64,000 bases of DNA from a virus (taxonomy: Duplodnaviria > Heunggongvirae > Uroviricota > Caudoviricetes), in IMG/VR virus record IMGVR_UViG_3300005527_003200; one strand, given 5' to 3'. Below, in pieces: positions 1 through 64,000 of this stretch (the first letter of the stretch is position 1; every line of letters starts with the position of its first letter). Below the pieces are notes generated by a model, which saw nothing but the letters and a program-made list of their open reading frames with translations, was not told the origin of the DNA and did not search any database. The position numbers were made by a program, and so were the translations under genes.

Positions 1-152
1 TCCGCCGCCTTCCTGGAGTTTGGTGTAGCCTTATCCCTCACGCTCGATGGTGTCTCGCGCTACTCTTAGGCCCTCCTGCTTCATGGGTATCCGGCTCGAA
101 TCAGCCTTTGTTCACCCCTAACGGACTAGGTAACCCTAATGTGTTTACATAT

Positions 153-180
153 AGTGCCCAGAACTTAATCTGGGGCACTA
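153..180 (+). terminator. Imperfect 10-bp hairpin (TAGTGCCCAG-N8-CTGGGGCACTA) followed by an A/T-rich run; possible terminator or RNA structure
   Basis: Inverted repeat read directly in an ORF-free leader region. The downstream T-run is weak. Confidence 0.25.
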
Positions 181-250
181 TACAAAATTAAATTTTTAAC
201 GAACTTCAAAGTAGTTTCGATCAACTGCCTTTGTTTTCTAACTAGTCTCT

Positions 251-279
251 AGTATAGCATCTCCTGCTTTACTGGTCAA
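251..279 (-). promoter_or_regulatory. Sigma-70-like promoter: -35 TTGACC, 17-bp spacer, -10 TATACT. It fires leftward into the ORF-free region 1-245.
   Basis: The minus strand reads GTTGACC-agtaaagcaggagatgc-TATACT. It is copy 1 of a roughly 90-bp tandem repeat. Confidence 0.5.
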
Positions 280-348
280 CTTGTTTTGTAAATGCCCCGC
301 CTTGTTGCAGGGTCTTTACAAACTTCGCTGTTTTTCTAACTTGTGTCT

Positions 349-377
349 AGTATAGCACCAATCCAATTATTGGTCTA
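349..377 (-). promoter_or_regulatory. Sigma-70-like promoter: -35 TAGACC, 17-bp spacer, -10 TATACT. It is tandem with the promoter at 251-279.
   Basis: This is the second copy of the repeat tgtttt(t)ctaact.gt.tctagtatagca on the plus strand. Spacer length is conserved. Confidence 0.45.
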
Positions 378-384
378 CTGCCAT

Positions 385-415
385 AAAAAAACCCGCCTAC
401 TTGGCGGGTTTTTTG
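385..415. terminator. Bidirectional rho-independent terminator (AAAAAAACCCGCC-tactt-GGCGGGTTTTTTGG)
   Basis: A perfect 7-bp GC stem with a 5-nt loop is flanked by an A7 run and a T6 run. It lies 20 nt downstream of the porin stop. Confidence 0.85.
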
Positions 416-433
416 GTTTGTACTACTTCTGTT

Positions 434-1324
434 TTAGAACTGTACGACCAACCCGCCTGCTACTTGTTTGACATCAGTGGCTGCTGAGGTTCCCTCAACT
501 GTACGATACAAAACTTGTGCATAGGTCTTTTTGCTGAAAGCATACTCAGCACCTACGTTGTAACTCTTGATGCCATTTTCAATGCGACCATAGCTGGCCT
601 TCACTGTGACTGGTCCACCAAGTTTGTGTGCCACGCCGACCAACTGAGCACGGTTGGTGTTGGCAGCAACGCCTTTGTTGTCGCTTGCGCTGGCAAACAC
701 AGTGGTTGCACCAAATTTAGCACGAGCAGCCAACACGTCACTGGTTTCTGCGCCAGCTTCGTAACGAGCATAAGTCAACACAGCAGGTCCAACTGCGGCA
801 ATCACGGATGCGGCATAAGGATCAGCGGCAGTGCCAACAGCACCAGTGCTACGATCAAAGTTAGCAGAGACATTGCCAAAGTTCACAGAAGTGAAAGCGG
901 CATTGCTCAAACGCAAACCACGCAGGTTATGCACGTCGGCAGCTGAGCTACCAATCAATGTGCCAAATGGATCATTGTCGCTGATGGCCAAGAAGTGAGT
1001 GTGAACATTGCGACCAAGATCAACGCTACCCATTTTGTGAGCAATACCCACGGTGCTTTGGCGATCGCCAAGTCTAGTGTCAGTACCAGTGTCTGGGCTG
1101 TTGGCTTGGATGCCGGTCTCGTATGTGGCACGAGCTGTTAATCCGCCACCTAAGTTTTCAGTAGCACGAATGCCAAAGTGACTCAAGTCATTGGCCATGC
1201 CTTGCACGGTGGAAGCACCAGTTTTGGTGTTGTCAAGGTAAGTGCCAACACGACCATAGATACCAACTTGTGCGCTTGCAACACCAGCAACTGCCAGGGT
1301 CAACGCAATTAGAACTTTCTTCAT
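434..1324 (-). CDS. Outer-membrane porin, Gram-negative general porin family (betaproteobacterial OpcP/Omp32-like)
   Basis: There is a signal peptide ending in ASA-Q, a Gly/Ala/Thr-rich beta-barrel composition and a C-terminal ...VVQF with terminal Phe. The N-terminal VGIYGRV resembles the porin TLYGR motif. Confidence 0.75.
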   Translation of the reverse strand: MKKVLIALTLAVAGVASAQVGIYGRVGTYLDNTKTGASTVQGMANDLSHFGIRATENLGGGLTARATYETGIQANSPDTGTDTRLGDRQSTVGIAHKMGSVDLGRNVHTHFLAISDNDPFGTLIGSSAADVHNLRGLRLSNAAFTSVNFGNVSANFDRSTGAVGTAADPYAASVIAAVGPAVLTYARYEAGAETSDVLAARAKFGATTVFASASDNKGVAANTNRAQLVGVAHKLGGPVTVKASYGRIENGIKSYNVGAEYAFSKKTYAQVLYRTVEGTSAATDVKQVAGGLVVQF

Positions 1325-1372
1325 AAGTAATTTTTCCTTGTTAATGAAATGATCAAATGTCGATCATAGAGT

Positions 1373-1402
1373 ATTATATAGCACAAACACTGAGAATGTC
1401 AA
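1373..1402 (-). promoter_or_regulatory. Sigma-70 promoter for the porin gene: -35 TTGACA, -10 TATATAAT
   Basis: The minus strand reads cTTGACAttctcagtgtttgtgcTATATAAT. This gives a leader of about 45 nt with an AAGGAAAA RBS before the ATG. Confidence 0.65.
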
Positions 1403-1404
1403 AG

Positions 1405-1430
1405 AAAATGGCTACTTTCGCAGCCATTTT
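1405..1430 (-). terminator. Hairpin (AAAATGGCT-N8-AGCCATTTT) followed by TTTTCTTT on the minus strand; terminator insulating the porin promoter from upstream transcription
   Basis: A 9-bp stem and a T-rich tail on the minus strand sit immediately upstream of the -35 element. Confidence 0.5.
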
Positions 1431-1805
1431 GGTGGTTTCTGTTACGAGGTATTTCCTACCCTAGACGACCTTAAGCGGCCATCAAGAATTTTTCATCATT
1501 TGCAGATAAAAGTTTTGCTTGATTTACGGTCATCGCCTACCGTGCTGTCCACTCTGTTACTCTTTGCCCTGTCGAATCTAGGTCAGGCCCATCATAAAGA
1601 AACTTAATCTACGCTTAATGTTGTTAACAACAAGCATAATATTGGAAAAACAATTAATAAAAATTTTGCTAAATTTTCCATATTACCATAACTCACAGTT
1701 TTTTATTTTCTCTTCGTCCAATGTGGTATCACGTGTAAAATAAAATACACCAAACACTAACCAAAATAACAAAAATAAAACATAACCTATCATTAAACTT
1801 CCTTA

Positions 1806-1837
1806 TGGTGGACCTGGGGGGATTCGCACCCCCGTCC
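1806..1837 (-). other. tRNA-like 3' minihelix: T-arm (GGGGG-TGCGAAT-CCCCC) plus 7-nt acceptor 3' strand plus A plus encoded CCA. No matching 5' half was found.
   Basis: The minus strand reads GGACGGGGGTGCGAATCCCCCCAGGTCCACCA. No GGACCTG-type 5' acceptor (wobble allowed) occurs within 350 nt upstream. Confidence 0.3.
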
Positions 1838-2055
1838 AGAACACTTTTCTCTCGGCTTCATACAGCAATAACTCGCAGTATATATTTATTCTTTGGGCTT
1901 GTCAACTGCTTTGGAGATGATGTCATACACTTGTGCGTATGCATCAGTAATTTTGTCTAGTTGTTGTTCCGACACCAAGTCTGTGTCCTCCAGACTGACC
2001 AAGTCTCGGGCTAGATTTTCTTGTAGTTTTTTTATGGGATTGAGCACATACCTAT

Positions 2056-2589
2056 TTATTCATCCCCGCTATCTACTGGGATCCAGCCCAACTTAAAAAA
2101 GTCTTCCTGGATTTCTTCTGTGACATGTCCTTCGGGTACATATCTTTTAACACCGTCAGCATCACCATTGCCCAGTCCATCGCCTATGCCCGAACAGTAC
2201 CAATCAATATAGTCACCTTGTTCACGCATGTCGGCAACAATACCCCCGGCATAGCGCCACGAACAACTGTAGGTCTCTCCCTTTAGCAAAGGCCATACTT
2301 CGTTGCGTTGCCAGTCTTGATTGCACAAGGCTGCGTAGATGTTTTGAGCGTAGGTATCGCTGGCCTTGGCTTTGTCGCAAACCCACTTGGTGCTACGCAA
2401 ATCATATTCAAGATTGTTTTCTCGCCACCGTTCGTCGGCTTCGCGTTGAGCCTGATGTTCGTTGATCATGCGTTCAAGATCTAAAGCTCGTTGAACATCT
2501 TCGTCAGTGGCAGGATCTCCTCCTTCCGCAATGACATCTTCAATTCTGCATTGACTGTGAAAGGTTCCGCGAGTAGGACTTTTGTTCAT
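2056..2589 (-). CDS. Hypothetical protein (178 aa; acidic C-terminus)
   Basis: The track ORF was trimmed to an internal Met (MNKSPTRG...) because the listed start runs into tRNA-Leu. Confidence 0.55.
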   Translation of the reverse strand: MNKSPTRGTFHSQCRIEDVIAEGGDPATDEDVQRALDLERMINEHQAQREADERWRENNLEYDLRSTKWVCDKAKASDTYAQNIYAALCNQDWQRNEVWPLLKGETYSCSWRYAGGIVADMREQGDYIDWYCSGIGDGLGNGDADGVKRYVPEGHVTEEIQEDFFKLGWIPVDSGDE

Positions 2590-2595
2590 AATGTT

Positions 2596-2681
2596 TGGTA
2601 CCAGAGACGGGACTCGAACCCGTATGCCCTTGCAAGCGGCAGATTTTAAGTCTGCTGTGTATACCATTCCACCACTCTGGC
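2596..2681 (-). tRNA. tRNA-Leu (anticodon TAA), long variable arm
   Basis: A manual cloverleaf gives GCCAGAG acceptor, anticodon loop CTTAAAA, variable arm CGCTTGCAAGGGCATAC, T-arm GGGTTCGAGTCCC and an encoded CCA. Confidence 0.85.
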
Positions 2682-2699
2682 TTTGCGTTATTTAATACA

Positions 2700-2774
2700 T
2701 GGTCCGGCGTAGAGGAATCGAACCTCTATAATGACTTTAGAAGAATCATGTCCTATCCGTTGAACGAACGCCAG
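2700..2774 (-). tRNA. tRNA-Arg (anticodon TCT)
   Basis: Manual fold: the acceptor CTGGCGT pairs with ACGCCGG, the anticodon loop is CTTCTAA, the T-arm is AGAGGTTCGATTCCTCT, and CCA is encoded. Confidence 0.8.
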
Positions 2775-2779
2775 ATGTT

Positions 2780-2854
2780 TGGTGGGCCAACTTGGAATTG
2801 AACCAAGACTCGACCGATTATGAGTCGGTTGCTTTACCATTAAGCTATTGGCCC
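2780..2854 (-). tRNA. tRNA-Met (anticodon CAT; elongator Met, initiator, or lysidine-modified tRNA-Ile not resolved)
   Basis: Manual fold gives GGGCCAA acceptor, anticodon loop CTCATAA, T-arm CTTGGTTCAATTCCAAG, and an encoded CCA. Confidence 0.8.
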
Positions 2855-2877
2855 TGTGCTACATTGTAGCAGGAAAA

Positions 2878-3258
2878 CTATTTAGTGTCAACTGTTCCGT
2901 CGGCCAGGTGGTCATGTTTGATTTCTTTTACAGGATGCCCTAAAATGCTGGCAACAGAATTTTTGTAAGCAATACGTTTGTTGTTATGATCTCTAATGGC
3001 AATGGCTCGGCGACCAATCTCCTGAAGGCTCAACATTTGCTCCACGCCTGATTTGAGCTGCCATTCTAGATCCCAGATAGCATGATGGATGTCGGTCATT
3101 GCTTGAATGTCCTCATCTAGTTCTGCGCTTTGTGGTAGTTGTCGAAACTTGTCCTCGTACCAATCAAGTTCAACTTGGTTGGCGCCTTTGGTTCGTGCAT
3201 GTTTTACTCTGGCAATGCAGAGTCGATCAATTAGTTCTAATACTGGAAGAAATTCCAT
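2878..3258 (-). CDS. Hypothetical protein (126 aa)
   Basis: This ORF has its own consensus promoter and an AGGG RBS. No confident domain was seen. Confidence 0.6.
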   Translation of the reverse strand: MEFLPVLELIDRLCIARVKHARTKGANQVELDWYEDKFRQLPQSAELDEDIQAMTDIHHAIWDLEWQLKSGVEQMLSLQEIGRRAIAIRDHNNKRIAYKNSVASILGHPVKEIKHDHLADGTVDTK

Positions 3259-3287
3259 AGCATACCCTTTCTATTTTGTATAGAATT

Positions 3288-3316
3288 ATTATACAAAAAT
3301 GCTAAGTGTTTGTCAA
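3288..3316 (-). promoter_or_regulatory. Consensus sigma-70 promoter: TTGACA, 17-bp spacer, TATAAT
   Basis: The minus strand reads cgTTGACAaacacttagcatttttgTATAAT. The -10 element is 30 nt upstream of the ATG at 3258. Confidence 0.7.
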
Positions 3317-4077
3317 CGGTCTTTGTCAGTTCTTACCAATTGAATTAAGCGGTATCCAGGATCAAATTCCCACCATTTTTTGCCAAACTGTGGATCTGCG
3401 GCAGCGGCGTGATGATTGTTGTGCCAGCCCTCTCCACCAGTCAAATATCCTACCAGCAGGTTATTTGAACTTTGATCACGTGTGTCAAAATTTCTATATC
3501 CTGATGGACTGTGAGTGAGAGAGTTGGTCAGTGAACTGGCATGTTGCAACAATAGTGACGGAACCAAATAAGCATACACTACTGCATAAGGATCTATCAT
3601 GTAAACTGCCACCCCGACCAAGATAGTGTACAACCAATGATTGTAGTACATGTGCATGTGAAATTTGGATTTCACAATCTCTGGAGCATAACTTAATTTT
3701 GGAGTAGCAGGTGTGAGTCTAAATTGCACGGCTAGATAACCGTATACCGCAGGTGAGTGCGGATCATCTTTTGTGTCAGAGTGTCTATGATGCGCTCGAT
3801 GTATTGCTACCCAATACAACATTGGTAAAGTTGTGCCAGGAATAGCAATCAATGTTCCTAGATATTCAAACCATTTTGGTGCTTGAAAAGAACGATGGGT
3901 GATCAGCCGATGAACTGTTACAGTTCCGACTACCATCTTGATATAGTAGACCAACAGACATATTGCCCACTGCCATGCTTCACTGTTGAAGATAAAGTAG
4001 ACCAGGATCACATGTAGACAGGCACTGTATGCAATCATTTCGTTGTGCGAAGGCACAAACCAGTTTTTCTTTTTCAT
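3313..4077 (-). CDS. Membrane fatty-acid/lipid desaturase (histidine-box di-iron family)
   Basis: Three His boxes are present (HRLITH, HRAHHRH, HNNHH) together with multiple TM segments. Confidence 0.8.
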   Translation of the reverse strand: MKKKNWFVPSHNEMIAYSACLHVILVYFIFNSEAWQWAICLLVYYIKMVVGTVTVHRLITHRSFQAPKWFEYLGTLIAIPGTTLPMLYWVAIHRAHHRHSDTKDDPHSPAVYGYLAVQFRLTPATPKLSYAPEIVKSKFHMHMYYNHWLYTILVGVAVYMIDPYAVVYAYLVPSLLLQHASSLTNSLTHSPSGYRNFDTRDQSSNNLLVGYLTGGEGWHNNHHAAAADPQFGKKWWEFDPGYRLIQLVRTDKDR

Positions 4078-4085
4078 GCAGATAC

Positions 4086-4244
4086 TTATGCATCTACTTG
4101 CAGTAGGTCAGCCTCTTGATCCATTTCCATTTCGGTAATCAGCAGGTCAGCAAATTGCTGACAGAAGATAGCAAACCAAAGTTGGTCCATCGCTTCTTCG
4201 GGTGCGCCAGCGGCCCGCACCAGGCGTTCAAGTTCAGTATTCAT
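4086..4244 (-). CDS. Small hypothetical protein (about 52 aa), paralogue of the genes at 5968..6195 and 6562..6855
   Basis: The unlisted ORF starts MNTELERLV...FADLLITE. It shares the MNE.I..LA..AG...FAELIV pattern with the two listed paralogues. Confidence 0.45.
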   Translation of the reverse strand: MNTELERLVRAAGAPEEAMDQLWFAIFCQQFADLLITEMEMDQEADLLQVDA

Positions 4245-4537
4245 AGCCTGGAATCATAAGTGAAGGCAGCAAGATATCGCATGCTGGCACGGCTGGGAAT
4301 GTGCTGATTACAGAACCGTTGGTATGCCGCACGCCAACGCTTTTGGACAGGTGCTGGCGCATGGCAAGCAAGATAATGCAAGTGGCCAAATCTGCGCCCA
4401 ATGCTGATGTGATTGGGCTTCCAGCCTGCAGGATACCATTTGTCGCGAGTTTGCCAATTGTAGTTTACCCAGACACCCATTCGGCGTTCTTGCATGATAT
4501 ACTTTTTAGATATATCTTGTGGTCTAAATCGGTTCAT
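4241..4537 (-). CDS. Hypothetical protein (98 aa)
   Basis: It shares an ATGA overlap with the upstream SPFH gene. Orientation is consistent with the operon. Confidence 0.45.
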   Translation of the reverse strand: MNRFRPQDISKKYIMQERRMGVWVNYNWQTRDKWYPAGWKPNHISIGRRFGHLHYLACHAPAPVQKRWRAAYQRFCNQHIPSRASMRYLAAFTYDSRL

Positions 4538-5328
4538 TTTTGCATCATCAGCGCATTGAAGTTTGCAGGAACAACAATTGTTTGCACACGACCGTTCTTG
4601 ATACCTTCTGAGATATTCATCATAGCCTGCGCTTGCATGTAAGCAATTGACTGAGCACCTTGATTACTCAATGCTTGCATACGTTCTGCTTCCATCTTAG
4701 CAGTCTTAACTTCAACTTCTTTTTGTTTCAATTCATTCTTGGCACGAACCAACTCATTTGCACTCGCAACCACAGAATCTGCAGGTACAATATTCCGAAT
4801 CAACACTTGACCAACAACCAAACTACCATCAAGTTTTTCATCAGCCAAACTCTTTTGAATTTGTTCTTTAATTGCTTGTTCCATCACTTGGCGATTATCA
4901 GCCATGTCTAGTGCCTCGTACTTTCGGGCTTCTTTGTAGATGGCATTACGAGTGGTTTGAACCATATAGTTGTACATCAAGTAGATGTCGCCGTTGTGCC
5001 GAGCATGGAATGCTTGACTCTTTTGGCTATACAACTCGGCTACCTGTGCTTGATTGATGTTATAGATAACCACTGCATCAAAGTCTTTCATTGTTGAGTT
5101 ATCTTTAGCAACAGGTGTCATGTCCTCCAGTTTGACATTAACGTCCTTGATTGGGAATGTAAGAACATCACCCCAAAAGGTTTGATTAAACGAGCCAGGC
5201 ATTAATTCACCTTGCTGGACTTGTTTATCAAAGCCAACACGTACACCAACTTCACCTGTTTCGATACGAGTACAACCTGTTGCCAGCACAGCCGCGGCAA
5301 GAACGGAGAGAGTCAAAATACGTTTCAT
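4534..5328 (-). CDS. SPFH/Band-7 (prohibitin/HflK-like) lipoprotein
   Basis: A lipobox (LATGC) is followed by the SPFH-domain pattern and a coiled-coil C-terminus. Confidence 0.7.
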   Translation of the reverse strand: MKRILTLSVLAAAVLATGCTRIETGEVGVRVGFDKQVQQGELMPGSFNQTFWGDVLTFPIKDVNVKLEDMTPVAKDNSTMKDFDAVVIYNINQAQVAELYSQKSQAFHARHNGDIYLMYNYMVQTTRNAIYKEARKYEALDMADNRQVMEQAIKEQIQKSLADEKLDGSLVVGQVLIRNIVPADSVVASANELVRAKNELKQKEVEVKTAKMEAERMQALSNQGAQSIAYMQAQAMMNISEGIKNGRVQTIVVPANFNALMMQK

Positions 5329-5337
5329 TTTATTTCC

Positions 5338-5526
5338 TTAAAAAAGTACCACAAGGGCAAGTAGACTACCAAAAGTAAGTATAGCACAAAATGCACTGTA
5401 AGTCAAGAGTTTTACCAAACTCCACGATTCTTTTCCGGACATGTTCCGTAGGTACTGAATGCCGAAAAAGAACATGCCAAACACAACAACAAAAGCCAAT
5501 AGGATTCTAATCATCACACTCTCCAA
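5338..5526 (-). CDS. Small two-TM membrane protein, possible NfeD-like partner of the SPFH protein
   Basis: The 62-aa product has two hydrophobic helices and lies directly downstream of the SPFH gene. Confidence 0.45.
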   Translation of the reverse strand: MESVMIRILLAFVVVFGMFFFGIQYLRNMSGKESWSLVKLLTYSAFCAILTFGSLLALVVLF

Positions 5527-5987
5527 ATTTCTTCAAAACCTTCCGACAAGTCTGGCTCTTCCCAGTCCCGAATCATGCGAGCAATCACCTCAGATGGGAT
5601 TGTTTTGCCCGGACGGCCGGCCAATCGTCTAGCCAATTCTTCAGGCTCGGGCGTTCGAAATACCACAGCAATGGCCGAGTATTCCGGCAACATGCGAAAC
5701 TTTTTGGCCCGGCTTGCCCGTGTGGTGCTGGTCTGATCCCAGATGATGTCGTTGTTGTTAGCCTGTGCAGTCAACGCATGGTTGGTCATCAGGCGAACAG
5801 CAATAGGCATGTATTCTTCAAACACTTCTGAATAGGTCTTGCCTTGGCTCCGGGCATAATCTTCCACCCAGGGGTCTGTGCTGACCACACTCAAGCCCAA
5901 GGCCCAGACCTGGTCTTTGATCCAGGTGCTTTTGCCTGATCCTGGCACTCCTACCAACATGTACAATTTAGGCACTTTCAACTCCAA
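5514..5987 (-). CDS. P-loop kinase (AAA_33 / polynucleotide-kinase- or zeta-toxin-like NTPase)
   Basis: A Walker A motif (VGVPGSGKST) lies near the N-terminus of a protein of about 155 aa. Confidence 0.65.
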   Translation of the reverse strand: MELKVPKLYMLVGVPGSGKSTWIKDQVWALGLSVVSTDPWVEDYARSQGKTYSEVFEEYMPIAVRLMTNHALTAQANNNDIIWDQTSTTRASRAKKFRMLPEYSAIAVVFRTPEPEELARRLAGRPGKTIPSEVIARMIRDWEEPDLSEGFEEIWRV

Positions 5988-6195
5988 AATGTTCTTTGAT
6001 ATTCTTTGCAGAAAAGGTCAACGCTCTATCCCATTGATTATTACCGTGCCCGTTACCAATGCTTGCTTGTTCAATACATTCTCTCACAATCAACTCGGCG
6101 AATTTTTTACACTCTGGCATATCCCAGTGTCCAATGCCAAACATATCTTTTTCGTAGCCAGCCTGTTCAGCAAGTTGTCGAATTCGTTCGTTCAT
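5968..6195 (-). CDS. Small hypothetical protein (75 aa), KFAELIVREC paralogue family
   Basis: It shares MNE.I..LAE.AG and KFAELIVREC with the gene at 6562..6855. Confidence 0.55.
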   Translation of the reverse strand: MNERIRQLAEQAGYEKDMFGIGHWDMPECKKFAELIVRECIEQASIGNGHGNNQWDRALTFSAKNIKEHFGVESA

Positions 6196-6401
6196 ATCAT
6201 ACCCTCAAACAATTTTTTAACCGATATCGCCTGACCTGTAGTATAAACAATATCAAAACTATCATTCTCAATGTGATACCGATTGCGGTTGCAATTTACA
6301 TACTCACCCTTGTCATCAGTATACACTTGTCGCATCTGTGTATAGGTTTTATCCACAGCACCATCAAAGATAACCCGTGTAGTGATTTTACGCTTGTTCA
6401 T
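6192..6401 (-). CDS. Hypothetical protein (69 aa)
   Basis: It shares an ATGA overlap with the upstream gene. Confidence 0.45.
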   Translation of the reverse strand: MNKRKITTRVIFDGAVDKTYTQMRQVYTDDKGEYVNCNRNRYHIENDSFDIVYTTGQAISVKKLFEGMI

Positions 6402-6403
6402 TC

Positions 6404-6564
6404 TTCAACCTCTGTTTCAAAAGTAGAAATTTCTTGATCTTCTGTCAGATCCAGACTTTCTAGTGCGTATTCTAAATTGTTCCTGGATGCAAACACACGG
6501 ACACTCACATCGGGCACTTCACTGTCTTTGTCAAATGTTTGAACAGCATAGCCGTAGACTTTCA
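6404..6564 (-). CDS. Small hypothetical acidic protein (about 54 aa; MKVYGYAVQTFDKD...)
   Basis: This ORF is unlisted because it is under 60 aa. Its start overlaps the stop of the upstream paralogue. Confidence 0.35.
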
Positions 6565-6855
6565 TTCTTCAACTCCAAATTTCTTTTTCGCTAATTCTTG
6601 TTCGCATTGAGCAATGGAGGCGTCAAGCATAGCAGTTGTGATTTCTTTGGGATTCATTCCAAAATGCAATTTAATCAAATCTACTCCCTGACCGCGACTG
6701 ATCATGTCACGCAACATGGGATTCAATGCTATGCAACATTCCCGCACAATCAACTCGGCGAACTTTTCAATTTCGTCATCTAACAATGAAACAGCATGGT
6801 CATTGCTGTATACTGCGCCAGCCTCAACCGCAAGTAGTTTAATTTGTTCGTTCAT
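6562..6855 (-). CDS. Small hypothetical protein (97 aa), KFAELIVREC paralogue family
   Basis: It shares its N-terminal half with the gene at 5968..6195. Confidence 0.55.
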   Translation of the reverse strand: MNEQIKLLAVEAGAVYSNDHAVSLLDDEIEKFAELIVRECCIALNPMLRDMISRGQGVDLIKLHFGMNPKEITTAMLDASIAQCEQELAKKKFGVEE

Positions 6856-6856
6856 T

Positions 6857-6960
6857 TTACATCCTTATATAACCATCGGCGGAATCTTGTTGATACTGTT
6901 GTTAGCACATTTATGCCAATAATAACAACGACTGCAATAACAATAACAATTTCAATCATT
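6857..6960 (-). CDS. Micro-ORF encoding a single-TM peptide (about 35 aa; MIEIVIVIAVVVIIG...)
   Basis: A GGAG RBS lies 7 nt upstream. Its start overlaps the upstream stop and its stop overlaps the downstream start (ATGA-type coupling). Confidence 0.35.
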
Positions 6961-7066
6961 CTTTAACTCCAAAATGTTTTTTACATTTGTGAAATGGCAT
7001 AATACGACCAAGCCATCCAATCAGTTCACCGCAATTTTGGCAACAGTATGATGGGTATTTCTTCAT
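6956..7066 (-). CDS. Micro-ORF encoding a zinc-ribbon-like peptide (about 36 aa; CCQNCG...HKC)
   Basis: This is the internal Met of track ORF 6956..7144. Its start overlaps the stop of the gene at 7063..7341. Confidence 0.35.
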   Translation of the reverse strand: MKKYPSYCCQNCGELIGWLGRIMPFHKCKKHFGVKE

Positions 7067-7341
7067 TTCAAATCGCCACGCAGGGTGTGCCACATTTTGG
7101 GATCGGTGCCCAAGTAGATGCGATACTTTTGATAATTGCGCCACTGGCTCAGTCGGTTCACACCACGCTCGACCCAGTCAAACATGGCACTGCGGAACCA
7201 CAAGGGATTCACAATGGCCACAATCAGTGCTGCCGCCACAGGCACAATCAGCACAGCCACAACCACCCAATGAAATGTCATGGCACGGTAGTAACGGCCA
7301 CCACCAGGCACCAGTTCAATTTCTTTACTCATATTTGCCAT
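7063..7341 (-). CDS. Small membrane protein (92 aa, one long TM segment)
   Basis: It contains the hydrophobic stretch WVVVAVLIVPVAAALIVAIV. Confidence 0.5.
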   Translation of the reverse strand: MANMSKEIELVPGGGRYYRAMTFHWVVVAVLIVPVAAALIVAIVNPLWFRSAMFDWVERGVNRLSQWRNYQKYRIYLGTDPKMWHTLRGDLK

Positions 7342-7742
7342 TCCTTTTTTGTTTTGCGTTTGAAAGTTGTTGGGTCAATCACTGCCGACAGGGCTTGCGT
7401 GACATCTTCCGCAGTGTCTGGGTCAGTGCTCTTTTTGAGTCCTAGTGCAACCTTTTCTTCTGCTGTGAGTTTACGCAGGGCCGCACGCCGCAGGCGCAGA
7501 CGCTCTTGTTTGCGTTCTTCCTTTTCGCGGGCCTTGCGGTCTGCTTCTTTGTGTTTAGCCCACCATTCACGCACCTCGTCATCACGGAGCAACAACAGAT
7601 CTTCAATCTTGTTGTTTTCCAGTTCAGTCATGGCCTTGCAGGCAATGCGAGCCAGCATGTCAGCACGGTCTTTGAGATCGCGATACTGCCAACTGTCAGT
7701 GGGGCTGGAATAACTGTCTGATGCATAATCTCTACAGGGCAT
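7329..7742 (-). CDS. Hypothetical basic coiled-coil protein (137 aa)
   Basis: The product is K/R/E-rich. It is operon-consistent. Confidence 0.5.
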   Translation of the reverse strand: MPCRDYASDSYSSPTDSWQYRDLKDRADMLARIACKAMTELENNKIEDLLLLRDDEVREWWAKHKEADRKAREKEERKQERLRLRRAALRKLTAEEKVALGLKKSTDPDTAEDVTQALSAVIDPTTFKRKTKKEWQI

Positions 7743-7743
7743 G

Positions 7744-8136
7744 TTACTCTCCTTGTGTCTGCAGGGCTTTCAAAAACTCCACACATGCGGCCTCGGTGCG
7801 CTTGGTCACTACCACCCGGCCACCCCAGAAGCCCACATACAGACTGCGGTGCTCCACAAACTTCACTTCACCGTCAGCACCAGTATGCTTTTGACGAGCC
7901 GCTGGCTTTGCAGGCACTGCCTTTTTTGCAGGTGCTTTAGGCACTGCGGCCACCACAGGCTTTGCTGTCACTGCCTTTGCAGGTGCAGGCACTGCAAGCG
8001 GACGATGCTCAAAGCCATGTTTCTTATCATACTTGGCAATGGCTTTTTCATCCATGCCCCATGTGGCCAGTAGTCGGCGAACTTCAGTGCCGGGCAGTTG
8101 ATTCCAGTGTATGATAGGGTCAGTCCAGTTGGTCAT
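7744..8136 (-). CDS. Hypothetical protein with an Ala/Pro/Lys-rich linker (130 aa)
   Basis: It contains AKP repeats of the form PAPAKAVTAKPVVAAVPKAPAKK. Confidence 0.5.
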   Translation of the reverse strand: MTNWTDPIIHWNQLPGTEVRRLLATWGMDEKAIAKYDKKHGFEHRPLAVPAPAKAVTAKPVVAAVPKAPAKKAVPAKPAARQKHTGADGEVKFVEHRSLYVGFWGGRVVVTKRTEAACVEFLKALQTQGE

Positions 8137-8146
8137 GTTGGGCTCC

Positions 8147-8347
8147 TTAATAAGATTGATGTGAATGTCCGATACGATACACGGGTGCGCCTGGCGTCAA
8201 ATCATTTTCCGGAGTATACACTTCCGGCAACATGATATCCGCAAACTCACCGTAGGAGTAATAACCAGACTCGGTCACTACCAAGCGAGCATCAGCGGGC
8301 AGGGCACGGAGTGCCTCAATCATTTGTGCTACAGTTATAGTGGTCAT
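8147..8347 (-). CDS. Small hypothetical protein (66 aa)
   Basis: The listed ORF was trimmed to a Met that has an AAGGAG RBS and lies directly behind a consensus promoter. Confidence 0.55.
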   Translation of the reverse strand: MTTITVAQMIEALRALPADARLVVTESGYYSYGEFADIMLPEVYTPENDLTPGAPVYRIGHSHQSY

Positions 8348-8374
8348 CTCAAGCTCCTTAGTGTCTATGTGTGT

Positions 8375-8403
8375 ATTATAGCAAATTGGGAATTTTTGGT
8401 CAA
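8375..8403 (-). promoter_or_regulatory. Sigma-70 promoter: TTGACC, 17-bp spacer, TATAAT, with a conserved ACACACATAGACA leader
   Basis: The minus strand reads gGTTGACCaaaaattcccaatttgcTATAATacacacatagacactAAGGAGcttgagATG. Confidence 0.75.
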
Positions 8404-8600
8404 CCGTGCAGAGCAGTCCAGGTTTCCCAGGGCTGATCGCGAATGTATTGTATTGCCTTAACACCACCTTTAACCCTGCAGGCATACTGCATGGCTGTGG
8501 CAAATTTGCCACGCTGACGATGTGTTTTGCGAGCTAATCCTACCGGATTGAGCTTCCATTTCCACAGCGAGTCATATTTGCCGCGAATCATCTTGTGCAT
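8400..8600 (-). CDS. Small basic hypothetical protein (66 aa)
   Basis: It has its own promoter and a GAGGAG RBS. Confidence 0.55.
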   Translation of the reverse strand: MHKMIRGKYDSLWKWKLNPVGLARKTHRQRGKFATAMQYACRVKGGVKAIQYIRDQPWETWTALHG

Positions 8601-8628
8601 GGTGGCTCCTCTGTTGTCTATGTGTGTA

Positions 8629-8657
8629 TTATAGCAAAACGGTGATTTGGTGTCAAC
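8629..8657 (-). promoter_or_regulatory. Consensus sigma-70 promoter: TTGACA, 17-bp spacer, TATAAT, with the same conserved leader
   Basis: The minus strand reads gGTTGACAccaaatcaccgttttgcTATAATacacacatagaca. The -35 element overlaps the stop codon of the upstream gene. Confidence 0.75.
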
Positions 8658-8982
8658 CGTTTTGCTTCACGCGAACGTCCGTGTTCAGCGCAGGTGCATA
8701 CTTTTGTATTAACTCGCGCTCCAACTTATGTGCGGCATCTTTGCCACGCACAATGTCCACGATAGCCACGTTCATTGCTTCAGTACCGTTTGCGCGAATT
8801 GCTTCGTACAAGTTCCAGCCTTTGTCTTCTGTGCGGCTACGGTAGATGTGCTTGTTCACACGGCTACGGAGCGACATGTTGATTGTGCGCTGGGTTTTTG
8901 CGGTAATACCAATGTAGTACTCAAATCCAATTTGGATCATGTACACTATGTGGCTGCGATCAGTACGTTTCTTTCTCATCAT
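8653..8982 (-). CDS. GIY-YIG domain protein (small, YhbQ-like, no obvious DNA-binding extension)
   Basis: It carries a VYMIQ...YYIGIT (GIY-YIG) motif plus conserved R and E residues. Its ATG lies only 6 nt downstream of the -10 hexamer. Confidence 0.65.
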
Positions 8983-8988
8983 GTGTGT

Positions 8989-9017
8989 ATTATAGCATTT
9001 TGGGCATTTTTGGTCAA
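8989..9017 (-). promoter_or_regulatory. Sigma-70 promoter: TTGACC, 17-bp spacer, TATAAT. It predicts a leaderless or near-leaderless mRNA for the GIY-YIG gene.
   Basis: The minus strand reads gGTTGACCaaaaatgcccaaaatgcTATAATacacacATGATG. Confidence 0.65.
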
Positions 9018-9045
9018 CCGAAATGCCTGTTGCAAAAATACAACA

Positions 9046-9085
9046 AAAGTACTACTTTTTTTAGCCCTAAAAGTAGTACTTTTTT
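9046..9085. promoter_or_regulatory. Perfect 15-17-bp palindrome (AAAAGTACTACTTTT / AAAAGTAGTACTTTT) between divergent transcription units; bidirectional terminator or operator
   Basis: An inverted repeat with an 8-nt loop is flanked by A/T runs on both strands. Confidence 0.5.
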
Positions 9086-9110
9086 CAGCAAAAATTGAAT
9101 ATTTGGTCAA
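9082..9110 (-). promoter_or_regulatory. Degenerate fourth copy of the promoter repeat: TTGACC -35 with a poor -10 (TGAAAA)
   Basis: It shares GGTTGACCAAA...TTTTGC with the copies at 8375, 8629 and 8989. Confidence 0.25.
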
Positions 9111-9136
9111 CCAAAGTGTGGGCTATAAGTAACAGC

Positions 9137-10210
9137 ATGGACACTGATCTTTACCACGACATTTACACTAGCGAAATTTTTGACACCAGCCAATGCATAT
9201 GGCACGAAAATAATACCATGAATTTCTTTCACAGTTTGTTGATCAAACTGGGATATGAGCCTGTGCAAGATGGACACAAAACATGGCGCCGTGGAGACCG
9301 TACTGTGGTGCTGTGTCTGGTAGACGACTACATCTCTACCACATACGACTATGACACACCAGTGGCATATCGATTTGATCGCAATACCACAGTGATCACA
9401 GACAACTATGTTACCAGTCCAACCTTGTACAAGGTGTTTCAACTGCCATCCAGTTTCTTTGGCATCTATCATTATGAACCCAAGCTGACCAATTTCAATC
9501 CCACACGCAGATTTAATTTTTCAGTCAATCGCATTGATTCCAAACGCATGTTGACCATGCTGGAAATTGCGTTGCGTTGTGAAAAGTATCCAGATGCTGA
9601 AACGTTGGACTTTATCAATTTCAACTGCTGGAGTTGGGAAGGTGACAATTCCACAGCTGAAGGATGCAATCAAAATTTCAGAGATGCCTACGAAAAACTA
9701 GAGCCACAATACAAAGCAGTGTATGGTGACACTTTTGAACGCATTGCTCAAACCATGCCATTTAAAAATCATGACATGTCAGTTGAGCAGGCACACCTCA
9801 GTGCTTATGTGAACATGGTAATTGAAACCTACTCCAGTGACAGTTCAATTGCTCTCAGCGAGAAGATATTCCGTGCATTGGTCACTCCGGCACCCTGGCA
9901 AGTGTATGCTGGCCGCCATGCAGTGGCCTATCTGGAAAGTCTAGGATTTGACACACTCAAAGACATTGTCAATCACAGTTACGATGTCATGATGGAAAAC
10001 AAAACTGCTGCCTATGGTGACAAACTGGTTGAATACATCTTTGCTGGCGCAGATACATTTACCAAACTCAGTGCTATGGATCGCACAGAACTGCGACATC
10101 GTTGCCTTACTGCCAGCAGACAAAATCAAAAGGTGCTCAAAGACATGAGTGCTCGTTGGCCTGCAGAGTTTGCCGCTTGGTTGCCGGCTGTTATAGACCA
10201 TATCAAATAA
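9137..10210 (+). CDS. Putative glycosyltransferase, GT10-like (alpha-1,3-fucosyltransferase-type C-terminal motif), paralogue A
   Basis: Its C-terminus (ETYSSD...SEKIFRAL...PWQVYAG...LGFDTLKDIVNHSYD) resembles the GT10 FEN...TEK...PVV motif. It is shared with the genes at 12398, 28080 and 49134. The listed ORF was trimmed to its first ATG. Confidence 0.5.
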   Translation: MDTDLYHDIYTSEIFDTSQCIWHENNTMNFFHSLLIKLGYEPVQDGHKTWRRGDRTVVLCLVDDYISTTYDYDTPVAYRFDRNTTVITDNYVTSPTLYKVFQLPSSFFGIYHYEPKLTNFNPTRRFNFSVNRIDSKRMLTMLEIALRCEKYPDAETLDFINFNCWSWEGDNSTAEGCNQNFRDAYEKLEPQYKAVYGDTFERIAQTMPFKNHDMSVEQAHLSAYVNMVIETYSSDSSIALSEKIFRALVTPAPWQVYAGRHAVAYLESLGFDTLKDIVNHSYDVMMENKTAAYGDKLVEYIFAGADTFTKLSAMDRTELRHRCLTASRQNQKVLKDMSARWPAEFAAWLPAVIDHIK

Positions 10211-10211
10211 C

Positions 10212-11753
10212 ATGTGTGGTGTTCTATACGTAAAAAGCACCACTGATATACCGCTAGAAAAGCACAACCAAGCTCTAGAAATTTTAAAAGATCGCGGTCC
10301 AGATTTTACCTGTTACCAACATCATGGTCGTGTGTTCTGTGCGCAAACAGTTCTGCACATCACTGGCAACACACAATTTTACAATCGACAGTCAGATGAT
10401 TTTTTTGCATTCAATGGCGAAATCTACAACTATCGCTGGTTTGGTTCCTACAGCAACGACACTGAGCTGATGTATCGTGCTGTAAAAGACGCACCAGTAA
10501 AAAAACTCAAATACTTTGAAGGACCGTGGGCGTGGGTGTATGCTCAAGGCGACCAAGTGATATATGCCACTGATCCACAAGGCGAAAGATGCCTGTACAG
10601 ATATCAAGACAACAACATACTGATTGTGAGTTCTGAGGTGGCAGCTATTTTGGTATACATCCGACCAAAATTACAAGACATTGATTACACAACCAAACAC
10701 TATCCAATTTGGCAAAACACGCCTTGGCAAGGAATTGAACGATGTGTGCCAGGTGTGATGTATGATCAGTCGGGCAACACCACAGTGATTGACAGTATCT
10801 TTTCATGGGCCAAACCCAGTAGTATTCAAACATTGGACCAGGCCTGGGAAGAATATCAACCCTTGTGGGAACGGGTAATCACTGACATGCGGCCAGAAAC
10901 ATCTTATGCCTGCACATTCAGTGGTGGGCTTGATTCTGGCGTGGTTGCAAAAAGTCTTCCACAAAGTCAGCACTATTATACCACCAACATGCTGGGCAAA
11001 GACCCAGTGAGTGAACAATCTCAACGTATGTTGGAAGGCAGTCAACGAGACAAAATCATCAACATTGGTGTTACAGAACAGCAATGGGCCGATGCATTTG
11101 AGCAAGTGTGTCGTCGCACACTGATGCCAGTTCAAAGCTACAGTTTTGTTGGCCAGTGGATAATTGCTCAACACTGCAAAGAACGTGTGTTGTTTACTGG
11201 TGTAGGCGCTGATGAACTGTTTGGTGGCTATGGCGTTTACTCACAGCTTGAATACACCACACAAACAAGTGCAAGTCCTTACAGTTCATTTGGCAATGAC
11301 ACTCACGCTCAACAACTGTGGCAACAATGTTTGCATGCACATCAAGGTCAAGCAGAGCCAGCCACTCTGTTGATGGATTATATCACTCAAATTTGTGCAA
11401 TAGACATGCGTGGCATTGACGTTTGTACCATGGCACATGGCATTGAACCACGCTCGCCATTTGTGCATCCTAAGATCATTCGGTTTGCACTTGGCCTTCC
11501 CATGCACCTGAGGCGCGGCAAACCTTTGATTCGTCGACAGTTTTTGGCCTCCTGGCCTGAAGAAATGATACTTCCCAAAAAAGGATTCACTGGACATTGC
11601 AATGATTCATTGCCTTGGATGAAATTCACTGTGCCAGATCAGGCTCGGGCACCACAGTGGAAGCAAATTGTCAAAACTGGATTTAGATATTATGCCAATC
11701 AATATCTTGATCAAACCACTCAGGACTTATCCGCACATGCGGATGTTGCTTGA
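10212..11753 (+). CDS. Asparagine-synthetase-B-like glutamine amidotransferase (class-II GATase plus PP-loop ATP pyrophosphatase)
   Basis: Cys is the first residue after the initiator Met. A PP-loop SGGLDS is present, and the C-terminal MAHGIEPRSPF matches the AsnB E.R.PFLD motif. Confidence 0.75.
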   Translation: MCGVLYVKSTTDIPLEKHNQALEILKDRGPDFTCYQHHGRVFCAQTVLHITGNTQFYNRQSDDFFAFNGEIYNYRWFGSYSNDTELMYRAVKDAPVKKLKYFEGPWAWVYAQGDQVIYATDPQGERCLYRYQDNNILIVSSEVAAILVYIRPKLQDIDYTTKHYPIWQNTPWQGIERCVPGVMYDQSGNTTVIDSIFSWAKPSSIQTLDQAWEEYQPLWERVITDMRPETSYACTFSGGLDSGVVAKSLPQSQHYYTTNMLGKDPVSEQSQRMLEGSQRDKIINIGVTEQQWADAFEQVCRRTLMPVQSYSFVGQWIIAQHCKERVLFTGVGADELFGGYGVYSQLEYTTQTSASPYSSFGNDTHAQQLWQQCLHAHQGQAEPATLLMDYITQICAIDMRGIDVCTMAHGIEPRSPFVHPKIIRFALGLPMHLRRGKPLIRRQFLASWPEEMILPKKGFTGHCNDSLPWMKFTVPDQARAPQWKQIVKTGFRYYANQYLDQTTQDLSAHADVA

Positions 11754-12399
11754 AATATTTTTCAACCCAATCCAAGCATTGTGATTCGCTAGGAGTCACT
11801 GACCTAGTGCGAGAACTGTTGAATTCATACCAGTACAACCCGTATGGTGCCTGAGAATCTGTAAATCTAAAAGTAAACAACTGTCCGGGATCTGCTCCGC
11901 ACAGTTTGGCAAATCTATCAAAAGTTGTGATTGGTTCAAAGTCTGAATACAAGTGTGCTCGACTGTGATGTGTGGTAATAAATCCTGGCACAGTTTGTAT
12001 TTCGGGCAATCGTTCTAGACATCGCAATCGTGAATCTCCATTGCCAGCAAGATATGTGCCATCACCCTGATCTAACACCAAAAATGGTTTTATAATGCCC
12101 TGTGCTCGTATGTCTCGTATCCACATGTTGAGCTTGACAAGATTGGCAATGTCATAGTGATTGCGCGGCTCAGCTAGAAACCCTGCTGGCCCATCATGAT
12201 CTAGCCACTGATTGGCCCATTCGCAAAGATCATTCAGTCGTTGGTTGGTTGAAAAGTGTCGAAATTCGCAACTGGGATTCCAGAACAAGCAATGCATGCC
12301 TTGATTTGAACTGATCTGAATGGGATCTTGTTTGCTGGGCCAGTGAAATTCCACAAGAGGATTATTCCAATACATAGATCTACTTAGTAAATAGGTCAT
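11683..12399 (-). CDS. Hypothetical protein on the opposite strand, possibly ParB/sulfiredoxin-like (GNGDSRL)
   Basis: It is a 238-codon ORF in an otherwise unassigned 640-nt gap. Its start codon overlaps the divergent start of the gene at 12398. Confidence 0.4.
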   Translation of the reverse strand: MTYLLSRSMYWNNPLVEFHWPSKQDPIQISSNQGMHCLFWNPSCEFRHFSTNQRLNDLCEWANQWLDHDGPAGFLAEPRNHYDIANLVKLNMWIRDIRAQGIIKPFLVLDQGDGTYLAGNGDSRLRCLERLPEIQTVPGFITTHHSRAHLYSDFEPITTFDRFAKLCGADPGQLFTFRFTDSQAPYGLYWYEFNSSRTRSVTPSESQCLDWVEKYFKQHPHVRISPEWFDQDIDWHNI

Positions 12400-13357
12400 G
12401 GACTATACATCTTTGTTTGCCAACACACTCTCTGGCTTGGGGTTTGATCTGCATGCAGTTTACAACTGCTTTGATCCGCCATATCGTCCAGAAACTGGTT
12501 GGCCGTTAAAGTTGCCCAACATTGAATTCAAACACAACACACTGCTGTTGTTGCATTTTCAAGATTTCATAACACCATGTCAGGGTCGCATACTTGAACT
12601 GGAACAAGTAGAACGCCACTATGGCGCCAATGCACATCGTGTGCTGGTAACTTATTGGAGTCATAATTTACAAAAATACTATCAAGGACCAGTGAACCTT
12701 ATCGAATTCAGCAATCACAACATGGCCACTGTGACTGCTATCCAAGCTCGTGAGTCACAATGGACCAATTCAATAAATGCAAAAACTTCAGCATGGCAAT
12801 GCCTCAATGGTCGCATGTGCTTGCATCGTCGACGTGCTGTGGACATCTTGCAACATTGGCCTAATGGTGTGTTAAGTTACGGCAACGACATTCCACTTGA
12901 TGCTTGGGCTTATGACACCTATCGCGGCACAGAAAACGAAGATAACTTCATGCGACTGTTGCCGGTATATGCAAAATGTCAAGTGAACATTGTGACTGAA
13001 ACACAGTATGATGAGCCGCCAGGCATTGTGAGCGAAAAAACATTGATGGCGATGATTGCACAGCAGGTACCCATTGTGATTGGTCACCAAGGTATTGTGC
13101 AAGACTGTAGAGAGCTTGGGTTTGACATGTTTGACGACCTGGTGGACACCAGCTATGATAGCATGTCCAATGACGTTCGAGTCGAACAAGCCATAATGAA
13201 AAATCAAGATCTCATACTGGGAAAAATTAACCTTGCGCCATACCAAGAGCGACTGCAAAAACAAAGAAGTTTTTTGCTTGATGAATTTATAACTGGCACA
13301 CAACAACGGTACATTCAAGACGTTGAACAGTTGGCTAAAAAACTAAGTGCGATTTAA
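12398..13357 (+). CDS. Putative glycosyltransferase, GT10-like, paralogue B
   Basis: It has the C-terminal motif NIVTETQYDE...SEKTLMAM...PIVIGHQG...LGFDMFDDLVDTSYD. Confidence 0.5.
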   Translation: MDYTSLFANTLSGLGFDLHAVYNCFDPPYRPETGWPLKLPNIEFKHNTLLLLHFQDFITPCQGRILELEQVERHYGANAHRVLVTYWSHNLQKYYQGPVNLIEFSNHNMATVTAIQARESQWTNSINAKTSAWQCLNGRMCLHRRRAVDILQHWPNGVLSYGNDIPLDAWAYDTYRGTENEDNFMRLLPVYAKCQVNIVTETQYDEPPGIVSEKTLMAMIAQQVPIVIGHQGIVQDCRELGFDMFDDLVDTSYDSMSNDVRVEQAIMKNQDLILGKINLAPYQERLQKQRSFLLDEFITGTQQRYIQDVEQLAKKLSAI

Positions 13358-13708
13358 AAACTTCAACCACTTTTCTAGATCGCCGTACATGGCCAACATC
13401 ACTGCCTGCTGACTGCCAAACAAAACAATTTGCGGATGCTTGCCAATTTTAATGTAGTAAGGGCAATCTAACTTTTTATCCAAGGTCAGTAAATGTTTGG
13501 GTTTAGCAACCAAGTCAGAAGGAGCATCAAATGCGTATGTTTCTAAGTCACAAGTACCAATTGCTGTATATCCAGCATTGGTCAGTCTGAATCCGCCGCC
13601 ATCTCTAAAGTTCATCCACCATGACTTGCAGGCTTCGTCGTAGGTCAGTTGGTCTTCCGACGGAAGACCTGTCAGTATGCGTTCGGTAATCTGTTGTTTA
13701 GTTAACAT
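13343..13708 (-). CDS. Hypothetical protein (121 aa)
   Basis: It is in operon orientation. No domain was recognised. Confidence 0.5.
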   Translation of the reverse strand: MLTKQQITERILTGLPSEDQLTYDEACKSWWMNFRDGGGFRLTNAGYTAIGTCDLETYAFDAPSDLVAKPKHLLTLDKKLDCPYYIKIGKHPQIVLFGSQQAVMLAMYGDLEKWLKFLNRT

Positions 13709-14006
13709 TGGGGTACACTTGTTCCCCTTGTGTTAACAGCATGACTGTGAATTTGTCAGTCTTGAACTGTGCATTTAATTTTTTTGCCAAATTTTTAGCA
13801 TGCCCTGGATTTGAGAAACTGACTTTTTTGTACTTGGGTCCGGGGTATTGCGTAAGCATGTTACCAGTCTTGAGATTGATTGGCTTTTGATCGTAAAAGA
13901 CCGCCCACACACCTTCAGAGGCCAATACTTGTTCGGTCTTATAGGTTTGTTTCTCAGTGTGCTCAATTAGAACTAGCGGTTTGGGTCTACTCATATTTTC
14001 TCCCAA
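13698..14006 (-). CDS. Hypothetical protein (102 aa)
   Basis: It is operon-consistent and overlaps its neighbour. Confidence 0.5.
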   Translation of the reverse strand: MGENMSRPKPLVLIEHTEKQTYKTEQVLASEGVWAVFYDQKPINLKTGNMLTQYPGPKYKKVSFSNPGHAKNLAKKLNAQFKTDKFTVMLLTQGEQVYPNVN

Positions 14007-14024
14007 GTTTATTTATCTAATAAA

Positions 14025-14240
14025 CTAGGTGTTTTTGAAGCTTCCGCCTGCGAGTTCTACCGTAATCACTTCATTGGAATTTGTAGCAGTGTTTGACCGT
14101 AGTTCTTCCAAAGTTACCAATAGCTTGGTAATGTCTGCATGCAGATCCTTAGCGTCACGAAGTGTCATGATAAAATCACGTTGGTTGCGTGACTCATGCG
14201 CCTTGATAGAATCAACAAATCGGTGTATGTGTAAACTCAT
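14025..14240 (-). CDS. Hypothetical protein (71 aa)
   Basis: It shares an ATGA-type overlap with MazG. Confidence 0.45.
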   Translation of the reverse strand: MSLHIHRFVDSIKAHESRNQRDFIMTLRDAKDLHADITKLLVTLEELRSNTATNSNEVITVELAGGSFKNT

Positions 14241-14605
14241 TTTTTAAGATATGGGTTGAGATCAGGTGGCGTCCAGCCTACAGGTTTGAGTACCTTACCA
14301 TCTTCGCGCTTGCGAACCTTGCCGGTGTCTCGATCAATCTTGGCAAAGTTAGTTTTCATGACTTCTTTCCAAGCACCTTCGGCATCTGCGCCCATACTGT
14401 GTAATGCACCAATAGTAACAACCAAAATGTCAATAAGTGCATCAACAGTTTCGACTTGGTCGTGTGCTGTGATTGCATCAGCCAATTCGTTGGCTTCTTC
14501 TTCAATCAATGTAACATACAAGTTAAATTGATCTTTGTTAAACTCGTTGACACTTTGGTCGCAAGCCTTCATAAATTTTTCTTGATCTCTAAACGGATTG
14601 GTCAT
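14237..14605 (-). CDS. mazG: MazG-family nucleoside triphosphate pyrophosphohydrolase
   Basis: It carries an EEEANELADAI (EExxE) motif. The start was trimmed to MTNPFRD to remove the overlap with the methyltransferase. Confidence 0.7.
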   Translation of the reverse strand: MTNPFRDQEKFMKACDQSVNEFNKDQFNLYVTLIEEEANELADAITAHDQVETVDALIDILVVTIGALHSMGADAEGAWKEVMKTNFAKIDRDTGKVRKREDGKVLKPVGWTPPDLNPYLKK

Positions 14606-15228
14606 AAGTTCTCCCGAAGTTCCCAAAGTGCTACCCAGCCATTAGATTTTGGAAAATAACTGGTTTGTAATTTATGTGATATTTTTAAATCATATCCCAT
14701 ATTTGACAGTGATTGATTAATAATAAAGAAGGGAGTTTTAAAATTGACCCCACAATGCTTCCAAGATTTTCGAAGTTGTCTCGACCCGCTGATATTAATA
14801 TCTTCTGGTAGATAAGCTAACGGATGCTCGGCAGTTACACAATCAAGCATTATGTATTTTGGTGTATTATAATTTACAAATAGTTCCAACAGATGCAATG
14901 AACTATGATGATGATACAACACACCAAAACAAATTACAACATCAAATGGTTTAGCATCTCTCATAAGCCAAACATCATCAACCACAACTTTGTCTACTCC
15001 AGGAATATCTTCTAATGTAGATTGGTGAACTATATTCCCTTCAATGCATTCTAAGTAACATGGTGCATGTTTTGCAATTAATTTAGTGTGTTTTCCAACA
15101 TGCGGCCCTACTTCAAGTACTCGAGCATTAGCACATACCTTCAAATAGTTTTCATCTATAAAATTATAATATTCAGTCTCATTACCAGTAACAGTTTTTA
15201 CATCTTCTTTAAAGTCATAAGGATGCAT
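14602..15228 (-). CDS. Class I SAM-dependent methyltransferase
   Basis: Motif I reads VLEVGPHVGKHT, followed by an acidic post-I residue. Confidence 0.6.
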   Translation of the reverse strand: MHPYDFKEDVKTVTGNETEYYNFIDENYLKVCANARVLEVGPHVGKHTKLIAKHAPCYLECIEGNIVHQSTLEDIPGVDKVVVDDVWLMRDAKPFDVVICFGVLYHHHSSLHLLELFVNYNTPKYIMLDCVTAEHPLAYLPEDINISGSRQLRKSWKHCGVNFKTPFFIINQSLSNMGYDLKISHKLQTSYFPKSNGWVALWELRENL

Positions 15229-15658
15229 TTGCTTGCTCCTCGGTGTAAAATGGTCCTTGATAGGTATAACGTTCTAGCACAATTAGTTTGGGATTCTGTA
15301 GCACTTTCCAACTGCGATGTTGTTTGATCGAATACCATCCGGCAGCAAACCATGATTTGCTTTTGGTTGTTTTGGTAAACAACGGCAATTTTAACTGCAC
15401 ATTCCACATGCCATTGTGTGTTCGGCAACCTGTAGGATAACCATGCACACAATCTTTTGGAATAGGCGTGACATGTTCTGGTTCAGCAAATTCAATGTTG
15501 GCCTGTCGGCGCAACATTCGAATGGTTTTAAATTTAGCAACCTTGTTGCGGATGGTAAGAGCAAACCCACCATCTACAGCTTGAACGTTGCCAATTTTTT
15601 CATCGTCTTGTTTGAGTATCCAGTATTGATTGTCAATTACCGGTTTTGCTACTATCAT
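15215..15658 (-). CDS. Hypothetical protein (147 aa)
   Basis: It is operon-consistent. Confidence 0.5.
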   Translation of the reverse strand: MIVAKPVIDNQYWILKQDDEKIGNVQAVDGGFALTIRNKVAKFKTIRMLRRQANIEFAEPEHVTPIPKDCVHGYPTGCRTHNGMWNVQLKLPLFTKTTKSKSWFAAGWYSIKQHRSWKVLQNPKLIVLERYTYQGPFYTEEQANASL

Positions 15659-16689
15659 TTTAACACTCCTTGATATGTTTGATTCAGCCAGCGACCAATT
15701 GGTTCGGCTTGGTCACTCAGCTTGGTAAGCTCATACTTGCCACAGAACTTGAGAAAGTGTGCGCCCACCATCCCTATGTCTTTGTTACTGACTTGTTCAC
15801 CAATCACAGCATCCACAGTATCTTTTACTTCTTGTGGTTGTGCAGTAAGGTCAATTAGTGTGACATTGCGTTCGTAGTCTTCGAGCACCTTGTGTTCTTT
15901 TTCTTCGTGGTCGGTCCAACGTTGCAACATGAGATTGTTCCAATTGTAGCCTTTTTTGTTGCGATCTTCAAATGCTTCTGTAATGCCTACACGATTCTTT
16001 GTGCCTTTTACTGGTGCACCAGGGTATGCTGAGAACACATTGTCGCCGGGATCACCGCGCACACATTTCAAGAACAGCACCCATTTCTGATAGTCAGTTG
16101 GGGCCACAAAGCTCCGGTCGGCTTTGCCTACTTTGATCTTTGAATTGCTTTCGATTGTGAAACTCAATTTGTTGCCTTTGGCATCAGTTACGCCATCAAT
16201 ACTGAACAGGTGGTCGTTTATGCCATTGTACAATTGCACATTTGGTGCAACCAACTGAACGAAGTCTGAATCACTGCTGACAATAATATGTTCATCTTGG
16301 GGGTGTAGTGCAATCCAGCGGCCTATGATATCGTCCGCTTCTGCTGTTGCGCAACGAATCACGCTACAATTTGTTTTCTCAGACAAGTATTTAGTCAGCT
16401 CATCATAGGTTTCCCAAAACAACTTGTCCTCTTCTGCTTCAGTTTCACTCATGGCACCACGGGCCACAGCACGATTAGCTTTGTAGGGCTTGTAGTGATC
16501 TTTACGCCAGCTACGCCCTTCTAGTGCAAAAACCACATGGTCTACACCAAAACGCCTAGCTACTTTATTTGCACTCATCATGGTCAAGTGCAGTGCAAAG
16601 CCTAATTTAGTCCATGTGTCGCTGGCCCTGTGTGCTGAATGGCGGGCACGGAAAAACATGTTAGCAGTATCAATCAGTAGATATTTCAT
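15655..16689 (-). CDS. rnh: T4-type RNase H / 5'-3' flap endonuclease (FEN family)
   Basis: The N-terminal LLIDTANMFFR and the acidic clusters IVSSDSDF and GDPGDN match the T4 rnh layout. Confidence 0.8.
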   Translation of the reverse strand: MKYLLIDTANMFFRARHSAHRASDTWTKLGFALHLTMMSANKVARRFGVDHVVFALEGRSWRKDHYKPYKANRAVARGAMSETEAEEDKLFWETYDELTKYLSEKTNCSVIRCATAEADDIIGRWIALHPQDEHIIVSSDSDFVQLVAPNVQLYNGINDHLFSIDGVTDAKGNKLSFTIESNSKIKVGKADRSFVAPTDYQKWVLFLKCVRGDPGDNVFSAYPGAPVKGTKNRVGITEAFEDRNKKGYNWNNLMLQRWTDHEEKEHKVLEDYERNVTLIDLTAQPQEVKDTVDAVIGEQVSNKDIGMVGAHFLKFCGKYELTKLSDQAEPIGRWLNQTYQGVLK

Positions 16690-17398
16690 TAGGGCGGTCC
16701 AGAAGTTTGTGTTCCTTCAAGTATTGTAACACATATTCCGACCAAAATCTATGACCATCGGCTCCAAAGTGATAACTTTTGGGATTCACATGCTCAAATC
16801 CGTTGTTTTTTAGTATGGCATTCCAACTGTGGTCTCTTGAATATGGCTCAATGTAATGCCCTTGCCAATCTCTTAGATTAAATAAATCACTAAATGTACT
16901 GTTGCCACTGTAGAATAAATGTCGTACATTTAGATCTTTCAACCGACAATGCAGGTGCCATATTTTGTTATGCCATTCATCTGTTTTTTGAGTCCAGTTG
17001 ACATCCAAAATGTACTGACGATACCTATCTTCAAGCTCTGGTGGTACCATGTCCACACCACTGGCGTTTACTTGATAGCATCGGCCTTCATACTCCCATT
17101 CTTCTCGTTCCCAAGTGGTCCATTGGATTACCATCACAGTGTCATACAAACGGCTATAGTTCTCATGAATCCACTTGTTAGTGGTACGCAGTATGCGGTC
17201 ATTGCTGGCTGCTGACTCAGCATCACAGTAAAATTCAGTGTTGAGCATTCGGCTCAATTGCTTGCCCCAGCTGGCTTCCAAGTTGATTGGATGAGGTCTA
17301 CGGTCAATGCCATATCTACCATCATCCACAGCAAAGCAATCAGGCACCACTGCTTCGGCAGCCGCTGTATGGCTGCATCCATTTACATACAAGATCAT
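16670..17398 (-). CDS. SGNH/GDSL-like hydrolase paralogue 1 (GCSHT block I)
   Basis: It has an N-terminal VNGCSHT and a C-terminal GADGH(R)FW (DxxH-like block). Confidence 0.5.
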   Translation of the reverse strand: MILYVNGCSHTAAAEAVVPDCFAVDDGRYGIDRRPHPINLEASWGKQLSRMLNTEFYCDAESAASNDRILRTTNKWIHENYSRLYDTVMVIQWTTWEREEWEYEGRCYQVNASGVDMVPPELEDRYRQYILDVNWTQKTDEWHNKIWHLHCRLKDLNVRHLFYSGNSTFSDLFNLRDWQGHYIEPYSRDHSWNAILKNNGFEHVNPKSYHFGADGHRFWSEYVLQYLKEHKLLDRPNEISTD

Positions 17399-17871
17399 TT
17401 TTGTAGCAGTACTTTTTCGGTCTCTGCGGCAACCACACGCTTGCGCAGGCTACTGGATGAGAATGAGTGATCTCGGCCGTTGAATACTAGTTCAATCCCG
17501 CGGTCATAGCATTCGTCGCGACCGGTAAAGTCTTTGTGTTCGTATTCTACTCCCAGTACTCGAACATCTAATGGCAGAATTAGTAGAAGGTCACGTAGAT
17601 CTTGTTCGGTTTGGTACACAACAACTTCATCAACGTAACGGCATGCAGCCAGCTGTATCTGTCTCTCCACAATACTTTGTATCGGACGATTCTTAGTCTC
17701 AGGCCTATCGATAGTTGGGTCCGTTTGGAGCCCACAGATGAGGTAGTCACAGTGATTTTTTGCTTCAGAAAGCATGGCAATGTGGCCTGCGTGGAGCATG
17801 TCAAAGGTTGAGAAAGTGATGCCAATTTTTTTGCCTTCTGCTTTGAGTTGTTTGATGTGATTGAATATCAT
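17395..17871 (-). CDS. Cytidylyltransferase-like nucleotidyltransferase (TagD/HldE-domain type)
   Basis: It carries GITFSTFDMLHAGHIAML (the G.FD..H.GH motif). The ORF was trimmed to MIFNH, whose start overlaps the upstream stop. Confidence 0.7.
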   Translation of the reverse strand: MIFNHIKQLKAEGKKIGITFSTFDMLHAGHIAMLSEAKNHCDYLICGLQTDPTIDRPETKNRPIQSIVERQIQLAACRYVDEVVVYQTEQDLRDLLLILPLDVRVLGVEYEHKDFTGRDECYDRGIELVFNGRDHSFSSSSLRKRVVAAETEKVLLQK

Positions 17872-18269
17872 GATACCTCGCTCCTGCCATCGCCAAGATC
17901 TCGCTTTTGAACATACATGCCGGAGTTCTTGATGGCTTGTTCTTGTTCCCATGTTTCCATCACAACATGGCGGCATACATTTTGAAACCAACGGTCAACA
18001 ATGTCCCCATCAGTGTCTGTAGGTTTCATCATATAGCCAGCCTTTACCAGTCGAGCCACAAAGATTTCATTCCAATCCAACTCAAATGCACCTTGATGCA
18101 GATTGTCAGGATCCACATCCATACTGAGCACAGCCACGTAAGGTTCTCCCTTTTCAGTAGCAAGTTGTTTTTCAGTTTTAGCTGGTGGTTCGGCAACTCT
18201 AGGCTTAGTGACTTTTTCTACCACAGGTGGTGGTTTCTTTTGAGATTTTTTAAACCAATCAAACATCAA
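17868..18269 (-). CDS. Hypothetical protein (133 aa)
   Basis: It is operon-consistent. Confidence 0.5.
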   Translation of the reverse strand: MMFDWFKKSQKKPPPVVEKVTKPRVAEPPAKTEKQLATEKGEPYVAVLSMDVDPDNLHQGAFELDWNEIFVARLVKAGYMMKPTDTDGDIVDRWFQNVCRHVVMETWEQEQAIKNSGMYVQKRDLGDGRSEVS

Positions 18270-18441
18270 TCCTACCCCATTTAATTTTTAACCAAATACG
18301 TTCCATACTGTATTGCAAGAATGCTAACACAATATGGATTGCAACTGCATCACCCAGTCCGGTCCACAATGCAGTAATCAGCAATGCAGCAATTCGATAA
18401 GTTAGAGTTCGGATCCATGTTCTTGTATGAGTTTCTGACAT
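18259..18441 (-). CDS. Small membrane protein (about 60 aa)
   Basis: This is the internal Met (MSETHTRTW...) of the listed ORF, with two hydrophobic segments. It starts 1 nt after the QueE stop. Confidence 0.4.
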   Translation of the reverse strand: MSETHTRTWIRTLTYRIAALLITALWTGLGDAVAIHIVLAFLQYSMERIWLKIKWGRIDV

Positions 18442-18442
18442 G

Positions 18443-19288
18443 TTATTTGCCCCATCCATTACCCCAGAGGTCCACATGCAATCGTGGGCTGTACCAATAA
18501 CCTCGTTTGAGTGCTTCGTCGGCAACGTGAATTCTATTGCCATCATACACACTCACAACACCGCCAACAGGCATCACAAAAACTGGTCCGCTAAATCCAC
18601 GGGTTCGATAGTCGTCAACTACTAGATCAAGCTCTTTGAAATCATCAATGTGACCAACAACAAACTTCAAATAGGTAACACCGTGAGTTTCGTAATCCCA
18701 AATAATGTCAGGTTTGATAGCATCTTCATACTTTTCACCACTGACACTAAGTTTAGGACTTACTGAGAATGTGATCTCGCCAAACCATTCAGACAGATAC
18801 TGTTTGAATTCTCTTGTGAGTTCTTGAGTACCATTGGTTTCAAATGTAATGTGTCGCAGTCCACGTTCGTGCAACAGATTCAACAGTTCAGGATATGCAC
18901 GTTGCCAACCTAGCAATGGCTCGCCACCTGTGATCACAAGATGCACTGAATTGCCGTTTGGTTGTTGCCAGTGGCCATTGGGCAACAGCGCAGCCATTTT
19001 GTCAACTAACTCTTGTGCTGTGTATGTGGGACTTAGATGTTTAAAGTCAGGATGCCAACTTGCATACGAATCGCATCCTGTATTAACCAACGGGAGCTCT
19101 TCAAAAGTCTTGTAGAGATGAACGCTCTTTGCGACGTCATCTGCCTCAGTGCTCTTATCACCGGGTTGGCATCCAAATCCCGAACACGTAAAGTTGCAAC
19201 CGAAGGTTCGTAAGAAGATAGAAGGAACTCCAATATAGCGTCCTTCGCCCTGAGCAGAATAAAATAGTTCACTTACTTTTAATTTCAT
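18443..19288 (-). CDS. queE: 7-carboxy-7-deazaguanine synthase QueE (radical SAM)
   Basis: The N-terminal ...SAQGEGRYIGVPSIFLRTFGCNFTCS carries the QueE-type C..C...C cluster. Confidence 0.8.
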   Translation of the reverse strand: MKLKVSELFYSAQGEGRYIGVPSIFLRTFGCNFTCSGFGCQPGDKSTEADDVAKSVHLYKTFEELPLVNTGCDSYASWHPDFKHLSPTYTAQELVDKMAALLPNGHWQQPNGNSVHLVITGGEPLLGWQRAYPELLNLLHERGLRHITFETNGTQELTREFKQYLSEWFGEITFSVSPKLSVSGEKYEDAIKPDIIWDYETHGVTYLKFVVGHIDDFKELDLVVDDYRTRGFSGPVFVMPVGGVVSVYDGNRIHVADEALKRGYWYSPRLHVDLWGNGWGK

Positions 19289-19291
19289 TGT

Positions 19292-20002
19292 TTATAACCT
19301 TGTTACCTTTGACATTCCCGACTTGCGGGGATTCTTATTTAGATTGATACTTTCATCATGCATTTTAACACGAGTAGATTGTTTTGTCACCCAACCCGGT
19401 AATACTGCATCTAAATAGGCCAAATGTTCTTCGGGGCTGGGATGTGGGTCACCGTTTCTATTAGGATATCCAGTGTTTTTAAATACAGTTTTGTCATACC
19501 CTGGTTTGATACTTAAAACCACATTTTCGTACAATCGCATGACATCTCTGTGTTTGCTAACATTGTCGGACGGAAATGGCATGGCCATTAATTCTACCAT
19601 ACTCAAAAATTCCCATTTTAGATTGTGTCGAGATTCCAGTAGAGTTTTAACTGCTTTGATGCATGCCAGATCTCTAATTAGGAATCCTCTTTCATCCATG
19701 TGTGTTTTAAGGTATTCTTTGTTAAACACATTGGTTGCGAAGTGTGCATTTCCGGGTGTGTGCCATCGACCGTCAACATATCGATCCTCTCGATCTAAAC
19801 TGGTCCAGCATACAACAACAGTATCTCCGTCACCAAAACAATGCCTTTGATCAGCCTCCATGACTGAATTGAAAATATATTGATTTCCTCCTCCTGCCTG
19901 GCCCCAATTTTCAAAGTGATCAAATTCTGGAGCAAGACAATCTGCCCAGGTGCTCCAGCGATAGTTTGTAAAACTACAACCAAACGTAAACAGTCGGCGC
20001 AT
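19292..20002 (-). CDS. SGNH/GDSL-like hydrolase paralogue 2 (GCSFT)
   Basis: It has FTFGCSFT at the N-terminus and GDPHPSPEEH near the C-terminus. Confidence 0.5.
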   Translation of the reverse strand: MRRLFTFGCSFTNYRWSTWADCLAPEFDHFENWGQAGGGNQYIFNSVMEADQRHCFGDGDTVVVCWTSLDREDRYVDGRWHTPGNAHFATNVFNKEYLKTHMDERGFLIRDLACIKAVKTLLESRHNLKWEFLSMVELMAMPFPSDNVSKHRDVMRLYENVVLSIKPGYDKTVFKNTGYPNRNGDPHPSPEEHLAYLDAVLPGWVTKQSTRVKMHDESINLNKNPRKSGMSKVTRL

Positions 20003-20004
20003 TG

Positions 20005-21987
20005 TTAGGCTGCTAGTTTTGCCCTGGCGCCAGCATCTCCGCGTTTGGCAACGTCTACCTGCGTGTCAGCGTTCAAGCATTCAACTGTGGCTTTTCCAAA
20101 ATTTCTACGTCTAGCAAAATAAAATAGTTCTAAGAAACGTGGAAAGCTCATAGTTTTATCTTCTGGAAACTCCAGTTGATATTCTCTTGGCGCATGTACA
20201 AGTTTGTGATCAAAGCTGAGATATTCCCAGATGTTGTAGTCTAATTCTAAAACCTCAGGATAAGTGTTCATAGCATCGTAAGCCACATGGTATCTGCGTT
20301 GGAATCGCATGATGTTCTCCAACAACACAGGCGGTAAATCATAACGACTCATGAACTTTTCTAACATGTCAAAGATATTGTGATTTTGTTTTTCCACATG
20401 CATGTTCAACACAGTTCTGTGTATGAGGTTCCATCCGTGAATTTCAATGCCAATCTTGGGATGATTGATTCGGCCATTGGTCATCCAACTGCGATAGTAC
20501 TCGCGAACTTCTTCTTGTTCGCGGTGGATCCATTCATGACCTTGCACGTATTCAAACAGGTCTGCATAAAACTCGCTGTAGGGCACACCCTGATACTTGA
20601 ACACCAATCGACTCAACAGTGTGCTGATGCCATTGATGTGGAAGGTATTGATAAACCATGAAAAAATATGTGCTTCCATCATGACATCAAACGGCATGTC
20701 TTTGGTGCCAGTGATAATGTCAATGGCTTCTTCAATGTGTTCGTTGGAGTATGATCCAGAAAAATAGTCTGTTACACTTTGATTGGTAATCTTAAACAAC
20801 TTCTTCTGCAACAGGTTCATTTCGGCATTTTCCAACAACTGAGCCTGGAACACCGTGAGACCAGTATGATTGCCCATTTCAAACAAAGTCCAAAAGTTTT
20901 TCTTCCAAGACTCAAGACTTTCACCAGGTAGGCCCAAGATAAGTTCAGTGTAGGTTGGAATGTTACGTTGCTCACACAGCTCAAATACTTCGTTGAGCTT
21001 GTTCATTTCCATGTTTTTGCGACGAATGTTTTCCAATACATCCAAGTCAAGACTTTGCACACTCAGCGTTAGACCTTGATTGAAGCCTCGGGCATCCAGC
21101 AATTTTTTAACAATGTCCACAACTTCTTTCTTTTGATTCTTGGCCCAGGCCACAGAGAAAGTTCTCGGAGAACCATACTTTTCTTGACATTCAATAATCT
21201 TGTCTGCAATCAAACTGTCACGTTCGGCAAACATGCCAAAGTTAGCGTCAGTAATTGATATGAAATCAAAGTTGTGCTTAGCCATCCATTCCAACTCATG
21301 GTACACACGTTCTAAACCAAACTTCTTGACCTTGTTGTATGTCAAGCTACCCCAGTCACAAAACGTACAAGCAAATGGGCAACCACGAGAAGTTTCTAGT
21401 GTGCCTTGCCACATGATGTCAGGATTTGCAGCCATTAGGTCATCAAATACACCTGCCAGATACGGGCTAGGAATATCTTCAAGAGTTTCAATGCGCTTGG
21501 CATCACCTGTGCTTATAGCTTCGCCGTCTCGATTGATCAGCAAGCCAGGTATTGACTCCCAGTCTTTGCTGTCATATGCCAGCATGAGATTTCTAAATGT
21601 GATTTCACCTTCGTAGCAAATCACAATGTCCATGAATGGTTCTTTGCGAAACAGATCTTTGTCTGTGATTGCAGGTTCGGGACCGCCAAATATGGTCAAC
21701 ACGCCAGGATTGATCTCCTTGAGCCTGCGAGCCAATGCATAGTTGAAATTGTGATTCCACACATAAGTGCTAAAAGTCACAACATCATTTTCAGCCAGTC
21801 GTTGTGCAATTGGCTCTATGTTGTCCCGGCGCCACACCCATTCAGTCACTTGCCATGCATCACGTATGCTGGGTTCCGCAACTGCATAACTCCAAATCAC
21901 ACCTGCTGAGTATGGCAGGTAGTAGGCATTGAGTTCTTTAGGACCTTGTTGGAAGTTTGGTTGTACCCAGGCAATTTTTCTTTTCAT
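20005..21987 (-). CDS. B12-binding-domain radical SAM enzyme (class B radical SAM; methyltransferase-type)
   Basis: An N-terminal B12-binding-like domain is followed by RGCPFACTFCDW (C...C..C) and a long C-terminal extension. Confidence 0.7.
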   Translation of the reverse strand: MKRKIAWVQPNFQQGPKELNAYYLPYSAGVIWSYAVAEPSIRDAWQVTEWVWRRDNIEPIAQRLAENDVVTFSTYVWNHNFNYALARRLKEINPGVLTIFGGPEPAITDKDLFRKEPFMDIVICYEGEITFRNLMLAYDSKDWESIPGLLINRDGEAISTGDAKRIETLEDIPSPYLAGVFDDLMAANPDIMWQGTLETSRGCPFACTFCDWGSLTYNKVKKFGLERVYHELEWMAKHNFDFISITDANFGMFAERDSLIADKIIECQEKYGSPRTFSVAWAKNQKKEVVDIVKKLLDARGFNQGLTLSVQSLDLDVLENIRRKNMEMNKLNEVFELCEQRNIPTYTELILGLPGESLESWKKNFWTLFEMGNHTGLTVFQAQLLENAEMNLLQKKLFKITNQSVTDYFSGSYSNEHIEEAIDIITGTKDMPFDVMMEAHIFSWFINTFHINGISTLLSRLVFKYQGVPYSEFYADLFEYVQGHEWIHREQEEVREYYRSWMTNGRINHPKIGIEIHGWNLIHRTVLNMHVEKQNHNIFDMLEKFMSRYDLPPVLLENIMRFQRRYHVAYDAMNTYPEVLELDYNIWEYLSFDHKLVHAPREYQLEFPEDKTMSFPRFLELFYFARRRNFGKATVECLNADTQVDVAKRGDAGARAKLAA

Positions 21988-22853
21988 GCATTATTTACTT
22001 GTTTTTGATCAGTATCTTTTTTTGCAAAATGTGTATGCGGGTTGGCAAATTGAACCATTTGACTGTTTACATCATTCTGTGCTAGTTTTTCCCAGGGATC
22101 TTGACTGCCGTTGAACACGTTGGTAAAGAATGAAAGATCCATACCTAATTCACTGCGCATGTATGTGGCCAATTTTGCACAGTCTCGGTGTCGCAGGTCC
22201 ATTTGCTGAACGCTGTGAAAGTCCAACGGATCATCGGGGCGACCTTCTAGCATGGCACGATTTTTAAATGTTTCATCGCCGTTGTTGCCAGTCAAGTCGT
22301 GGCGATCATGTTCTACCCATACTGGAATTCTTTCCCAAATGTCCAGCATGTATGCCTGTTGACTCAACCACCCATCTTGTGTGGGATGGGGACTGATGTA
22401 TCCCAACAGTTCATACCATTTGCGTGGAACTATTGGAAAAATTGAGTAGGGGTGGTCGTTGTGAGTATGGAATGCCAGCAATCTAAACTTGCCATTGTAT
22501 TTCAAAATCTCACTGTCCCACCCCTGGGTTTGCATGATGGCATCATCATTCCAAATAACAAACCAAGGAGCCAGGGCTTTCTCAGCCATCTTGTTGTTGT
22601 AGATATGCAATCTGATATATCCCAATGGGTCAAACAACATGGCGGTATAGTGATAACCGTGTGAGTCTAACCAAGGCTGCAATTCAGTTTGGAAGTACGT
22701 TTTGCCTTTGTCATCGTCTTTGTCAAATCCAAACATGATTTGCAAACGATGAGGATTGTCAGCCAGTTCAAACAAACTGCGAACACTTTTGCCCAACGCT
22801 TCTGTACGACCTCGAGTGGCCAACAGTAAAGATATATCAAATTCTTGTGCCAT
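21984..22853 (-). CDS. GT-A-fold glycosyltransferase (family-2-like)
   Basis: It has ISLLLATRGR at the N-terminus and an acidic NDDA motif in the DxD position. Confidence 0.5.
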   Translation of the reverse strand: MAQEFDISLLLATRGRTEALGKSVRSLFELADNPHRLQIMFGFDKDDDKGKTYFQTELQPWLDSHGYHYTAMLFDPLGYIRLHIYNNKMAEKALAPWFVIWNDDAIMQTQGWDSEILKYNGKFRLLAFHTHNDHPYSIFPIVPRKWYELLGYISPHPTQDGWLSQQAYMLDIWERIPVWVEHDRHDLTGNNGDETFKNRAMLEGRPDDPLDFHSVQQMDLRHRDCAKLATYMRSELGMDLSFFTNVFNGSQDPWEKLAQNDVNSQMVQFANPHTHFAKKDTDQKQVNNA

Positions 22854-22876
22854 AAATTCCTACCAATTTGATGTAA

Positions 22877-23497
22877 TTATGCTTGATTGTCTGCAGCCAG
22901 CTTTTTCTGCAAGTGATTCAACAAGAAACCATACGCAGGCAGAATAACCAACAGACTCACAATGATCTTACTGATTGAATTGTTGGTTGCAACAATGTGC
23001 CAGTTAGCAGCCATGAACTCATTTGCGCCACCAGCAAAGGCAGTAAAGAAGAACACATAGGTATCAAAGAATGTGCTCACAATTGAACTCAATGCAGGAG
23101 CAATCCACCAAGTGGCGTACTTTTCACGAATGTATTGGAACACGTACACATCAAGCAAGTTGCTCACAAAGTATGCAACACCCGAGCCAAGACCAATGCG
23201 GAAAGCAACTGAGTCAGGAGCACCGCCCAGTTTGACCACTGCCATTGACACAATGATAGCAGGGATGAATGCCAATGCAATCACCGCACGACCAGTTTGT
23301 TTGCCTAACATTCGCACAGTCAAGTCGGTCAACACAACCACTAGTGGGAATGTGAATGCGGCTGCTGCCAATGGTGCACCAAACACTGAGAATTTGAATT
23401 GCACAATGTAGTTGCTGATAGCAATGATAATGATATGTGCCAGCATGAGCTTGTAGGCCAATGCACGGTCAACGCCACTTAAGATTCGATCTAACAT
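22877..23497 (-). CDS. YhhQ/VUT-family queuosine-precursor (preQ0/preQ1) transporter
   Basis: It has six or more TM segments and a COG1738/DUF165-like pattern with a conserved FF/Y-rich core. Confidence 0.6.
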   Translation of the reverse strand: MLDRILSGVDRALAYKLMLAHIIIIAISNYIVQFKFSVFGAPLAAAAFTFPLVVVLTDLTVRMLGKQTGRAVIALAFIPAIIVSMAVVKLGGAPDSVAFRIGLGSGVAYFVSNLLDVYVFQYIREKYATWWIAPALSSIVSTFFDTYVFFFTAFAGGANEFMAANWHIVATNNSISKIIVSLLVILPAYGFLLNHLQKKLAADNQA

Positions 23498-23514
23498 GAT
23501 TTTTCCTTGTTATA

Positions 23515-24021
23515 TTAAACGAATAGATCTTCCATCCACTCGCGATGGCCTTCTCTAAAAGCCATATTGCTCTGTGTTTCGCGCACTTCCACACGATAGC
23601 ACCAGAGACGCTCTGCTTCACCCGGTCCCCACAGGTCCGGAATGTAAACACCGTTCACATACTTGTACAGCATGTCTGCCAAGCCTTCACACCCTAAGCG
23701 TGGCAGGATTGTGAGTTTGGCCATTTTTTTCTCTTGCAAGAGCTTGTATGTCGCCAGCTCTGGATCATCTGCAGACACCAGCAAGGTATGATCAAATTGA
23801 TCTTCTAATGTCTTTTTAAGTTCTTTGAGACCGCCATAGTCAGCGGCCCAGTTACGCACATCCAGGTTGTCTGTGCCAAAGTAGAACTTCATTGAGAATG
23901 AGTAACCGTGAATTAGATTGCAGTGGCTGTCGGCACGCCATTGACGGTATGCGCAGGGAAAAGCATCATGATACTCTTTGGTGCTGGTGTACTTGTATTG
24001 TACTGGTTGATTTGTTGCCAT
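23515..24021 (-). CDS. queD: 6-carboxytetrahydropterin synthase QueD (PTPS family)
   Basis: It carries the C..H.NLIHGY zinc/catalytic motif (CxxxHGH). At 168 aa it has the typical QueD/PTPS size. Confidence 0.75.
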   Translation of the reverse strand: MATNQPVQYKYTSTKEYHDAFPCAYRQWRADSHCNLIHGYSFSMKFYFGTDNLDVRNWAADYGGLKELKKTLEDQFDHTLLVSADDPELATYKLLQEKKMAKLTILPRLGCEGLADMLYKYVNGVYIPDLWGPGEAERLWCYRVEVRETQSNMAFREGHREWMEDLFV

Positions 24022-24036
24022 ATTGTCCTCCTATGT

Positions 24037-24065
24037 ATTATAGCATAGGCAGCAGAGTTTGTATA
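24037..24065 (-). promoter_or_regulatory. Sigma-70-like promoter: weak -35 TATACA, 17-bp spacer, -10 TATAAT. It precedes an AGGAGG RBS for queD.
   Basis: The minus strand reads gcTATACAaactctgctgcctatgcTATAATacatAGGAGGacaatATG. Confidence 0.5.
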
Positions 24066-24123
24066 GCGGGATGATGCCGGACAGGCCGCTTAGAGAAATA
24101 CTTATATTAAATATCAACAGAGG

Positions 24124-24780
24124 TTAAGGTTCACGCCAGGTTTCTATTGAAAGAAACTCTTTAGACCAAGTTTCTCGATCATATGTGACATCGCCCCATT
24201 GGCACGATCCGTGCCATTGGAAACTTTCAAACGCAATTAGATCACCAGGTGACTCCCATTTTATGATTTTTCTTACACTGAAATTTCTTGCTTCTTCAGT
24301 GTATTGGTCAGAATACGCTGGCAAGATGTTTGGCATATCTGTATATAATGGTTCATTCAAATTGGCTGGACAACTATAAAATGCAGTACCAGGAGTATGA
24401 CCGTCTTTCCACCACAAAGGAATTAAAAAAGTAAGACCTTCTTTGAAACCTTTGCTTTTATTTTCTTTGAGCCAATCGACTCCTCTAATGTCGCTATGTG
24501 GCAAAATTGGTGCTGACAAATATCGGATACTGGAATCGTGGATGATAAACTCACCAAAGTCTGTTTTTAACTGGTTGACTATTTTATGAATAGGACTTCG
24601 GGGCAGTTCATAGTGCAACTGACGATCCCAACAACTTGCCCATCCCAGTTTAGATTTTGGATTAGGATAAGGTCCAGCTGAGTCTAACAATGAATCATTT
24701 ATTTTTTCATAGTATGATTTTATATCATTGACAACGCTCAATGAAATATACTTTTTTTTGTATATAATTTTTTTTTGCAT
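24124..24780 (-). CDS. Hypothetical protein, possibly a 2OG-Fe(II)/cupin-like oxygenase fold
   Basis: HSD and a distal WHG residue suggest a His-x-Asp...His triad. This is a weak call. Confidence 0.4.
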   Translation of the reverse strand: MQKKIIYKKKYISLSVVNDIKSYYEKINDSLLDSAGPYPNPKSKLGWASCWDRQLHYELPRSPIHKIVNQLKTDFGEFIIHDSSIRYLSAPILPHSDIRGVDWLKENKSKGFKEGLTFLIPLWWKDGHTPGTAFYSCPANLNEPLYTDMPNILPAYSDQYTEEARNFSVRKIIKWESPGDLIAFESFQWHGSCQWGDVTYDRETWSKEFLSIETWREP

Positions 24781-24785
24781 GTTAA

Positions 24786-25190
24786 TTATGGTTTTTGGTA
24801 ACTACCTGTTTTGTAGTTAGCTTGTCCAATAATAACCCCACGTACTCCGCCCACTGGGTCAGCACAGTCACCTGCTCGGCGTGGAATCAAATGCACATGT
24901 GGATACATCACAGTTTGACCTGCTTCACGACCCATGTTGATGCCGATATTAAATGCATCACATTCGCCATTGACAACCATTCTGCGACCATGCAGCATGG
25001 CTGATTCAAAACAGTCCATGATTACCGCATCGTTATTGTACTGTGGCACAAACAACAAATGACCGGGTGTGACAGGATAACGATCACGAAACACAGCCAC
25101 GTGATAGTCTGACAGTTCTGTCACACGGTCGTCCCAGGGTGCAATATCTTGTTGATATGCAATTTCTAAATCAGTCATAATAGTTTTCAT
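24786..25190 (-). CDS. HIT-family (histidine triad) nucleotide hydrolase/transferase
   Basis: It carries the HVHLIP (HxHxHxx) motif. Confidence 0.7.
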   Translation of the reverse strand: MKTIMTDLEIAYQQDIAPWDDRVTELSDYHVAVFRDRYPVTPGHLLFVPQYNNDAVIMDCFESAMLHGRRMVVNGECDAFNIGINMGREAGQTVMYPHVHLIPRRAGDCADPVGGVRGVIIGQANYKTGSYQKP

Positions 25191-25633
25191 TCAATTGGTA
25201 ACGGAAAAACTCTTCCAGTCAAGCTGAATCTAGTATGTCCAGATTCTATGCCTTCTACACTATGATATCTGCTGGCATGCAATATGTGCCATTGATGTGT
25301 TGGAATAACAAAACTGTGTGTTATGGTAGTTTTATCATCTTCAAAAAAATTGGTCCTAACATTGCTTCCACCAGCGTCAATCAAATACGTTAATTTTACT
25401 TCAGTACCAACATCTTTGTGTGCAATGATATCGTTGTTCATAAACTGAAATCCCCAATGCATAGTGTCACAAATATTTTGCTTGCACCATGTATCTATCT
25501 GTTGGGTAAAATCGTCTGACCACTTGTAAGCACCGTTAAGATAGTTGGCCTTAAACGAGTATTGATCAAAATTGTAATTGAGGCTGTCTAAAATCTCAAC
25601 TGGAATTTTAGGCAGATTCAGATATCTAATCAC
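25187..25633 (-). CDS. Hypothetical protein (148 aa)
   Basis: It shares an ATGA overlap with the HIT gene. Confidence 0.5.
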   Translation of the reverse strand: MIRYLNLPKIPVEILDSLNYNFDQYSFKANYLNGAYKWSDDFTQQIDTWCKQNICDTMHWGFQFMNNDIIAHKDVGTEVKLTYLIDAGGSNVRTNFFEDDKTTITHSFVIPTHQWHILHASRYHSVEGIESGHTRFSLTGRVFPLPIE

Positions 25634-25635
25634 TC

Positions 25636-25806
25636 TTGATCCAAGGCCTCAATAGCATTGTCATATCCACGTTGGAAGTCGTCAGCATCTGCTTCGGCAT
25701 CTTCCAGTTTCAAATAGGGGTTGAGGCATTTTTCGCCGGCCTTGGCCTGCTCATAGCCTTGTTGATAAGGCGCTTGTTCATAAGGAGTGATTTTCTTAGC
25801 CATTAT
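25636..25806 (-). CDS. Small hypothetical protein (about 56 aa; MAKKITPYEQAPYQQGYEQAK...)
   Basis: This unlisted ORF fills a 170-nt gap. Its start overlaps the upstream stop. Confidence 0.4.
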
Positions 25807-26141
25807 TCTGCCCTTTCAATTTCAGTTGCTTCACGAACCAACACCAACAGTTCGTCTACAGTGTCAACGATGATCTTGGAAGTTTTCCAGTTGTCTTCAT
25901 CGTCCCTACCGCTTACTTCAATCATGTAGCCATTGTCATACATGTTGATGCTAAAGTTTTCGTTAACTTTGACCAGCTTGTCGCTGAGTTTTTTTACAGA
26001 CCCTTCAGTCTTTGTTTTTGCTTTTGATTTTGCCATTTGATTTTCCTCTGTAGTAAATGTAGTTAGTGCTTCAAATTCCAGTTTTAACTCTTCAAGAGCT
26101 AATAGTTCTGCTTTGGACACCATTGGTTTTCGTCCGGCCAT
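25803..26141 (-). CDS. Hypothetical acidic protein (112 aa)
   Basis: It is operon-consistent. Confidence 0.5.
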   Translation of the reverse strand: MAGRKPMVSKAELLALEELKLEFEALTTFTTEENQMAKSKAKTKTEGSVKKLSDKLVKVNENFSINMYDNGYMIEVSGRDDEDNWKTSKIIVDTVDELLVLVREATEIERAE

Positions 26142-26251
26142 TTAGATCTCCTCCAAATGGTATTGTGAGTAGGGATAGTTCGCTTGCAACCATTCCAACA
26201 ATCCTTCTTCAACTGGAAATTGAATGTTGCCAGTATAATTAGTAATAATTA

Positions 26252-26662
26252 TCATACGCAAACTTCCTCTTTGAGATATCGTTTGAGTTCTTTGTCATTG
26301 GGTTCTACAGTATAGTTCTTCTTGAAAAAAATTTCATAACTATCACTGCCGTATTTGCCAATGCCGTACAAATCGGTAGCATCATCACCATTCCAAGTCA
26401 TGTAGTCTTGACTCATTTTTTTCAATCTGGTGTATCTTACATTAGCCATACCTAATGGTGCAATAATGCTTTTTACAAAATCTTCATCGGCTGCGATCAA
26501 TGCTTCCGGCGTTGGGAACCAGTATAAAAATTCTGGCAAGGTTGTTTTTACAGATTTGCGGCCTGTTTGATTCAACATGATCACTCCAACCATGTGTTCC
26601 CATGAGTTAGAGATTTGTTGTTGAACCATCAGATCATCTCGTAATGCATGAAAAAATATCAT
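26252..26662 (-). CDS. HhH-GPD superfamily (endonuclease-III-like) DNA-glycosylase-fold protein, short form without an FeS domain
   Basis: VIMLNQTGRKSV...LYGIGKYGSDSYEIF aligns by eye to the EndoIII VLLSAQATDVSV...LPGVGRKTANVV segment. Its start overlaps the FolE stop. Confidence 0.5.
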   Translation of the reverse strand: MIFFHALRDDLMVQQQISNSWEHMVGVIMLNQTGRKSVKTTLPEFLYWFPTPEALIAADEDFVKSIIAPLGMANVRYTRLKKMSQDYMTWNGDDATDLYGIGKYGSDSYEIFFKKNYTVEPNDKELKRYLKEEVCV

Positions 26663-27351
26663 CGTGGTGCAAAGTCCTGTTGTAGTTTGATGTTGTCAAA
26701 GAATTCTTTTTTTACACTTTGGTCTGATTTAAACGCACCGTGTAAAACTGTTGTTTGGGTGAGACTAGAGTGAGCCATGATACCGCGATTCTCACAACAA
26801 CCATGGGTAGCTTGTATATAAACTGCAACATCCTTGGACCCGGTCGCGAATTCAATTTCGCGAGCAATATCCATACATAGCTCTTCTTGGAGAGTGCCTC
26901 GACGGGCACACCATTGCGCAATCCTGGTATACTTGGATAGACCAATAAGTTTGGGGCCAGCAATGATTCCAATATAAGCCACACCCGTAACAGGCTGGTG
27001 ATGATGCGAACACATGCTCTTAAGCTCTGAACGCACCACAAGCATACCTTCGTATGCTCCGTCCGTATCGTTTGGGAAAGCCGTAGCATTAGGGCTCGTC
27101 TCATAGCGACCAGCCATAATTTCATTGAAGTACATTTTTGCAAGGCGTTGCGCCGTGCCTTGTGAGTTAGGATCATTTTCCCTGTCAATTAGTAGTGTAT
27201 CGAGAACTTGTTCAAATGCTTGAGTGGCCTCCATAATCAAATGTTCACGATCTGACTCAGCAACATAATCACTGATGTTGTCACCAGCCCAGAATCTCTT
27301 GCCGTCTGCCTTCATGCGTTCGCGAAGGACTTGTGATAGATTTTTTTCCAA
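26659..27351 (-). CDS. folE: GTP cyclohydrolase I (FolE)
   Basis: It carries SMCSHHH and IQATHGCCENRGI, matching the FolE Cys/His zinc site and the H.C...RG motif. Confidence 0.8.
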   Translation of the reverse strand: MEKNLSQVLRERMKADGKRFWAGDNISDYVAESDREHLIMEATQAFEQVLDTLLIDRENDPNSQGTAQRLAKMYFNEIMAGRYETSPNATAFPNDTDGAYEGMLVVRSELKSMCSHHHQPVTGVAYIGIIAGPKLIGLSKYTRIAQWCARRGTLQEELCMDIAREIEFATGSKDVAVYIQATHGCCENRGIMAHSSLTQTTVLHGAFKSDQSVKKEFFDNIKLQQDFAPR

Positions 27352-27418
27352 TTGTTATTCTCCGAGTTATAAGACGTGGATGTCTATGTGTTAATTGTAA
27401 ACTATTTAGATTGACTTG

Positions 27419-28129
27419 TCAATAGATTAATTGATTTGTGACCCATCTAATTAACCTATCTGCTATAACTTGATGGCCCAGTTGATTGGGATGGCCACCA
27501 CTACTGCTAAACAATTCATGTCCTCGTTCCATACTGGTAAATTTCACTCCCAGTATGTCAGCACAAGTTACCTTGCCATTCTCATACATGTATCTAGTGT
27601 CTACTTCAGACCAAAATTTTATCTTTTGCCAGCCAGCAACAAATAGTGCATTTACCCTGGCTTCTCTGCAAATTCCTTGCACAGTCAAGATAGCAGTGTT
27701 CACAGCATAATCGTGTGCGGCATCGCTAGAAAAATACTTGTAATACAATTCGTTTAGATTGTGTTCTGTGGGATTGGCATTGGGCACAGCCACTCCGTTG
27801 GGTTGCAAATGTACCAGCCGATCATGCCAGGTCATGTGACGTTGTTGAGAAGTCAAAAACACCAATACAGTGTACCTATTGTCTGGATTTTCTCTTTCAG
27901 TGCGGTACTTGTCTAAAAAGCCTTTGAGTTGCAACACTGTGTGAGGAATGCTGGATCCAGGTACTGCAACATTATCCACACTGGTCACATTCAAACGGTC
28001 ACCAATGATCTGGCCAAATGATTTTTCGCCTGGCTCAAGTTCTGCACCATATGCCCAACTGTCTCCTAAAATAGCAAGTCTATGAATCATTCTTATCAAA
28101 CTCTGTTTCCACGCGGCTGTACCAAGCAT
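27419..28129 (-). CDS. SGNH/GDSL-like hydrolase paralogue 3 (canonical GDSW block I)
   Basis: It has ILGDSWAYG at the N-terminus and GGHPNQLGH (DxxH-type) near the C-terminus. Confidence 0.6.
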   Translation of the reverse strand: MLGTAAWKQSLIRMIHRLAILGDSWAYGAELEPGEKSFGQIIGDRLNVTSVDNVAVPGSSIPHTVLQLKGFLDKYRTERENPDNRYTVLVFLTSQQRHMTWHDRLVHLQPNGVAVPNANPTEHNLNELYYKYFSSDAAHDYAVNTAILTVQGICREARVNALFVAGWQKIKFWSEVDTRYMYENGKVTCADILGVKFTSMERGHELFSSSGGHPNQLGHQVIADRLIRWVTNQLIY

Positions 28130-29081
28130 CTACGTCTCGTGCATATTCTCTCAACAGATTATAGTTGTTTTCAATGCGTGTGGACAACTGTTGTTTTAAC
28201 TCACAACATTGTCCCACAGTCAATTGATCTAGCCTGTGTATTTCTTTCAGCACAGCATGTAATCTCTGATCTTCATCTGTGATGTTGTCATAACTGTGTG
28301 TGACAATGTCATCAAACACATCAAACCCCAGTTTACGCACTTCAGCAACCAGACCAGGAACTGCAAACCAAATTGGAATTTGTCTCAAGCCAAATGCCTT
28401 GAATGTTTTTTCACTGATAAAATGACTGCGCCACACGCCAACATCAGACTGACTGCCAGACTCTGCAACAATATTGAACATGCAGGTTTTGAACATGCTG
28501 TTGGTTTGGTCATGTTCTAGCCCAGTTGATCGTTCCACAATCCCATCCAACAACAGCGGCAATTCTCTTGGTATAATTTCTCGGTATTCGTTGGTAATGT
28601 TATTGGCACCCATGCTACCAAAGCTGAGTCTGACACTAGAGATGTCCGTCAACCCAGCAGCAAGTCTAGCACGACTTATACTGGGCCTACGAATCAAACA
28701 CAAAAACTTTGTGTCAATGCCAGTAGCGGCACCAGACGCATCAAGACGATCAAACCAACCGGCAAAATTTGTTAGAAAAGTAGGTTGCGACAGTGCTTTG
28801 TACGAAAGGCCATCAACGTCAACCACAGCGTTGAATACCACCAGGATATCTTCAACTGGTAGTGTTTGCAAATACGTAATTAGATTGCCGATCACTTTGT
28901 CACACTGGCCTTCGGCTCTAAAATCTACTATGAGTTTTTTGCCGTGCAAGTCGGCTCGTGACATTCCGCTGGTTGCTAAATCTTGTTCTACTCTAGGACC
29001 AGGGTTATCAAGATACCATTGTGCCATGTGCAATGCACCATAATGCACAAGATTGCGTCTTGAAAAACTAAACCACTTCAT
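28080..29081 (-). CDS. Putative glycosyltransferase, GT10-like, paralogue C
   Basis: It has the C-terminal motif NIVAESGSQSD...SEKTFKAF...PIWFAVPG...LGFDVFDDIVTHSYD. Confidence 0.5.
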   Translation of the reverse strand: MKWFSFSRRNLVHYGALHMAQWYLDNPGPRVEQDLATSGMSRADLHGKKLIVDFRAEGQCDKVIGNLITYLQTLPVEDILVVFNAVVDVDGLSYKALSQPTFLTNFAGWFDRLDASGAATGIDTKFLCLIRRPSISRARLAAGLTDISSVRLSFGSMGANNITNEYREIIPRELPLLLDGIVERSTGLEHDQTNSMFKTCMFNIVAESGSQSDVGVWRSHFISEKTFKAFGLRQIPIWFAVPGLVAEVRKLGFDVFDDIVTHSYDNITDEDQRLHAVLKEIHRLDQLTVGQCCELKQQLSTRIENNYNLLREYARDVDAWYSRVETEFDKNDS

Positions 29082-29674
29082 TCAACAATCTTGATATTTC
29101 TTAGATCAGGATATGGCACATACACAGGTTTAGGATTGTGTTCCTTGACACCTTGTAGCAATGCCACACCTTGAATGGCATCTTCAATACTGGGCTTGTA
29201 GTGATAGCCCACATGAAATGTCTTTTGGTCCTGCCAAGGTGCCACAGTCAAGTCTCTGCCATCATAGCGTTGGCGCAATATGGTTTCATATGCTTTTTTA
29301 TCATCCAACAATATAGCACCACCATGCCCAATAGCCAATGGCTTTGTATGTCCAAAACTCAAACACTGCATGGTGCCTGGCCGATACATATCCTGTTCCA
29401 ATCTGCGAGCTGAGTCCCAAATTCTAGTGTAAGTGAATTCATACTCGCCTTCCCAATGCTGCCAGTCAATATCGTGATAGACATAGTGAATGCCTAACTT
29501 GTGCATGGTCATAGGAATGCTCAAATAAGTGTAAGGTGTAAACTTACAAGCTCGTACTCGATCATATCGCAAGCAAAGTTCAATGGCATGTGTACAGCAA
29601 TCAGTCATGATTGCATACGGTGCTCCTGTGAACTCTGCTAGTTCTTCTTCAAACTTTTTTATCTTGTCGAACAT
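29078..29674 (-). CDS. DegT/DnrJ/EryC1-like (sugar aminotransferase fold) protein, short form
   Basis: The N-terminal FEEELAEFTGAPYAIMTDCCTHAIELCL resembles the DegT N-terminus, and SFGHTKPLAIGHGGAIL resembles the Lys-PLP region. The internal segment is shortened. Confidence 0.45.
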   Translation of the reverse strand: MFDKIKKFEEELAEFTGAPYAIMTDCCTHAIELCLRYDRVRACKFTPYTYLSIPMTMHKLGIHYVYHDIDWQHWEGEYEFTYTRIWDSARRLEQDMYRPGTMQCLSFGHTKPLAIGHGGAILLDDKKAYETILRQRYDGRDLTVAPWQDQKTFHVGYHYKPSIEDAIQGVALLQGVKEHNPKPVYVPYPDLRNIKIVE

Positions 29675-30611
29675 ACCAGTTCCATGCGTGTTGAATCATG
29701 TCATCTAGCTCATAATGACGCCATGCTCCTGCTATCAAATTAAACTTTTCTGAACTGGCAGTAAGTACAGGAGGGTCACCGGCTCTACGCTTGCCAACAA
29801 CAACATTCAATGGTTGTTGTGTTTCATCAAGTGCGGCTTCAATAATGCCGTGATTGCTTGTGCCCATGCTGGAGCCAAGATTGTAAACGCCCGCAGGGAT
29901 TTTGTGATATAACGCCAGAACGTGGGCCCGGGCAATATCATCCACATGCACGTAATCACGCACACATGTACCATCCTCAGTGGGGAAATCGTTTCCGTTT
30001 AACACAAAATCTTTTTGATCCCTTATGCTTTCAAGCACTCTAGCAATAATATGTGTGGCACCAGGCTCTTGACCATGCCTGCCTTTGGGGTCTGCACCAC
30101 ATGCATTGAAATAGCGAAAACTAACATAGTCAAGACCGTATGCCCGGTGATAGCTTTCCAGCATCATGTCAATCATCAGTTTAGATTCGCCATAAGGACT
30201 AACAGGTTCGTTGGGATCCACTTCATGTATGGGATTCATGACGGGCTCACCGTATGTGGCTGCTGAACTTGAAAACACCAATCTACAACGAGGCATGCTT
30301 TGTTTAACAATATCCAACAACTTCAATGTTTTGGCCACATTGTTGTTGTAGTATTCTGAAGGGTTCTGTACTGAAGGCCCCACAAGGCTGGTGCCAGCAC
30401 AATGAATGATAGCATTGGGTTGCTTTTGTATGATCCAACTCAGTGCTACATCACTTGCAAAGTCCTGATACAAGAATCCATCGGGCACACCTCTAAGATG
30501 TTCAGGAGGCTGTCTGCGATCAATGCCGTATACTTCATGCCCGGCATCTTTCAATGCCAGCATGGTCTGACCACCAATGTACCCGGCTGATCCAGTTACA
30601 ATTACAATCAT
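29649..30611 (-). CDS. galE: UDP-sugar 4-epimerase (GalE-like NAD-dependent epimerase/dehydratase)
   Basis: It has a TGSAGYIGG Rossmann motif and a YGESK catalytic dyad region. Confidence 0.75.
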   Translation of the reverse strand: MIVIVTGSAGYIGGQTMLALKDAGHEVYGIDRRQPPEHLRGVPDGFLYQDFASDVALSWIIQKQPNAIIHCAGTSLVGPSVQNPSEYYNNNVAKTLKLLDIVKQSMPRCRLVFSSSAATYGEPVMNPIHEVDPNEPVSPYGESKLMIDMMLESYHRAYGLDYVSFRYFNACGADPKGRHGQEPGATHIIARVLESIRDQKDFVLNGNDFPTEDGTCVRDYVHVDDIARAHVLALYHKIPAGVYNLGSSMGTSNHGIIEAALDETQQPLNVVVGKRRAGDPPVLTASSEKFNLIAGAWRHYELDDMIQHAWNWYVRQDKKV

Positions 30612-31822
30612 TTTTCAATCTTTACAACTTGATATTTTTCGTGAGAAGCGTGGTCACGATAGCGGTTGCCCGCTCTATTCCATTGCTCACCGCTACCACT
30701 AATAATATCAATAACGCGATCCACAGTGGCATTGTTCCAATCTGAAATAAGTCCCATGTTGTGGTGCGGCTCGCGAAGTAGGTTTTGCATTTTGTGATAA
30801 GCATCATCTATGCTCCAGGGAATATACAGTCTATTGGGATCGTTCGCGAAGGTTTCAGGAAAACTGCGATACGCTGGATATAGCACATTGCATCCAACAG
30901 TATCGGCCTCTGATACGGTGTTTGAAACCCAATCTTGTAAAGCACAATTAAACAACACACGAGTATTGTTGAGATGACTATAGTATTCATTCTTGCTTAT
31001 ATTGTCGTAGATCTTGAGCTTGCCTTCTGCCTCCATACGGAGGGCACGTTCAATATAGTCTGGATTGTTGGATCGGAGAGGTCCGCCACTGTATATTGCA
31101 AACTCACACGGTTCGGAGGTAAGCTCACCATACATCTCAATAAGGTCCATGAAGAATCCAGGTTGTTTTTCCTGATCGAAACGGGCTGCAAAACCCACTC
31201 GTCTCGGTCTTTCAGCAAACGGCGTGATATTCTCTGTACCGCCAATTCTTTCCAGAACCTCTGATTTTCCAAATGCCAGACCGGAAATGTTGTAGATTGG
31301 AGCAGTCCATCCAGCGATGCGCATGTGCGCGACCATTTCTTCATTGGTAGCCAATACTGCACCCCCCGAGAAAGCCACCATCTCATTGACCATTTGTTCA
31401 TACAAGTTCATCCACTTTGCCATACCCCACACATGCACAAAGTCATCAGGATCAATGGCCTGTGCCAAACAACGAACATAAATCTTTGGACATTGTTCTT
31501 GTGGAATCTGATTCATGATGTAACCAAGGCTTTCAAAGCCCGGCTGGAACATGTCTTCAAAGTAGATCACATCGTCACCGGTAACATCGCCGTTCTTCAT
31601 GAGCTGAACCAAGTTCATCATTTGGCTCATGGCAAAGAAACTGCGTCCGTGTGCGTCTAACACTTGACCTACTGAGATAGCTTGTGTGTTGTCAATTGTA
31701 GTGCCAGGCACATACACAACATCAAGACCTCTGCGGTCAAACACACGTCGATTCCACTCTGTGAGTTGTAGTGTGTAGCGGGCTTCATAACTTTCCAAGC
31801 CCATGTAAAATAGTTTTCTCAT
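30608..31822 (-). CDS. GT-B-fold glycosyltransferase (GT4/GT1-like)
   Basis: The C-terminal domain carries an E..K-type motif (FAARFDQEKQPG). Confidence 0.55.
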   Translation of the reverse strand: MRKLFYMGLESYEARYTLQLTEWNRRVFDRRGLDVVYVPGTTIDNTQAISVGQVLDAHGRSFFAMSQMMNLVQLMKNGDVTGDDVIYFEDMFQPGFESLGYIMNQIPQEQCPKIYVRCLAQAIDPDDFVHVWGMAKWMNLYEQMVNEMVAFSGGAVLATNEEMVAHMRIAGWTAPIYNISGLAFGKSEVLERIGGTENITPFAERPRRVGFAARFDQEKQPGFFMDLIEMYGELTSEPCEFAIYSGGPLRSNNPDYIERALRMEAEGKLKIYDNISKNEYYSHLNNTRVLFNCALQDWVSNTVSEADTVGCNVLYPAYRSFPETFANDPNRLYIPWSIDDAYHKMQNLLREPHHNMGLISDWNNATVDRVIDIISGSGEQWNRAGNRYRDHASHEKYQVVKIEK

Positions 31823-32526
31823 TGATGTTCCTGTAAAAATTTTATCACTGTGGGTTTTAAATGTTCTGCAAACAGTACATTGCCTTTGAAGTTTGGATGA
31901 ACATTGTTGAACAAATCTTGTGTTTCAAGTTGTTTCCAAAAAAAGAATGTGTCCCACACACTGTCTACCAAACTTGGTTCTGGATCGATGTTAGGGGTTT
32001 CGTGCATGAACCTGTGTATAACTTCAGCACCCCAACAATGATGCATATCAAATTCTGTGCCATCGTTTAGTATAACACAAACCGACCCATTATTAATAGT
32101 CATTCCGGCTTTGTCTGCTAGAAATTTTTGCCAGGAAAGATGTCCTATAGTAATGTTTGGATAATTGCAATTAACAATGTCACTGTGTGCTCCAATTAAC
32201 AACACAGGTTTATTTAAACTGTTGATTTTGTTCAGACAAAATTGATTGCATTCTTCCCAAATATCTTTCCAGTCTGAACGCTGAATAAATTCTTTGAAAG
32301 TTAACTTAGTTGCATCTTGTAAACACAAAATAGGTTCATTATAGATCCAAATTACAGGTACATTAGGCGATCGTACCAATCTAATATAACTTCCCAACAC
32401 ACTAGTTCCAGATTGAGCATGGTCATAGAACTCAAACCCCCATTCCTTGGCAAGATTAGTTGTTGGTACATCCAGCGGCCAACTAGATGCCGCCCAACTT
32501 GGTCCAGTGTATGTAAATTTTTTCAT
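31819..32526 (-). CDS. SGNH-like paralogue 4 (degenerate block I)
   Basis: It shares a C-terminal pattern with the other paralogues. The ORF was trimmed to MKKFTY, downstream of the stop at 32534. Confidence 0.4.
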   Translation of the reverse strand: MKKFTYTGPSWAASSWPLDVPTTNLAKEWGFEFYDHAQSGTSVLGSYIRLVRSPNVPVIWIYNEPILCLQDATKLTFKEFIQRSDWKDIWEECNQFCLNKINSLNKPVLLIGAHSDIVNCNYPNITIGHLSWQKFLADKAGMTINNGSVCVILNDGTEFDMHHCWGAEVIHRFMHETPNIDPEPSLVDSVWDTFFFWKQLETQDLFNNVHPNFKGNVLFAEHLKPTVIKFLQEHQ

Positions 32527-32533
32527 CAGCCAC

Positions 32534-32761
32534 TTAGTTACGAAATGCTCCGGCAAAGCGACGAGTGTCTTCGTCCCACATGTTCTTGGCATTCTTGCCT
32601 TGTGAAAACTTGTTGAACTGCTGCCAGGCATAACTCTTAAAGTTATACAAATCGGCTTCGTTGTAACGATAACCGTAGTCTTGGCAGAACTCCTGGAAGT
32701 GCTCAAGATGCTCAAAGAGCTCGGCCACACGTGGGTTAGATTTAATAGCGATTTTTGCCAT
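32534..32761 (-). CDS. Hypothetical protein (75 aa)
   Basis: It is operon-consistent. Confidence 0.45.
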   Translation of the reverse strand: MAKIAIKSNPRVAELFEHLEHFQEFCQDYGYRYNEADLYNFKSYAWQQFNKFSQGKNAKNMWDEDTRRFAGAFRN

Positions 32762-32772
32762 TTTGTTTCCTA

Positions 32773-33216
32773 TTAGATAGCAATGTTAATACTAGGGCGG
32801 TGAGTTTCATACTTAATAAGAGCTCCGTTTTCACCATCTTCGGAGACCTCAATCCAGACTGAGCGTTCTGGATACCGTGCGGCAATTTGCAAATACAAAT
32901 CGTCTGACATCATTTCACATGACTTGTAGTCGAGTTGGACGGTTCCTGACTCGTAGAGTTTTTGTAGCCATCGTTTGAACTGGATGAATTCAATGTCTCG
33001 ATCATTGTGTACAACATCAATCCACACCCGGAAGTGGAAGATATGACGGTGAGGAGTACCAAGGAAACTAACATCATACTCATCGCCCGTCTTAAGGGCT
33101 GGATCTGTTGCGGCTGCGGGGTAGAAGTGGATGCCTTCTTTTTGGAAGGTAACCCAGATTCTTCTTTGTGCGGCATATTTGATTCTTTCAATTTGTTCAC
33201 GTTCATCTTGTATCAT
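32773..33216 (-). CDS. Hypothetical protein (147 aa)
   Basis: It is operon-consistent. Confidence 0.5.
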   Translation of the reverse strand: MIQDEREQIERIKYAAQRRIWVTFQKEGIHFYPAAATDPALKTGDEYDVSFLGTPHRHIFHFRVWIDVVHNDRDIEFIQFKRWLQKLYESGTVQLDYKSCEMMSDDLYLQIAARYPERSVWIEVSEDGENGALIKYETHRPSINIAI

Positions 33217-33746
33217 TTGATTACTTCATCCTTTGTGTATTGGTCCCAAGAGGTAAATGTTTTTCTATCCAGCAAGTCATGCAGGCTGTGACACCATACT
33301 CCTGGGTTGGTTGCTTTGAAATCTTTGTCGTCTAGCTTGATAGTGGCATTGTAGCCTAGCAGTTTAATATAAGGCAGTTTCACTGAAATCATAGGAACAA
33401 ATTGTGCTTGTTCGCACAAGCTACCTTCGCACAATCCTTCCACAGCACTTGAATCAAGATCCAAGGTACACCAGTATCCTCGATCCAGCCACGGTTGAAT
33501 CATCTGTTCCCAGGCAGTCCAGACTCCAGCATCGTTCATAGTGGGGTTTGGAAAACTTTGATTGGCGCCAAAGTAGATGTGTGTGATTGGATTTTTACTC
33601 TTGTGGTCTGACTCACCCAGTTGCCACATGATTTGATCTGCATCTTGCAGTCCGACCACAAACAATGTACGGTGACCGGCTACAGGACTGGCCTCAACTT
33701 CTGTACCTACAAAGAAATTGGTATCTTCGTGTCCGGGTCTATTCAT
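33213..33746 (-). CDS. Hypothetical protein (177 aa)
   Basis: It has ATGA overlaps at both ends. Confidence 0.5.
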   Translation of the reverse strand: MNRPGHEDTNFFVGTEVEASPVAGHRTLFVVGLQDADQIMWQLGESDHKSKNPITHIYFGANQSFPNPTMNDAGVWTAWEQMIQPWLDRGYWCTLDLDSSAVEGLCEGSLCEQAQFVPMISVKLPYIKLLGYNATIKLDDKDFKATNPGVWCHSLHDLLDRKTFTSWDQYTKDEVIK

Positions 33747-34720
33747 AATGTAATCTCAAATAAGTTAGATAAATGTTTGTTGTTTGCTTTTTTGTCTGTC
33801 TTAGTTTTTTTCATGCCAGGGTGTACCTTTTTATTTTTAAATTCAGTAGCATCAAAAATTGATCTTGGCACAAAGAAACGATCCATAACTCCAGATACTT
33901 TGGTATAACTTTTACCAAGGTCATTGCCGTTAAAATCACACATCACATAATCACCTAACCCCATCATAAGATTGATAATATCATTGCAAGTGTACCCAAA
34001 TCGTTTACAATGTGTATCTCGCAGTTCGACCTGAACCACGGGTTGATACTTAGCAATGGTTTGTGTTGCACCTTCTAATGCAAACAGTTCAGAACCTTCA
34101 ATATCAATCTTAATAAGATCAACATTTTCAAACCCAAAACTGTCAAGTGTGCGTTGCTCTGCAGTCTGTGTGGGATTGTTGGTAGTTTTGCCATCAAGTA
34201 ACACAGCATCACCGCGACTGCACTCGTTGGTTTTTTGTTCCATGGTAATAATTCCAGCGACTTTACCTAATGCATATTCAAAAAACTCAATCTCTCCTAT
34301 CAAGTCAAGACTGGCAAATGTGCCATTGGGGAACTTGAACCAGCCATCTGGACGATCCGGCTGATGTCTTACTTGTTGCAGTTTGCTATCCCAATAACGA
34401 CCTTGAAGTTTTGCATTTTTTGCAATGTCTACATTGAGTTTCATTAGTTCCATGCTAGACTGCATGGGCTCAAAGGTTTTTACATGTTGGCACCAGGTGG
34501 CATATTCAATTGCGTTCATGCCAATGTTGCCACCAATGTCAATTACAGTTCTTGCATTAGGTAGCAAGCGACGATTCATTACCAAATTGCGAGCCTGGTA
34601 TGGACCGTTTTCTCTTGCCATACGCTGTTCATAAAGTTTGTCATTGTCCCAGATCCAATATTGCCTGCCTATGCGGTTTGTTACTAGTTTTTTGTTGTTG
34701 ATATCAAATAGTTGTGCCAT
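33743..34720 (-). CDS. FkbM-family methyltransferase
   Basis: It carries VIDIGGNIGMNAIEYA and DLIKIDIEGSELFALEGA. Confidence 0.7.
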   Translation of the reverse strand: MAQLFDINNKKLVTNRIGRQYWIWDNDKLYEQRMARENGPYQARNLVMNRRLLPNARTVIDIGGNIGMNAIEYATWCQHVKTFEPMQSSMELMKLNVDIAKNAKLQGRYWDSKLQQVRHQPDRPDGWFKFPNGTFASLDLIGEIEFFEYALGKVAGIITMEQKTNECSRGDAVLLDGKTTNNPTQTAEQRTLDSFGFENVDLIKIDIEGSELFALEGATQTIAKYQPVVQVELRDTHCKRFGYTCNDIINLMMGLGDYVMCDFNGNDLGKSYTKVSGVMDRFFVPRSIFDATEFKNKKVHPGMKKTKTDKKANNKHLSNLFEITL

Positions 34721-34791
34721 GTTGTTGCCTTATAAAGAAATCCTGCATACATATTTAACAGTATACAGGATCACGAGAGAGAAAGCAAGAG

Positions 34792-35715
34792 TTACTTCTT
34801 CTTTTTCCAACGATCTTTGAAGGCATCAGGGCACCATCTGGTTGCAATTTCCATTGGATCATTTTGAGCCAATACATCTAATGCTTCAGGAGTCAAATCG
34901 ATTAACTTGCGTTCTGTCGAACCAGGAGTTATATTGTAGAGACTCTGCTTTGTTTCTTCCCTAACATCTTCAAAATTTGAATCAGGAAGATCTTCAAACA
35001 AGCAAATAAATTCCTTGTAGTAAGAATTACGATTCCATCTATTATAGGTTACTTCTTGTATTGTTGCATTGGTTACGTCAATGAATCTTCCGTCAACATA
35101 CTGTAACACTCCGTCGTTATATTTTTCAAACGGACGTAAATTTTCGTTAGTAGTGGGACCACCGTGTGTTCTTTCTGACGTATGAACGGTCGTTGCTAAA
35201 GCATGATTCATTGCATATCTAGCCATGTCTTTAGGGCTGACTCTCCTGCTGTTTTCGATCACTTCTCGAATTAAATCTTTTTCAATTTGTTTAATAGGAT
35301 ATGTGTGCTCGCAATGCCATTCATTGGCAAAGTTATCACCTGATAAACCGGCCAACCCTAGCTCATGCATTCTTCCAATGGCCTTGCCAGTGATTAGATC
35401 TGTACCGCTATTGCCGGTAGCATGTTGTAATCCCATAACATCTGAATGAAATTTTCTGATACCGCCATTACTCCAATGCACAGTGTCACCAGAAATGCTC
35501 GCCTGGTTATATTCAGGTCCTGCGGCAAAACCACCATTGAAAAATCTTTTGTAATAGCAATATTCTTTGAGTTCTTCGATTGTGCGGGCTTTAACATGAT
35601 TAGCAAATTTTCGCAAGTCGCCGGCCATAAATGCTAATCTTACACCGGCCGTTATAGCCTTTAGAACGGCTTTGTTGGGATCTTGTGCAAGTAGTTTCTG
35701 AATATTCAAAACCAA
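34792..35715 (-). CDS. Hypothetical protein (307 aa) immediately downstream of dpdA, with its own promoter
   Basis: No domain was recognised. The promoter at 35740-35768 precedes it. Confidence 0.55.
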   Translation of the reverse strand: MVLNIQKLLAQDPNKAVLKAITAGVRLAFMAGDLRKFANHVKARTIEELKEYCYYKRFFNGGFAAGPEYNQASISGDTVHWSNGGIRKFHSDVMGLQHATGNSGTDLITGKAIGRMHELGLAGLSGDNFANEWHCEHTYPIKQIEKDLIREVIENSRRVSPKDMARYAMNHALATTVHTSERTHGGPTTNENLRPFEKYNDGVLQYVDGRFIDVTNATIQEVTYNRWNRNSYYKEFICLFEDLPDSNFEDVREETKQSLYNITPGSTERKLIDLTPEALDVLAQNDPMEIATRWCPDAFKDRWKKKK

Positions 35716-35739
35716 CTCCTAAGTTGTTACAATGCACAC

Positions 35740-35768
35740 ACTATAACACAAGAACAATTTTGAGTCAA
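35740..35768 (-). promoter_or_regulatory. Sigma-70-like promoter: TTGACT, 17-bp spacer, TATAGT
   Basis: The minus strand reads tTTGACTcaaaattgttcttgtgtTATAGTgtgtgc. Confidence 0.55.
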
Positions 35769-35790
35769 TCAAATTGTTAAAATAAAAGTA

Positions 35791-37329
35791 TTATATTTCT
35801 GTGCTCAGGTTGTCCAATTTGTCACTGTCCAAATCTACTTCGTCGGGCTCCGACTCACTGTCCTCATATTCAAACAATGCATTGAATTGAGTAGTAGCAT
35901 TCACAGTCTTCTTGCCCTTAAAGCCTCGTGTGCCCACAATCTCCATCCAATATGTACTGTATTTCTCAACAATAGATTCGGCTTGTTCTCTTGTGGGTGC
36001 AGTGAAAATATCTTCCACAATGTCTTCAAAGTAAGCATAGTCACCAGTGCTACGACGCATCATGGCAGGATGTTCTCCTGCATCAAAACGTCTATTGGCT
36101 TCTTGTACTGCGGTCAAGTGCATCCAGACATTATGGCCCATGAGTAAAGCATATGAGAAACTGTCCCACGATGTCTTGCCTTCTTTACCATTTTTATTTA
36201 GGTCGCCTGGCTTGTAGATACAGATGTCTTTCATCTTGAGAAGTTTGCTTATGGGGCTATCTTCCCAACGTGGTACTACTCCATCGGCAACTATACTTGT
36301 ACCCCAGGCACGTGTGTCAGTGGCGTACTTTTTGTCGTCGGCTGTAGGAGCCATGCGATACGACCATTTTGAGTTGTTTTCAAAGACATTTTCAAAGTAG
36401 ACCTGTCCGTTTGCTGTTGCAAGGAACGGACTGGCGCAGTCAAACGAGATTGTGAAGTTTGGATTGACATATTTTCTCACGGCCCTTTGGATTACAGTTA
36501 ATAAAACAGCCCACTCCAGTTTGGAGGTTCCCAAGAAGTGCATCCAATCATGGACACCTTCTTGAAGTAAATTGTCATAGCGCAATGCCACAATACGTTT
36601 GAGTACCAAGTGAACATCACACATGTTTTGTCCGCCCATGGCCCAGCCATTGAAATGCGTATCTGGATATTTTTGTGGATCGCAATAATCCTTCATCATC
36701 TGATACCATTCTTCTGCATGAGTATGGTTACCACCTTGCAACACATTCAAGAACTTGGTACCACCGTTTGCCACACCCTTGCGATGTTTCATGAAGTATT
36801 CGTTGTTGTAATGTGTTGCCTTGACTGCCTCATCCAAAGTGCTAATGCCAGACTTCCATCCATTCTTTTCATTGATAACAAAACTTGGAATATCAAGTGT
36901 CATAGCATAGTCTGCTATACCATCTAACCAGGCTAGTGCTTGTTCTCGTTTGGCCTGAGCCTTGGCACAACCTGAGTTGGCTCGCCAATCACCTTCCCAC
37001 ACACCTTTAGCAATCTGGAAACCACCAGAGTCGCCCAGCATGATTGTGCCAGGCTCTCTGTTCCGTACCATGTCTTCTGACCAGTCTTGTTTAGCAAGAT
37101 CGAGATTTGCATGCCCTCCAGAGTATAGGGACCAACGGTAAGGGAAAAGTGCTTTGGTAGAGTTAAGCCAATTAAGTTGCTCCATGTCACTAAGGCCCTG
37201 AGGCAATCTCGCCGGATCCACATATGGTTCATTCCTTTGCTTGCCTATGAACGTGGCATAGAACCCGCTGATGGCCGGAAGGAACACAGCGTAGTCCGAT
37301 TGCTTGGCAGTTAAGTCGTCTTGGGTCAT
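35791..37329 (-). CDS. dpdA: DpdA-like DNA-guanine transglycosylase (tRNA-guanine transglycosylase superfamily)
   Basis: It has IMLGDSGGFQ (TGT catalytic Asp motif) and ISFDCASPF (the second Asp motif, xFDCxxP). A C-terminal acidic tail is present. Confidence 0.75.
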   Translation of the reverse strand: MTQDDLTAKQSDYAVFLPAISGFYATFIGKQRNEPYVDPARLPQGLSDMEQLNWLNSTKALFPYRWSLYSGGHANLDLAKQDWSEDMVRNREPGTIMLGDSGGFQIAKGVWEGDWRANSGCAKAQAKREQALAWLDGIADYAMTLDIPSFVINEKNGWKSGISTLDEAVKATHYNNEYFMKHRKGVANGGTKFLNVLQGGNHTHAEEWYQMMKDYCDPQKYPDTHFNGWAMGGQNMCDVHLVLKRIVALRYDNLLQEGVHDWMHFLGTSKLEWAVLLTVIQRAVRKYVNPNFTISFDCASPFLATANGQVYFENVFENNSKWSYRMAPTADDKKYATDTRAWGTSIVADGVVPRWEDSPISKLLKMKDICIYKPGDLNKNGKEGKTSWDSFSYALLMGHNVWMHLTAVQEANRRFDAGEHPAMMRRSTGDYAYFEDIVEDIFTAPTREQAESIVEKYSTYWMEIVGTRGFKGKKTVNATTQFNALFEYEDSESEPDEVDLDSDKLDNLSTEI

Positions 37330-38084
37330 GCTTGGTAAAAGTTTACTGTTTCAAATAGTTCACAGTCCTCTTTATAGAAACTGCGAAGTCTATTTAGATA
37401 GTCTGGATTGCTTGAAAGTTTTTCATTGATACGATCTACTATATTTTGTTGTAACTCTGTAGTGAACAATTCTGTCACTGTGGGGTTGATCTTTTTAGTA
37501 ATATTAAACACATTGGTAGGATCTTGATCTTCTGTTGTGAGATTAAACGGTGTACCAGTAAACTGTTCCATCATCTTGCCAAAGTTTTTGGCCAGCTCAT
37601 CATCACACCGTAACCAAGTGATCTTAGAATGATCGATACCTTTAATAAAATCACATTGTGGTTGAGTGTGACTGTCGAACATTACAGTATCGAATATCAT
37701 ATCCCAATCAACATTGTTTATATGCAATGGATGTTCTGGATCCCATCCTTGCAGATACTGTGCTAGTCCAGTCACCCACCGATTGATAGGATCTCTAAGT
37801 ATCACAGCATACTGGGCATTCTGTAAATGTTCTGACCATGTTGAAACGTTGATATTGTATTGTGTTGGAATATCTTCGTAAAATTTTTGTGTACGGTAGT
37901 TAAACAAATATCCCGGTGTATGATGCTTGGTCCAGCTGCTGGCATTTTTAGGAATGTGAACGTAAATCAAACATCTTGATGGATTATCTTTGACAATGCA
38001 ATAGCTTTGTCCATTCCCAGCTTGGTTAGGTCCTGCCGGATCACCATCATCAACAAATTTAGGTCCTGTTGGTTTTTTAAACAT
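37326..38084 (-). CDS. Sulfotransferase (Sulfotransfer_2 / carbohydrate sulfotransferase-like, PAPS-dependent)
   Basis: The 5'-PSB-like motif LIYVHIPKNASSW and the 3'-PB-like motif ILRDPINRWVTGLAQY are present. The ORF was trimmed to MFKKPTG. Confidence 0.55.
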   Translation of the reverse strand: MFKKPTGPKFVDDGDPAGPNQAGNGQSYCIVKDNPSRCLIYVHIPKNASSWTKHHTPGYLFNYRTQKFYEDIPTQYNINVSTWSEHLQNAQYAVILRDPINRWVTGLAQYLQGWDPEHPLHINNVDWDMIFDTVMFDSHTQPQCDFIKGIDHSKITWLRCDDELAKNFGKMMEQFTGTPFNLTTEDQDPTNVFNITKKINPTVTELFTTELQQNIVDRINEKLSSNPDYLNRLRSFYKEDCELFETVNFYQA

Positions 38085-38085
38085 A

Positions 38086-38808
38086 TCACTTGCTTTGTGC
38101 TGGTAAGATATAATTGTAAACAGCAATGCCACTATCCACCGTGATCTTGGCAGCACCATCATCACTGATACGAACGGTCTTGTCCCCAGTCAATGACAGG
38201 ATACTCATGACTTGTTGAGCAGGCCACGACCAAGCACGTTTCAATTGACCATTTACACCTGGGTGGAACACAAAGTTACCAGCATGTGTGCTATGATCAC
38301 CAAAGAAAAACTTCAAGTCTCCGTTTTCAGTCTTGGCCTGGAAATGTGGTTCTTCAGCATTGGCCTGTGCTTGCATACGCAGGCGTTGGATGGCAGCCAC
38401 AGTGGGTTCAAATTCAATGTGCCAGTTTACACCTTTGAACTTGGGCGTCTTGAGTTTTTCAGTCACAATGGCTTCGGCCATGAAACGATAGTTGTTTTGA
38501 AAATCGCCTGCGGCATTTTCAAACTTGATGCCATCTGGCTCGCCGCCTGCTCGGCGACTCAAGCTGAGTTTGGCGTTTTCTTTGTACTCCTGCAAGTTCA
38601 ACAGAATTTTGATCTTGGCCAAGTTTGGCATGCCAAATGTGCCCACAAAGTCTGGATGTGGATTTTTGAATTCACCTTCCACAACCACGCTCATGTCTTC
38701 AGCAAGGCCTACAATTTGTGTGGCTTTGTCATCGCCTACAATCTTGATCAAATCAATGCAGCCAAGATCGTGTGTGTGTTGTACTAAGTCTAATAGATAA
38801 TCTCTCAT
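38086..38808 (-). CDS. Hypothetical protein (240 aa); possible sliding-clamp-like accessory protein (unsupported)
   Basis: It lies in the DNA-polymerase operon. No motif was recognised. Confidence 0.5.
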   Translation of the reverse strand: MRDYLLDLVQHTHDLGCIDLIKIVGDDKATQIVGLAEDMSVVVEGEFKNPHPDFVGTFGMPNLAKIKILLNLQEYKENAKLSLSRRAGGEPDGIKFENAAGDFQNNYRFMAEAIVTEKLKTPKFKGVNWHIEFEPTVAAIQRLRMQAQANAEEPHFQAKTENGDLKFFFGDHSTHAGNFVFHPGVNGQLKRAWSWPAQQVMSILSLTGDKTVRISDDGAAKITVDSGIAVYNYILPAQSK

Positions 38809-38841
38809 TTTGTATACTCCTAATGTTTAAGTTTAACAGGT

Positions 38842-39786
38842 TTATTTAGAATTTGCAACTATTCTGGCTAATGTTTGTCCGCCTCTAAGCGAATCTATTT
38901 CTCCAGGTTTTTGGAACTCAAACCATGCAACGTCAGCAGGGCCATTGTGACGATGCATGAGCTCAAATCCCAATGTTTCAGCATGTTCTTGAATCAACGA
39001 TCCTGGAGTGTAGCACATGTAACTGCGCTCGGCCAATGCAACTCCGTGAGCACGATCACAGTCGTTGTAGGTAAAAAACACCACTCCGCCAGGCCGAAGT
39101 TTTTTCCACAGCTCATCCAAGTACTGACATATCAATTCCAATGGTTTGTAATTGAAGTAATTGTAAGCAAAGCAATATCCAAACTGAGCATCTGGCAACA
39201 GTGCAAGTATTGGTTTGCCTAGAATCTCTTCAGCTGTGTATAATCTCAGTCTACGTCGATATTCTTCAGTAAATCCTTGACAGGCAGGTTCTAGCAATTC
39301 AAGATTGTTGTCAATCATGTACAACGGGTCCAATGGTACCAATTGCTCCACGTGTTGTTCCAGTGCTGGTCTGAAAATCAATCCAGGCACACGCCAATCT
39401 GTGTAGCGTAAAATTCTACCTTGTAGTAGTTCAGCACTTTCGGGATCGCAACGTAGCCTACGATTAAGAATGTGTTCGGTAGTGTCATAACACATTTCAT
39501 GCTGGAACAATCTCAAACTTTCACGCAAGTATTCTGGATGCTGTGCAGTCATAGCGTCAATCACGTGACTGCGTATAGCGTCAATGGTATGATTGAATTG
39601 CTGGAAACTTTCATTAATTTTGTTACCATTGGCAATGATGCCTTGTGTAAATTTGTTAAATTGCACATTGTGGTTGGCAATTTTGTGTATCACAGCATCA
39701 AGTCTGTGACGGGCTTCTTGATGAATTTGACCTAACTCAAATTCATCAATGTGGTTCAAGTAATCAACAAGTTCGCTCAGTTTCAT
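38842..39786 (-). CDS. Putative SAM-dependent methyltransferase-like protein
   Basis: The C-terminal LRPGGVVFFTYND resembles the methyltransferase motif. Its ATG overlaps the polymerase TGA stop. Confidence 0.45.
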   Translation of the reverse strand: MKLSELVDYLNHIDEFELGQIHQEARHRLDAVIHKIANHNVQFNKFTQGIIANGNKINESFQQFNHTIDAIRSHVIDAMTAQHPEYLRESLRLFQHEMCYDTTEHILNRRLRCDPESAELLQGRILRYTDWRVPGLIFRPALEQHVEQLVPLDPLYMIDNNLELLEPACQGFTEEYRRRLRLYTAEEILGKPILALLPDAQFGYCFAYNYFNYKPLELICQYLDELWKKLRPGGVVFFTYNDCDRAHGVALAERSYMCYTPGSLIQEHAETLGFELMHRHNGPADVAWFEFQKPGEIDSLRGGQTLARIVANSK

Positions 39787-42443
39787 TCGAATGAAAATAG
39801 TGATGTAAAAGTATTTTCTGTGTTGGTAGCAGACGCAAGGTCCCATTCCAACACACCCAGCAAGTTGTCGACCTTTTGATCCACAACAGTTGCTTCCATT
39901 AGCCCATCGTCAAACGGCAGTTCAGTAAACCATGCAGGCAATCTTTGCTCATCTGTAGGATAGCCAATTGATGTCCATCCAAGTGCATTTGATTTGAGTT
40001 TGCACACAATGGTTTTCATACCATCCACAACCTGCATTGAGTAGTTGTCTGAATTCATTCTACGCATTTGATTCCAATTCATTGCGGCACGAACGTGTCC
40101 TGGCATGTTTGCTTTGCCCAGGCGTGCTTCCTCTGCCGCATATTTGGTCAAGTTGTTCACACGCTTAGGCGATCCTTTTTCCCAGCCTGGACGCTCTTTA
40201 AACTCATACTTGAATTCTCTAATGCGTTCAATGATCTCATCTCGTTGTGTACCTGCCAGTACTTTATTTAGAATTTCTAACAGGAAGTCTTGAATTACTT
40301 TGGGGGTATCTGAACGCTTGAGATCCAAGCCCATGGCCTTGGTCTTGCCAATCTTGCCGTCTACATCCAGTCGCTTGCCTTCCAAGTCAATGATGTTCAC
40401 AGCATAACGCTTCTTGGTAATGAACAAACTGCGGTCAGCAACCAGTTCACGACCTGCTTTGATCAACGCACCCATGTCTCGGGGACAATGGAACGCCTGT
40501 TCCATAAACGCTGGAAAGCTCTCATTCACTTGATCAGCAATTGAGTCGTACAGTTGGATGCAGATTTCTTTTGACCATTCCATCCGTCCTTCTGCAACTT
40601 CTTTTTCCAGTATGGGCCACGCAGAAAAATAGCATGAGTCTGTATCACCATAGATGATGGCCTTGCCTGTGTGATCATATTCGCCTGTGATGCACTCATT
40701 GATGTGAGCATCCATGTGCTTGGCAATACTTCGACCTGCCAGTGTGGTTGACTGCCCAATACGCTTGTCAAAGAATCTACAGCCTGGATTCAAAATAGCA
40801 CCATACAAGCTATTCAAGTTAATCTTCTTGACCAATTGACGTTTGTCCCAGAACGCAATCTCTTTGGGATCCTTGGTCTGCTTCTTCTTGGCTTGCAGTT
40901 CTTGTCGTTCACGATACCAGCGTTCCAGCAGGCCAGGGATGATACCTTTCTTCTCGTAAGTGAGAATGGTACCATTGGCAGTAAGGATCCAAGGTTGATT
41001 TGAGTCAAAGATCATGTGCCAGATTTCCATAGCAGAGTGTACTGACTCTTCGCCACCTTCCCAGTCAATGGTAATTTCTGTACCACGTTGCTGTTCCATC
41101 ACAGCAGTATACTCTAAACTGGCAAACAAGCCTTCCCATGCAGCCGCAAAACTTTGTCCCTTGGCCATGTTGGATTTGATCAACTGATCAGTCATGGTTT
41201 GCCGCAATTGGCCCACCACAGTTTCTGGACCCATGTTCATGGCACGAATTGCAGATGGATATAGACTGTTGATGTCCACTGACCCAATCCACATGTGCAG
41301 GCCCTTTTTAGGATATGCCACATAAGCACCTGCGGCCTGGGTGTCATCATCTGTAAGGCGTTGCTTACGATTGGGCACAACCATTCCACGCTCGTGTGCT
41401 TCATTGATAATGGCCTGTTCAGTCACTGCCACAGCACCCATTGTGGTTTGTAGCAACACAGTATTGGCGTGTGCCAGTTCATTGGCTAGGTCCAAGAAAC
41501 GCAATTTCTTGTCTAACTTGGCAATGATCATGGTGTCTTGGCGGTTGTACTCAATAAACTTTTTGAAGTGCTGGTTGTACAACTGATCCAGTGTGCCTTC
41601 AAATTGTGTTTTGCGTTCACCCAGCTCGTACTCGCCGATAGCATCCAAACTATATGAGTGGCGTTCCTCGTATGTGTACTTGCGATACAACTGCATGTAG
41701 TCCATATGCACACGACCGACTAAGTCGTAAGTTTGATTCTCTGCGCCAAAGCGTTCAAACATTCTTTGCTTGGGAAACTGTCCCCACAAACAAAAGCGTC
41801 GTGTGTCATCCTTGCTGAGTATTCTTGTGGTACGATTTACTGTGTAAGGAATGTCGTAACCTTCTGAGTTCCAACCTGTAAGTACATCCGCACCTTCAAT
41901 CACATCCAAGAACATTTTGATCATGTCTTCTTCACGCTCAAACAAGATGGTATTTTCAAACTCGGCCACCAGCTCTTGTGCAGTATCCCAGCTTAGATGT
42001 TTAGGCGGCACCGCCAGTGTGATCATCTGATCCAGCCAATCTAAATATACAGATATAGCAGTGATAGGATTGAAGGGATCTGCCACAGGCGAGAATCCAC
42101 GCTCTGCATCAAACGCAACTTCGATGTCAAAAAATGCTGTGTGCAGTTCTGGAGCATCTTGGTCTTTGTAGTTCTCTTCCAAACATCTAAAGATAGGATT
42201 GATGTCTGATTCATACAACTGCTTGCCCGACTGGCTGCGAACTTCCTTGCGAAATTCTTTGTTGTTGCGCGATGAGAATCTATTTACAGGTGTGCCGTAG
42301 ATGCTTTGAAACTTGCCTCTAGGATCGTCATAATAGAAAATGTAGTTGGCAGGATATTCCTTGTAGACTCGTTCGCCATCGCGGCGTTCTACTACATGTA
42401 TGCGATCGTGTTCACGATCAAAAAGTGCGTCGATATAACTCAT
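39783..42443 (-). CDS. Family-B DNA polymerase, T4 gp43 type
   Basis: It has exo I FFDIEV, exo II and polymerase motifs, a YGDTDS (pol C) motif, and an N-terminal layout like T4 gp43. Confidence 0.9.
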   Translation of the reverse strand: MSYIDALFDREHDRIHVVERRDGERVYKEYPANYIFYYDDPRGKFQSIYGTPVNRFSSRNNKEFRKEVRSQSGKQLYESDINPIFRCLEENYKDQDAPELHTAFFDIEVAFDAERGFSPVADPFNPITAISVYLDWLDQMITLAVPPKHLSWDTAQELVAEFENTILFEREEDMIKMFLDVIEGADVLTGWNSEGYDIPYTVNRTTRILSKDDTRRFCLWGQFPKQRMFERFGAENQTYDLVGRVHMDYMQLYRKYTYEERHSYSLDAIGEYELGERKTQFEGTLDQLYNQHFKKFIEYNRQDTMIIAKLDKKLRFLDLANELAHANTVLLQTTMGAVAVTEQAIINEAHERGMVVPNRKQRLTDDDTQAAGAYVAYPKKGLHMWIGSVDINSLYPSAIRAMNMGPETVVGQLRQTMTDQLIKSNMAKGQSFAAAWEGLFASLEYTAVMEQQRGTEITIDWEGGEESVHSAMEIWHMIFDSNQPWILTANGTILTYEKKGIIPGLLERWYRERQELQAKKKQTKDPKEIAFWDKRQLVKKINLNSLYGAILNPGCRFFDKRIGQSTTLAGRSIAKHMDAHINECITGEYDHTGKAIIYGDTDSCYFSAWPILEKEVAEGRMEWSKEICIQLYDSIADQVNESFPAFMEQAFHCPRDMGALIKAGRELVADRSLFITKKRYAVNIIDLEGKRLDVDGKIGKTKAMGLDLKRSDTPKVIQDFLLEILNKVLAGTQRDEIIERIREFKYEFKERPGWEKGSPKRVNNLTKYAAEEARLGKANMPGHVRAAMNWNQMRRMNSDNYSMQVVDGMKTIVCKLKSNALGWTSIGYPTDEQRLPAWFTELPFDDGLMEATVVDQKVDNLLGVLEWDLASATNTENTFTSLFSFE

Positions 42444-42539
42444 TGTTCTCCGTTTGTGGCCGGTAAGCCATGATTCATGCTCGTAACGAGAGCGACTCGC
42501 AGATATTTATATTAGACAGTGTGTTGACAGGAAATCTTA

Positions 42540-43604
42540 TCATGCTCGACTCAAGTCGTTTGTGATACAGTGTATACCAGCGTCCCAAAAATAACGATGC
42601 CTAAACGGCGACACATGAACTTCAATACCGTGTCTAGCACAGGCTTTTTCAACTTGATCATTGTGGCTGGATACCACAATGTTCTTTTGATCTATCACAA
42701 GTATGTTGACATCAAACACAGTTTCACTAGCATTGCCTACCCAAGACTCAAAGTAATGTTCAACCATGTGTACAAGATTAGGATCTGATTCAAAGCCCGG
42801 AATGTTCCAGCGGCCTCGATTGTGCTTCATGCTGGCTCGAAATTCCGCAGTGTCTGCATAATCACTTGGTGGCAAGTACACCACTTCCCATCCAGGAAAA
42901 GTGTCTGCGTAAGTTGGCACATCTCGTAGGCTAATGATCAATCCAGGAGTAACTGGGCAATAGGTAGCATCTCCGTGACCGCCAGCATTCACAATGCGAT
43001 TGCGTGTGCGCGGGAACAGTTGATTGACTTTGGCCAACAGTTGTGTTTGATCTTCATCATAACTTTGAGTGGCAAAATACAAGTCTTGACCAATGCGACT
43101 CACAAAGCATCCTGACACTACATCAAGATCTGTATGTCGTACTGTGTTGCCTTGTGACAACACATGCTCAACGACGTTTTGATAACAACTCAATTTAGCA
43201 CGATGTTGTGCAAGATCTCTATGTTGAAATTCTGTCCAAGTCAGTTCAGTTTGATTGGCGTATGCTCTTTGAGCATGTGAGCTGTTTGGCTGTTGCGGAA
43301 CCCACAGTTCATCATGAATCATGATGAAATAATCTCTTGGAGTTACAGGCGGTGGCACCCAATGATCATGAATTTTCAAAGCACTGAGATCCTCAGGCAG
43401 TTGAGGCCGCAACACACGGATTCCGAACCGGCTTTGCAATAGTGCAATAAGGGCTTGATAATCTTGTTCAGTTTCTTCTGCCAACGTTTGGAAACGTTGG
43501 CGTGTGTTGCGATCTTGGATCCAATAGTAATAATCCGGCGGGTACGTCATACCGACCACGCATACCTGTAATGGATCCCAGTGTTGAAAAACTTGATAGC
43601 TCAA
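42540..43604 (-). CDS. Agmatine-deiminase / Porphyromonas-type peptidylarginine-deiminase fold enzyme (guanidino-group-modifying superfamily)
   Basis: The C-terminal FWDAGIHCITNDL matches the catalytic-Cys motif GG.IHC.T. It is about 350 aa long. Confidence 0.6.
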   Translation of the reverse strand: MSYQVFQHWDPLQVCVVGMTYPPDYYYWIQDRNTRQRFQTLAEETEQDYQALIALLQSRFGIRVLRPQLPEDLSALKIHDHWVPPPVTPRDYFIMIHDELWVPQQPNSSHAQRAYANQTELTWTEFQHRDLAQHRAKLSCYQNVVEHVLSQGNTVRHTDLDVVSGCFVSRIGQDLYFATQSYDEDQTQLLAKVNQLFPRTRNRIVNAGGHGDATYCPVTPGLIISLRDVPTYADTFPGWEVVYLPPSDYADTAEFRASMKHNRGRWNIPGFESDPNLVHMVEHYFESWVGNASETVFDVNILVIDQKNIVVSSHNDQVEKACARHGIEVHVSPFRHRYFWDAGIHCITNDLSRA

Positions 43605-43861
43605 AGAGTTTTACCAACTGTTTCTAAAATAGTTTCCAGGGTTTCGTGATCCTGTTTGGCTTTGCCAAATTCAGCTTTGTGTGCCAGCTTGATTGCTTTT
43701 TTAAGTACAGCAGGCTTGATTTCCAGTTCTTCAGCCACAGCCTTGATGGTGTCAGTAAGTCCGCCGTTGAGAGTTTCAATTTCGTGCATGACTTGCATGC
43801 CTTCGTTGATGATCTGAGTGAGTTTGAGTTTTTGCTCGCCGTTAAATGTTTTGCCGCTCAT
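43601..43861 (-). CDS. Hypothetical protein (86 aa)
   Basis: It has its own promoter and a TAGGAGG RBS. Confidence 0.55.
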   Translation of the reverse strand: MSGKTFNGEQKLKLTQIINEGMQVMHEIETLNGGLTDTIKAVAEELEIKPAVLKKAIKLAHKAEFGKAKQDHETLETILETVGKTL

Positions 43862-43879
43862 AGAGCCTCCTAAAACAAT

Positions 43880-43908
43880 AGTATATAGATTTATTTAAAG
43901 AAAGTCAA
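43880..43908 (-). promoter_or_regulatory. Sigma-70-like promoter: TTGACT, 17-bp spacer, TATACT
   Basis: The minus strand reads caTTGACTttctttaaataaatctaTATACTattgttttAGGAGGctctATG. Confidence 0.6.
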
Positions 43909-43993
43909 TGTATGGTTGCTCGTTTTGGATCATTGGGTAGCGAATCCAATGACCCGGGCAGAAGCCGCCCACTCGGTCCTAAGGCCAGAGTTC

Positions 43994-45538
43994 TTATGTA
44001 CGACGGATTTGTTTGATTAGGTGGCGGCTTGGATCAAAGTTTTTGCTCCAAGTCAAAGTTTCTGCAACAATCTTCTCTCTTAGTTTTTTCTTTTTAGTCT
44101 TTGTGGGCAGAGTTTTTGTTTGCTTTGTAGGCAGTTTGACCTTGCGACCTGTGTATCCAGGAACCTTGCCGGCTGCTCCTGAGCCAGAGGCGTCTGCTGG
44201 AGCAGGTGCGGGTGGTCTACTAGCTCTTTTTGCTATCTCAGCATCAAGAACTGCTTTCATTTTTGGATGTAAATCTGTTCTTGCGGCAAATCTGGATAAT
44301 ACTTCATCAGGTCCTTTCTGAACATCTCTAACTAAATTAGCTATTTGAACATCACTTGGTTCATGTGCTGTCGCTCCTGGTGCTGGCGCTGGTGCTGGAG
44401 CAGGCTCTGCTGCTGTGACTCCCAGTTGATTTACAAAACTCAACAATGCTTTGGCATCTTCTACTGACAGATTGGCCAATTCAACTTGTATATCGTCCCA
44501 GCTCAATTCGCCTTGCCCTACATACTTGGTACCAGCTTGTTTGCCTTTAGCGTATGCTTGTGACATTCCAGTGAATGCACCTCTTGTGGCACCAGCAGCA
44601 GTTGAAAGCGCACGTGGTGTTGCAGCAATTGCTGAACCTGTGGTTTTTAGAGCTTGTTTGCCCATGTCGTATGCTTGGCTCATTCTGCTTTTGTTTGGTA
44701 CCACAGGTGCGACTGTAGGAGGCAAACGTTCTTCCAATGCACCAGCGGCCTTTTTAGACAATATCTGTTTGACTATTTCCAACTGCTTGGCGTCAAGAGC
44801 TTGAATGGATTGCACTAGAGGTTTGTTTTGCATCACTTGTGATGCGGCAATTTTGGCATACAACGGATCGCTTGGAGAAATCTTTTGTCCACCAATGCTG
44901 ACTGTTTCAGGCTTGCCACCAGTTGGGGTTCCTGCAATTGCTGATCCCAATGCACCGGTTGCGGGTTCTGCAGTAGGTTCTGTGCCAGCATCACCAGCAG
45001 GTGTTGATGACAGTGCTTCAAGTTCTTTGTTTAGCGCATTGCGTCTTGTTTTGTAGGCTGCATCTAAATTGCGCAGTTCTGTTTTGACTGTGTCAGCATC
45101 TCGTGTGGCTGCTGCGCCACCGCCACCGCCAGAAGCAGCAGGTGCAGGTGTTGCTGTTGCACTACCACCTGACGGCCCAGAAAAATCACTAGGCACATAG
45201 GGCTTGCCGGTACGAGGATTAATCGTATTAGATCCAATTGGCATTTCTGCTTTACCGCCGGCCTTGGCGCCAGATGTGTCACCATAGGCTGCGCCGGGCA
45301 CTGTGCTGCCAGCATCATCTTCGCCACCAATGCCTTTTACTGATCCACGATAACCTTTTTTAATTGCTCGACCCAGGCCTTGCGGAATACCTGCCACAGC
45401 GCCTGCTGTTTTACCAATGCCGCCGACAAGGCCGCCAATGCCTCGACCAACCTGGTCCAGGCTAATTTCGTCAAGCTGTTGCTCGTTGATTGTGGTAGTT
45501 GGTTTGATTAGATCAGTGTATATCATTTTAGCGTTCAT
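43994..45538 (-). CDS. Ala/Gly/Pro-rich low-complexity protein (514 aa), probable virion/internal protein
   Basis: It has a compositionally biased middle and a basic C-terminal tail. Confidence 0.55.
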   Translation of the reverse strand: MNAKMIYTDLIKPTTTINEQQLDEISLDQVGRGIGGLVGGIGKTAGAVAGIPQGLGRAIKKGYRGSVKGIGGEDDAGSTVPGAAYGDTSGAKAGGKAEMPIGSNTINPRTGKPYVPSDFSGPSGGSATATPAPAASGGGGGAAATRDADTVKTELRNLDAAYKTRRNALNKELEALSSTPAGDAGTEPTAEPATGALGSAIAGTPTGGKPETVSIGGQKISPSDPLYAKIAASQVMQNKPLVQSIQALDAKQLEIVKQILSKKAAGALEERLPPTVAPVVPNKSRMSQAYDMGKQALKTTGSAIAATPRALSTAAGATRGAFTGMSQAYAKGKQAGTKYVGQGELSWDDIQVELANLSVEDAKALLSFVNQLGVTAAEPAPAPAPAPGATAHEPSDVQIANLVRDVQKGPDEVLSRFAARTDLHPKMKAVLDAEIAKRASRPPAPAPADASGSGAAGKVPGYTGRKVKLPTKQTKTLPTKTKKKKLREKIVAETLTWSKNFDPSRHLIKQIRRT

Positions 45539-46253
45539 CCAAATAATCTTGTTGGCTTGTTTGTTGAGCCTGTTGTTTCATTGCTCTGCGTTTTTGAAAC
45601 AACTTTACTGCCATGTCAGCATGGTCTAGGTTTTTAAATTTGCTGGGCATGGATCTATTACCTTGCCGCAGTTCAAATCCATCCTTTTCGTTGCCATAAC
45701 ATTCAAAGGTAACACCATATTCCATGGCGTAACTTTTTACCGGAGCAGATGATGTTTCTGACATGTCATTGATAGGCTGTTGTGGGTTGCCTAGCTGAGT
45801 GTCTACTTTGTCCTCGATGCCATGCACTGTGCTGGGATCTGTCAACTCGTAGTCATCTTCTTCAATTTCTTCTTCGGCTTGACCTTTTTCCACAGCGTCA
45901 ACTGCTTTGTCTTTGAGTTCACGATCAACTCGAACTTTTTGTTCCAACTGATCAAGATATTGTGTAAGGTCCTTCTTGACCTTGCTCAACATATCTTCTT
46001 CAACTTCTTGCATGGCTTCTTCTAGTGCGGATTTTCTGGGCTCTACAGAATCACCCACCATGTATCCATCCATTGGATGTGCTGGATCTTTTTTGGCACG
46101 CAACGCAGGACTGGCTGATTTAGGCTTGAACAGCGCAGGCAACTGTGGCACACCTTTTTGTTGTGTGTTAAGCCCATGCTTGACGCCTACTGGCGTAAGT
46201 TTACCTTCTACCGCCGCAAGGCGTTCCAGTATTGATCTAATGTCCGAACTCAT
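45528..46253 (-). CDS. Acidic coiled-coil hypothetical protein (241 aa)
   Basis: It is operon-consistent. Confidence 0.5.
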   Translation of the reverse strand: MSSDIRSILERLAAVEGKLTPVGVKHGLNTQQKGVPQLPALFKPKSASPALRAKKDPAHPMDGYMVGDSVEPRKSALEEAMQEVEEDMLSKVKKDLTQYLDQLEQKVRVDRELKDKAVDAVEKGQAEEEIEEDDYELTDPSTVHGIEDKVDTQLGNPQQPINDMSETSSAPVKSYAMEYGVTFECYGNEKDGFELRQGNRSMPSKFKNLDHADMAVKLFQKRRAMKQQAQQTSQQDYLDER

Positions 46254-46690
46254 GCTCTTTCTTCTTTCAGGTAACTTCTCAGCATCCAGCCATGCTTTTG
46301 ATGAGCATCGATGCGTTCAGCAATGAAGTTAGCAATACCTTGTTGGTTTTCTTCAGTTGCTACTTGGAAGACTTGATTGAGAAGATCCAACATTTGGCCG
46401 TTGTTGGCCAAGAGTTCTTCTAGCATGAGTCGGGCACGTGGAATTTTTGTTTGGCCCTGTATTTTTGTTAATTCTACAAATCGTTCAAAACTACCAGGAG
46501 CATAGTCGCCCAGGGCACGTATGTATTCTGCTGTGGGATCTGTAGCACCATAAACATCGTCATGGATTGCGTCAAAGAAAGCGTGAAGCTGGCCAAAGTC
46601 TGGGCCTTCAACGTTCCAGTGGAACTGTTTGGCTTTGAGAGCAAAAGCCTCCTCAGTTGCCAGGAGTGTTTTTAAAGCGTCCGCTAACAT
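46250..46690 (-). CDS. Dps/ferritin-like DNA-protection protein
   Basis: It carries the Dps ferroxidase-site pattern KQFHWNVEGPDFGQLHAFFD. The ORF was trimmed to MLADALK. Confidence 0.7.
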   Translation of the reverse strand: MLADALKTLLATEEAFALKAKQFHWNVEGPDFGQLHAFFDAIHDDVYGATDPTAEYIRALGDYAPGSFERFVELTKIQGQTKIPRARLMLEELLANNGQMLDLLNQVFQVATEENQQGIANFIAERIDAHQKHGWMLRSYLKEERA

Positions 46691-46865
46691 TCTTATTCCT
46701 TTTGTATTCCTTGGGCGTGTTAGGCGTAGGATCAGTTGTATATTTACCACTCAACAAGGATCCGCCTGATCTTGACACCATGCCTAAGGCCTGGCTCACA
46801 GGTGCTATACTACCAGCACTGGTGCCGCCCACTGACGCATTTTCCATGATTTCTTGAATTTTCAT
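46653..46865 (-). CDS. Low-complexity Gly/Ser/Thr-rich small ORF (70 aa), uncertain
   Basis: It fills a 170-nt gap but overlaps the Dps start by about 37 nt. Confidence 0.3.
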   Translation of the reverse strand: MKIQEIMENASVGGTSAGSIAPVSQALGMVSRSGGSLLSGKYTTDPTPNTPKEYKRNKNVSGRFKNTPGN

Positions 46866-47164
46866 TATAGTATTTCCAACTCGCCGCCGCTGTCTATCAT
46901 GCCCGGGCCATCAACCACACGCCAATTCAGCTGCTGTATTGACGCTAATGTTCCAGGCAATAATTCATAGCGCAACTTGTACTTACCTGGTTCTGCGGCA
47001 ATTTGAAAAGACTCTTCCAAATGCTGATCACGCCAAACCCAGGTGCGTTCGGTAAACAATTCATTATTGACATAAGCTCGGTAGGTTGGAGGGTCAGTCC
47101 AACCTTGGCAATAAACTTCGCAAATTACCTTGACAAACTTTTTGTTCATAAAGATATTTATCAT
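46865..47164 (-). CDS. Hypothetical protein (99 aa)
   Basis: This is the last minus-strand gene before the plus-strand block. Confidence 0.5.
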   Translation of the reverse strand: MINIFMNKKFVKVICEVYCQGWTDPPTYRAYVNNELFTERTWVWRDQHLEESFQIAAEPGKYKLRYELLPGTLASIQQLNWRVVDGPGMIDSGGELEIL

Positions 47165-47186
47165 TAAGTGGGTCTATAAATATTGC

Positions 47187-48233
47187 ATGCTAAAATTGAA
47201 TGATATACGCAAAGTGCATGTGGAATTGACCACTAGATGCAATGCCAGATGCCCCATGTGCATGAGAAACTATCGAGGGTATGATTACAATAGTGGATAT
47301 CCGCTGTGTGAACTCAGTGTTGGAGATTTCAAGAAAATTCTAACTCCTAACGTTTTAGCACAACTAATTCAGCCCGATCCGCCCATTGGAGATCGTGTGC
47401 CAATCATATATGAATTTAGAGGTGTGGCATTCAATGGAAATCTGGGTGATTTTGCTTCTGCACGTGATGCTGTTGAAATAGTAGAATACCTGGTAGAGCA
47501 TCAGGTACCTGTTATTATCAATACCAATGGTTCTGTGCGCAGTCCAGAATGGTGGGCAAGACTGGCTCTACCCAAAGTTACAGTGGGTTTTGCCATTGAT
47601 GGCCTAGCAGACACGCATCATTTGTATCGCCAAGACACAGACTGGCATAGAATAATTTCACATGCTCAAGCACTGATCAACGCTGGTGGACAAGCTGTAT
47701 GGAGGTTTGTGCCGTTTGATCATAACCGTCATCAGGAACAGGCCTGCAGAGATATGGCTGCCCAAATGGGCTTTGCAAAGTTTGAAAATATCTATGATGG
47801 AAGAGATCGCACGTCGGTATACAATCGAGACGGCACATTCAGTCACAAGATTGGTCCAGACCCTGGCGGTCTTACCAATCAAACAGTGCATCCTTTTTTG
47901 GAAAGTCATATCACTTGGTACGATGCCAAAACAATCACACATCACAAAGATACTCCTGTGCTAGACATGCAGTGTCATCACAAACGCAATCGAGAAATAT
48001 ACATAGCTGCCGACGGCTCTGTTTATCCCTGCTGCTTTTTGGGGTTTTATCCGCATACCATGAATCATCCCGGCAATCAAGAACTGGCTCCATTAGTAAC
48101 AGAAAACAATGCATTGGAATATCCTCTTGAACACTGTCTTGAATGGTTTGAACGTGTGGAACAAACCTGGAATGAGTCTAGCATTGCGGCTGGCAGAACT
48201 TATCAATGTGTAGTAACTTGTAATCGAACATGA
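47187..48233 (+). CDS. Radical SAM / SPASM-like domain protein
   Basis: It has TTRCNARCPMC (C...C..C) and a C-terminal Cys-rich region (YPCCFLGF...C..C). Confidence 0.65.
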   Translation: MLKLNDIRKVHVELTTRCNARCPMCMRNYRGYDYNSGYPLCELSVGDFKKILTPNVLAQLIQPDPPIGDRVPIIYEFRGVAFNGNLGDFASARDAVEIVEYLVEHQVPVIINTNGSVRSPEWWARLALPKVTVGFAIDGLADTHHLYRQDTDWHRIISHAQALINAGGQAVWRFVPFDHNRHQEQACRDMAAQMGFAKFENIYDGRDRTSVYNRDGTFSHKIGPDPGGLTNQTVHPFLESHITWYDAKTITHHKDTPVLDMQCHHKRNREIYIAADGSVYPCCFLGFYPHTMNHPGNQELAPLVTENNALEYPLEHCLEWFERVEQTWNESSIAAGRTYQCVVTCNRT

Positions 48234-48276
48234 ATAAAGATCTACAACAATTCATGAATCAAATTGTCAACTTGTT

Positions 48277-49146
48277 ATGACTGTAGCAAGAGTATTGTTC
48301 CTAGCAAGATATCGTGTGCCACATGCATGTTTTGCCATGCAGTGGGACCATAATTTACTGGGCATAGATTACACCATAATAGCTTCGCCAGTGCCACAGC
48401 ATGAACTATGGCCAGTGTTTGAACGCTATGGTATTGATACTTCACAGCTAAAGTACATGAATGACAGTGTGATATACCAACGCTATCCTGAAGTCAACAA
48501 CTGGGTGTTTGACCATGACTATCGGGGCTGGTGGTTGCGACAACAAGCAATCAAACTGGCCTACCGAGACCTGTTGGAAGAAGATGTCATACTCATGCAT
48601 GACTGTGACACTTTTATGATTGAACCTTATAGATGCTGGGATGGTGAACAACTGAATTATCTTGTGATACCTGACACCAAGCACGGCAGTTATCATGGGG
48701 TATTTGAAAGCATTACTGGATTGCCAGAGGCCAGCCCGCATTGTTTTGTGTCAGAGCTTGTGCCTGTACTGCGCACACACTGGCTTGAATTGCGCAAACT
48801 GCTGGCCCAACGTTGGCCCAACAAACTGTGGCTGGACGCTATTATTGACGCTGTTCCTGGCATGCCCACAATACCTCCCTGGGGCACAGGCGAAATAATC
48901 AAATGGTTTTCAGAATATGAATTGATAGGAAACTGGGCAGCATGTTGTGATCCCATCAACTACACTTTTCAGAAACGTTTTGAATACAATCAATTGGAGC
49001 TGTTGTCTACATTGAATGCCAAAGAGTTCAATGCAGTATGTGATGCTGTGCCGGACCTAAGTCAAAGCATGCAACTTGATTGGGACACATTGGACATACC
49101 TAATTTTGAACATTATCAACACATGGTGAAGCAATGTACACAATAA
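48277..49146 (+). CDS. Hypothetical protein, possible GT-A-like transferase
   Basis: An HDCD acidic motif is present. This is a weak call. Confidence 0.45.
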   Translation: MTVARVLFLARYRVPHACFAMQWDHNLLGIDYTIIASPVPQHELWPVFERYGIDTSQLKYMNDSVIYQRYPEVNNWVFDHDYRGWWLRQQAIKLAYRDLLEEDVILMHDCDTFMIEPYRCWDGEQLNYLVIPDTKHGSYHGVFESITGLPEASPHCFVSELVPVLRTHWLELRKLLAQRWPNKLWLDAIIDAVPGMPTIPPWGTGEIIKWFSEYELIGNWAACCDPINYTFQKRFEYNQLELLSTLNAKEFNAVCDAVPDLSQSMQLDWDTLDIPNFEHYQHMVKQCTQ

Positions 49147-50261
49147 CATACCCAGCAAAGTTCCGATATCCTGTGTATCAACCTGCATCACAAAGTATTG
49201 ATGTCACAGCTGATTGGGGTCTGGGCAGATTTGAAACTACCAACGATCCTGCACTGGCGCTGAGTCAACCGTGGTCTGTAGCAGCATTTCGTGTGCTGTG
49301 CAACGAGCCCGGCGTGTTTGATTATGATCCAGCACTGGCTGACATGGATCTCAGTCAGTTTGATTTGGTACTGCTGAGTGACATTGAATACTACAGTGTT
49401 AAAGAAATACGTGCCTGGATTGAAAAAAACAAAATTCAACGTTATGTGTTGGCAGTAGGCGGTCTTGTGCAAGGAGAAGAATTGGATCAATCCTGCATGG
49501 TGTATCGCCCTTGGTGGGCTTACAATCTCTTGCGACACAACGAATACCAAGACACCTACCAAGATCAAAAACCCTACATGTTTGAAGCACTGTTAGGAGC
49601 ACGTAGACCGCACCGTGACTATGTGATGATGGCCATGGACAAAACTGGGCTGTTGGATCGTAGCATTGTGACCTACAGAGATTGCTTTGAAGGCAAATTG
49701 ATTGACAGAAACTGTGATCAATTTCAGCAGACTTTTTATGACACTCCGCTAAAGTGGCCTTACGTGAGTGCAAACTTAAATCCTGCATGGGAAGTCACGG
49801 ACAACATCACTCGCAGTATCAGTCCATATGTGCCCTGGAACATCTATCAACGCAGTCATTACAGCATTGTGTGTGAAACACTGGGCACTGGCACAACATT
49901 TTTCTGGAGTGAAAAAGTTACCAAGTGTTTGTTAGCCAGAAGAATTTTTGTGTTTTTTGGCGCACAAGGATTTCTTGCTCGCATGCGCGAACTAGGGTTT
50001 GAAACATTTAGCAGTATCCTTGACGAAAGCTACGATGAACATCCTGTGGACAGCATACGATTTGAACGGGCCATGCATCAGGTATTGCAGTTGGCATATT
50101 TTGAAAATCCCAAAGTGTTGTATGAACGCATACAAGCCATACTGGATCACAACCAAGCTAGATTGCGCAGTTACCAGATTCAGTTTCAAGCCACAATGTC
50201 TGATCTACTGCATCAACACATTGAAGGTGGCCATTGGTTATGGGATGACGAAGTGGGTTGA
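49134..50261 (+). CDS. Putative glycosyltransferase, GT10-like, paralogue D
   Basis: It has the C-terminal motif YSIVCETLGTG...SEKVTKCL...IFVFFGAQG...LGFETFSSILDESYDE. Confidence 0.5.
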   Translation: MYTITYPAKFRYPVYQPASQSIDVTADWGLGRFETTNDPALALSQPWSVAAFRVLCNEPGVFDYDPALADMDLSQFDLVLLSDIEYYSVKEIRAWIEKNKIQRYVLAVGGLVQGEELDQSCMVYRPWWAYNLLRHNEYQDTYQDQKPYMFEALLGARRPHRDYVMMAMDKTGLLDRSIVTYRDCFEGKLIDRNCDQFQQTFYDTPLKWPYVSANLNPAWEVTDNITRSISPYVPWNIYQRSHYSIVCETLGTGTTFFWSEKVTKCLLARRIFVFFGAQGFLARMRELGFETFSSILDESYDEHPVDSIRFERAMHQVLQLAYFENPKVLYERIQAILDHNQARLRSYQIQFQATMSDLLHQHIEGGHWLWDDEVG

Positions 50262-51053
50262 AATGTGCTGATAGAAGTTTTCAGCAATTTTTTCCTGTCC
50301 TTCGGGACCAGAATGATATCCAGGGTCGTCTCCTGAAAATGGGTAACTGCCACATATGGCTTGAGGACTTTTAGTTGTGTCCAATTGTATGTAGTGATCA
50401 GGGATAAGTTTAGGAAACGCATCACGCCATAAGGTATGATTGTCAGGATCGAATGGCCACAGCAAGTTGGGTAGCACTAAAAACTTGATGTCATCCAAGA
50501 ACATGGTAATCACACCTTCTCGGATCATCCACTCGTCCTGTTGCTTTTTCCAAGCATTGTCATAGATTGAATCAATCCAGTGACGTATGCCGTTCTGCGC
50601 TTGTTTGGTAATGCGGCCCTGTCTGTACGGATGATCAAAGTTTTCTGCAAGAGTAAAAATAGTTTCGCAGATCATGTTTGATGGCTCCCGACCATAATTT
50701 ACATTGCGTATGCCATCTTGTCTGTTGTAGCCATTGCCCAGTTTTCTATTTTGTAGGTGTCGTTCTAGTGGAGGATTTTCCCCGGCGCTGGGTGCCTGTG
50801 ACCAATCATATGGCACAGAGTTTGCAGGTATTTCCATACGATCCCAGAAGGTAGGACCAATCACAGCAAAGTCTGGACGCTGTCTGCGTATCTCGTCTAT
50901 TTGTATACGGATGCCGCCGTTTGAACAACCTTGGCGTGCTAGGTTAACCAACTCCCAGCCACCTAGTTTTTCGGCCAAGCGTTCACTCCAAGCAGTGCCT
51001 GGCAAAGTTTGACTCACTGCCGAAAACGAGCAGCCTGCTACCATTAATTTCAT
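50238..51053 (-). CDS. SGNH/GDSL-like hydrolase paralogue 5 (GCSFS)
   Basis: It has MVAGCSFS at the N-terminus and DDPGYHSGPEGQ near the C-terminus. Confidence 0.5.
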   Translation of the reverse strand: MKLMVAGCSFSAVSQTLPGTAWSERLAEKLGGWELVNLARQGCSNGGIRIQIDEIRRQRPDFAVIGPTFWDRMEIPANSVPYDWSQAPSAGENPPLERHLQNRKLGNGYNRQDGIRNVNYGREPSNMICETIFTLAENFDHPYRQGRITKQAQNGIRHWIDSIYDNAWKKQQDEWMIREGVITMFLDDIKFLVLPNLLWPFDPDNHTLWRDAFPKLIPDHYIQLDTTKSPQAICGSYPFSGDDPGYHSGPEGQEKIAENFYQHISTHFVIP

Positions 51054-51562
51054 AGTGTTTCCTTGTAACTGTTTCGGTGTTCTTCGCTGTGAAAACTAGC
51101 AATAATTTCTTTGTGCATGGGCAATTCGTCTAAGTTGTATGTGCCAGGTGGAATTGTATGTGTAACTCCTTCACCAGGCCGTGCAAAAGTTACCAGTCTA
51201 GGATGCCACTGCACTGCACGATGTACCAGCACATGATGTATGTGTCCATAGTCTCCTAGTTCGTCATGGGTGAGCACTAGATCATAATCACGAGCAAGGT
51301 GCCAGCAGGCACGGTCGGCAGATTCTTCAGCCCAGCGTGTGAATACTTTTTGCTCGTTGTCATGCCAGTGGTCTTCAAAGCCCAAAAACACACAGTCGAT
51401 TCCCCGACGTTTCCAAAACGCCAAAAGTTCTTGGCCTCGGGGATCATGCTCAGTGTACGTTAAATAGCCAATGGTCCATTTGTGCTCAGGGTGCGCATGA
51501 ATATAACTGTAACCAAATATCACACAGTCATCTGGATGCGCTACCATACACAATGCGTTCAT
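51050..51562 (-). CDS. PIG-L / LmbE-family N-acetylglucosaminyl deacetylase
   Basis: It has the N-terminal AHPDD motif and a His-rich metal site. Confidence 0.65.
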   Translation of the reverse strand: MNALCMVAHPDDCVIFGYSYIHAHPEHKWTIGYLTYTEHDPRGQELLAFWKRRGIDCVFLGFEDHWHDNEQKVFTRWAEESADRACWHLARDYDLVLTHDELGDYGHIHHVLVHRAVQWHPRLVTFARPGEGVTHTIPPGTYNLDELPMHKEIIASFHSEEHRNSYKETL

Positions 51563-52404
51563 TCAAGTTCCCAAGCAGCAAAATGGCCGCGATCAATCAA
51601 CAACATCTTAAATGCAGTTTTTTGTTCTGGTAACATTTTTGACCAAGCATTTCGATGAATACTCACTGTGAGAGCATTTTTATCACGCATGAGTTCAAGT
51701 TTCTTATCAAACTGGTCAACTTCGCTATGACAAACATTTACCACACCGCCAAGTGTGTTTTGTTTGGTATAAAAATGATCCAAATGTCCATACTTGTATT
51801 GACAAAATCCTGAGTACAACATGAATTCTGTCAGCATGCCTTGGCGCTGAAACCATGTGGGAAAACTTTCATGTGTTTTGATTGTGGTATCAGCAATCAT
51901 AAAGCGTACAGTGTCATTGTGGAAGAAAAATGGCACACCGCCAGGGCCAGCTTGTTTGGTCATGTTGATGTCAAACAGCTGATCCACAATGTTCTTACTG
52001 GGTTTAAAAACATCAAATATATCCAATTGTCCCACAGTAAGCTGACCTTGTTCGTTAACCAATTTGGATATTTCCAAGGGTCTAACAAATATAGTCTTGG
52101 CGTCTAATACCATGGTGTAGACATTGTAACTTATAGACGCGGTGAGAAGTTTTAGAATCTGCTGGCTTACCCAGCCGTTTGCTATCCAAGCACTGCTGAA
52201 TGCTGTGCGCGGCACTACCAAGACAGAGCTTGCTAGATCACCCCACCATGCTGGATCAATTTTTTCCGCTAGGGTTTCGTAATCATTGAGCACCACATAG
52301 ATATTTCTTATGCCTATGTTGCGACAATAATTGTTTATGCTTTGTGCCTGAATTTTAAGGATCGGCAGTTCCTGTTCAAATACTACTGTGCAGATATCAA
52401 TCAT
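51559..52404 (-). CDS. Hypothetical protein (281 aa)
   Basis: It shares an ATGA overlap with the deacetylase. Confidence 0.5.
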   Translation of the reverse strand: MIDICTVVFEQELPILKIQAQSINNYCRNIGIRNIYVVLNDYETLAEKIDPAWWGDLASSVLVVPRTAFSSAWIANGWVSQQILKLLTASISYNVYTMVLDAKTIFVRPLEISKLVNEQGQLTVGQLDIFDVFKPSKNIVDQLFDINMTKQAGPGGVPFFFHNDTVRFMIADTTIKTHESFPTWFQRQGMLTEFMLYSGFCQYKYGHLDHFYTKQNTLGGVVNVCHSEVDQFDKKLELMRDKNALTVSIHRNAWSKMLPEQKTAFKMLLIDRGHFAAWELE

Positions 52405-52437
52405 GCAGTTATGTATTTGGGTTTTGGGGTGGCCTAA

Positions 52438-52794
52438 TTATTTTCCTGCTGCAAACAGTGCGGCACCGCGATTGAAACTGTCGCTCCAACTTGCAGGTTG
52501 TCGGCCACCGCGCTTTTGACTCCAGGCATATCCTGCTCTGTGACCAGAACAGTCTTTGGTGCATTGTGAACCTAGAAAACTTAATTCACGCAGTTGCTCG
52601 CGGGTCCACTTGTCTGGAATTGTGCCGTGTTTTTTCACAAACTCGTCGTGCAGTTGTTTGCCAGTAATGCCGTAGTCACGAGCAATGGTTTGCATCATGT
52701 GATCAATTGCGCTGTAGCTCTTGGGATCATCTAGATCTTTTTCCAAATCTTCTACAGCGCCTTCTTTCAACTGTGCAAACTCGTATGCTCTCAT
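52438..52794 (-). CDS. Hypothetical protein (118 aa)
   Basis: It is operon-consistent. Confidence 0.5.
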   Translation of the reverse strand: MRAYEFAQLKEGAVEDLEKDLDDPKSYSAIDHMMQTIARDYGITGKQLHDEFVKKHGTIPDKWTREQLRELSFLGSQCTKDCSGHRAGYAWSQKRGGRQPASWSDSFNRGAALFAAGK

Positions 52795-54626
52795 TTTTTA
52801 GGTTGCACCGCTGTGGGCATGTTGCGATACACACGCTTTTGGGGATCATACACAGTTTTAAGTGGGCCCAAGCCAGCCAGTTTCTTTACTCTAGCAATCA
52901 TGTCTTGATAATCATCACCGTAGTCGGCTTCTTTTTCTTTGGGAGTTGATTTGCTTTCGTCAGCCTTTTTAGGCAAGTCTGCATAGTCCTGCTTGCGATC
53001 AGCACCGTGGAACTCTTGAGCAACGTCTTGGCTGATGCCAACTTTTTTTGCAAATTCAGGATTGTGTGCGGCTGCTGCCATGGTGCGGAATTGTGCTTGG
53101 CTGGTTGACTTTTCATTCAAGTCACCTTCTTGCATGTTCTTTAATAGTTCTTTTGCTTTTTCAACACTAACCATTGGTCTTGGGTGCTTGCCGTCTATTA
53201 CACTTTGTAAATATTCTTTGCTAAAGCCTTTTGGTGCTTCTGCAGCCGGTTTATTATCAGCAGGTGATGTCATTGTTGCACTTGGCTTGAATCCGCCAGT
53301 GAAACCGCCTTGGCCATCAGGAGTAACTCTAGCATTGGCACCACCTGCGCCCAGTGCCATTGCACCTGCCAATGCCGCGCCACCTAATTTTTCTTTCCAG
53401 CCTTCGTCAAGATCACCTTCCGCTACACCTTGTTCTCTTACACTACTGCGGAAATGTCTGGCATCATTTGCATCGTGTTTGCCGCGTTCTAATCCTTTGG
53501 CCCATTCGTCATTTTTACGGGCTTCTCTTGTGGCACTATATGGATTGTCTCTGATGGTCATACCTTGTTTGTATGCTCGACGACCCAGTTCGTATGCTAC
53601 GCCAACACCTGCTAGTTCATACTCTTCCGCCATGCCTTTCTTCTTCAATGCTTCCTTATTTCTCACCCAGCCTTTGCCACCGCATTCTGGGCACTCATCA
53701 TCGTGTGTATCTATTCCAGTGCCATCGCAAGAACCACATTCATGCTTTTCACCAGTGTTACCGTAAGCATCTGACTCCGAGCCTTCCGCCATGCCTTGTC
53801 CTAGATTGGCTATGTAACCATCAGGGCCAGTCCATTGATCTTTATAGTCTTGCCATTCTTTTAGACCCCAAGCTATAGGAAACTGATGCCAAGCCCACAT
53901 TCCGTGGGTATTAAACTCGCTAGAAAATTCCTGTATGTCAGCCTGTGTAATGCCTGAGGTATTGGATTGTTTGGCGACCTCAATCAACCAGTGCGCCATA
54001 GTTTCGCCACCGTCGTCAAGATTACCTACTTTTTCTAATTTATTAAACCTATCTACACCTTGCCTTTCAAAGTTGCGGCAAATTTTTTCAAGCCAATTTA
54101 TAAATTCCTGGCCCCATTTGGCCAATGCTGTTTCTGGGTCGCTGCCTGTTCTTGCAGTGAGAGACTTATTCAAACTATCTACACTTTGCCTAGCAGTAGC
54201 ACCACCTGTGATCTGACCCATCATTGAGTCAAACTTTTGATCGCCAGTTGCTTCCGCCACACCTTGCTTCTTGTTTAACTCTTTGTTTAGAATCTTTTCA
54301 GCATCCTTGGCTACTTTTTTAGCAGTGGTTGCTTTAGCAGTGTATTCTTTTTTGCCGCCTTCATCGTTACTACCATCACGCCCTGGAGGTGTTTGTGATT
54401 TGTCCATTTCCATCACACCTTCAGACTTGTTGCCATAATTGCCAGCGCCTTTTTTGCGACACTGAACCAAGCGTCCAGATGCATAGGCTGATGGCCATAC
54501 TTTTGCTGACGCTTTTACTTTGTAGTAGCAGGCGTCTTTCTTTTCCATCATCAGCATTTCACTGAACATGGGACCACCACAGTGTGGGCATGACTGTGAG
54601 GCTTCAAATAAGTCGTCTATAATCAT
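52791..54626 (-). CDS. Large hypothetical protein (611 aa) with a DnaJ-type CxxCxGxG zinc-finger pair, probable virion/internal protein
   Basis: It carries HECGSCDGTG...ECPECGGKG and an N-terminal CPHCGG motif. A Gly/Ala-rich segment is present. Confidence 0.55.
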   Translation of the reverse strand: MIIDDLFEASQSCPHCGGPMFSEMLMMEKKDACYYKVKASAKVWPSAYASGRLVQCRKKGAGNYGNKSEGVMEMDKSQTPPGRDGSNDEGGKKEYTAKATTAKKVAKDAEKILNKELNKKQGVAEATGDQKFDSMMGQITGGATARQSVDSLNKSLTARTGSDPETALAKWGQEFINWLEKICRNFERQGVDRFNKLEKVGNLDDGGETMAHWLIEVAKQSNTSGITQADIQEFSSEFNTHGMWAWHQFPIAWGLKEWQDYKDQWTGPDGYIANLGQGMAEGSESDAYGNTGEKHECGSCDGTGIDTHDDECPECGGKGWVRNKEALKKKGMAEEYELAGVGVAYELGRRAYKQGMTIRDNPYSATREARKNDEWAKGLERGKHDANDARHFRSSVREQGVAEGDLDEGWKEKLGGAALAGAMALGAGGANARVTPDGQGGFTGGFKPSATMTSPADNKPAAEAPKGFSKEYLQSVIDGKHPRPMVSVEKAKELLKNMQEGDLNEKSTSQAQFRTMAAAAHNPEFAKKVGISQDVAQEFHGADRKQDYADLPKKADESKSTPKEKEADYGDDYQDMIARVKKLAGLGPLKTVYDPQKRVYRNMPTAVQPKK

Positions 54627-54976
54627 TTCTTTTTAGTGGCCACGTTGATGGCCTTTCCTGTGCGGTTGGGGTTGGGATCTTGTCTGCGTTTTCTTGCGGC
54701 TGCTGACGCACGACCTTTTTTGCCCAGGGCATGTGCTTTGGCTTGCGGCAAACACTTGGGCTTGCCTTCTTTTGAACTGCCTCTAGCACAATCACCACGG
54801 ATCTTGCCGTCGGGCCCAAAGCGTACCCACTTGTCTTTGAACCAATCACGGAGATTTTCTTCCAACTCGGTTTCGCTCACAGGCACACAATTGGGCACCT
54901 GACGACCACCTTTGTTTTTCATGCCTGCTTGGCGATAACCAGTCCAGCAGGCTTCAAGAATTTCTTTATATCTCAT
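54623..54976 (-). CDS. Basic hypothetical protein (117 aa)
   Basis: It is Lys/Arg-rich and shares an ATGA overlap with its neighbour. Confidence 0.5.
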   Translation of the reverse strand: MRYKEILEACWTGYRQAGMKNKGGRQVPNCVPVSETELEENLRDWFKDKWVRFGPDGKIRGDCARGSSKEGKPKCLPQAKAHALGKKGRASAAARKRRQDPNPNRTGKAINVATKKK

Positions 54977-54982
54977 GATGGG

Positions 54983-57900
54983 TTATTTATTGCGTTTGGC
55001 TCGAGCCCGTCCAGCCTTCATGTTGGCCATCCAGTGTGCCAATTGTCCTTTGCGACCGCCTTGTTTGGCCACTTTACGCAGGGTGCTTACTGATGCTTTG
55101 GTGGGCACGCCGTGTCGCTTTGAATCGCCTTTGTCTTGGGGATTCCGACCGTCAGCAAAGTTTTCACCTACGTTGTATGTGGGATCAGTTTTTTGACGCT
55201 TGATGCCAGCAGGTTGATTGGGATCTACAGGATCAATGTCAGTGGTGGTTAACCCTAGTTTTTCCAACTGCTTGATGTATTCATGTTCAAGATCTTCGTC
55301 GCCAAAACTCACAATAGTACTGGGTGGTCCTTTGCCAAAATCGTCAGTGTTATCTCTGTCTAAGTTAGCAATGTTCTTGCCCAACTTGTACCAGTCATAC
55401 ATGTCTGACACATCCACTCGCACAGTGCCCGCTGGCATTGTGGGTCGGCTTTCAGGACCAGGAGGATCAAAGTTTCCGTAGCGATCCTTGCCTTCGGCTA
55501 CACCTTCTGTCATGATTGGCACAACTTCAAAGCCTTCGCCTGACACTCCCCGACCATTGTTTCGCAACCATTGAGCCGCTACACGGTTAGCATCGCCTTG
55601 ATTGTTGCCCACGCCTGAAAATCTATGAACTTCTTCACCATTGACCAACACCTTCCATGCACCAGAGAATGTGCCTGGCGTGGCTCGCTGTTGTGCCAAG
55701 GCTGCTGTGCTTCCAGGGTAGACCACCTCTATATCTGGTTCAATGTCAATGATACCACCCGATGCTGCATCTGCAGGCCGATCCCATTGTTCAGTATCCA
55801 CCACCATGTAGTCAGCAGCAACCACATTGTTTCTAGCAGCCCAGGCTTGGAGAACATATCTGCCTTGTGCCTGTTCCGCTGGATTGCCCATGTTAAATCT
55901 AAACTGATAGTCAGGTGCTGGGCCAGTAAAACTGCCATACAGGCCTGGATCCGAGCGTAGCACAATGGCATAGCGACCGTTGGGGTCATTGGGGCGGCCA
56001 CCACCTTGAGAACCTGGCGGTGCAGTAAAGGCACTAGCTGTGTCGTCGTCTTGTGTAGATTGTGCATCCAAATTATACGGACGCACAGGTTCAGCCACAA
56101 TAGATTGTCGTGTGTTGGCCCAAGACGGATAGCCATCATCCCCCAAGGCTTTTTCAATGGCTTCTTCTCGAGAGGTGGCAACAACTTCTACACTGGCATA
56201 ACTATTGCCAGGATTGGAAACGTTCCACCACATCTTTTCACCGCTTGTTTTATTACGCTCCGTCTTGCGTTGTAGTTGTGCTTGCTTGACAAAACTACGC
56301 AAGGCAGCCTTGGGAATCTTGCCAGCCACATAGTCAGCAAAGTATCGGATTGTGTCTGACCCTTTTTGATCCTGAGTCAACAGTTTGTATAGTTTCTTTT
56401 GATACTCTTCTCGATAGGCTTCAGGGTTAAGTGCTGCACTCATGGCCACTGTGAAACGCAACAGAGTGTTTTCAATCTTGTCAAAGTTGTCATCCAGCCA
56501 GTCACCACCCGGCGAACGGAATTCAATGTGTCCGCTCTTGGTGTTGATTGATGTGTACTTGTCTGTGCTGCCTGAATGGATGGCCTTGGAAGCCAGTTCA
56601 CCCATTTGACCTTTCATCTTGTCCAGCAAACGCTGTGCGTCTTCGGGGTTGGACCGCACACGATCACGCACCTTGCCTAGTGCTGATTTGGTGTAGGTAT
56701 TGGAACTGCGACCAAATTGTTTGAGCACATACTCGTCGCCCAACAGCAAGGCCAGTTTTACATAGTCCAAACGATCTAAACTGTAGTCAGGCACTGATAT
56801 GTTGATGTGCAGGCCAGTCGAACTGTTGGTATAAACGCCCATGCGTCCAGCCCAGGCCTTCACGGCATTTAAATCTTTCAGCAGTTCATCTATGGGCATG
56901 GGCGGGCTCACAAACTCCAAGCCTTCGTCGCCGTCATTGTCGCCTTCCAAACTGGCGTCTGGTTCTACTACATAGAATTGATTGTTGGGTCCAGGTCTGT
57001 CGCCGGACTGATGATATCTTGTGTTCACTCGCACTTCACGACCCACAGCCTGACTGAATTCGTCAGCCACTTGATCTGCGTCAATCTCGCCGCTGTTCAT
57101 GCTAGTCCAGTAGGGCCAATTCATTCCATACATTTGCTCAACCTCACTCATTCTGTCAAGGTCTGTGGCGTCTAACCAGTCGCTTTCGTCATAATTTTCT
57201 TGGAATTCTTCCCGCCATTCATCAAAGGCTTCATTGTAGTAAGTACTCGAAGGATCAGCGTCTACATTGGCTGCAAATTCATCAAATGCTTCGTTTCGTT
57301 CATCACCAGTTAACTCGTTAGGATTCCATTCATCTTCATTTACATTATTCCGAAGCCAGTCACGAATGTAATCTTGGCTTTCACCGCCCCAGTCATCGCG
57401 AAGTTTTTCATCCAGCCATTCCTGGAAATCGTCCTGCATTCTTTCACGCAGGCGTTCAACATCTCTACGGCCGTTGTAGTCGCCATCATGAAAGAATCGC
57501 ACAGCATCATCAATGCTAACACAGCGTTCATCCTGATCATAGTCTGGTTCCATTTCAGGATCTTCGGATTCCATACCAGGCACAATCATTTCAAATTCCA
57601 TGCCAGCAATGGCACCTGTTTTGGCAGCTTCCCTGCGCAAATTTTTGCTGCCCATGTTTATTTCAAACAGGTCTTGTTCTTCAAACAGTTCAAATTCTTG
57701 TGCTAGACTTTCTGCTAACTTTACCTTGCCATCTGCTCGCAACAGTTGTGGATGGCCTTGCGAATCAGTGGCCAGTCGCATCTTGTTGGCTTCTGTGCCA
57801 GTTTGTCCTGGATGCACATCCACACTCAGTGCCATTTCAAATCGAGGATCGTTGCGTTCGGCCCAGGTGGGAATGTATCCAGATGACTCACGAATGTCTT

Positions 57901-59152
57901 CATGGTCAAACAGTTCTGGGTGTGCATCAGCAAAGTCTCGCATGATAATGCCAGCCACAGCGTTTGCTTCGTTCTCCACAGGAGAGCCTGTGTTGCCAGA
58001 TGTGTGATCCAATTGTTCTAATTCCTGTTGGCGGCAGTGTGCCAGTTCGTGTGCCACAGTGCGAAGAATATCCATCACATGTCGATCGCGCAGATTCACA
58101 TGCAAAACATGCAGCTCTGGTTGGTACATGCCAAATGAACGATTTTGTTCACTCCATCCGTCATTGTCATGTAGTACAATTTCAGGCATGCGTTCAATGC
58201 CCAAGCGTTCAGCAGTGTCTTGAATAAACTGTTGCACCATGCTCTCAGTGTCATCTTCATTCAAGAACATTTGTGTGCTGGCAGCAACACCATCTTCTGA
58301 ACTGTAGGGTTGTCCTTGATGGCCTTCGCGCATGCTTTCGCCACCACCACCGTCACCACCTTCGCCTGATTCTCCTCCGTAGCCAAATCCAGGAGACCAA
58401 TAGCTGCCAAATCCATAACGCACTCGGGATTTCTTTTTTCGGCGTTCTTGTAGACTCAGCTCGTGATCTTGTGCGGCTGTTCTAGCTGTGCGCAAATCCT
58501 TGATGCAACCTTTGTTACGCAGGATTTTGAACACAATGTTTTCACACCCAAACTCGCCGTGAGCATCCAAGCCACTTTGGCGCATGGCCTTGATCTTGTC
58601 CCACAGTCTGCTCATGGATTCAGCGTTGCCAGATTCAATTGCTGAATGTATTCTAGCATCCAAATCTTCGACCTTGGCTCGCACACAGGTGTCGTCAATT
58701 CTGGCACGTTTTCTGCGTGGCACTTGAATCCATTCGTCACGTGGGATAGAATACTCACCTTGACTCACAGGAGACTCGGCTGCATTTTGCACATACAGTT
58801 CCACAGGCACGCCGCCGATGCTCAACTTGTGTTCATCGTTATATTGGTATTTTTTGGCATTGAACAGTTCCTGATAAACTTCGTCGTCAGCAGGAAACTC
58901 CACCACAAGGTGTAGATCAATGTCGGAATATGGGGTATAGCTGTAGGCAGCATTACTGCCTGAGATGGTTATGTCACGGACGTCAAGGTCACCTACGCCA
59001 AGAAATTCGCGAAAATTGTCAGCAATGGCCAACAGCTTTTCGCGTACTTCGGGTAACAATTGCTCGTCCCTGCCCCAGATTTTAGGGTTGAGACGATTGT
59101 GAAACTTTACAGCATCACTCAGCTTGAAGGAATCCAGTTCGTTGATGTTCAT
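54983..59152 (-). CDS. Giant multidomain protein (1389 aa): minimal nucleotidyltransferase (GS...D.D) plus HExxH...E zinc-metallopeptidase; candidate injected polyvalent protein
   Basis: It has ITISGSNAAYSYTPYSDIDLHL (the Pol-beta-type NTase signature) and VAHELAHCRQ followed by ENE (gluzincin-like). A Gly-rich linker and a basic C-terminus are present. Confidence 0.6.
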   Translation of the reverse strand: MNINELDSFKLSDAVKFHNRLNPKIWGRDEQLLPEVREKLLAIADNFREFLGVGDLDVRDITISGSNAAYSYTPYSDIDLHLVVEFPADDEVYQELFNAKKYQYNDEHKLSIGGVPVELYVQNAAESPVSQGEYSIPRDEWIQVPRRKRARIDDTCVRAKVEDLDARIHSAIESGNAESMSRLWDKIKAMRQSGLDAHGEFGCENIVFKILRNKGCIKDLRTARTAAQDHELSLQERRKKKSRVRYGFGSYWSPGFGYGGESGEGGDGGGGESMREGHQGQPYSSEDGVAASTQMFLNEDDTESMVQQFIQDTAERLGIERMPEIVLHDNDGWSEQNRSFGMYQPELHVLHVNLRDRHVMDILRTVAHELAHCRQQELEQLDHTSGNTGSPVENEANAVAGIIMRDFADAHPELFDHEDIRESSGYIPTWAERNDPRFEMALSVDVHPGQTGTEANKMRLATDSQGHPQLLRADGKVKLAESLAQEFELFEEQDLFEINMGSKNLRREAAKTGAIAGMEFEMIVPGMESEDPEMEPDYDQDERCVSIDDAVRFFHDGDYNGRRDVERLRERMQDDFQEWLDEKLRDDWGGESQDYIRDWLRNNVNEDEWNPNELTGDERNEAFDEFAANVDADPSSTYYNEAFDEWREEFQENYDESDWLDATDLDRMSEVEQMYGMNWPYWTSMNSGEIDADQVADEFSQAVGREVRVNTRYHQSGDRPGPNNQFYVVEPDASLEGDNDGDEGLEFVSPPMPIDELLKDLNAVKAWAGRMGVYTNSSTGLHINISVPDYSLDRLDYVKLALLLGDEYVLKQFGRSSNTYTKSALGKVRDRVRSNPEDAQRLLDKMKGQMGELASKAIHSGSTDKYTSINTKSGHIEFRSPGGDWLDDNFDKIENTLLRFTVAMSAALNPEAYREEYQKKLYKLLTQDQKGSDTIRYFADYVAGKIPKAALRSFVKQAQLQRKTERNKTSGEKMWWNVSNPGNSYASVEVVATSREEAIEKALGDDGYPSWANTRQSIVAEPVRPYNLDAQSTQDDDTASAFTAPPGSQGGGRPNDPNGRYAIVLRSDPGLYGSFTGPAPDYQFRFNMGNPAEQAQGRYVLQAWAARNNVVAADYMVVDTEQWDRPADAASGGIIDIEPDIEVVYPGSTAALAQQRATPGTFSGAWKVLVNGEEVHRFSGVGNNQGDANRVAAQWLRNNGRGVSGEGFEVVPIMTEGVAEGKDRYGNFDPPGPESRPTMPAGTVRVDVSDMYDWYKLGKNIANLDRDNTDDFGKGPPSTIVSFGDEDLEHEYIKQLEKLGLTTTDIDPVDPNQPAGIKRQKTDPTYNVGENFADGRNPQDKGDSKRHGVPTKASVSTLRKVAKQGGRKGQLAHWMANMKAGRARAKRNK

Positions 59153-59169
59153 ACGAACTGTATTTACCG

Positions 59170-60030
59170 TTACTTGGCTGTAGCTGGTTCTTCCACGGGC
59201 ACAACATCCACAGGGGTGCTGGATGCCATGATTTCAGGCTCAGTTATATCAACTGGTTGCTTGGCTGCATCATGTGCATTGGCAATCTTAGGAGCAGCAA
59301 TAGCATGCAAGTCTTGGTACAACTTGTCCTGTGTTTGCGCATCAAACACATAGGTGCCCACGTGTTTCAACAACACACGTTTGTCGATATACACTTTGCC
59401 GCCTAGATCACGCCAGTTTTCGCAGAATGTCCAGTCTTCTGAATAGTAGCGGTTTTCACGCACAGCAGTGTCAAAGTAGGTTTTCATGTACTTGTCCAGC
59501 GCAGGATCTAGACCAATGTCATTGTTGAAATGACGCACAGCAGGGTGTGCATTCAGTTTGTCAAACACATCTTTCTTGATCAACAAGAATCCTGTGCCAG
59601 TCTTGGTAACTTCTACCAAGTTGTCCACGCCTTCTTCTTGACCTGGAATGCCATTCACACACCATTTAACTGGCAGTGATTTCATGGGATACAATCCACC
59701 AATCACATCCACTTGGCGATTTAGCAACACCAACAAATGCCAGGGTTCCCAGCCAATGTCCGCGTCAATAAACATCAAGTGTGTTGAACCTTCTGTATTC
59801 AAAAACTTTGCAGTCAGAGTGTTTCTAGCACGACTAATCAAACTTTCATTAGTCATGGTTTCTACAGTCCAATCAATGCCTAGTTGTCGGCAGGTATTGC
59901 CCCATTTGATAAAACTCATGAATGTTGCTTCTGTCAGCTGGCCCCCATAACAGGGCATACAGATGTGAACACGAGTGGTTTTTAGATATTCAAGGTCGAC
60001 TTGAATTTGAACTTGTTGTGGCTCTGCCAT
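59170..60030 (-). CDS. GT-A-fold glycosyltransferase-like protein
   Basis: It has an N-terminal Rossmann-like ICMPCYGG and a FIDAD acidic motif. Confidence 0.45.
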   Translation of the reverse strand: MAEPQQVQIQVDLEYLKTTRVHICMPCYGGQLTEATFMSFIKWGNTCRQLGIDWTVETMTNESLISRARNTLTAKFLNTEGSTHLMFIDADIGWEPWHLLVLLNRQVDVIGGLYPMKSLPVKWCVNGIPGQEEGVDNLVEVTKTGTGFLLIKKDVFDKLNAHPAVRHFNNDIGLDPALDKYMKTYFDTAVRENRYYSEDWTFCENWRDLGGKVYIDKRVLLKHVGTYVFDAQTQDKLYQDLHAIAAPKIANAHDAAKQPVDITEPEIMASSTPVDVVPVEEPATAK

Positions 60031-60086
60031 TTAGATCTCCGTAAAAAAGTGTAGTATTTACGGATTATACAGCCAAGGCAAAATTT

Positions 60087-60803
60087 TTACGACCTAGACT
60101 CTTCCATGTAGTCAATAACGGGCTGATTTTCTCTAGCTTGATAGCCTGCCTTCATGCCACCCACACTCAGTTGATTCTCGCTGGTAAATGTCGCGGCCCA
60201 GCCTTGATTCTCAGCCACAGTACCAATGGCAGTGTCCAACAGTTTGACAACATTAGCAGCCAATTTGGGATTCTTTTGTGTTGCTGGATACAAGCTCATC
60301 ACAAGAGCTGTTTTGCGTTTTTCGTTTAGTGTGGGCCATGCGCCACGAATCTCTGTGGCCGACGTCATGCCTGGACCAAACTCCACTGTGGGTAGGTAGG
60401 CCATGTAGGCATGTTTTGCAAATGGCTCTAATCGCTTTGCACCTATCAGTGGTTGCAAGTATGCAGGATTGCCATCTTTCTTTATGCCGCCTGCTTGTGG
60501 AGGTTTGTTGGCGTCTTTATCAGAACGCACAAAAATTAATGTGTCTGTAGCAGGGTTAAATTGCGCAGTAATTTCTTCAGCACGAAACGGTGATTTGACC
60601 TGCACAAAATGTCCAGCATCTACTCCAGCCAGCTTGGCCAACTTTTCTTTTACTGCAAATGGAAATGGTCTAGCTGAGGTATCGTTTGTGGCCGCAACAA
60701 AAACTTCAGCATCAGGGAATGCCCGTTGTGCGGATTGATAAAGTGCTAGGTGCCCTGCATGGAAAGGATGAAATCCCCCGGGCATGATTACTACAGTGCT
60801 CAT
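60087..60803 (-). CDS. HxGH-motif nucleotidyltransferase (cytidylyltransferase-like; NMNAT/NadM-type is possible)
   Basis: It has an N-terminal IMPGGFHPFHAGH motif. Confidence 0.6.
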   Translation of the reverse strand: MSTVVIMPGGFHPFHAGHLALYQSAQRAFPDAEVFVAATNDTSARPFPFAVKEKLAKLAGVDAGHFVQVKSPFRAEEITAQFNPATDTLIFVRSDKDANKPPQAGGIKKDGNPAYLQPLIGAKRLEPFAKHAYMAYLPTVEFGPGMTSATEIRGAWPTLNEKRKTALVMSLYPATQKNPKLAANVVKLLDTAIGTVAENQGWAATFTSENQLSVGGMKAGYQARENQPVIDYMEESRS

Positions 60804-60819
60804 ACACTGTATTTAGTGC

Positions 60820-61260
60820 TTACATGTGTTCCAGCAACCACAGATAAAATGGTGTGGTAAATTCAAGTGTTATTGAGCCGTTACAGCCCATGGCTCCATA
60901 GAACTTGTCTTTTATGGGATCTTGTGTGCCATTGAAATCGTGTGCATAATCTGCTGTTTCATTCAACAACTGAGTGATATCAACTCCGTCAATTGACACA
61001 GTATCAATGGTCAACATGGCATCAGCAGTGATATTGCCCTGATCATCAACTTGTGTGTGTTCTGTAGTTTTGCCTGACATCACCAGTTGTAGTTTTTGTT
61101 CAGTGTCATCTGTATCTGGAATGTCAAATGTTACCTGACAGTTATCAGTCACATGATCTAACTTAAAAACACTTTGGCCATTTAGTAAAGCTTCAAAACT
61201 CAGTGGTGCAGCGGACGAGGTGGTGCCTAACGTACACTGAAATTTAACAACTTCTGACAT
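60820..61260 (-). CDS. Hypothetical protein (146 aa)
   Basis: It is operon-consistent. Confidence 0.5.
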   Translation of the reverse strand: MSEVVKFQCTLGTTSSAAPLSFEALLNGQSVFKLDHVTDNCQVTFDIPDTDDTEQKLQLVMSGKTTEHTQVDDQGNITADAMLTIDTVSIDGVDITQLLNETADYAHDFNGTQDPIKDKFYGAMGCNGSITLEFTTPFYLWLLEHM

Positions 61261-61268
61261 GGATTTCC

Positions 61269-61631
61269 TTAGTAAGTGGCGGTGACAGAATTTATAGTGC
61301 CACCAGAAAAGTTTTCAATTCTGCAACGCAGCCACACAAAATTACCAGTTATTGTTGCAGGATGGTAATCAGTTATTGGTATAGTAGACCCATCATCAAA
61401 AATAAATGTGTTAAACCAAGTGGCTGATTCTGGTAGTGTATCCAGCGTGGCGTCAAGATAAATGGTACCTTCAAAATTTTCAACACTAAAAGTCACAGTT
61501 TGCAAGCCGCCACGGCCGCGATAATAACTGGCTGCTGGCACAGCGTCTGATGCCCAGTCTTGACTTGACCCGTCGTAGTTGCCCGAAGGTTCTCCGTAAA
61601 CTGTGGTGCCAAGAATGATTTCAGTGGTCAT
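61269..61631 (-). CDS. Hypothetical protein (120 aa)
   Basis: It is operon-consistent. Confidence 0.5.
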   Translation of the reverse strand: MTTEIILGTTVYGEPSGNYDGSSQDWASDAVPAASYYRGRGGLQTVTFSVENFEGTIYLDATLDTLPESATWFNTFIFDDGSTIPITDYHPATITGNFVWLRCRIENFSGGTINSVTATY

Positions 61632-61633
61632 TA

Positions 61634-61795
61634 TGCGCGATCAGCTTCCACAACAACACCGCTGCCGGCTAGTTCTTCTGCAACTGATTGCAGGGCTGCC
61701 ACAATGTCATCAGTGGCAATTGCTTCTGCTGTTGCATCGTCTTTGACCAATTTTGATAGTTTGATCACAACTATTTCTTCATGTATTTTTGCCAT
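61634..61795 (-). CDS. Small acidic hypothetical protein (about 53 aa; MAKIHEEIVVIKLSKL...)
   Basis: This unlisted ORF fills a 170-nt gap. Its stop overlaps the downstream start (TAATG). Confidence 0.4.
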
Positions 61796-61805
61796 AGTGT
61801 GTTAT

Positions 61806-62501
61806 TTATTGTTTTTTCACTATGGGCAGAGTTTTCCTAACCATGCCCGGGCATACCATACTCAGCATGGTTTCATATTGTAGGCTATTGTGCTCGATGT
61901 AGTAATAGCTTTCAGTAACATCATTGCGCCACCAATACACCCGTGTTGGCCTAATTTCAATATCTAAAAATTCTCGCAAACTCTTGCTGGCTGCAACGTC
62001 ATTGCCCTGGGTGGTTATCCATGCAGCCAGTCGAGACTTTTGTGTTTTGCCAAGTGATCGCCCACGGAAATAAGTGCGGTATTGATACTGTGGATTTTTT
62101 AATAAAATTGTATCAGGTGGCAAATTGAGTTCTGCTCGTTTGAGATCTACAGACTCAATCCAATCGCATGCCATCAATCGACCATGCAAGCCAAGATTGT
62201 TTGTGTACACTGTGAGATAATTGTTGAAAAACACCATTTTCTTTGGGGGAGTTTCTGCTGCCAACAGTGCTCGCATGCCTTCTAAATTGTCACAACAGCG
62301 TGTGGTAAATTTGCTTATAAATTTTTCGCCATAGCGTTGGTAATGAGAATTTCTACTAGCTTCGTACTCCATTCTCACGCGAATGTGTGACTGCATTTTC
62401 TTTTGATCAAGACTGCGAATACACCCAATTTCGTCCTGCTGCCAGGTCATGGCATATTCATATGCGTTGTAGTACAACGAACTACGCGATTCACTTCTCA
62501 T
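61806..62501 (-). CDS. Hypothetical protein (231 aa)
   Basis: It overlaps the ClpA-like gene by 11 nt. Confidence 0.5.
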   Translation of the reverse strand: MRSESRSSLYYNAYEYAMTWQQDEIGCIRSLDQKKMQSHIRVRMEYEASRNSHYQRYGEKFISKFTTRCCDNLEGMRALLAAETPPKKMVFFNNYLTVYTNNLGLHGRLMACDWIESVDLKRAELNLPPDTILLKNPQYQYRTYFRGRSLGKTQKSRLAAWITTQGNDVAASKSLREFLDIEIRPTRVYWWRNDVTESYYYIEHNSLQYETMLSMVCPGMVRKTLPIVKKQ

Positions 62502-64000
62502 TGTCCACCACTATAATTCCATCAACATTTACACTTGCAATCACTTCCACAGGTGCGTCCGCTTGAACATCAAACACAATTTTGTCCGCCACAACATCCG
62601 CAGTGATAGTACAATCACGCAAGCGATCAAACAGGATCTTCTTGCTCAACGGCACACGAATCAGTTCATCAATCTTCCTCGAGAGTGGTCGCGCACCCAG
62701 CTTCGAATCATAGCCCTTGTCAGCAAGCAGGTCAACTGCGCCTTCGGATAAGTTGAGACGTATACCTTTTGCAAGCAAACTCGTTTTGAGTTCATCCACA
62801 AACTTGACCACAACTTTCTTGATTGCCAAAGTATCCAGCTTGGAGAATTTAACAATTTGGTCGATTCTGTTGCGTAGTTCAGGCTTGAAAAACTCTTTGA
62901 GAGCTCGGTCGTCCTCACCAGTCTTTTCAAAGCTGCCAAAGCCAATGTTGTTTGCTTCACTGTCCCGTGCTCCTAAGTTTGAAGTCATGATAATGATGGT
63001 ATTCTTGCAGTTGGCTTTCTTGCCGTTCGAACTGGTAATAACACCTTCATCCAGCATCTGCAACAAGATGTTGGTAACATCAGGGTGCGCCTTTTCAATC
63101 TCATCAAACAATATTACTGCGAAGGGATTCTTGCTGATGTCAGAGATCAGTTTGCCGCCACCTACATTGCCATCTTCAAATCCCACATAACCCGGAGGCG
63201 CACCAATAAGGCTGCTGACTGAATGACGCTCTTGGAATTCACTCATGTCATATTTCAGCAGTTTCATATCCAAATTGTCACTCAACAGTCGTGCTAGTTC
63301 TGTTTTACCTGTGCCTGTTGGGCCCAAGAACAAGAAACTCGCCATGGGCTTTTTGTCATTGGCAATGCCAGCAAAGTTGATGTACACACGTTCCAGCACT
63401 GAATCAACTGCTGAATCTTGTCCGTACAATTTCTGCTTGATGTTGCCTTCAAGATCCACAATCTTAGCTGAACGTTCGTTTTGCAGTTTGTCTGTGGGCA
63501 CACCAGTCACACGAGTCAACTGTTCTTCAATCATGGCCTTGGTAACTACTACTGTGCCCAGATCTTTCACACGCTCTCTAGCACAGGCTGCATCAATCAA
63601 GTCAATTGATTTGTCAGGATTCTTACGATCGTGTATGTAACGATTGGCCAGTTCCACAGCCGCAGTCATTGCTTCAGTTTCAATCAGCACATTATGAAAC
63701 GTTTCGAGCCGGGGAGATAGACCAATAAGAATCTGCTCCGTGGTTGCAGTATCTGGTTCATCAATTGACAAGCGGTAGAATCTGCGCATGAGTGCGCGAT
63801 CTTTCTCAAATGATTCATAGTATTCTTCCCAGGTGGTCGACGCCACAACTTTCAAGTTGCCTTTGGTAATAGCAGGTTTCAGCATGTTAGCAAAGTCAAG
63901 TGAACTGTTAGAGCCTGAACCTGCGCCACGCATGGTGTGTGCTTCGTCAATGAACAAGATACATTTCTTCTTGGTTTCAAGAGCAGCTATTACTGCTTTG
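62491..64000 (-). CDS. ClpA/ClpB-like AAA+ chaperone ATPase (partial; the N-terminus lies beyond the window edge)
   Basis: It has the D1 Walker B/sensor region (ILFIDEAH) and a D2 Walker A motif (GPTGTGKT). Translation continues without a stop codon to position 64000. Confidence 0.8.
   Translation of the reverse strand, partial: KAVIAALETKKKCILFIDEAHTMRGAGSGSNSSLDFANMLKPAITKGNLKVVASTTWEEYYESFEKDRALMRRFYRLSIDEPDTATTEQILIGLSPRLETFHNVLIETEAMTAAVELANRYIHDRKNPDKSIDLIDAACARERVKDLGTVVVTKAMIEEQLTRVTGVPTDKLQNERSAKIVDLEGNIKQKLYGQDSAVDSVLERVYINFAGIANDKKPMASFLFLGPTGTGKTELARLLSDNLDMKLLKYDMSEFQERHSVSSLIGAPPGYVGFEDGNVGGGKLISDISKNPFAVILFDEIEKAHPDVTNILLQMLDEGVITSSNGKKANCKNTIIIMTSNLGARDSEANNIGFGSFEKTGEDDRALKEFFKPELRNRIDQIVKFSKLDTLAIKKVVVKFVDELKTSLLAKGIRLNLSEGAVDLLADKGYDSKLGARPLSRKIDELIRVPLSKKILFDRLRDCTITADVVADKIVFDVQADAPVEVIASVNVDGIIVVDNEK

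Follow-up and report, generated by a model that had tools for sequence, protein, structure and literature searches.

The window, a 64,000-nucleotide stretch of DNA from an uncultivated, T4-related huge phage, carries on its minus strand a listed open reading frame (54983..59152) that starts with ATG and encodes a putative polyvalent polyprotein of 1389 residues, followed by a stop codon. The identical protein is present on 26 contigs, the longest of 364,404 bp, more than 1648 homologues were found, and the family comprises 7241 representatives after clustering at 50% identity. Residues G65, S66, D77, D79, E118, H368, E369, H372 and E393 are invariant in alignments of 40 and 66 sequences. Because of these contigs, homologues and representatives, together with the invariant catalytic residues, we regard the reading frame and its motifs as far beyond chance. 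The original prediction had described a 1389-residue frame with a nucleotidyltransferase (NTase) signature, a HELAH motif about 300 residues further on, a following ENE and a Gly-rich stretch, and all of these are real and conserved. The chain joins a predicted NTase, a zincin metallopeptidase and an amidoligase, each with its catalytic residues intact, to at least four further modules, and so combines unrelated biochemistries.

The protein begins with a disordered leader (aa 1-20, 59093..59152, MNINE|LDSF..., where the bar marks the presumed cut; pLDDT below 50 for aa 1-18), where the 40-sequence alignment shows M1 and E5 without variation and I3 conserved to at least 90%; I-x-E at residues 3-5 is a conserved feature of the family. 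The NTase follows at aa 21-240 (58433..59092), with the Pol-beta signature G65-S66...D77-I-D79 and E118 as third acidic residue. Its membership of the Pol-beta superfamily is marginal by the criteria for NTP_transf_2 (PF01909), as the isolated domain scores 21.3 bits against a cutoff of 21 and the same region scores 17.8 bits within the whole protein. The region also matches phrog_36119 (E=3e-44), and its catalytic residues are also invariant in phage homologues that stand alone and share 33-39% identity with it. The domain had been called minimal, which is incorrect: a helical C-terminal half is present, giving about 240 residues in all. The same layout, a helical bundle behind an NTase core, is seen in AadA/ANT(3''), AAD(9), LinB and CdnE, the best Foldseek matches, although all of these are weak (identity 10-17%, E 6e-3 or worse); SidM_N and DrrA (DrrA/SidM) are weak sequence matches.

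A Gly-rich acidic linker (aa 241-300, 58253..58432, pLDDT 27-39) with 15 Gly in the 40 residues of aa 241-280 and an M-R-E|G motif at aa 274 leads into a minimal gluzincin-type zincin at aa 301-419 (57896..58252). Here, the HExxH helix (H368-E-L-A-H372), a Glu ligand on the following helix (E393-N-E395) and a zincin fold are all present, and the active site is invariant and intact across the family. Assignment to Peptidase_M78 (IrrE-like) fails, at 13.3 bits against a cutoff of 22, and DUF6782 and eCIS_core both fall under their Pfam cutoffs; the zincin matches, at 9-15% identity, include such minimal zincins as projannalysin (a minigluzincin), Wss1/SprT and the C-terminal domain of ArdC. Profile and fold searches, the check on which the original prediction could have failed, uphold the predicted NTase and zincin only marginally, the NTase surviving by a few tenths of a bit (21.3 against 21) when searched alone, and a profile search of PDB sequences gave no significant match. 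Next comes a conserved "SGYIP...DVxPGxxGxEANK" module (aa 420-482, 57707..57895), which has no Pfam or PHROG match and is delimited by the motifs I-R-E|S at aa 420-423 and L-A-E|S at aa 479-482. The joint motif at aa 420 is kept in 39 of 39 sequences, and the SGYIP-type module also stands alone, in protein P0226, which starts MRFKEVKKVLKEFGGYVP....

The largest and best supported domain, a third conserved enzyme, had been overlooked. Residues 483-965 (56258..57706) form a glutamine-synthetase-like Amidoligase_2 domain, which matches PF12224 with E=3e-8; its 34.1 bits exceed the cutoff of 22. Residues E519, E521, E730, D732, E746, H782, N784, E877 and R879 are invariant, the model has a pLDDT of 80-95, and the best Foldseek matches are glutamine synthetases, albeit weak ones (E=0.07). 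A 500-residue protein of phage Atu_ph07 is 31% identical to it (E=4e-29). Stand-alone Amidoligase_2 proteins of the same Pfam family, with the same conserved acidic, His and Arg motifs, occur in LUZ24-like phages, phiEco32, OM43 phages and Atu_ph07 (AUZ94978.1), and their genes usually adjoin a class-II glutamine amidotransferase (GATase). In contrast to these, the domain studied here is fused and carries an acidic helical insert of 164 residues (aa 527-690, 57083..57574; net charge -38; helices mostly at pLDDT above 90), and no GATase gene lies near its locus.

C-terminal to the amidoligase, the model predicts three small beta-beta-alpha-beta domains with disordered spacers (aa 974-1025, 1061-1123 and 1166-1212, 55508..56257, pLDDT 75-87), which belong to no Pfam or PHROG family and in whose region W1166, N1183, Q1185, A1188, N1189 and W1195 are invariant. 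They end at a junction of low pLDDT, M-T-E|G-V-A-E|G (aa 1213-1221, 55490..55516), where relatives carry inserted modules; its M-T-E|G and V-A-E|G motifs are kept in 25 of 31 and 24 of 24 sequences, respectively. The adjoining "GPES...VDVSDMYDWYKLG" module (aa 1220-1330, 55163..55495) has no Pfam or PHROG match and is mobile, since 17 relatives have it right after the zincin region and not near the C-terminus. The chain closes with an ENFADG linker and a basic helical tail (aa 1331-1389, 54986..55162); these last 59 residues, the highly basic C-terminus noted before, have a net charge of +13 and a pI of 11.9. In relatives, stand-alone GNAT and NUDIX genes with leaders finish in this same linker and tail. 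Nothing resembling a tail, fibre or capsid protein, by fold or by family, came up in Pfam, PHROG and Foldseek searches of the protein, and there is no MuF domain among the reported Pfam matches. The protein itself has no lysin module.

Three consecutive genes downstream, on the same strand, encode proteins with leaders. The predicted 117-residue basic protein (54623..54976, leader MRYKEILE|A) is indeed basic, with a pI of 10.2 and a net charge of +17, and is a candidate internal head protein; it consists of two mini-modules that match one gene of P-SSM5 (E=7e-15 and 5e-11), which is flanked by the gene for the tail sheath stabilizer and by one that is gp16-like. The 611-residue protein (52791..54626, leader MIIDDLFE|A) is a multi-module protein with QGVAE|G-type joints. 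It was thought to carry DnaJ-type zinc fingers, and two CxxCxGxG motifs are present as one zinc knuckle pair (CGSCDGTG at 297, CPECGGKG at 312), but the central domain of DnaJ has four such repeats forming two zinc centres, and the Pfam DnaJ_CXXCXGXG score of 20.6 bits stays below the gathering score of 32.7, so the protein does not belong to the DnaJ family. Its module at aa 29-75 is up to 93% identical in cyanomyoviruses, and over a 50-residue module it matches the "virion structural protein" PHROGs 22033 and 25121. Both proteins share short modules with a cyanomyovirus gene in a virion and packaging cluster, which is annotated "virion protein" in S-SCSM1, a phage with a measured virion proteome. 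The third protein, of 118 residues (52438..52794), has the leader MRAYEFAQLKE|G.

In T4, the first 10 residues direct a protein to the capsid (PMC9026906), and gp21 cleaves off these propeptides (PMC5694885). Leaders of about 10 residues that resemble the T4 peptide MKTYQEFIAE and end in hydrophobic-x-Glu are found on the neighbours and on stand-alone cassettes, with MRAQEFVAE|A and MRFLEFVAE|A as close matches, while the MNINEL start of the 1389-residue protein matches only loosely; its MNI[NT]E|L resembles the MELITE|LF of T4 Alt. Among the 75 candidate genes of the window, the three downstream ones are the only complete genes that have [LIVMF]-x-E-[GSA] within the first 16 residues. In four relatives a leader is present in 15 of 23 array genes and in 2 of 64 flanking genes, by patterns that were defined post hoc, after inspection of the data.

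The wider neighbourhood encodes ClpB, DnaJ and sugar-modifying enzymes, along with PIG-L, DUF6492, a cytidylyltransferase-like gene and a weak radical SAM match, and further on a DNA polymerase. Portal, capsid and terminase genes are absent within about 10 kb in all five loci, and promoter scans were uninformative. Stand-alone NTase homologues of cyanomyoviruses sit among replication genes, and the Amidoligase_2 genes of LUZ24-like and OM43 phages lie in early or metabolic modules, next to GATase.

Comparison of relatives reveals a strongly modular family, with modules fusing and splitting. Added modules include, by Pfam, a PF00383 deaminase, GH19 with LysM, M23, GNAT, NUDIX, ParB and M48; insertions fall at recurrent joints, among them NL[RQ]E|[GS], VE|SLRQEF, GVAE|G and ENFADG, and the same modules occur either fused into the large frame or as separate leader-bearing genes. 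For instance, a 198-residue gene product made up of leader, GNAT-like module, ENFADG and basic tail shares 80% identity with aa 1518-1705 of P0009, a 183-residue NUDIX protein is 63% identical to aa 1711-1885 of P0073, and the C-terminus of P0014 has its match in a GH19 gene. Amidoligase-first proteins start with MR[AFY]xE[FILV]... directly before LFEINMSP, exactly at the joint LAE|SLAQEFELFEEQDLFEINMG of the protein studied here, and proteins with only NTase and zincin end at this same joint or with the basic tail.

The joints are of the hydrophobic-x-Glu-small type that T4-type prohead proteases cleave, a short motif. All five joint motifs of the protein fall in blocks whose pLDDT does not exceed 60; its folded parts contain none against 4.1 expected (P=0.01), and its linkers contain the five against 1.7 expected (P=0.026). 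Family-wide, folded regions hold 65 motifs against 135 expected, a depletion of no more than about two-fold among sequences that are related to each other. Searches of the window and of the other loci examined revealed no S77 protease, and among 120 S77 matches listed none is tied to this genome. The T4-type DNA polymerase is, however, 47-51% identical to polymerases of group 2.2 jumbo phages, which carry gp21 orthologues (PMC7824862), so that by lineage a gp21-type (S77) protease is expected in this phage; the gp21-type protein of Atu_ph07 was confirmed as Peptidase_S77.

We propose, with a probability of roughly 55%, that the protein is packaged as a polyprotein of concatenated T4-style internal-protein cassettes, then processed and ejected. 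Cassettes that exist elsewhere as separate genes for T4-type internal head proteins would have been concatenated in frame, and the polyprotein, with the three downstream leader-bearing proteins, may enter the prohead core through their N-terminal capsid-targeting-like leaders. The disordered hydrophobic-x-Glu|small joints could then be cut by a T4 gp21-type prohead protease, by the zincin within the protein itself or by the two together, freeing the NTase and the zincin along with several small domains and a ligase that uses ATP to form amide bonds. The basic C-terminal tail would hold the cargo on the DNA. Ejected with the genome, the pieces might nucleotidylate, amidate and proteolyse host proteins or small molecules as soon as infection starts. 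We infer packaging from the T4-type leaders on adjacent genes and from the fusion and fission of cassettes, which favour it; the lack of nearby virion genes, the position of NTase homologues among replication genes, the S77 protease not tied to this genome and the weak fold matches weaken the reading as a whole, as do the shortness of the cleavage motif, its modest family-wide depletion, the post hoc leader patterns and the loose fit of the MNINEL start.

Could the protein instead stay in the cytoplasm? As an unpackaged multi-enzyme protein made after infection, it would serve host takeover or the modification of DNA, cell envelope or virion, and the MRxxEF starts and joints would be recombination or translation-initiation cassettes for module shuffling. 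The chaperones and sugar and nucleotide enzymes around the gene, in place of virion genes, fit such a role, as do the stand-alone NTase and Amidoligase_2 homologues in replication-gene regions and in early or metabolic modules. Fusions to GH19 with LysM and to M23, peptidoglycan hydrolases, make little sense there, however, and the leader matches an experimentally defined T4 targeting peptide including the position of cleavage; with joint motifs confined to disordered linkers and the neighbours' modules occurring in a cyanophage protein that carries a virion-protein annotation, we consider this alternative unlikely, if still a serious one.

Two further alternatives keep the protein in the virion. 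It may be packaged and ejected, yet cut by its own zincin alone or left uncut, like the virion RNA polymerase of N4, with the hydrophobic-x-Glu pattern a by-product of flexible acidic linkers. Self-processing by zincins has been proposed for polyvalent proteins, some of which travel uncut (PMC5512222), and here the zincin is invariant and intact and an S77 protease is not tied to the genome; as stand-alone cassettes start exactly at the joints, with T4-like leaders ending in Glu, and the lineage is T4-related, we find this improbable. We give very little credence to a structural role in place of that of an ejected effector, for example as a lysin scaffold of tail or baseplate or as a decoration of the head: GH19, LysM or M23 in some relatives and the virion-structural PHROG matches of the 611-residue neighbour would suit it, but the core comprises long disordered linkers and three soluble enzymes whose active sites are intact, the searches found no structural fold or family, and a lysin is missing from this protein.

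If the polyprotein reading holds, the constant core trio of NTase, zincin and amidoligase, which was not previously described, may represent new host-modifying chemistry delivered at DNA entry. Somewhat more tentatively, T4-related huge phages of a very large clade, as yet uncultivated, may build their injected arsenal from interchangeable, leader-tagged and often basic-tailed cassettes fused in frame, former leaders having become joints for the prohead protease.

Parts of this arrangement are found in known systems. The giant phages phiKZ and SPN3US pack many proteins in which a three-residue motif is cleaved behind its Glu, in some of them more than once (PMC5694885), and the ejection proteins of both phages are processed by S80 prohead proteases; these phages differ in belonging to the group 1 nucleus-forming lineage, in their A/S/G-x-E motif, and in that no NTase-zincin-ligase protein is reported from them. 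T4 likewise has variable arrays of small, often basic proteins (IPI-III and Alt) cleaved after hydrophobic-x-Glu, whereas here cassettes also occur joined in predicted polypeptides of 1300-2000 residues, with cargo enzymes that bear no relation to Alt or IPI. The polyvalent proteins, to which the original prediction had assigned the protein with a putative role in countering host defences, have the zincin as their hub domain (Iyer et al. 2017, PMC5512222) and are predicted to be injected with the DNA (PMC5512222). The protein fits this class as a large multi-domain phage polypeptide whose family is modular with varying added domains: in phage-type polyvalent proteins, N4 vRNAP-like proteins and P1 DdrB among them, the zincin is likewise constant and lysozyme-like, GNAT, ParB and NUDIX-type modules vary, and here accessory domains shuffle around the zincin hub, with insertions at fixed joints. 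The assignment stands for architecture and falls short for linkage to head, packaging or morphogenesis genes, since the five loci have no portal, terminase or capsid gene within about 10 kb and the linkage here is with a leader-bearing gene array; T4-type leaders, not described for the polyvalent class, are present here at joints and on neighbours.

The 1389-aa protein encoded at 54983..59152 on the minus strand is probably (we put the chance at about 0.55) a polyvalent polyprotein that would be put together from T4-type internal-protein cassettes, then packaged, ejected and cut at its joints, the disordered hydrophobic-x-Glu motifs between its modules; packaging and cleavage are what we infer here. 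The features named in the original prediction are in place: the Pol-beta nucleotidyltransferase (NTase) signature reads G65-S66...D77-I-D79, the zincin motifs H368-ELA-H372 and E393-N-E both occur, the Gly-rich linker has 15 Gly per 40 residues at aa 241–280, and the basic C-terminus carries a net charge of +13 over its last 59 residues. The downstream 117-aa protein is basic as proposed (pI 10.2), and the DnaJ-type zinc fingers ascribed to the 611-aa protein stand as two CxxCxGxG motifs but miss the DnaJ_CXXCXGXG cutoff. The polyprotein gene is not an assembly artefact, as the identical protein recurs across independent assemblies (26 contigs of up to 364,404 bp), which rules out a misassembled or chimeric ORF. 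No near-identical DNA matching the window was present in the phage collection, a whole-protein phmmer search against PDB sequences gave nothing significant, and NCBIfam held no match for the polyprotein.

The window encodes a T4-type family-B DNA polymerase, which among cultured phages is nearest to the polymerases of Sinorhizobium phage Phosso (51% identity) and Agrobacterium phage Atu_ph07 (47%). Next in line are other jumbo phages of ~350–380 kb, CBB and GAP32 among them; Iyer et al, 2021 (PMC7824862) place Atu_ph07 in group 2.2. Also present are three tRNAs (tRNA-Leu, tRNA-Arg and tRNA-Met; 2596-2854, minus strand) adjoining a permuted, alphaproteobacterial-type tmRNA (1428-1909, minus strand; Rfam tmRNA_permuted 115 bits, alpha_tmRNA 57 bits; tag ANDEKFLMAA). 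Together, the tmRNA type and the polymerase relatives hint at an alphaproteobacterial host. Scans for the T4 late-promoter motif TATAAATA, for sigma-70 promoters and for terminators returned chance levels, so that expression timing cannot be inferred.

What might the enzymatic modules of the polyprotein do? The NTase domain (aa 1–240) matches phrog_36119 (E=3e-44) and is 33–39% identical to stand-alone proteins of ~230–265 aa from cyanomyoviruses, Maribacter phages, Lak phages and one 635-kb uncultured phage, with G65, D77, D79 and E118 invariant throughout. Scanned alone it reaches 21.3 bits for NTP_transf_2 against a gathering score of 21, and three of five family members match the same profile. 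Its AlphaFold model combines an NTase core with a four-helix C-terminal half (pLDDT 60–90); Foldseek ranks CdnE, AadA, AAD(9) and LinB on top, with a best E of only 6e-3, and a five-sequence profile found nothing significant among PDB sequences (best 2rff, E=0.09; DrrA, E=0.3). The domain could nucleotidylate proteins, as the weak DrrA/SidM signals suggest, or small molecules. The homologue of Prevotella phage Lak-B5 (L009 2501-3208) is interrupted by five in-frame stops when read with table 11, as would be accounted for by the stop-codon recoding of Lak megaphages. The zincin (aa 301–419) is modelled at pLDDT 77–93 as one helix, three strands, the HExxH helix and a second helix with E393, and this segment reached no peptidase sequence family; it may process the polyprotein itself or attack host targets.

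Absent from the original prediction is an Amidoligase_2 domain at aa 483–965 (34.1 bits vs a cutoff of 22; model pLDDT 80–95), with invariant ExE, ExD, E, HxN and ExR motifs and a predicted ability to form amide bonds using ATP. Its best Foldseek matches, glutamine synthetases, are weak (E=0.07), and the domain shares 31% identity (E=4e-29) with a 500-aa Atu_ph07 protein whose gene lies two away from the portal gene. The domain harbors a confidently predicted acidic helical insert of 164 residues (aa 527–690; 57083-57574, minus strand) with a net charge of -38 and many Trp, Tyr and Phe residues; mimicking nucleic acid and serving for docking are candidate roles for it. Following the amidoligase are three small beta-beta-alpha-beta domains of ~45–60 aa (55508-56257, minus strand), a mobile 'GPES' module and an ENFADG linker with a basic tail. 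In isolation these C-terminal modules matched no family in Pfam or PHROG scans, and BLASTP of the basic tail against a cyanophage modular protein was not significant. The beta-beta-alpha-beta unit looks like an undescribed repeat domain; many more tandem copies are found in two relatives' proteins, P0054 and P0073.

More than 1648 homologues of the polyprotein were scored, the 120 matches listed being 50–84% identical over the aligned region, and some of their contigs reach 365 kb. Searching exhaustively by HMMER with aa 1–1000 gave 7241 representatives at 50% identity, 1943 of them with an E of 1e-30 or better. Cluster-based counts for the 1389-aa protein should be treated with care because of a clustering artefact: its 90% cluster has a 298-aa representative that in fact stems from the upstream 286-aa gene (59170-60030, minus strand). 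The 286-aa 'members' of this cluster were rejected as NTase fragments, being that same gene's product.

Module insertions in relatives fall at a few fixed sites, flanked by the recurrent short sequences NL[RQ]E/[GS], VE/SLRQEF, GVAE/G, MVE/G and ENFADG (a slash marks the presumed cut). Motifs of the form [LIVMF]-x-E-[GSA] number exactly five in the query (aa 274, 420, 479, 1214 and 1218), and all five are inter-domain, family-conserved and within 10-residue blocks of pLDDT <=60. None falls in the 929 folded residues, where shuffling predicts 4.1 (P=0.01), and five fall in the 460 linker residues, where 1.7 are expected (P=0.026). Across 40 family members the motif is depleted about two-fold in folded-aligned regions (65 observed vs 135 expected), which lends modest support only, because these sequences are related; the shortness of the motif is a further caveat on the packaged-polyprotein model. 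The prohead proteases of T4, phiKZ and SPN3US cut after Glu at a three-residue motif, as at ITE-6 and LTE-619 of T4 Alt (PMC5694885). Cutting of the joints would be performed by a prohead protease, by the polyprotein's own zincin, or by both.

The same cassettes also occur in the array, the set of leader-bearing genes directly downstream of the polyprotein gene, where a leader is an N-terminal stretch resembling the T4 capsid-targeting sequence. A 198-aa array gene, composed of a leader, ENFADG, a GNAT-like module, ENFADG and a basic tail, is 80% identical to aa 1518–1705 of a relative's polyvalent protein (P0009); P0073 has at aa 1711–1885 a counterpart, tail included, of a 183-aa NUDIX array gene (63% identity), and the C-terminus of P0014 is matched by a GH19 array gene of 280 aa. 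Many proteins run from the amidoligase onward, starting with MR[AFY]xE[FILV]... directly before LFEINMSP, and this start point is exactly the query joint LAE/SLAQEFELFEEQDLFEINMG, at which 'AQEF' looks like an internalised leader. In P0226 a leader precedes GGYVP, the counterpart of the query joint IRE/SSGYIP, and some proteins are limited to NTase, zincin and SGYIP module, ending at the LAE/ joint or with a basic tail. The occurrence of stand-alone and fused forms argues that polyprotein and array draw on one pool.

Among 75 candidate window genes, the only complete ones with the [LIVMF]-x-E-[GSA] motif within the first 16 residues are the three immediately downstream, encoding the 117-aa (MRYKEILE/A), 611-aa (MIIDDLFE/A) and 118-aa (MRAYEFAQLKE/G) proteins; a fourth match, at the edge of the window, is a truncated ClpB ORF. 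A gene order of DnaJ, ClpB, a number of small genes, polyvalent gene and array is common to four syntenic relatives, and array genes in relatives start with MRAQEFVAE/A, MRFLEFVAE/A, MRAQEITE/N, MRGKEFIDE/S, MRASEF... or MIIQDLFE/S. In these four, a leader is found in 15/23 array genes versus 2/64 flanking genes (Fisher P=2e-9, with patterns picked after data inspection). The T4 capsid-targeting sequence is MKTYQEFIAE: its first ten residues are enough for encapsidation, targeting depends on residues 4 and 7 and processing on residues 8 and 10, and an Asp at position 10 blocks cleavage while targeting is kept (PMC9026906). One relative reads MRAREFVAD there. A looser resemblance links the starts of the polyprotein (MNINE/L) and of one relative (MHITE/L) to the T4 Alt start MELITE/L. 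Two conserved genes near the DNA polymerase gene (45528-46253 and 43994-45538, minus strand) have a hydrophobic-x-E-G motif near residue 14–17 and may encode further leader-bearing proteins. These genes also lie near the ferritin-like gene seen in related loci; the window sequence is MSSDIRSILERLAAVEGK, and counterparts in relatives (L013 18045-20881; L014 22548-24078) read ...LATVEGR, ...LALIEGK and MIINDLYNNKKTAVAEG.

Does the polyprotein travel in the virion, or does it act as a cytoplasmic, non-packaged enzyme? The latter is favored by the location of the stand-alone NTases in replication-gene regions and by the finding of no virion genes near the polyprotein gene; for an S77 prohead protease, tblastn was negative in the window and in the fetched loci, and 0/120 listed matches could be assigned to the query's genome. 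The prohead protease of Atu_ph07 was confirmed as Peptidase_S77. On the side of packaging, two mini-modules make up the 117-aa protein, and both occur, in differing order (E=7e-15, 5e-11), in a P-SSM5 gene with the tail sheath stabilizer gene on one side and a gp16-like gene on the other. For the 611-aa protein, the N-terminal module has counterparts in cyanomyoviruses at up to 93% identity, and an S-SCSM1 protein with these modules, whose gene lies upstream of the large terminase gene and a few genes away from it, is annotated 'virion protein'; mass spectrometry has been used to measure the virion proteome of S-SCSM1 (PMC9602691). Weighing these observations together with the leaders and joints, we regard a non-packaged cytoplasmic enzyme as less likely and a packaged polyprotein as the preferred reading.

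The mini-modules are very short, basic and Cys-containing (CWxGYxxxGMKxKGxxxVPNCV; KDACYxKVKxxxxVWPSAYASGxLVxCRKxGAxNxG), are carried by genes at 54623-54976 and 52791-54626 and in the loci L011 and L012, and are shared, shuffled, with a gene in several hundred cyanomyovirus records, their identity reaching 93% over ~45 aa despite distant phage lineages. The 611-aa protein (52791-54626, minus strand) further has, at aa ~410–430 after a QGVAEG joint, a hydrophobic Gly/Ala-rich segment, GGAALAGAMALGAGGA, which may be a membrane-insertion or signal-anchor element; a similar segment lies ahead of the LysM-GH19 module of P0014. Two genes upstream of the polyprotein is a 238-aa HxGH cytidylyltransferase-like (NMNAT-like) gene (60087-60803, minus strand), whose product measures 383–474 aa in some relatives; NMNAT-like proteins have been detected repeatedly in cyanophage virion proteomes (PMC9602691). 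Downstream of the array, the products of a block conserved in relatives (49134-52404) include DUF6492, a PIG-L-type deacetylase and further candidate enzymes for sugar modification, with a weak radical SAM match besides, which hints at a module for modifying glycans or surfaces.

Polyvalent proteins and T4 targeting sequences are each already known; in the literature searched we found no description of the conserved NTase, zincin and amidoligase core, of the size of this family, or of evidence for polyvalent proteins as concatenated leader-tagged cassettes. If true, the packaged-polyprotein reading would join computationally defined polyvalent proteins with the experimentally defined T4 capsid-targeting sequence and prohead protease, so far treated apart, and would provide a concrete, testable rule for how polyvalent proteins are loaded, cut and diversified. 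Leaders and hydrophobic-x-Glu joints would then form a signature for predicting the ejected proteome of uncultivated huge phages, thousands of proteins with the uncharacterised NTase-zincin-amide-ligase trio would be candidate early host-takeover or counter-defence enzymes, and the leaders could double as packaging tags for engineering cargo delivery with non-coli phages. Polyvalent proteins have been defined by variable added modules, with the zincin as their commonest hub domain (PMC5512222). The relatives of our polyprotein, with their extra cytidine/dCMP-deaminase, GH19+LysM, M23, GNAT, NUDIX, ParB or M48 modules, show the same variable-module behaviour, whereas the amidoligases present in this family are without mention in that work.
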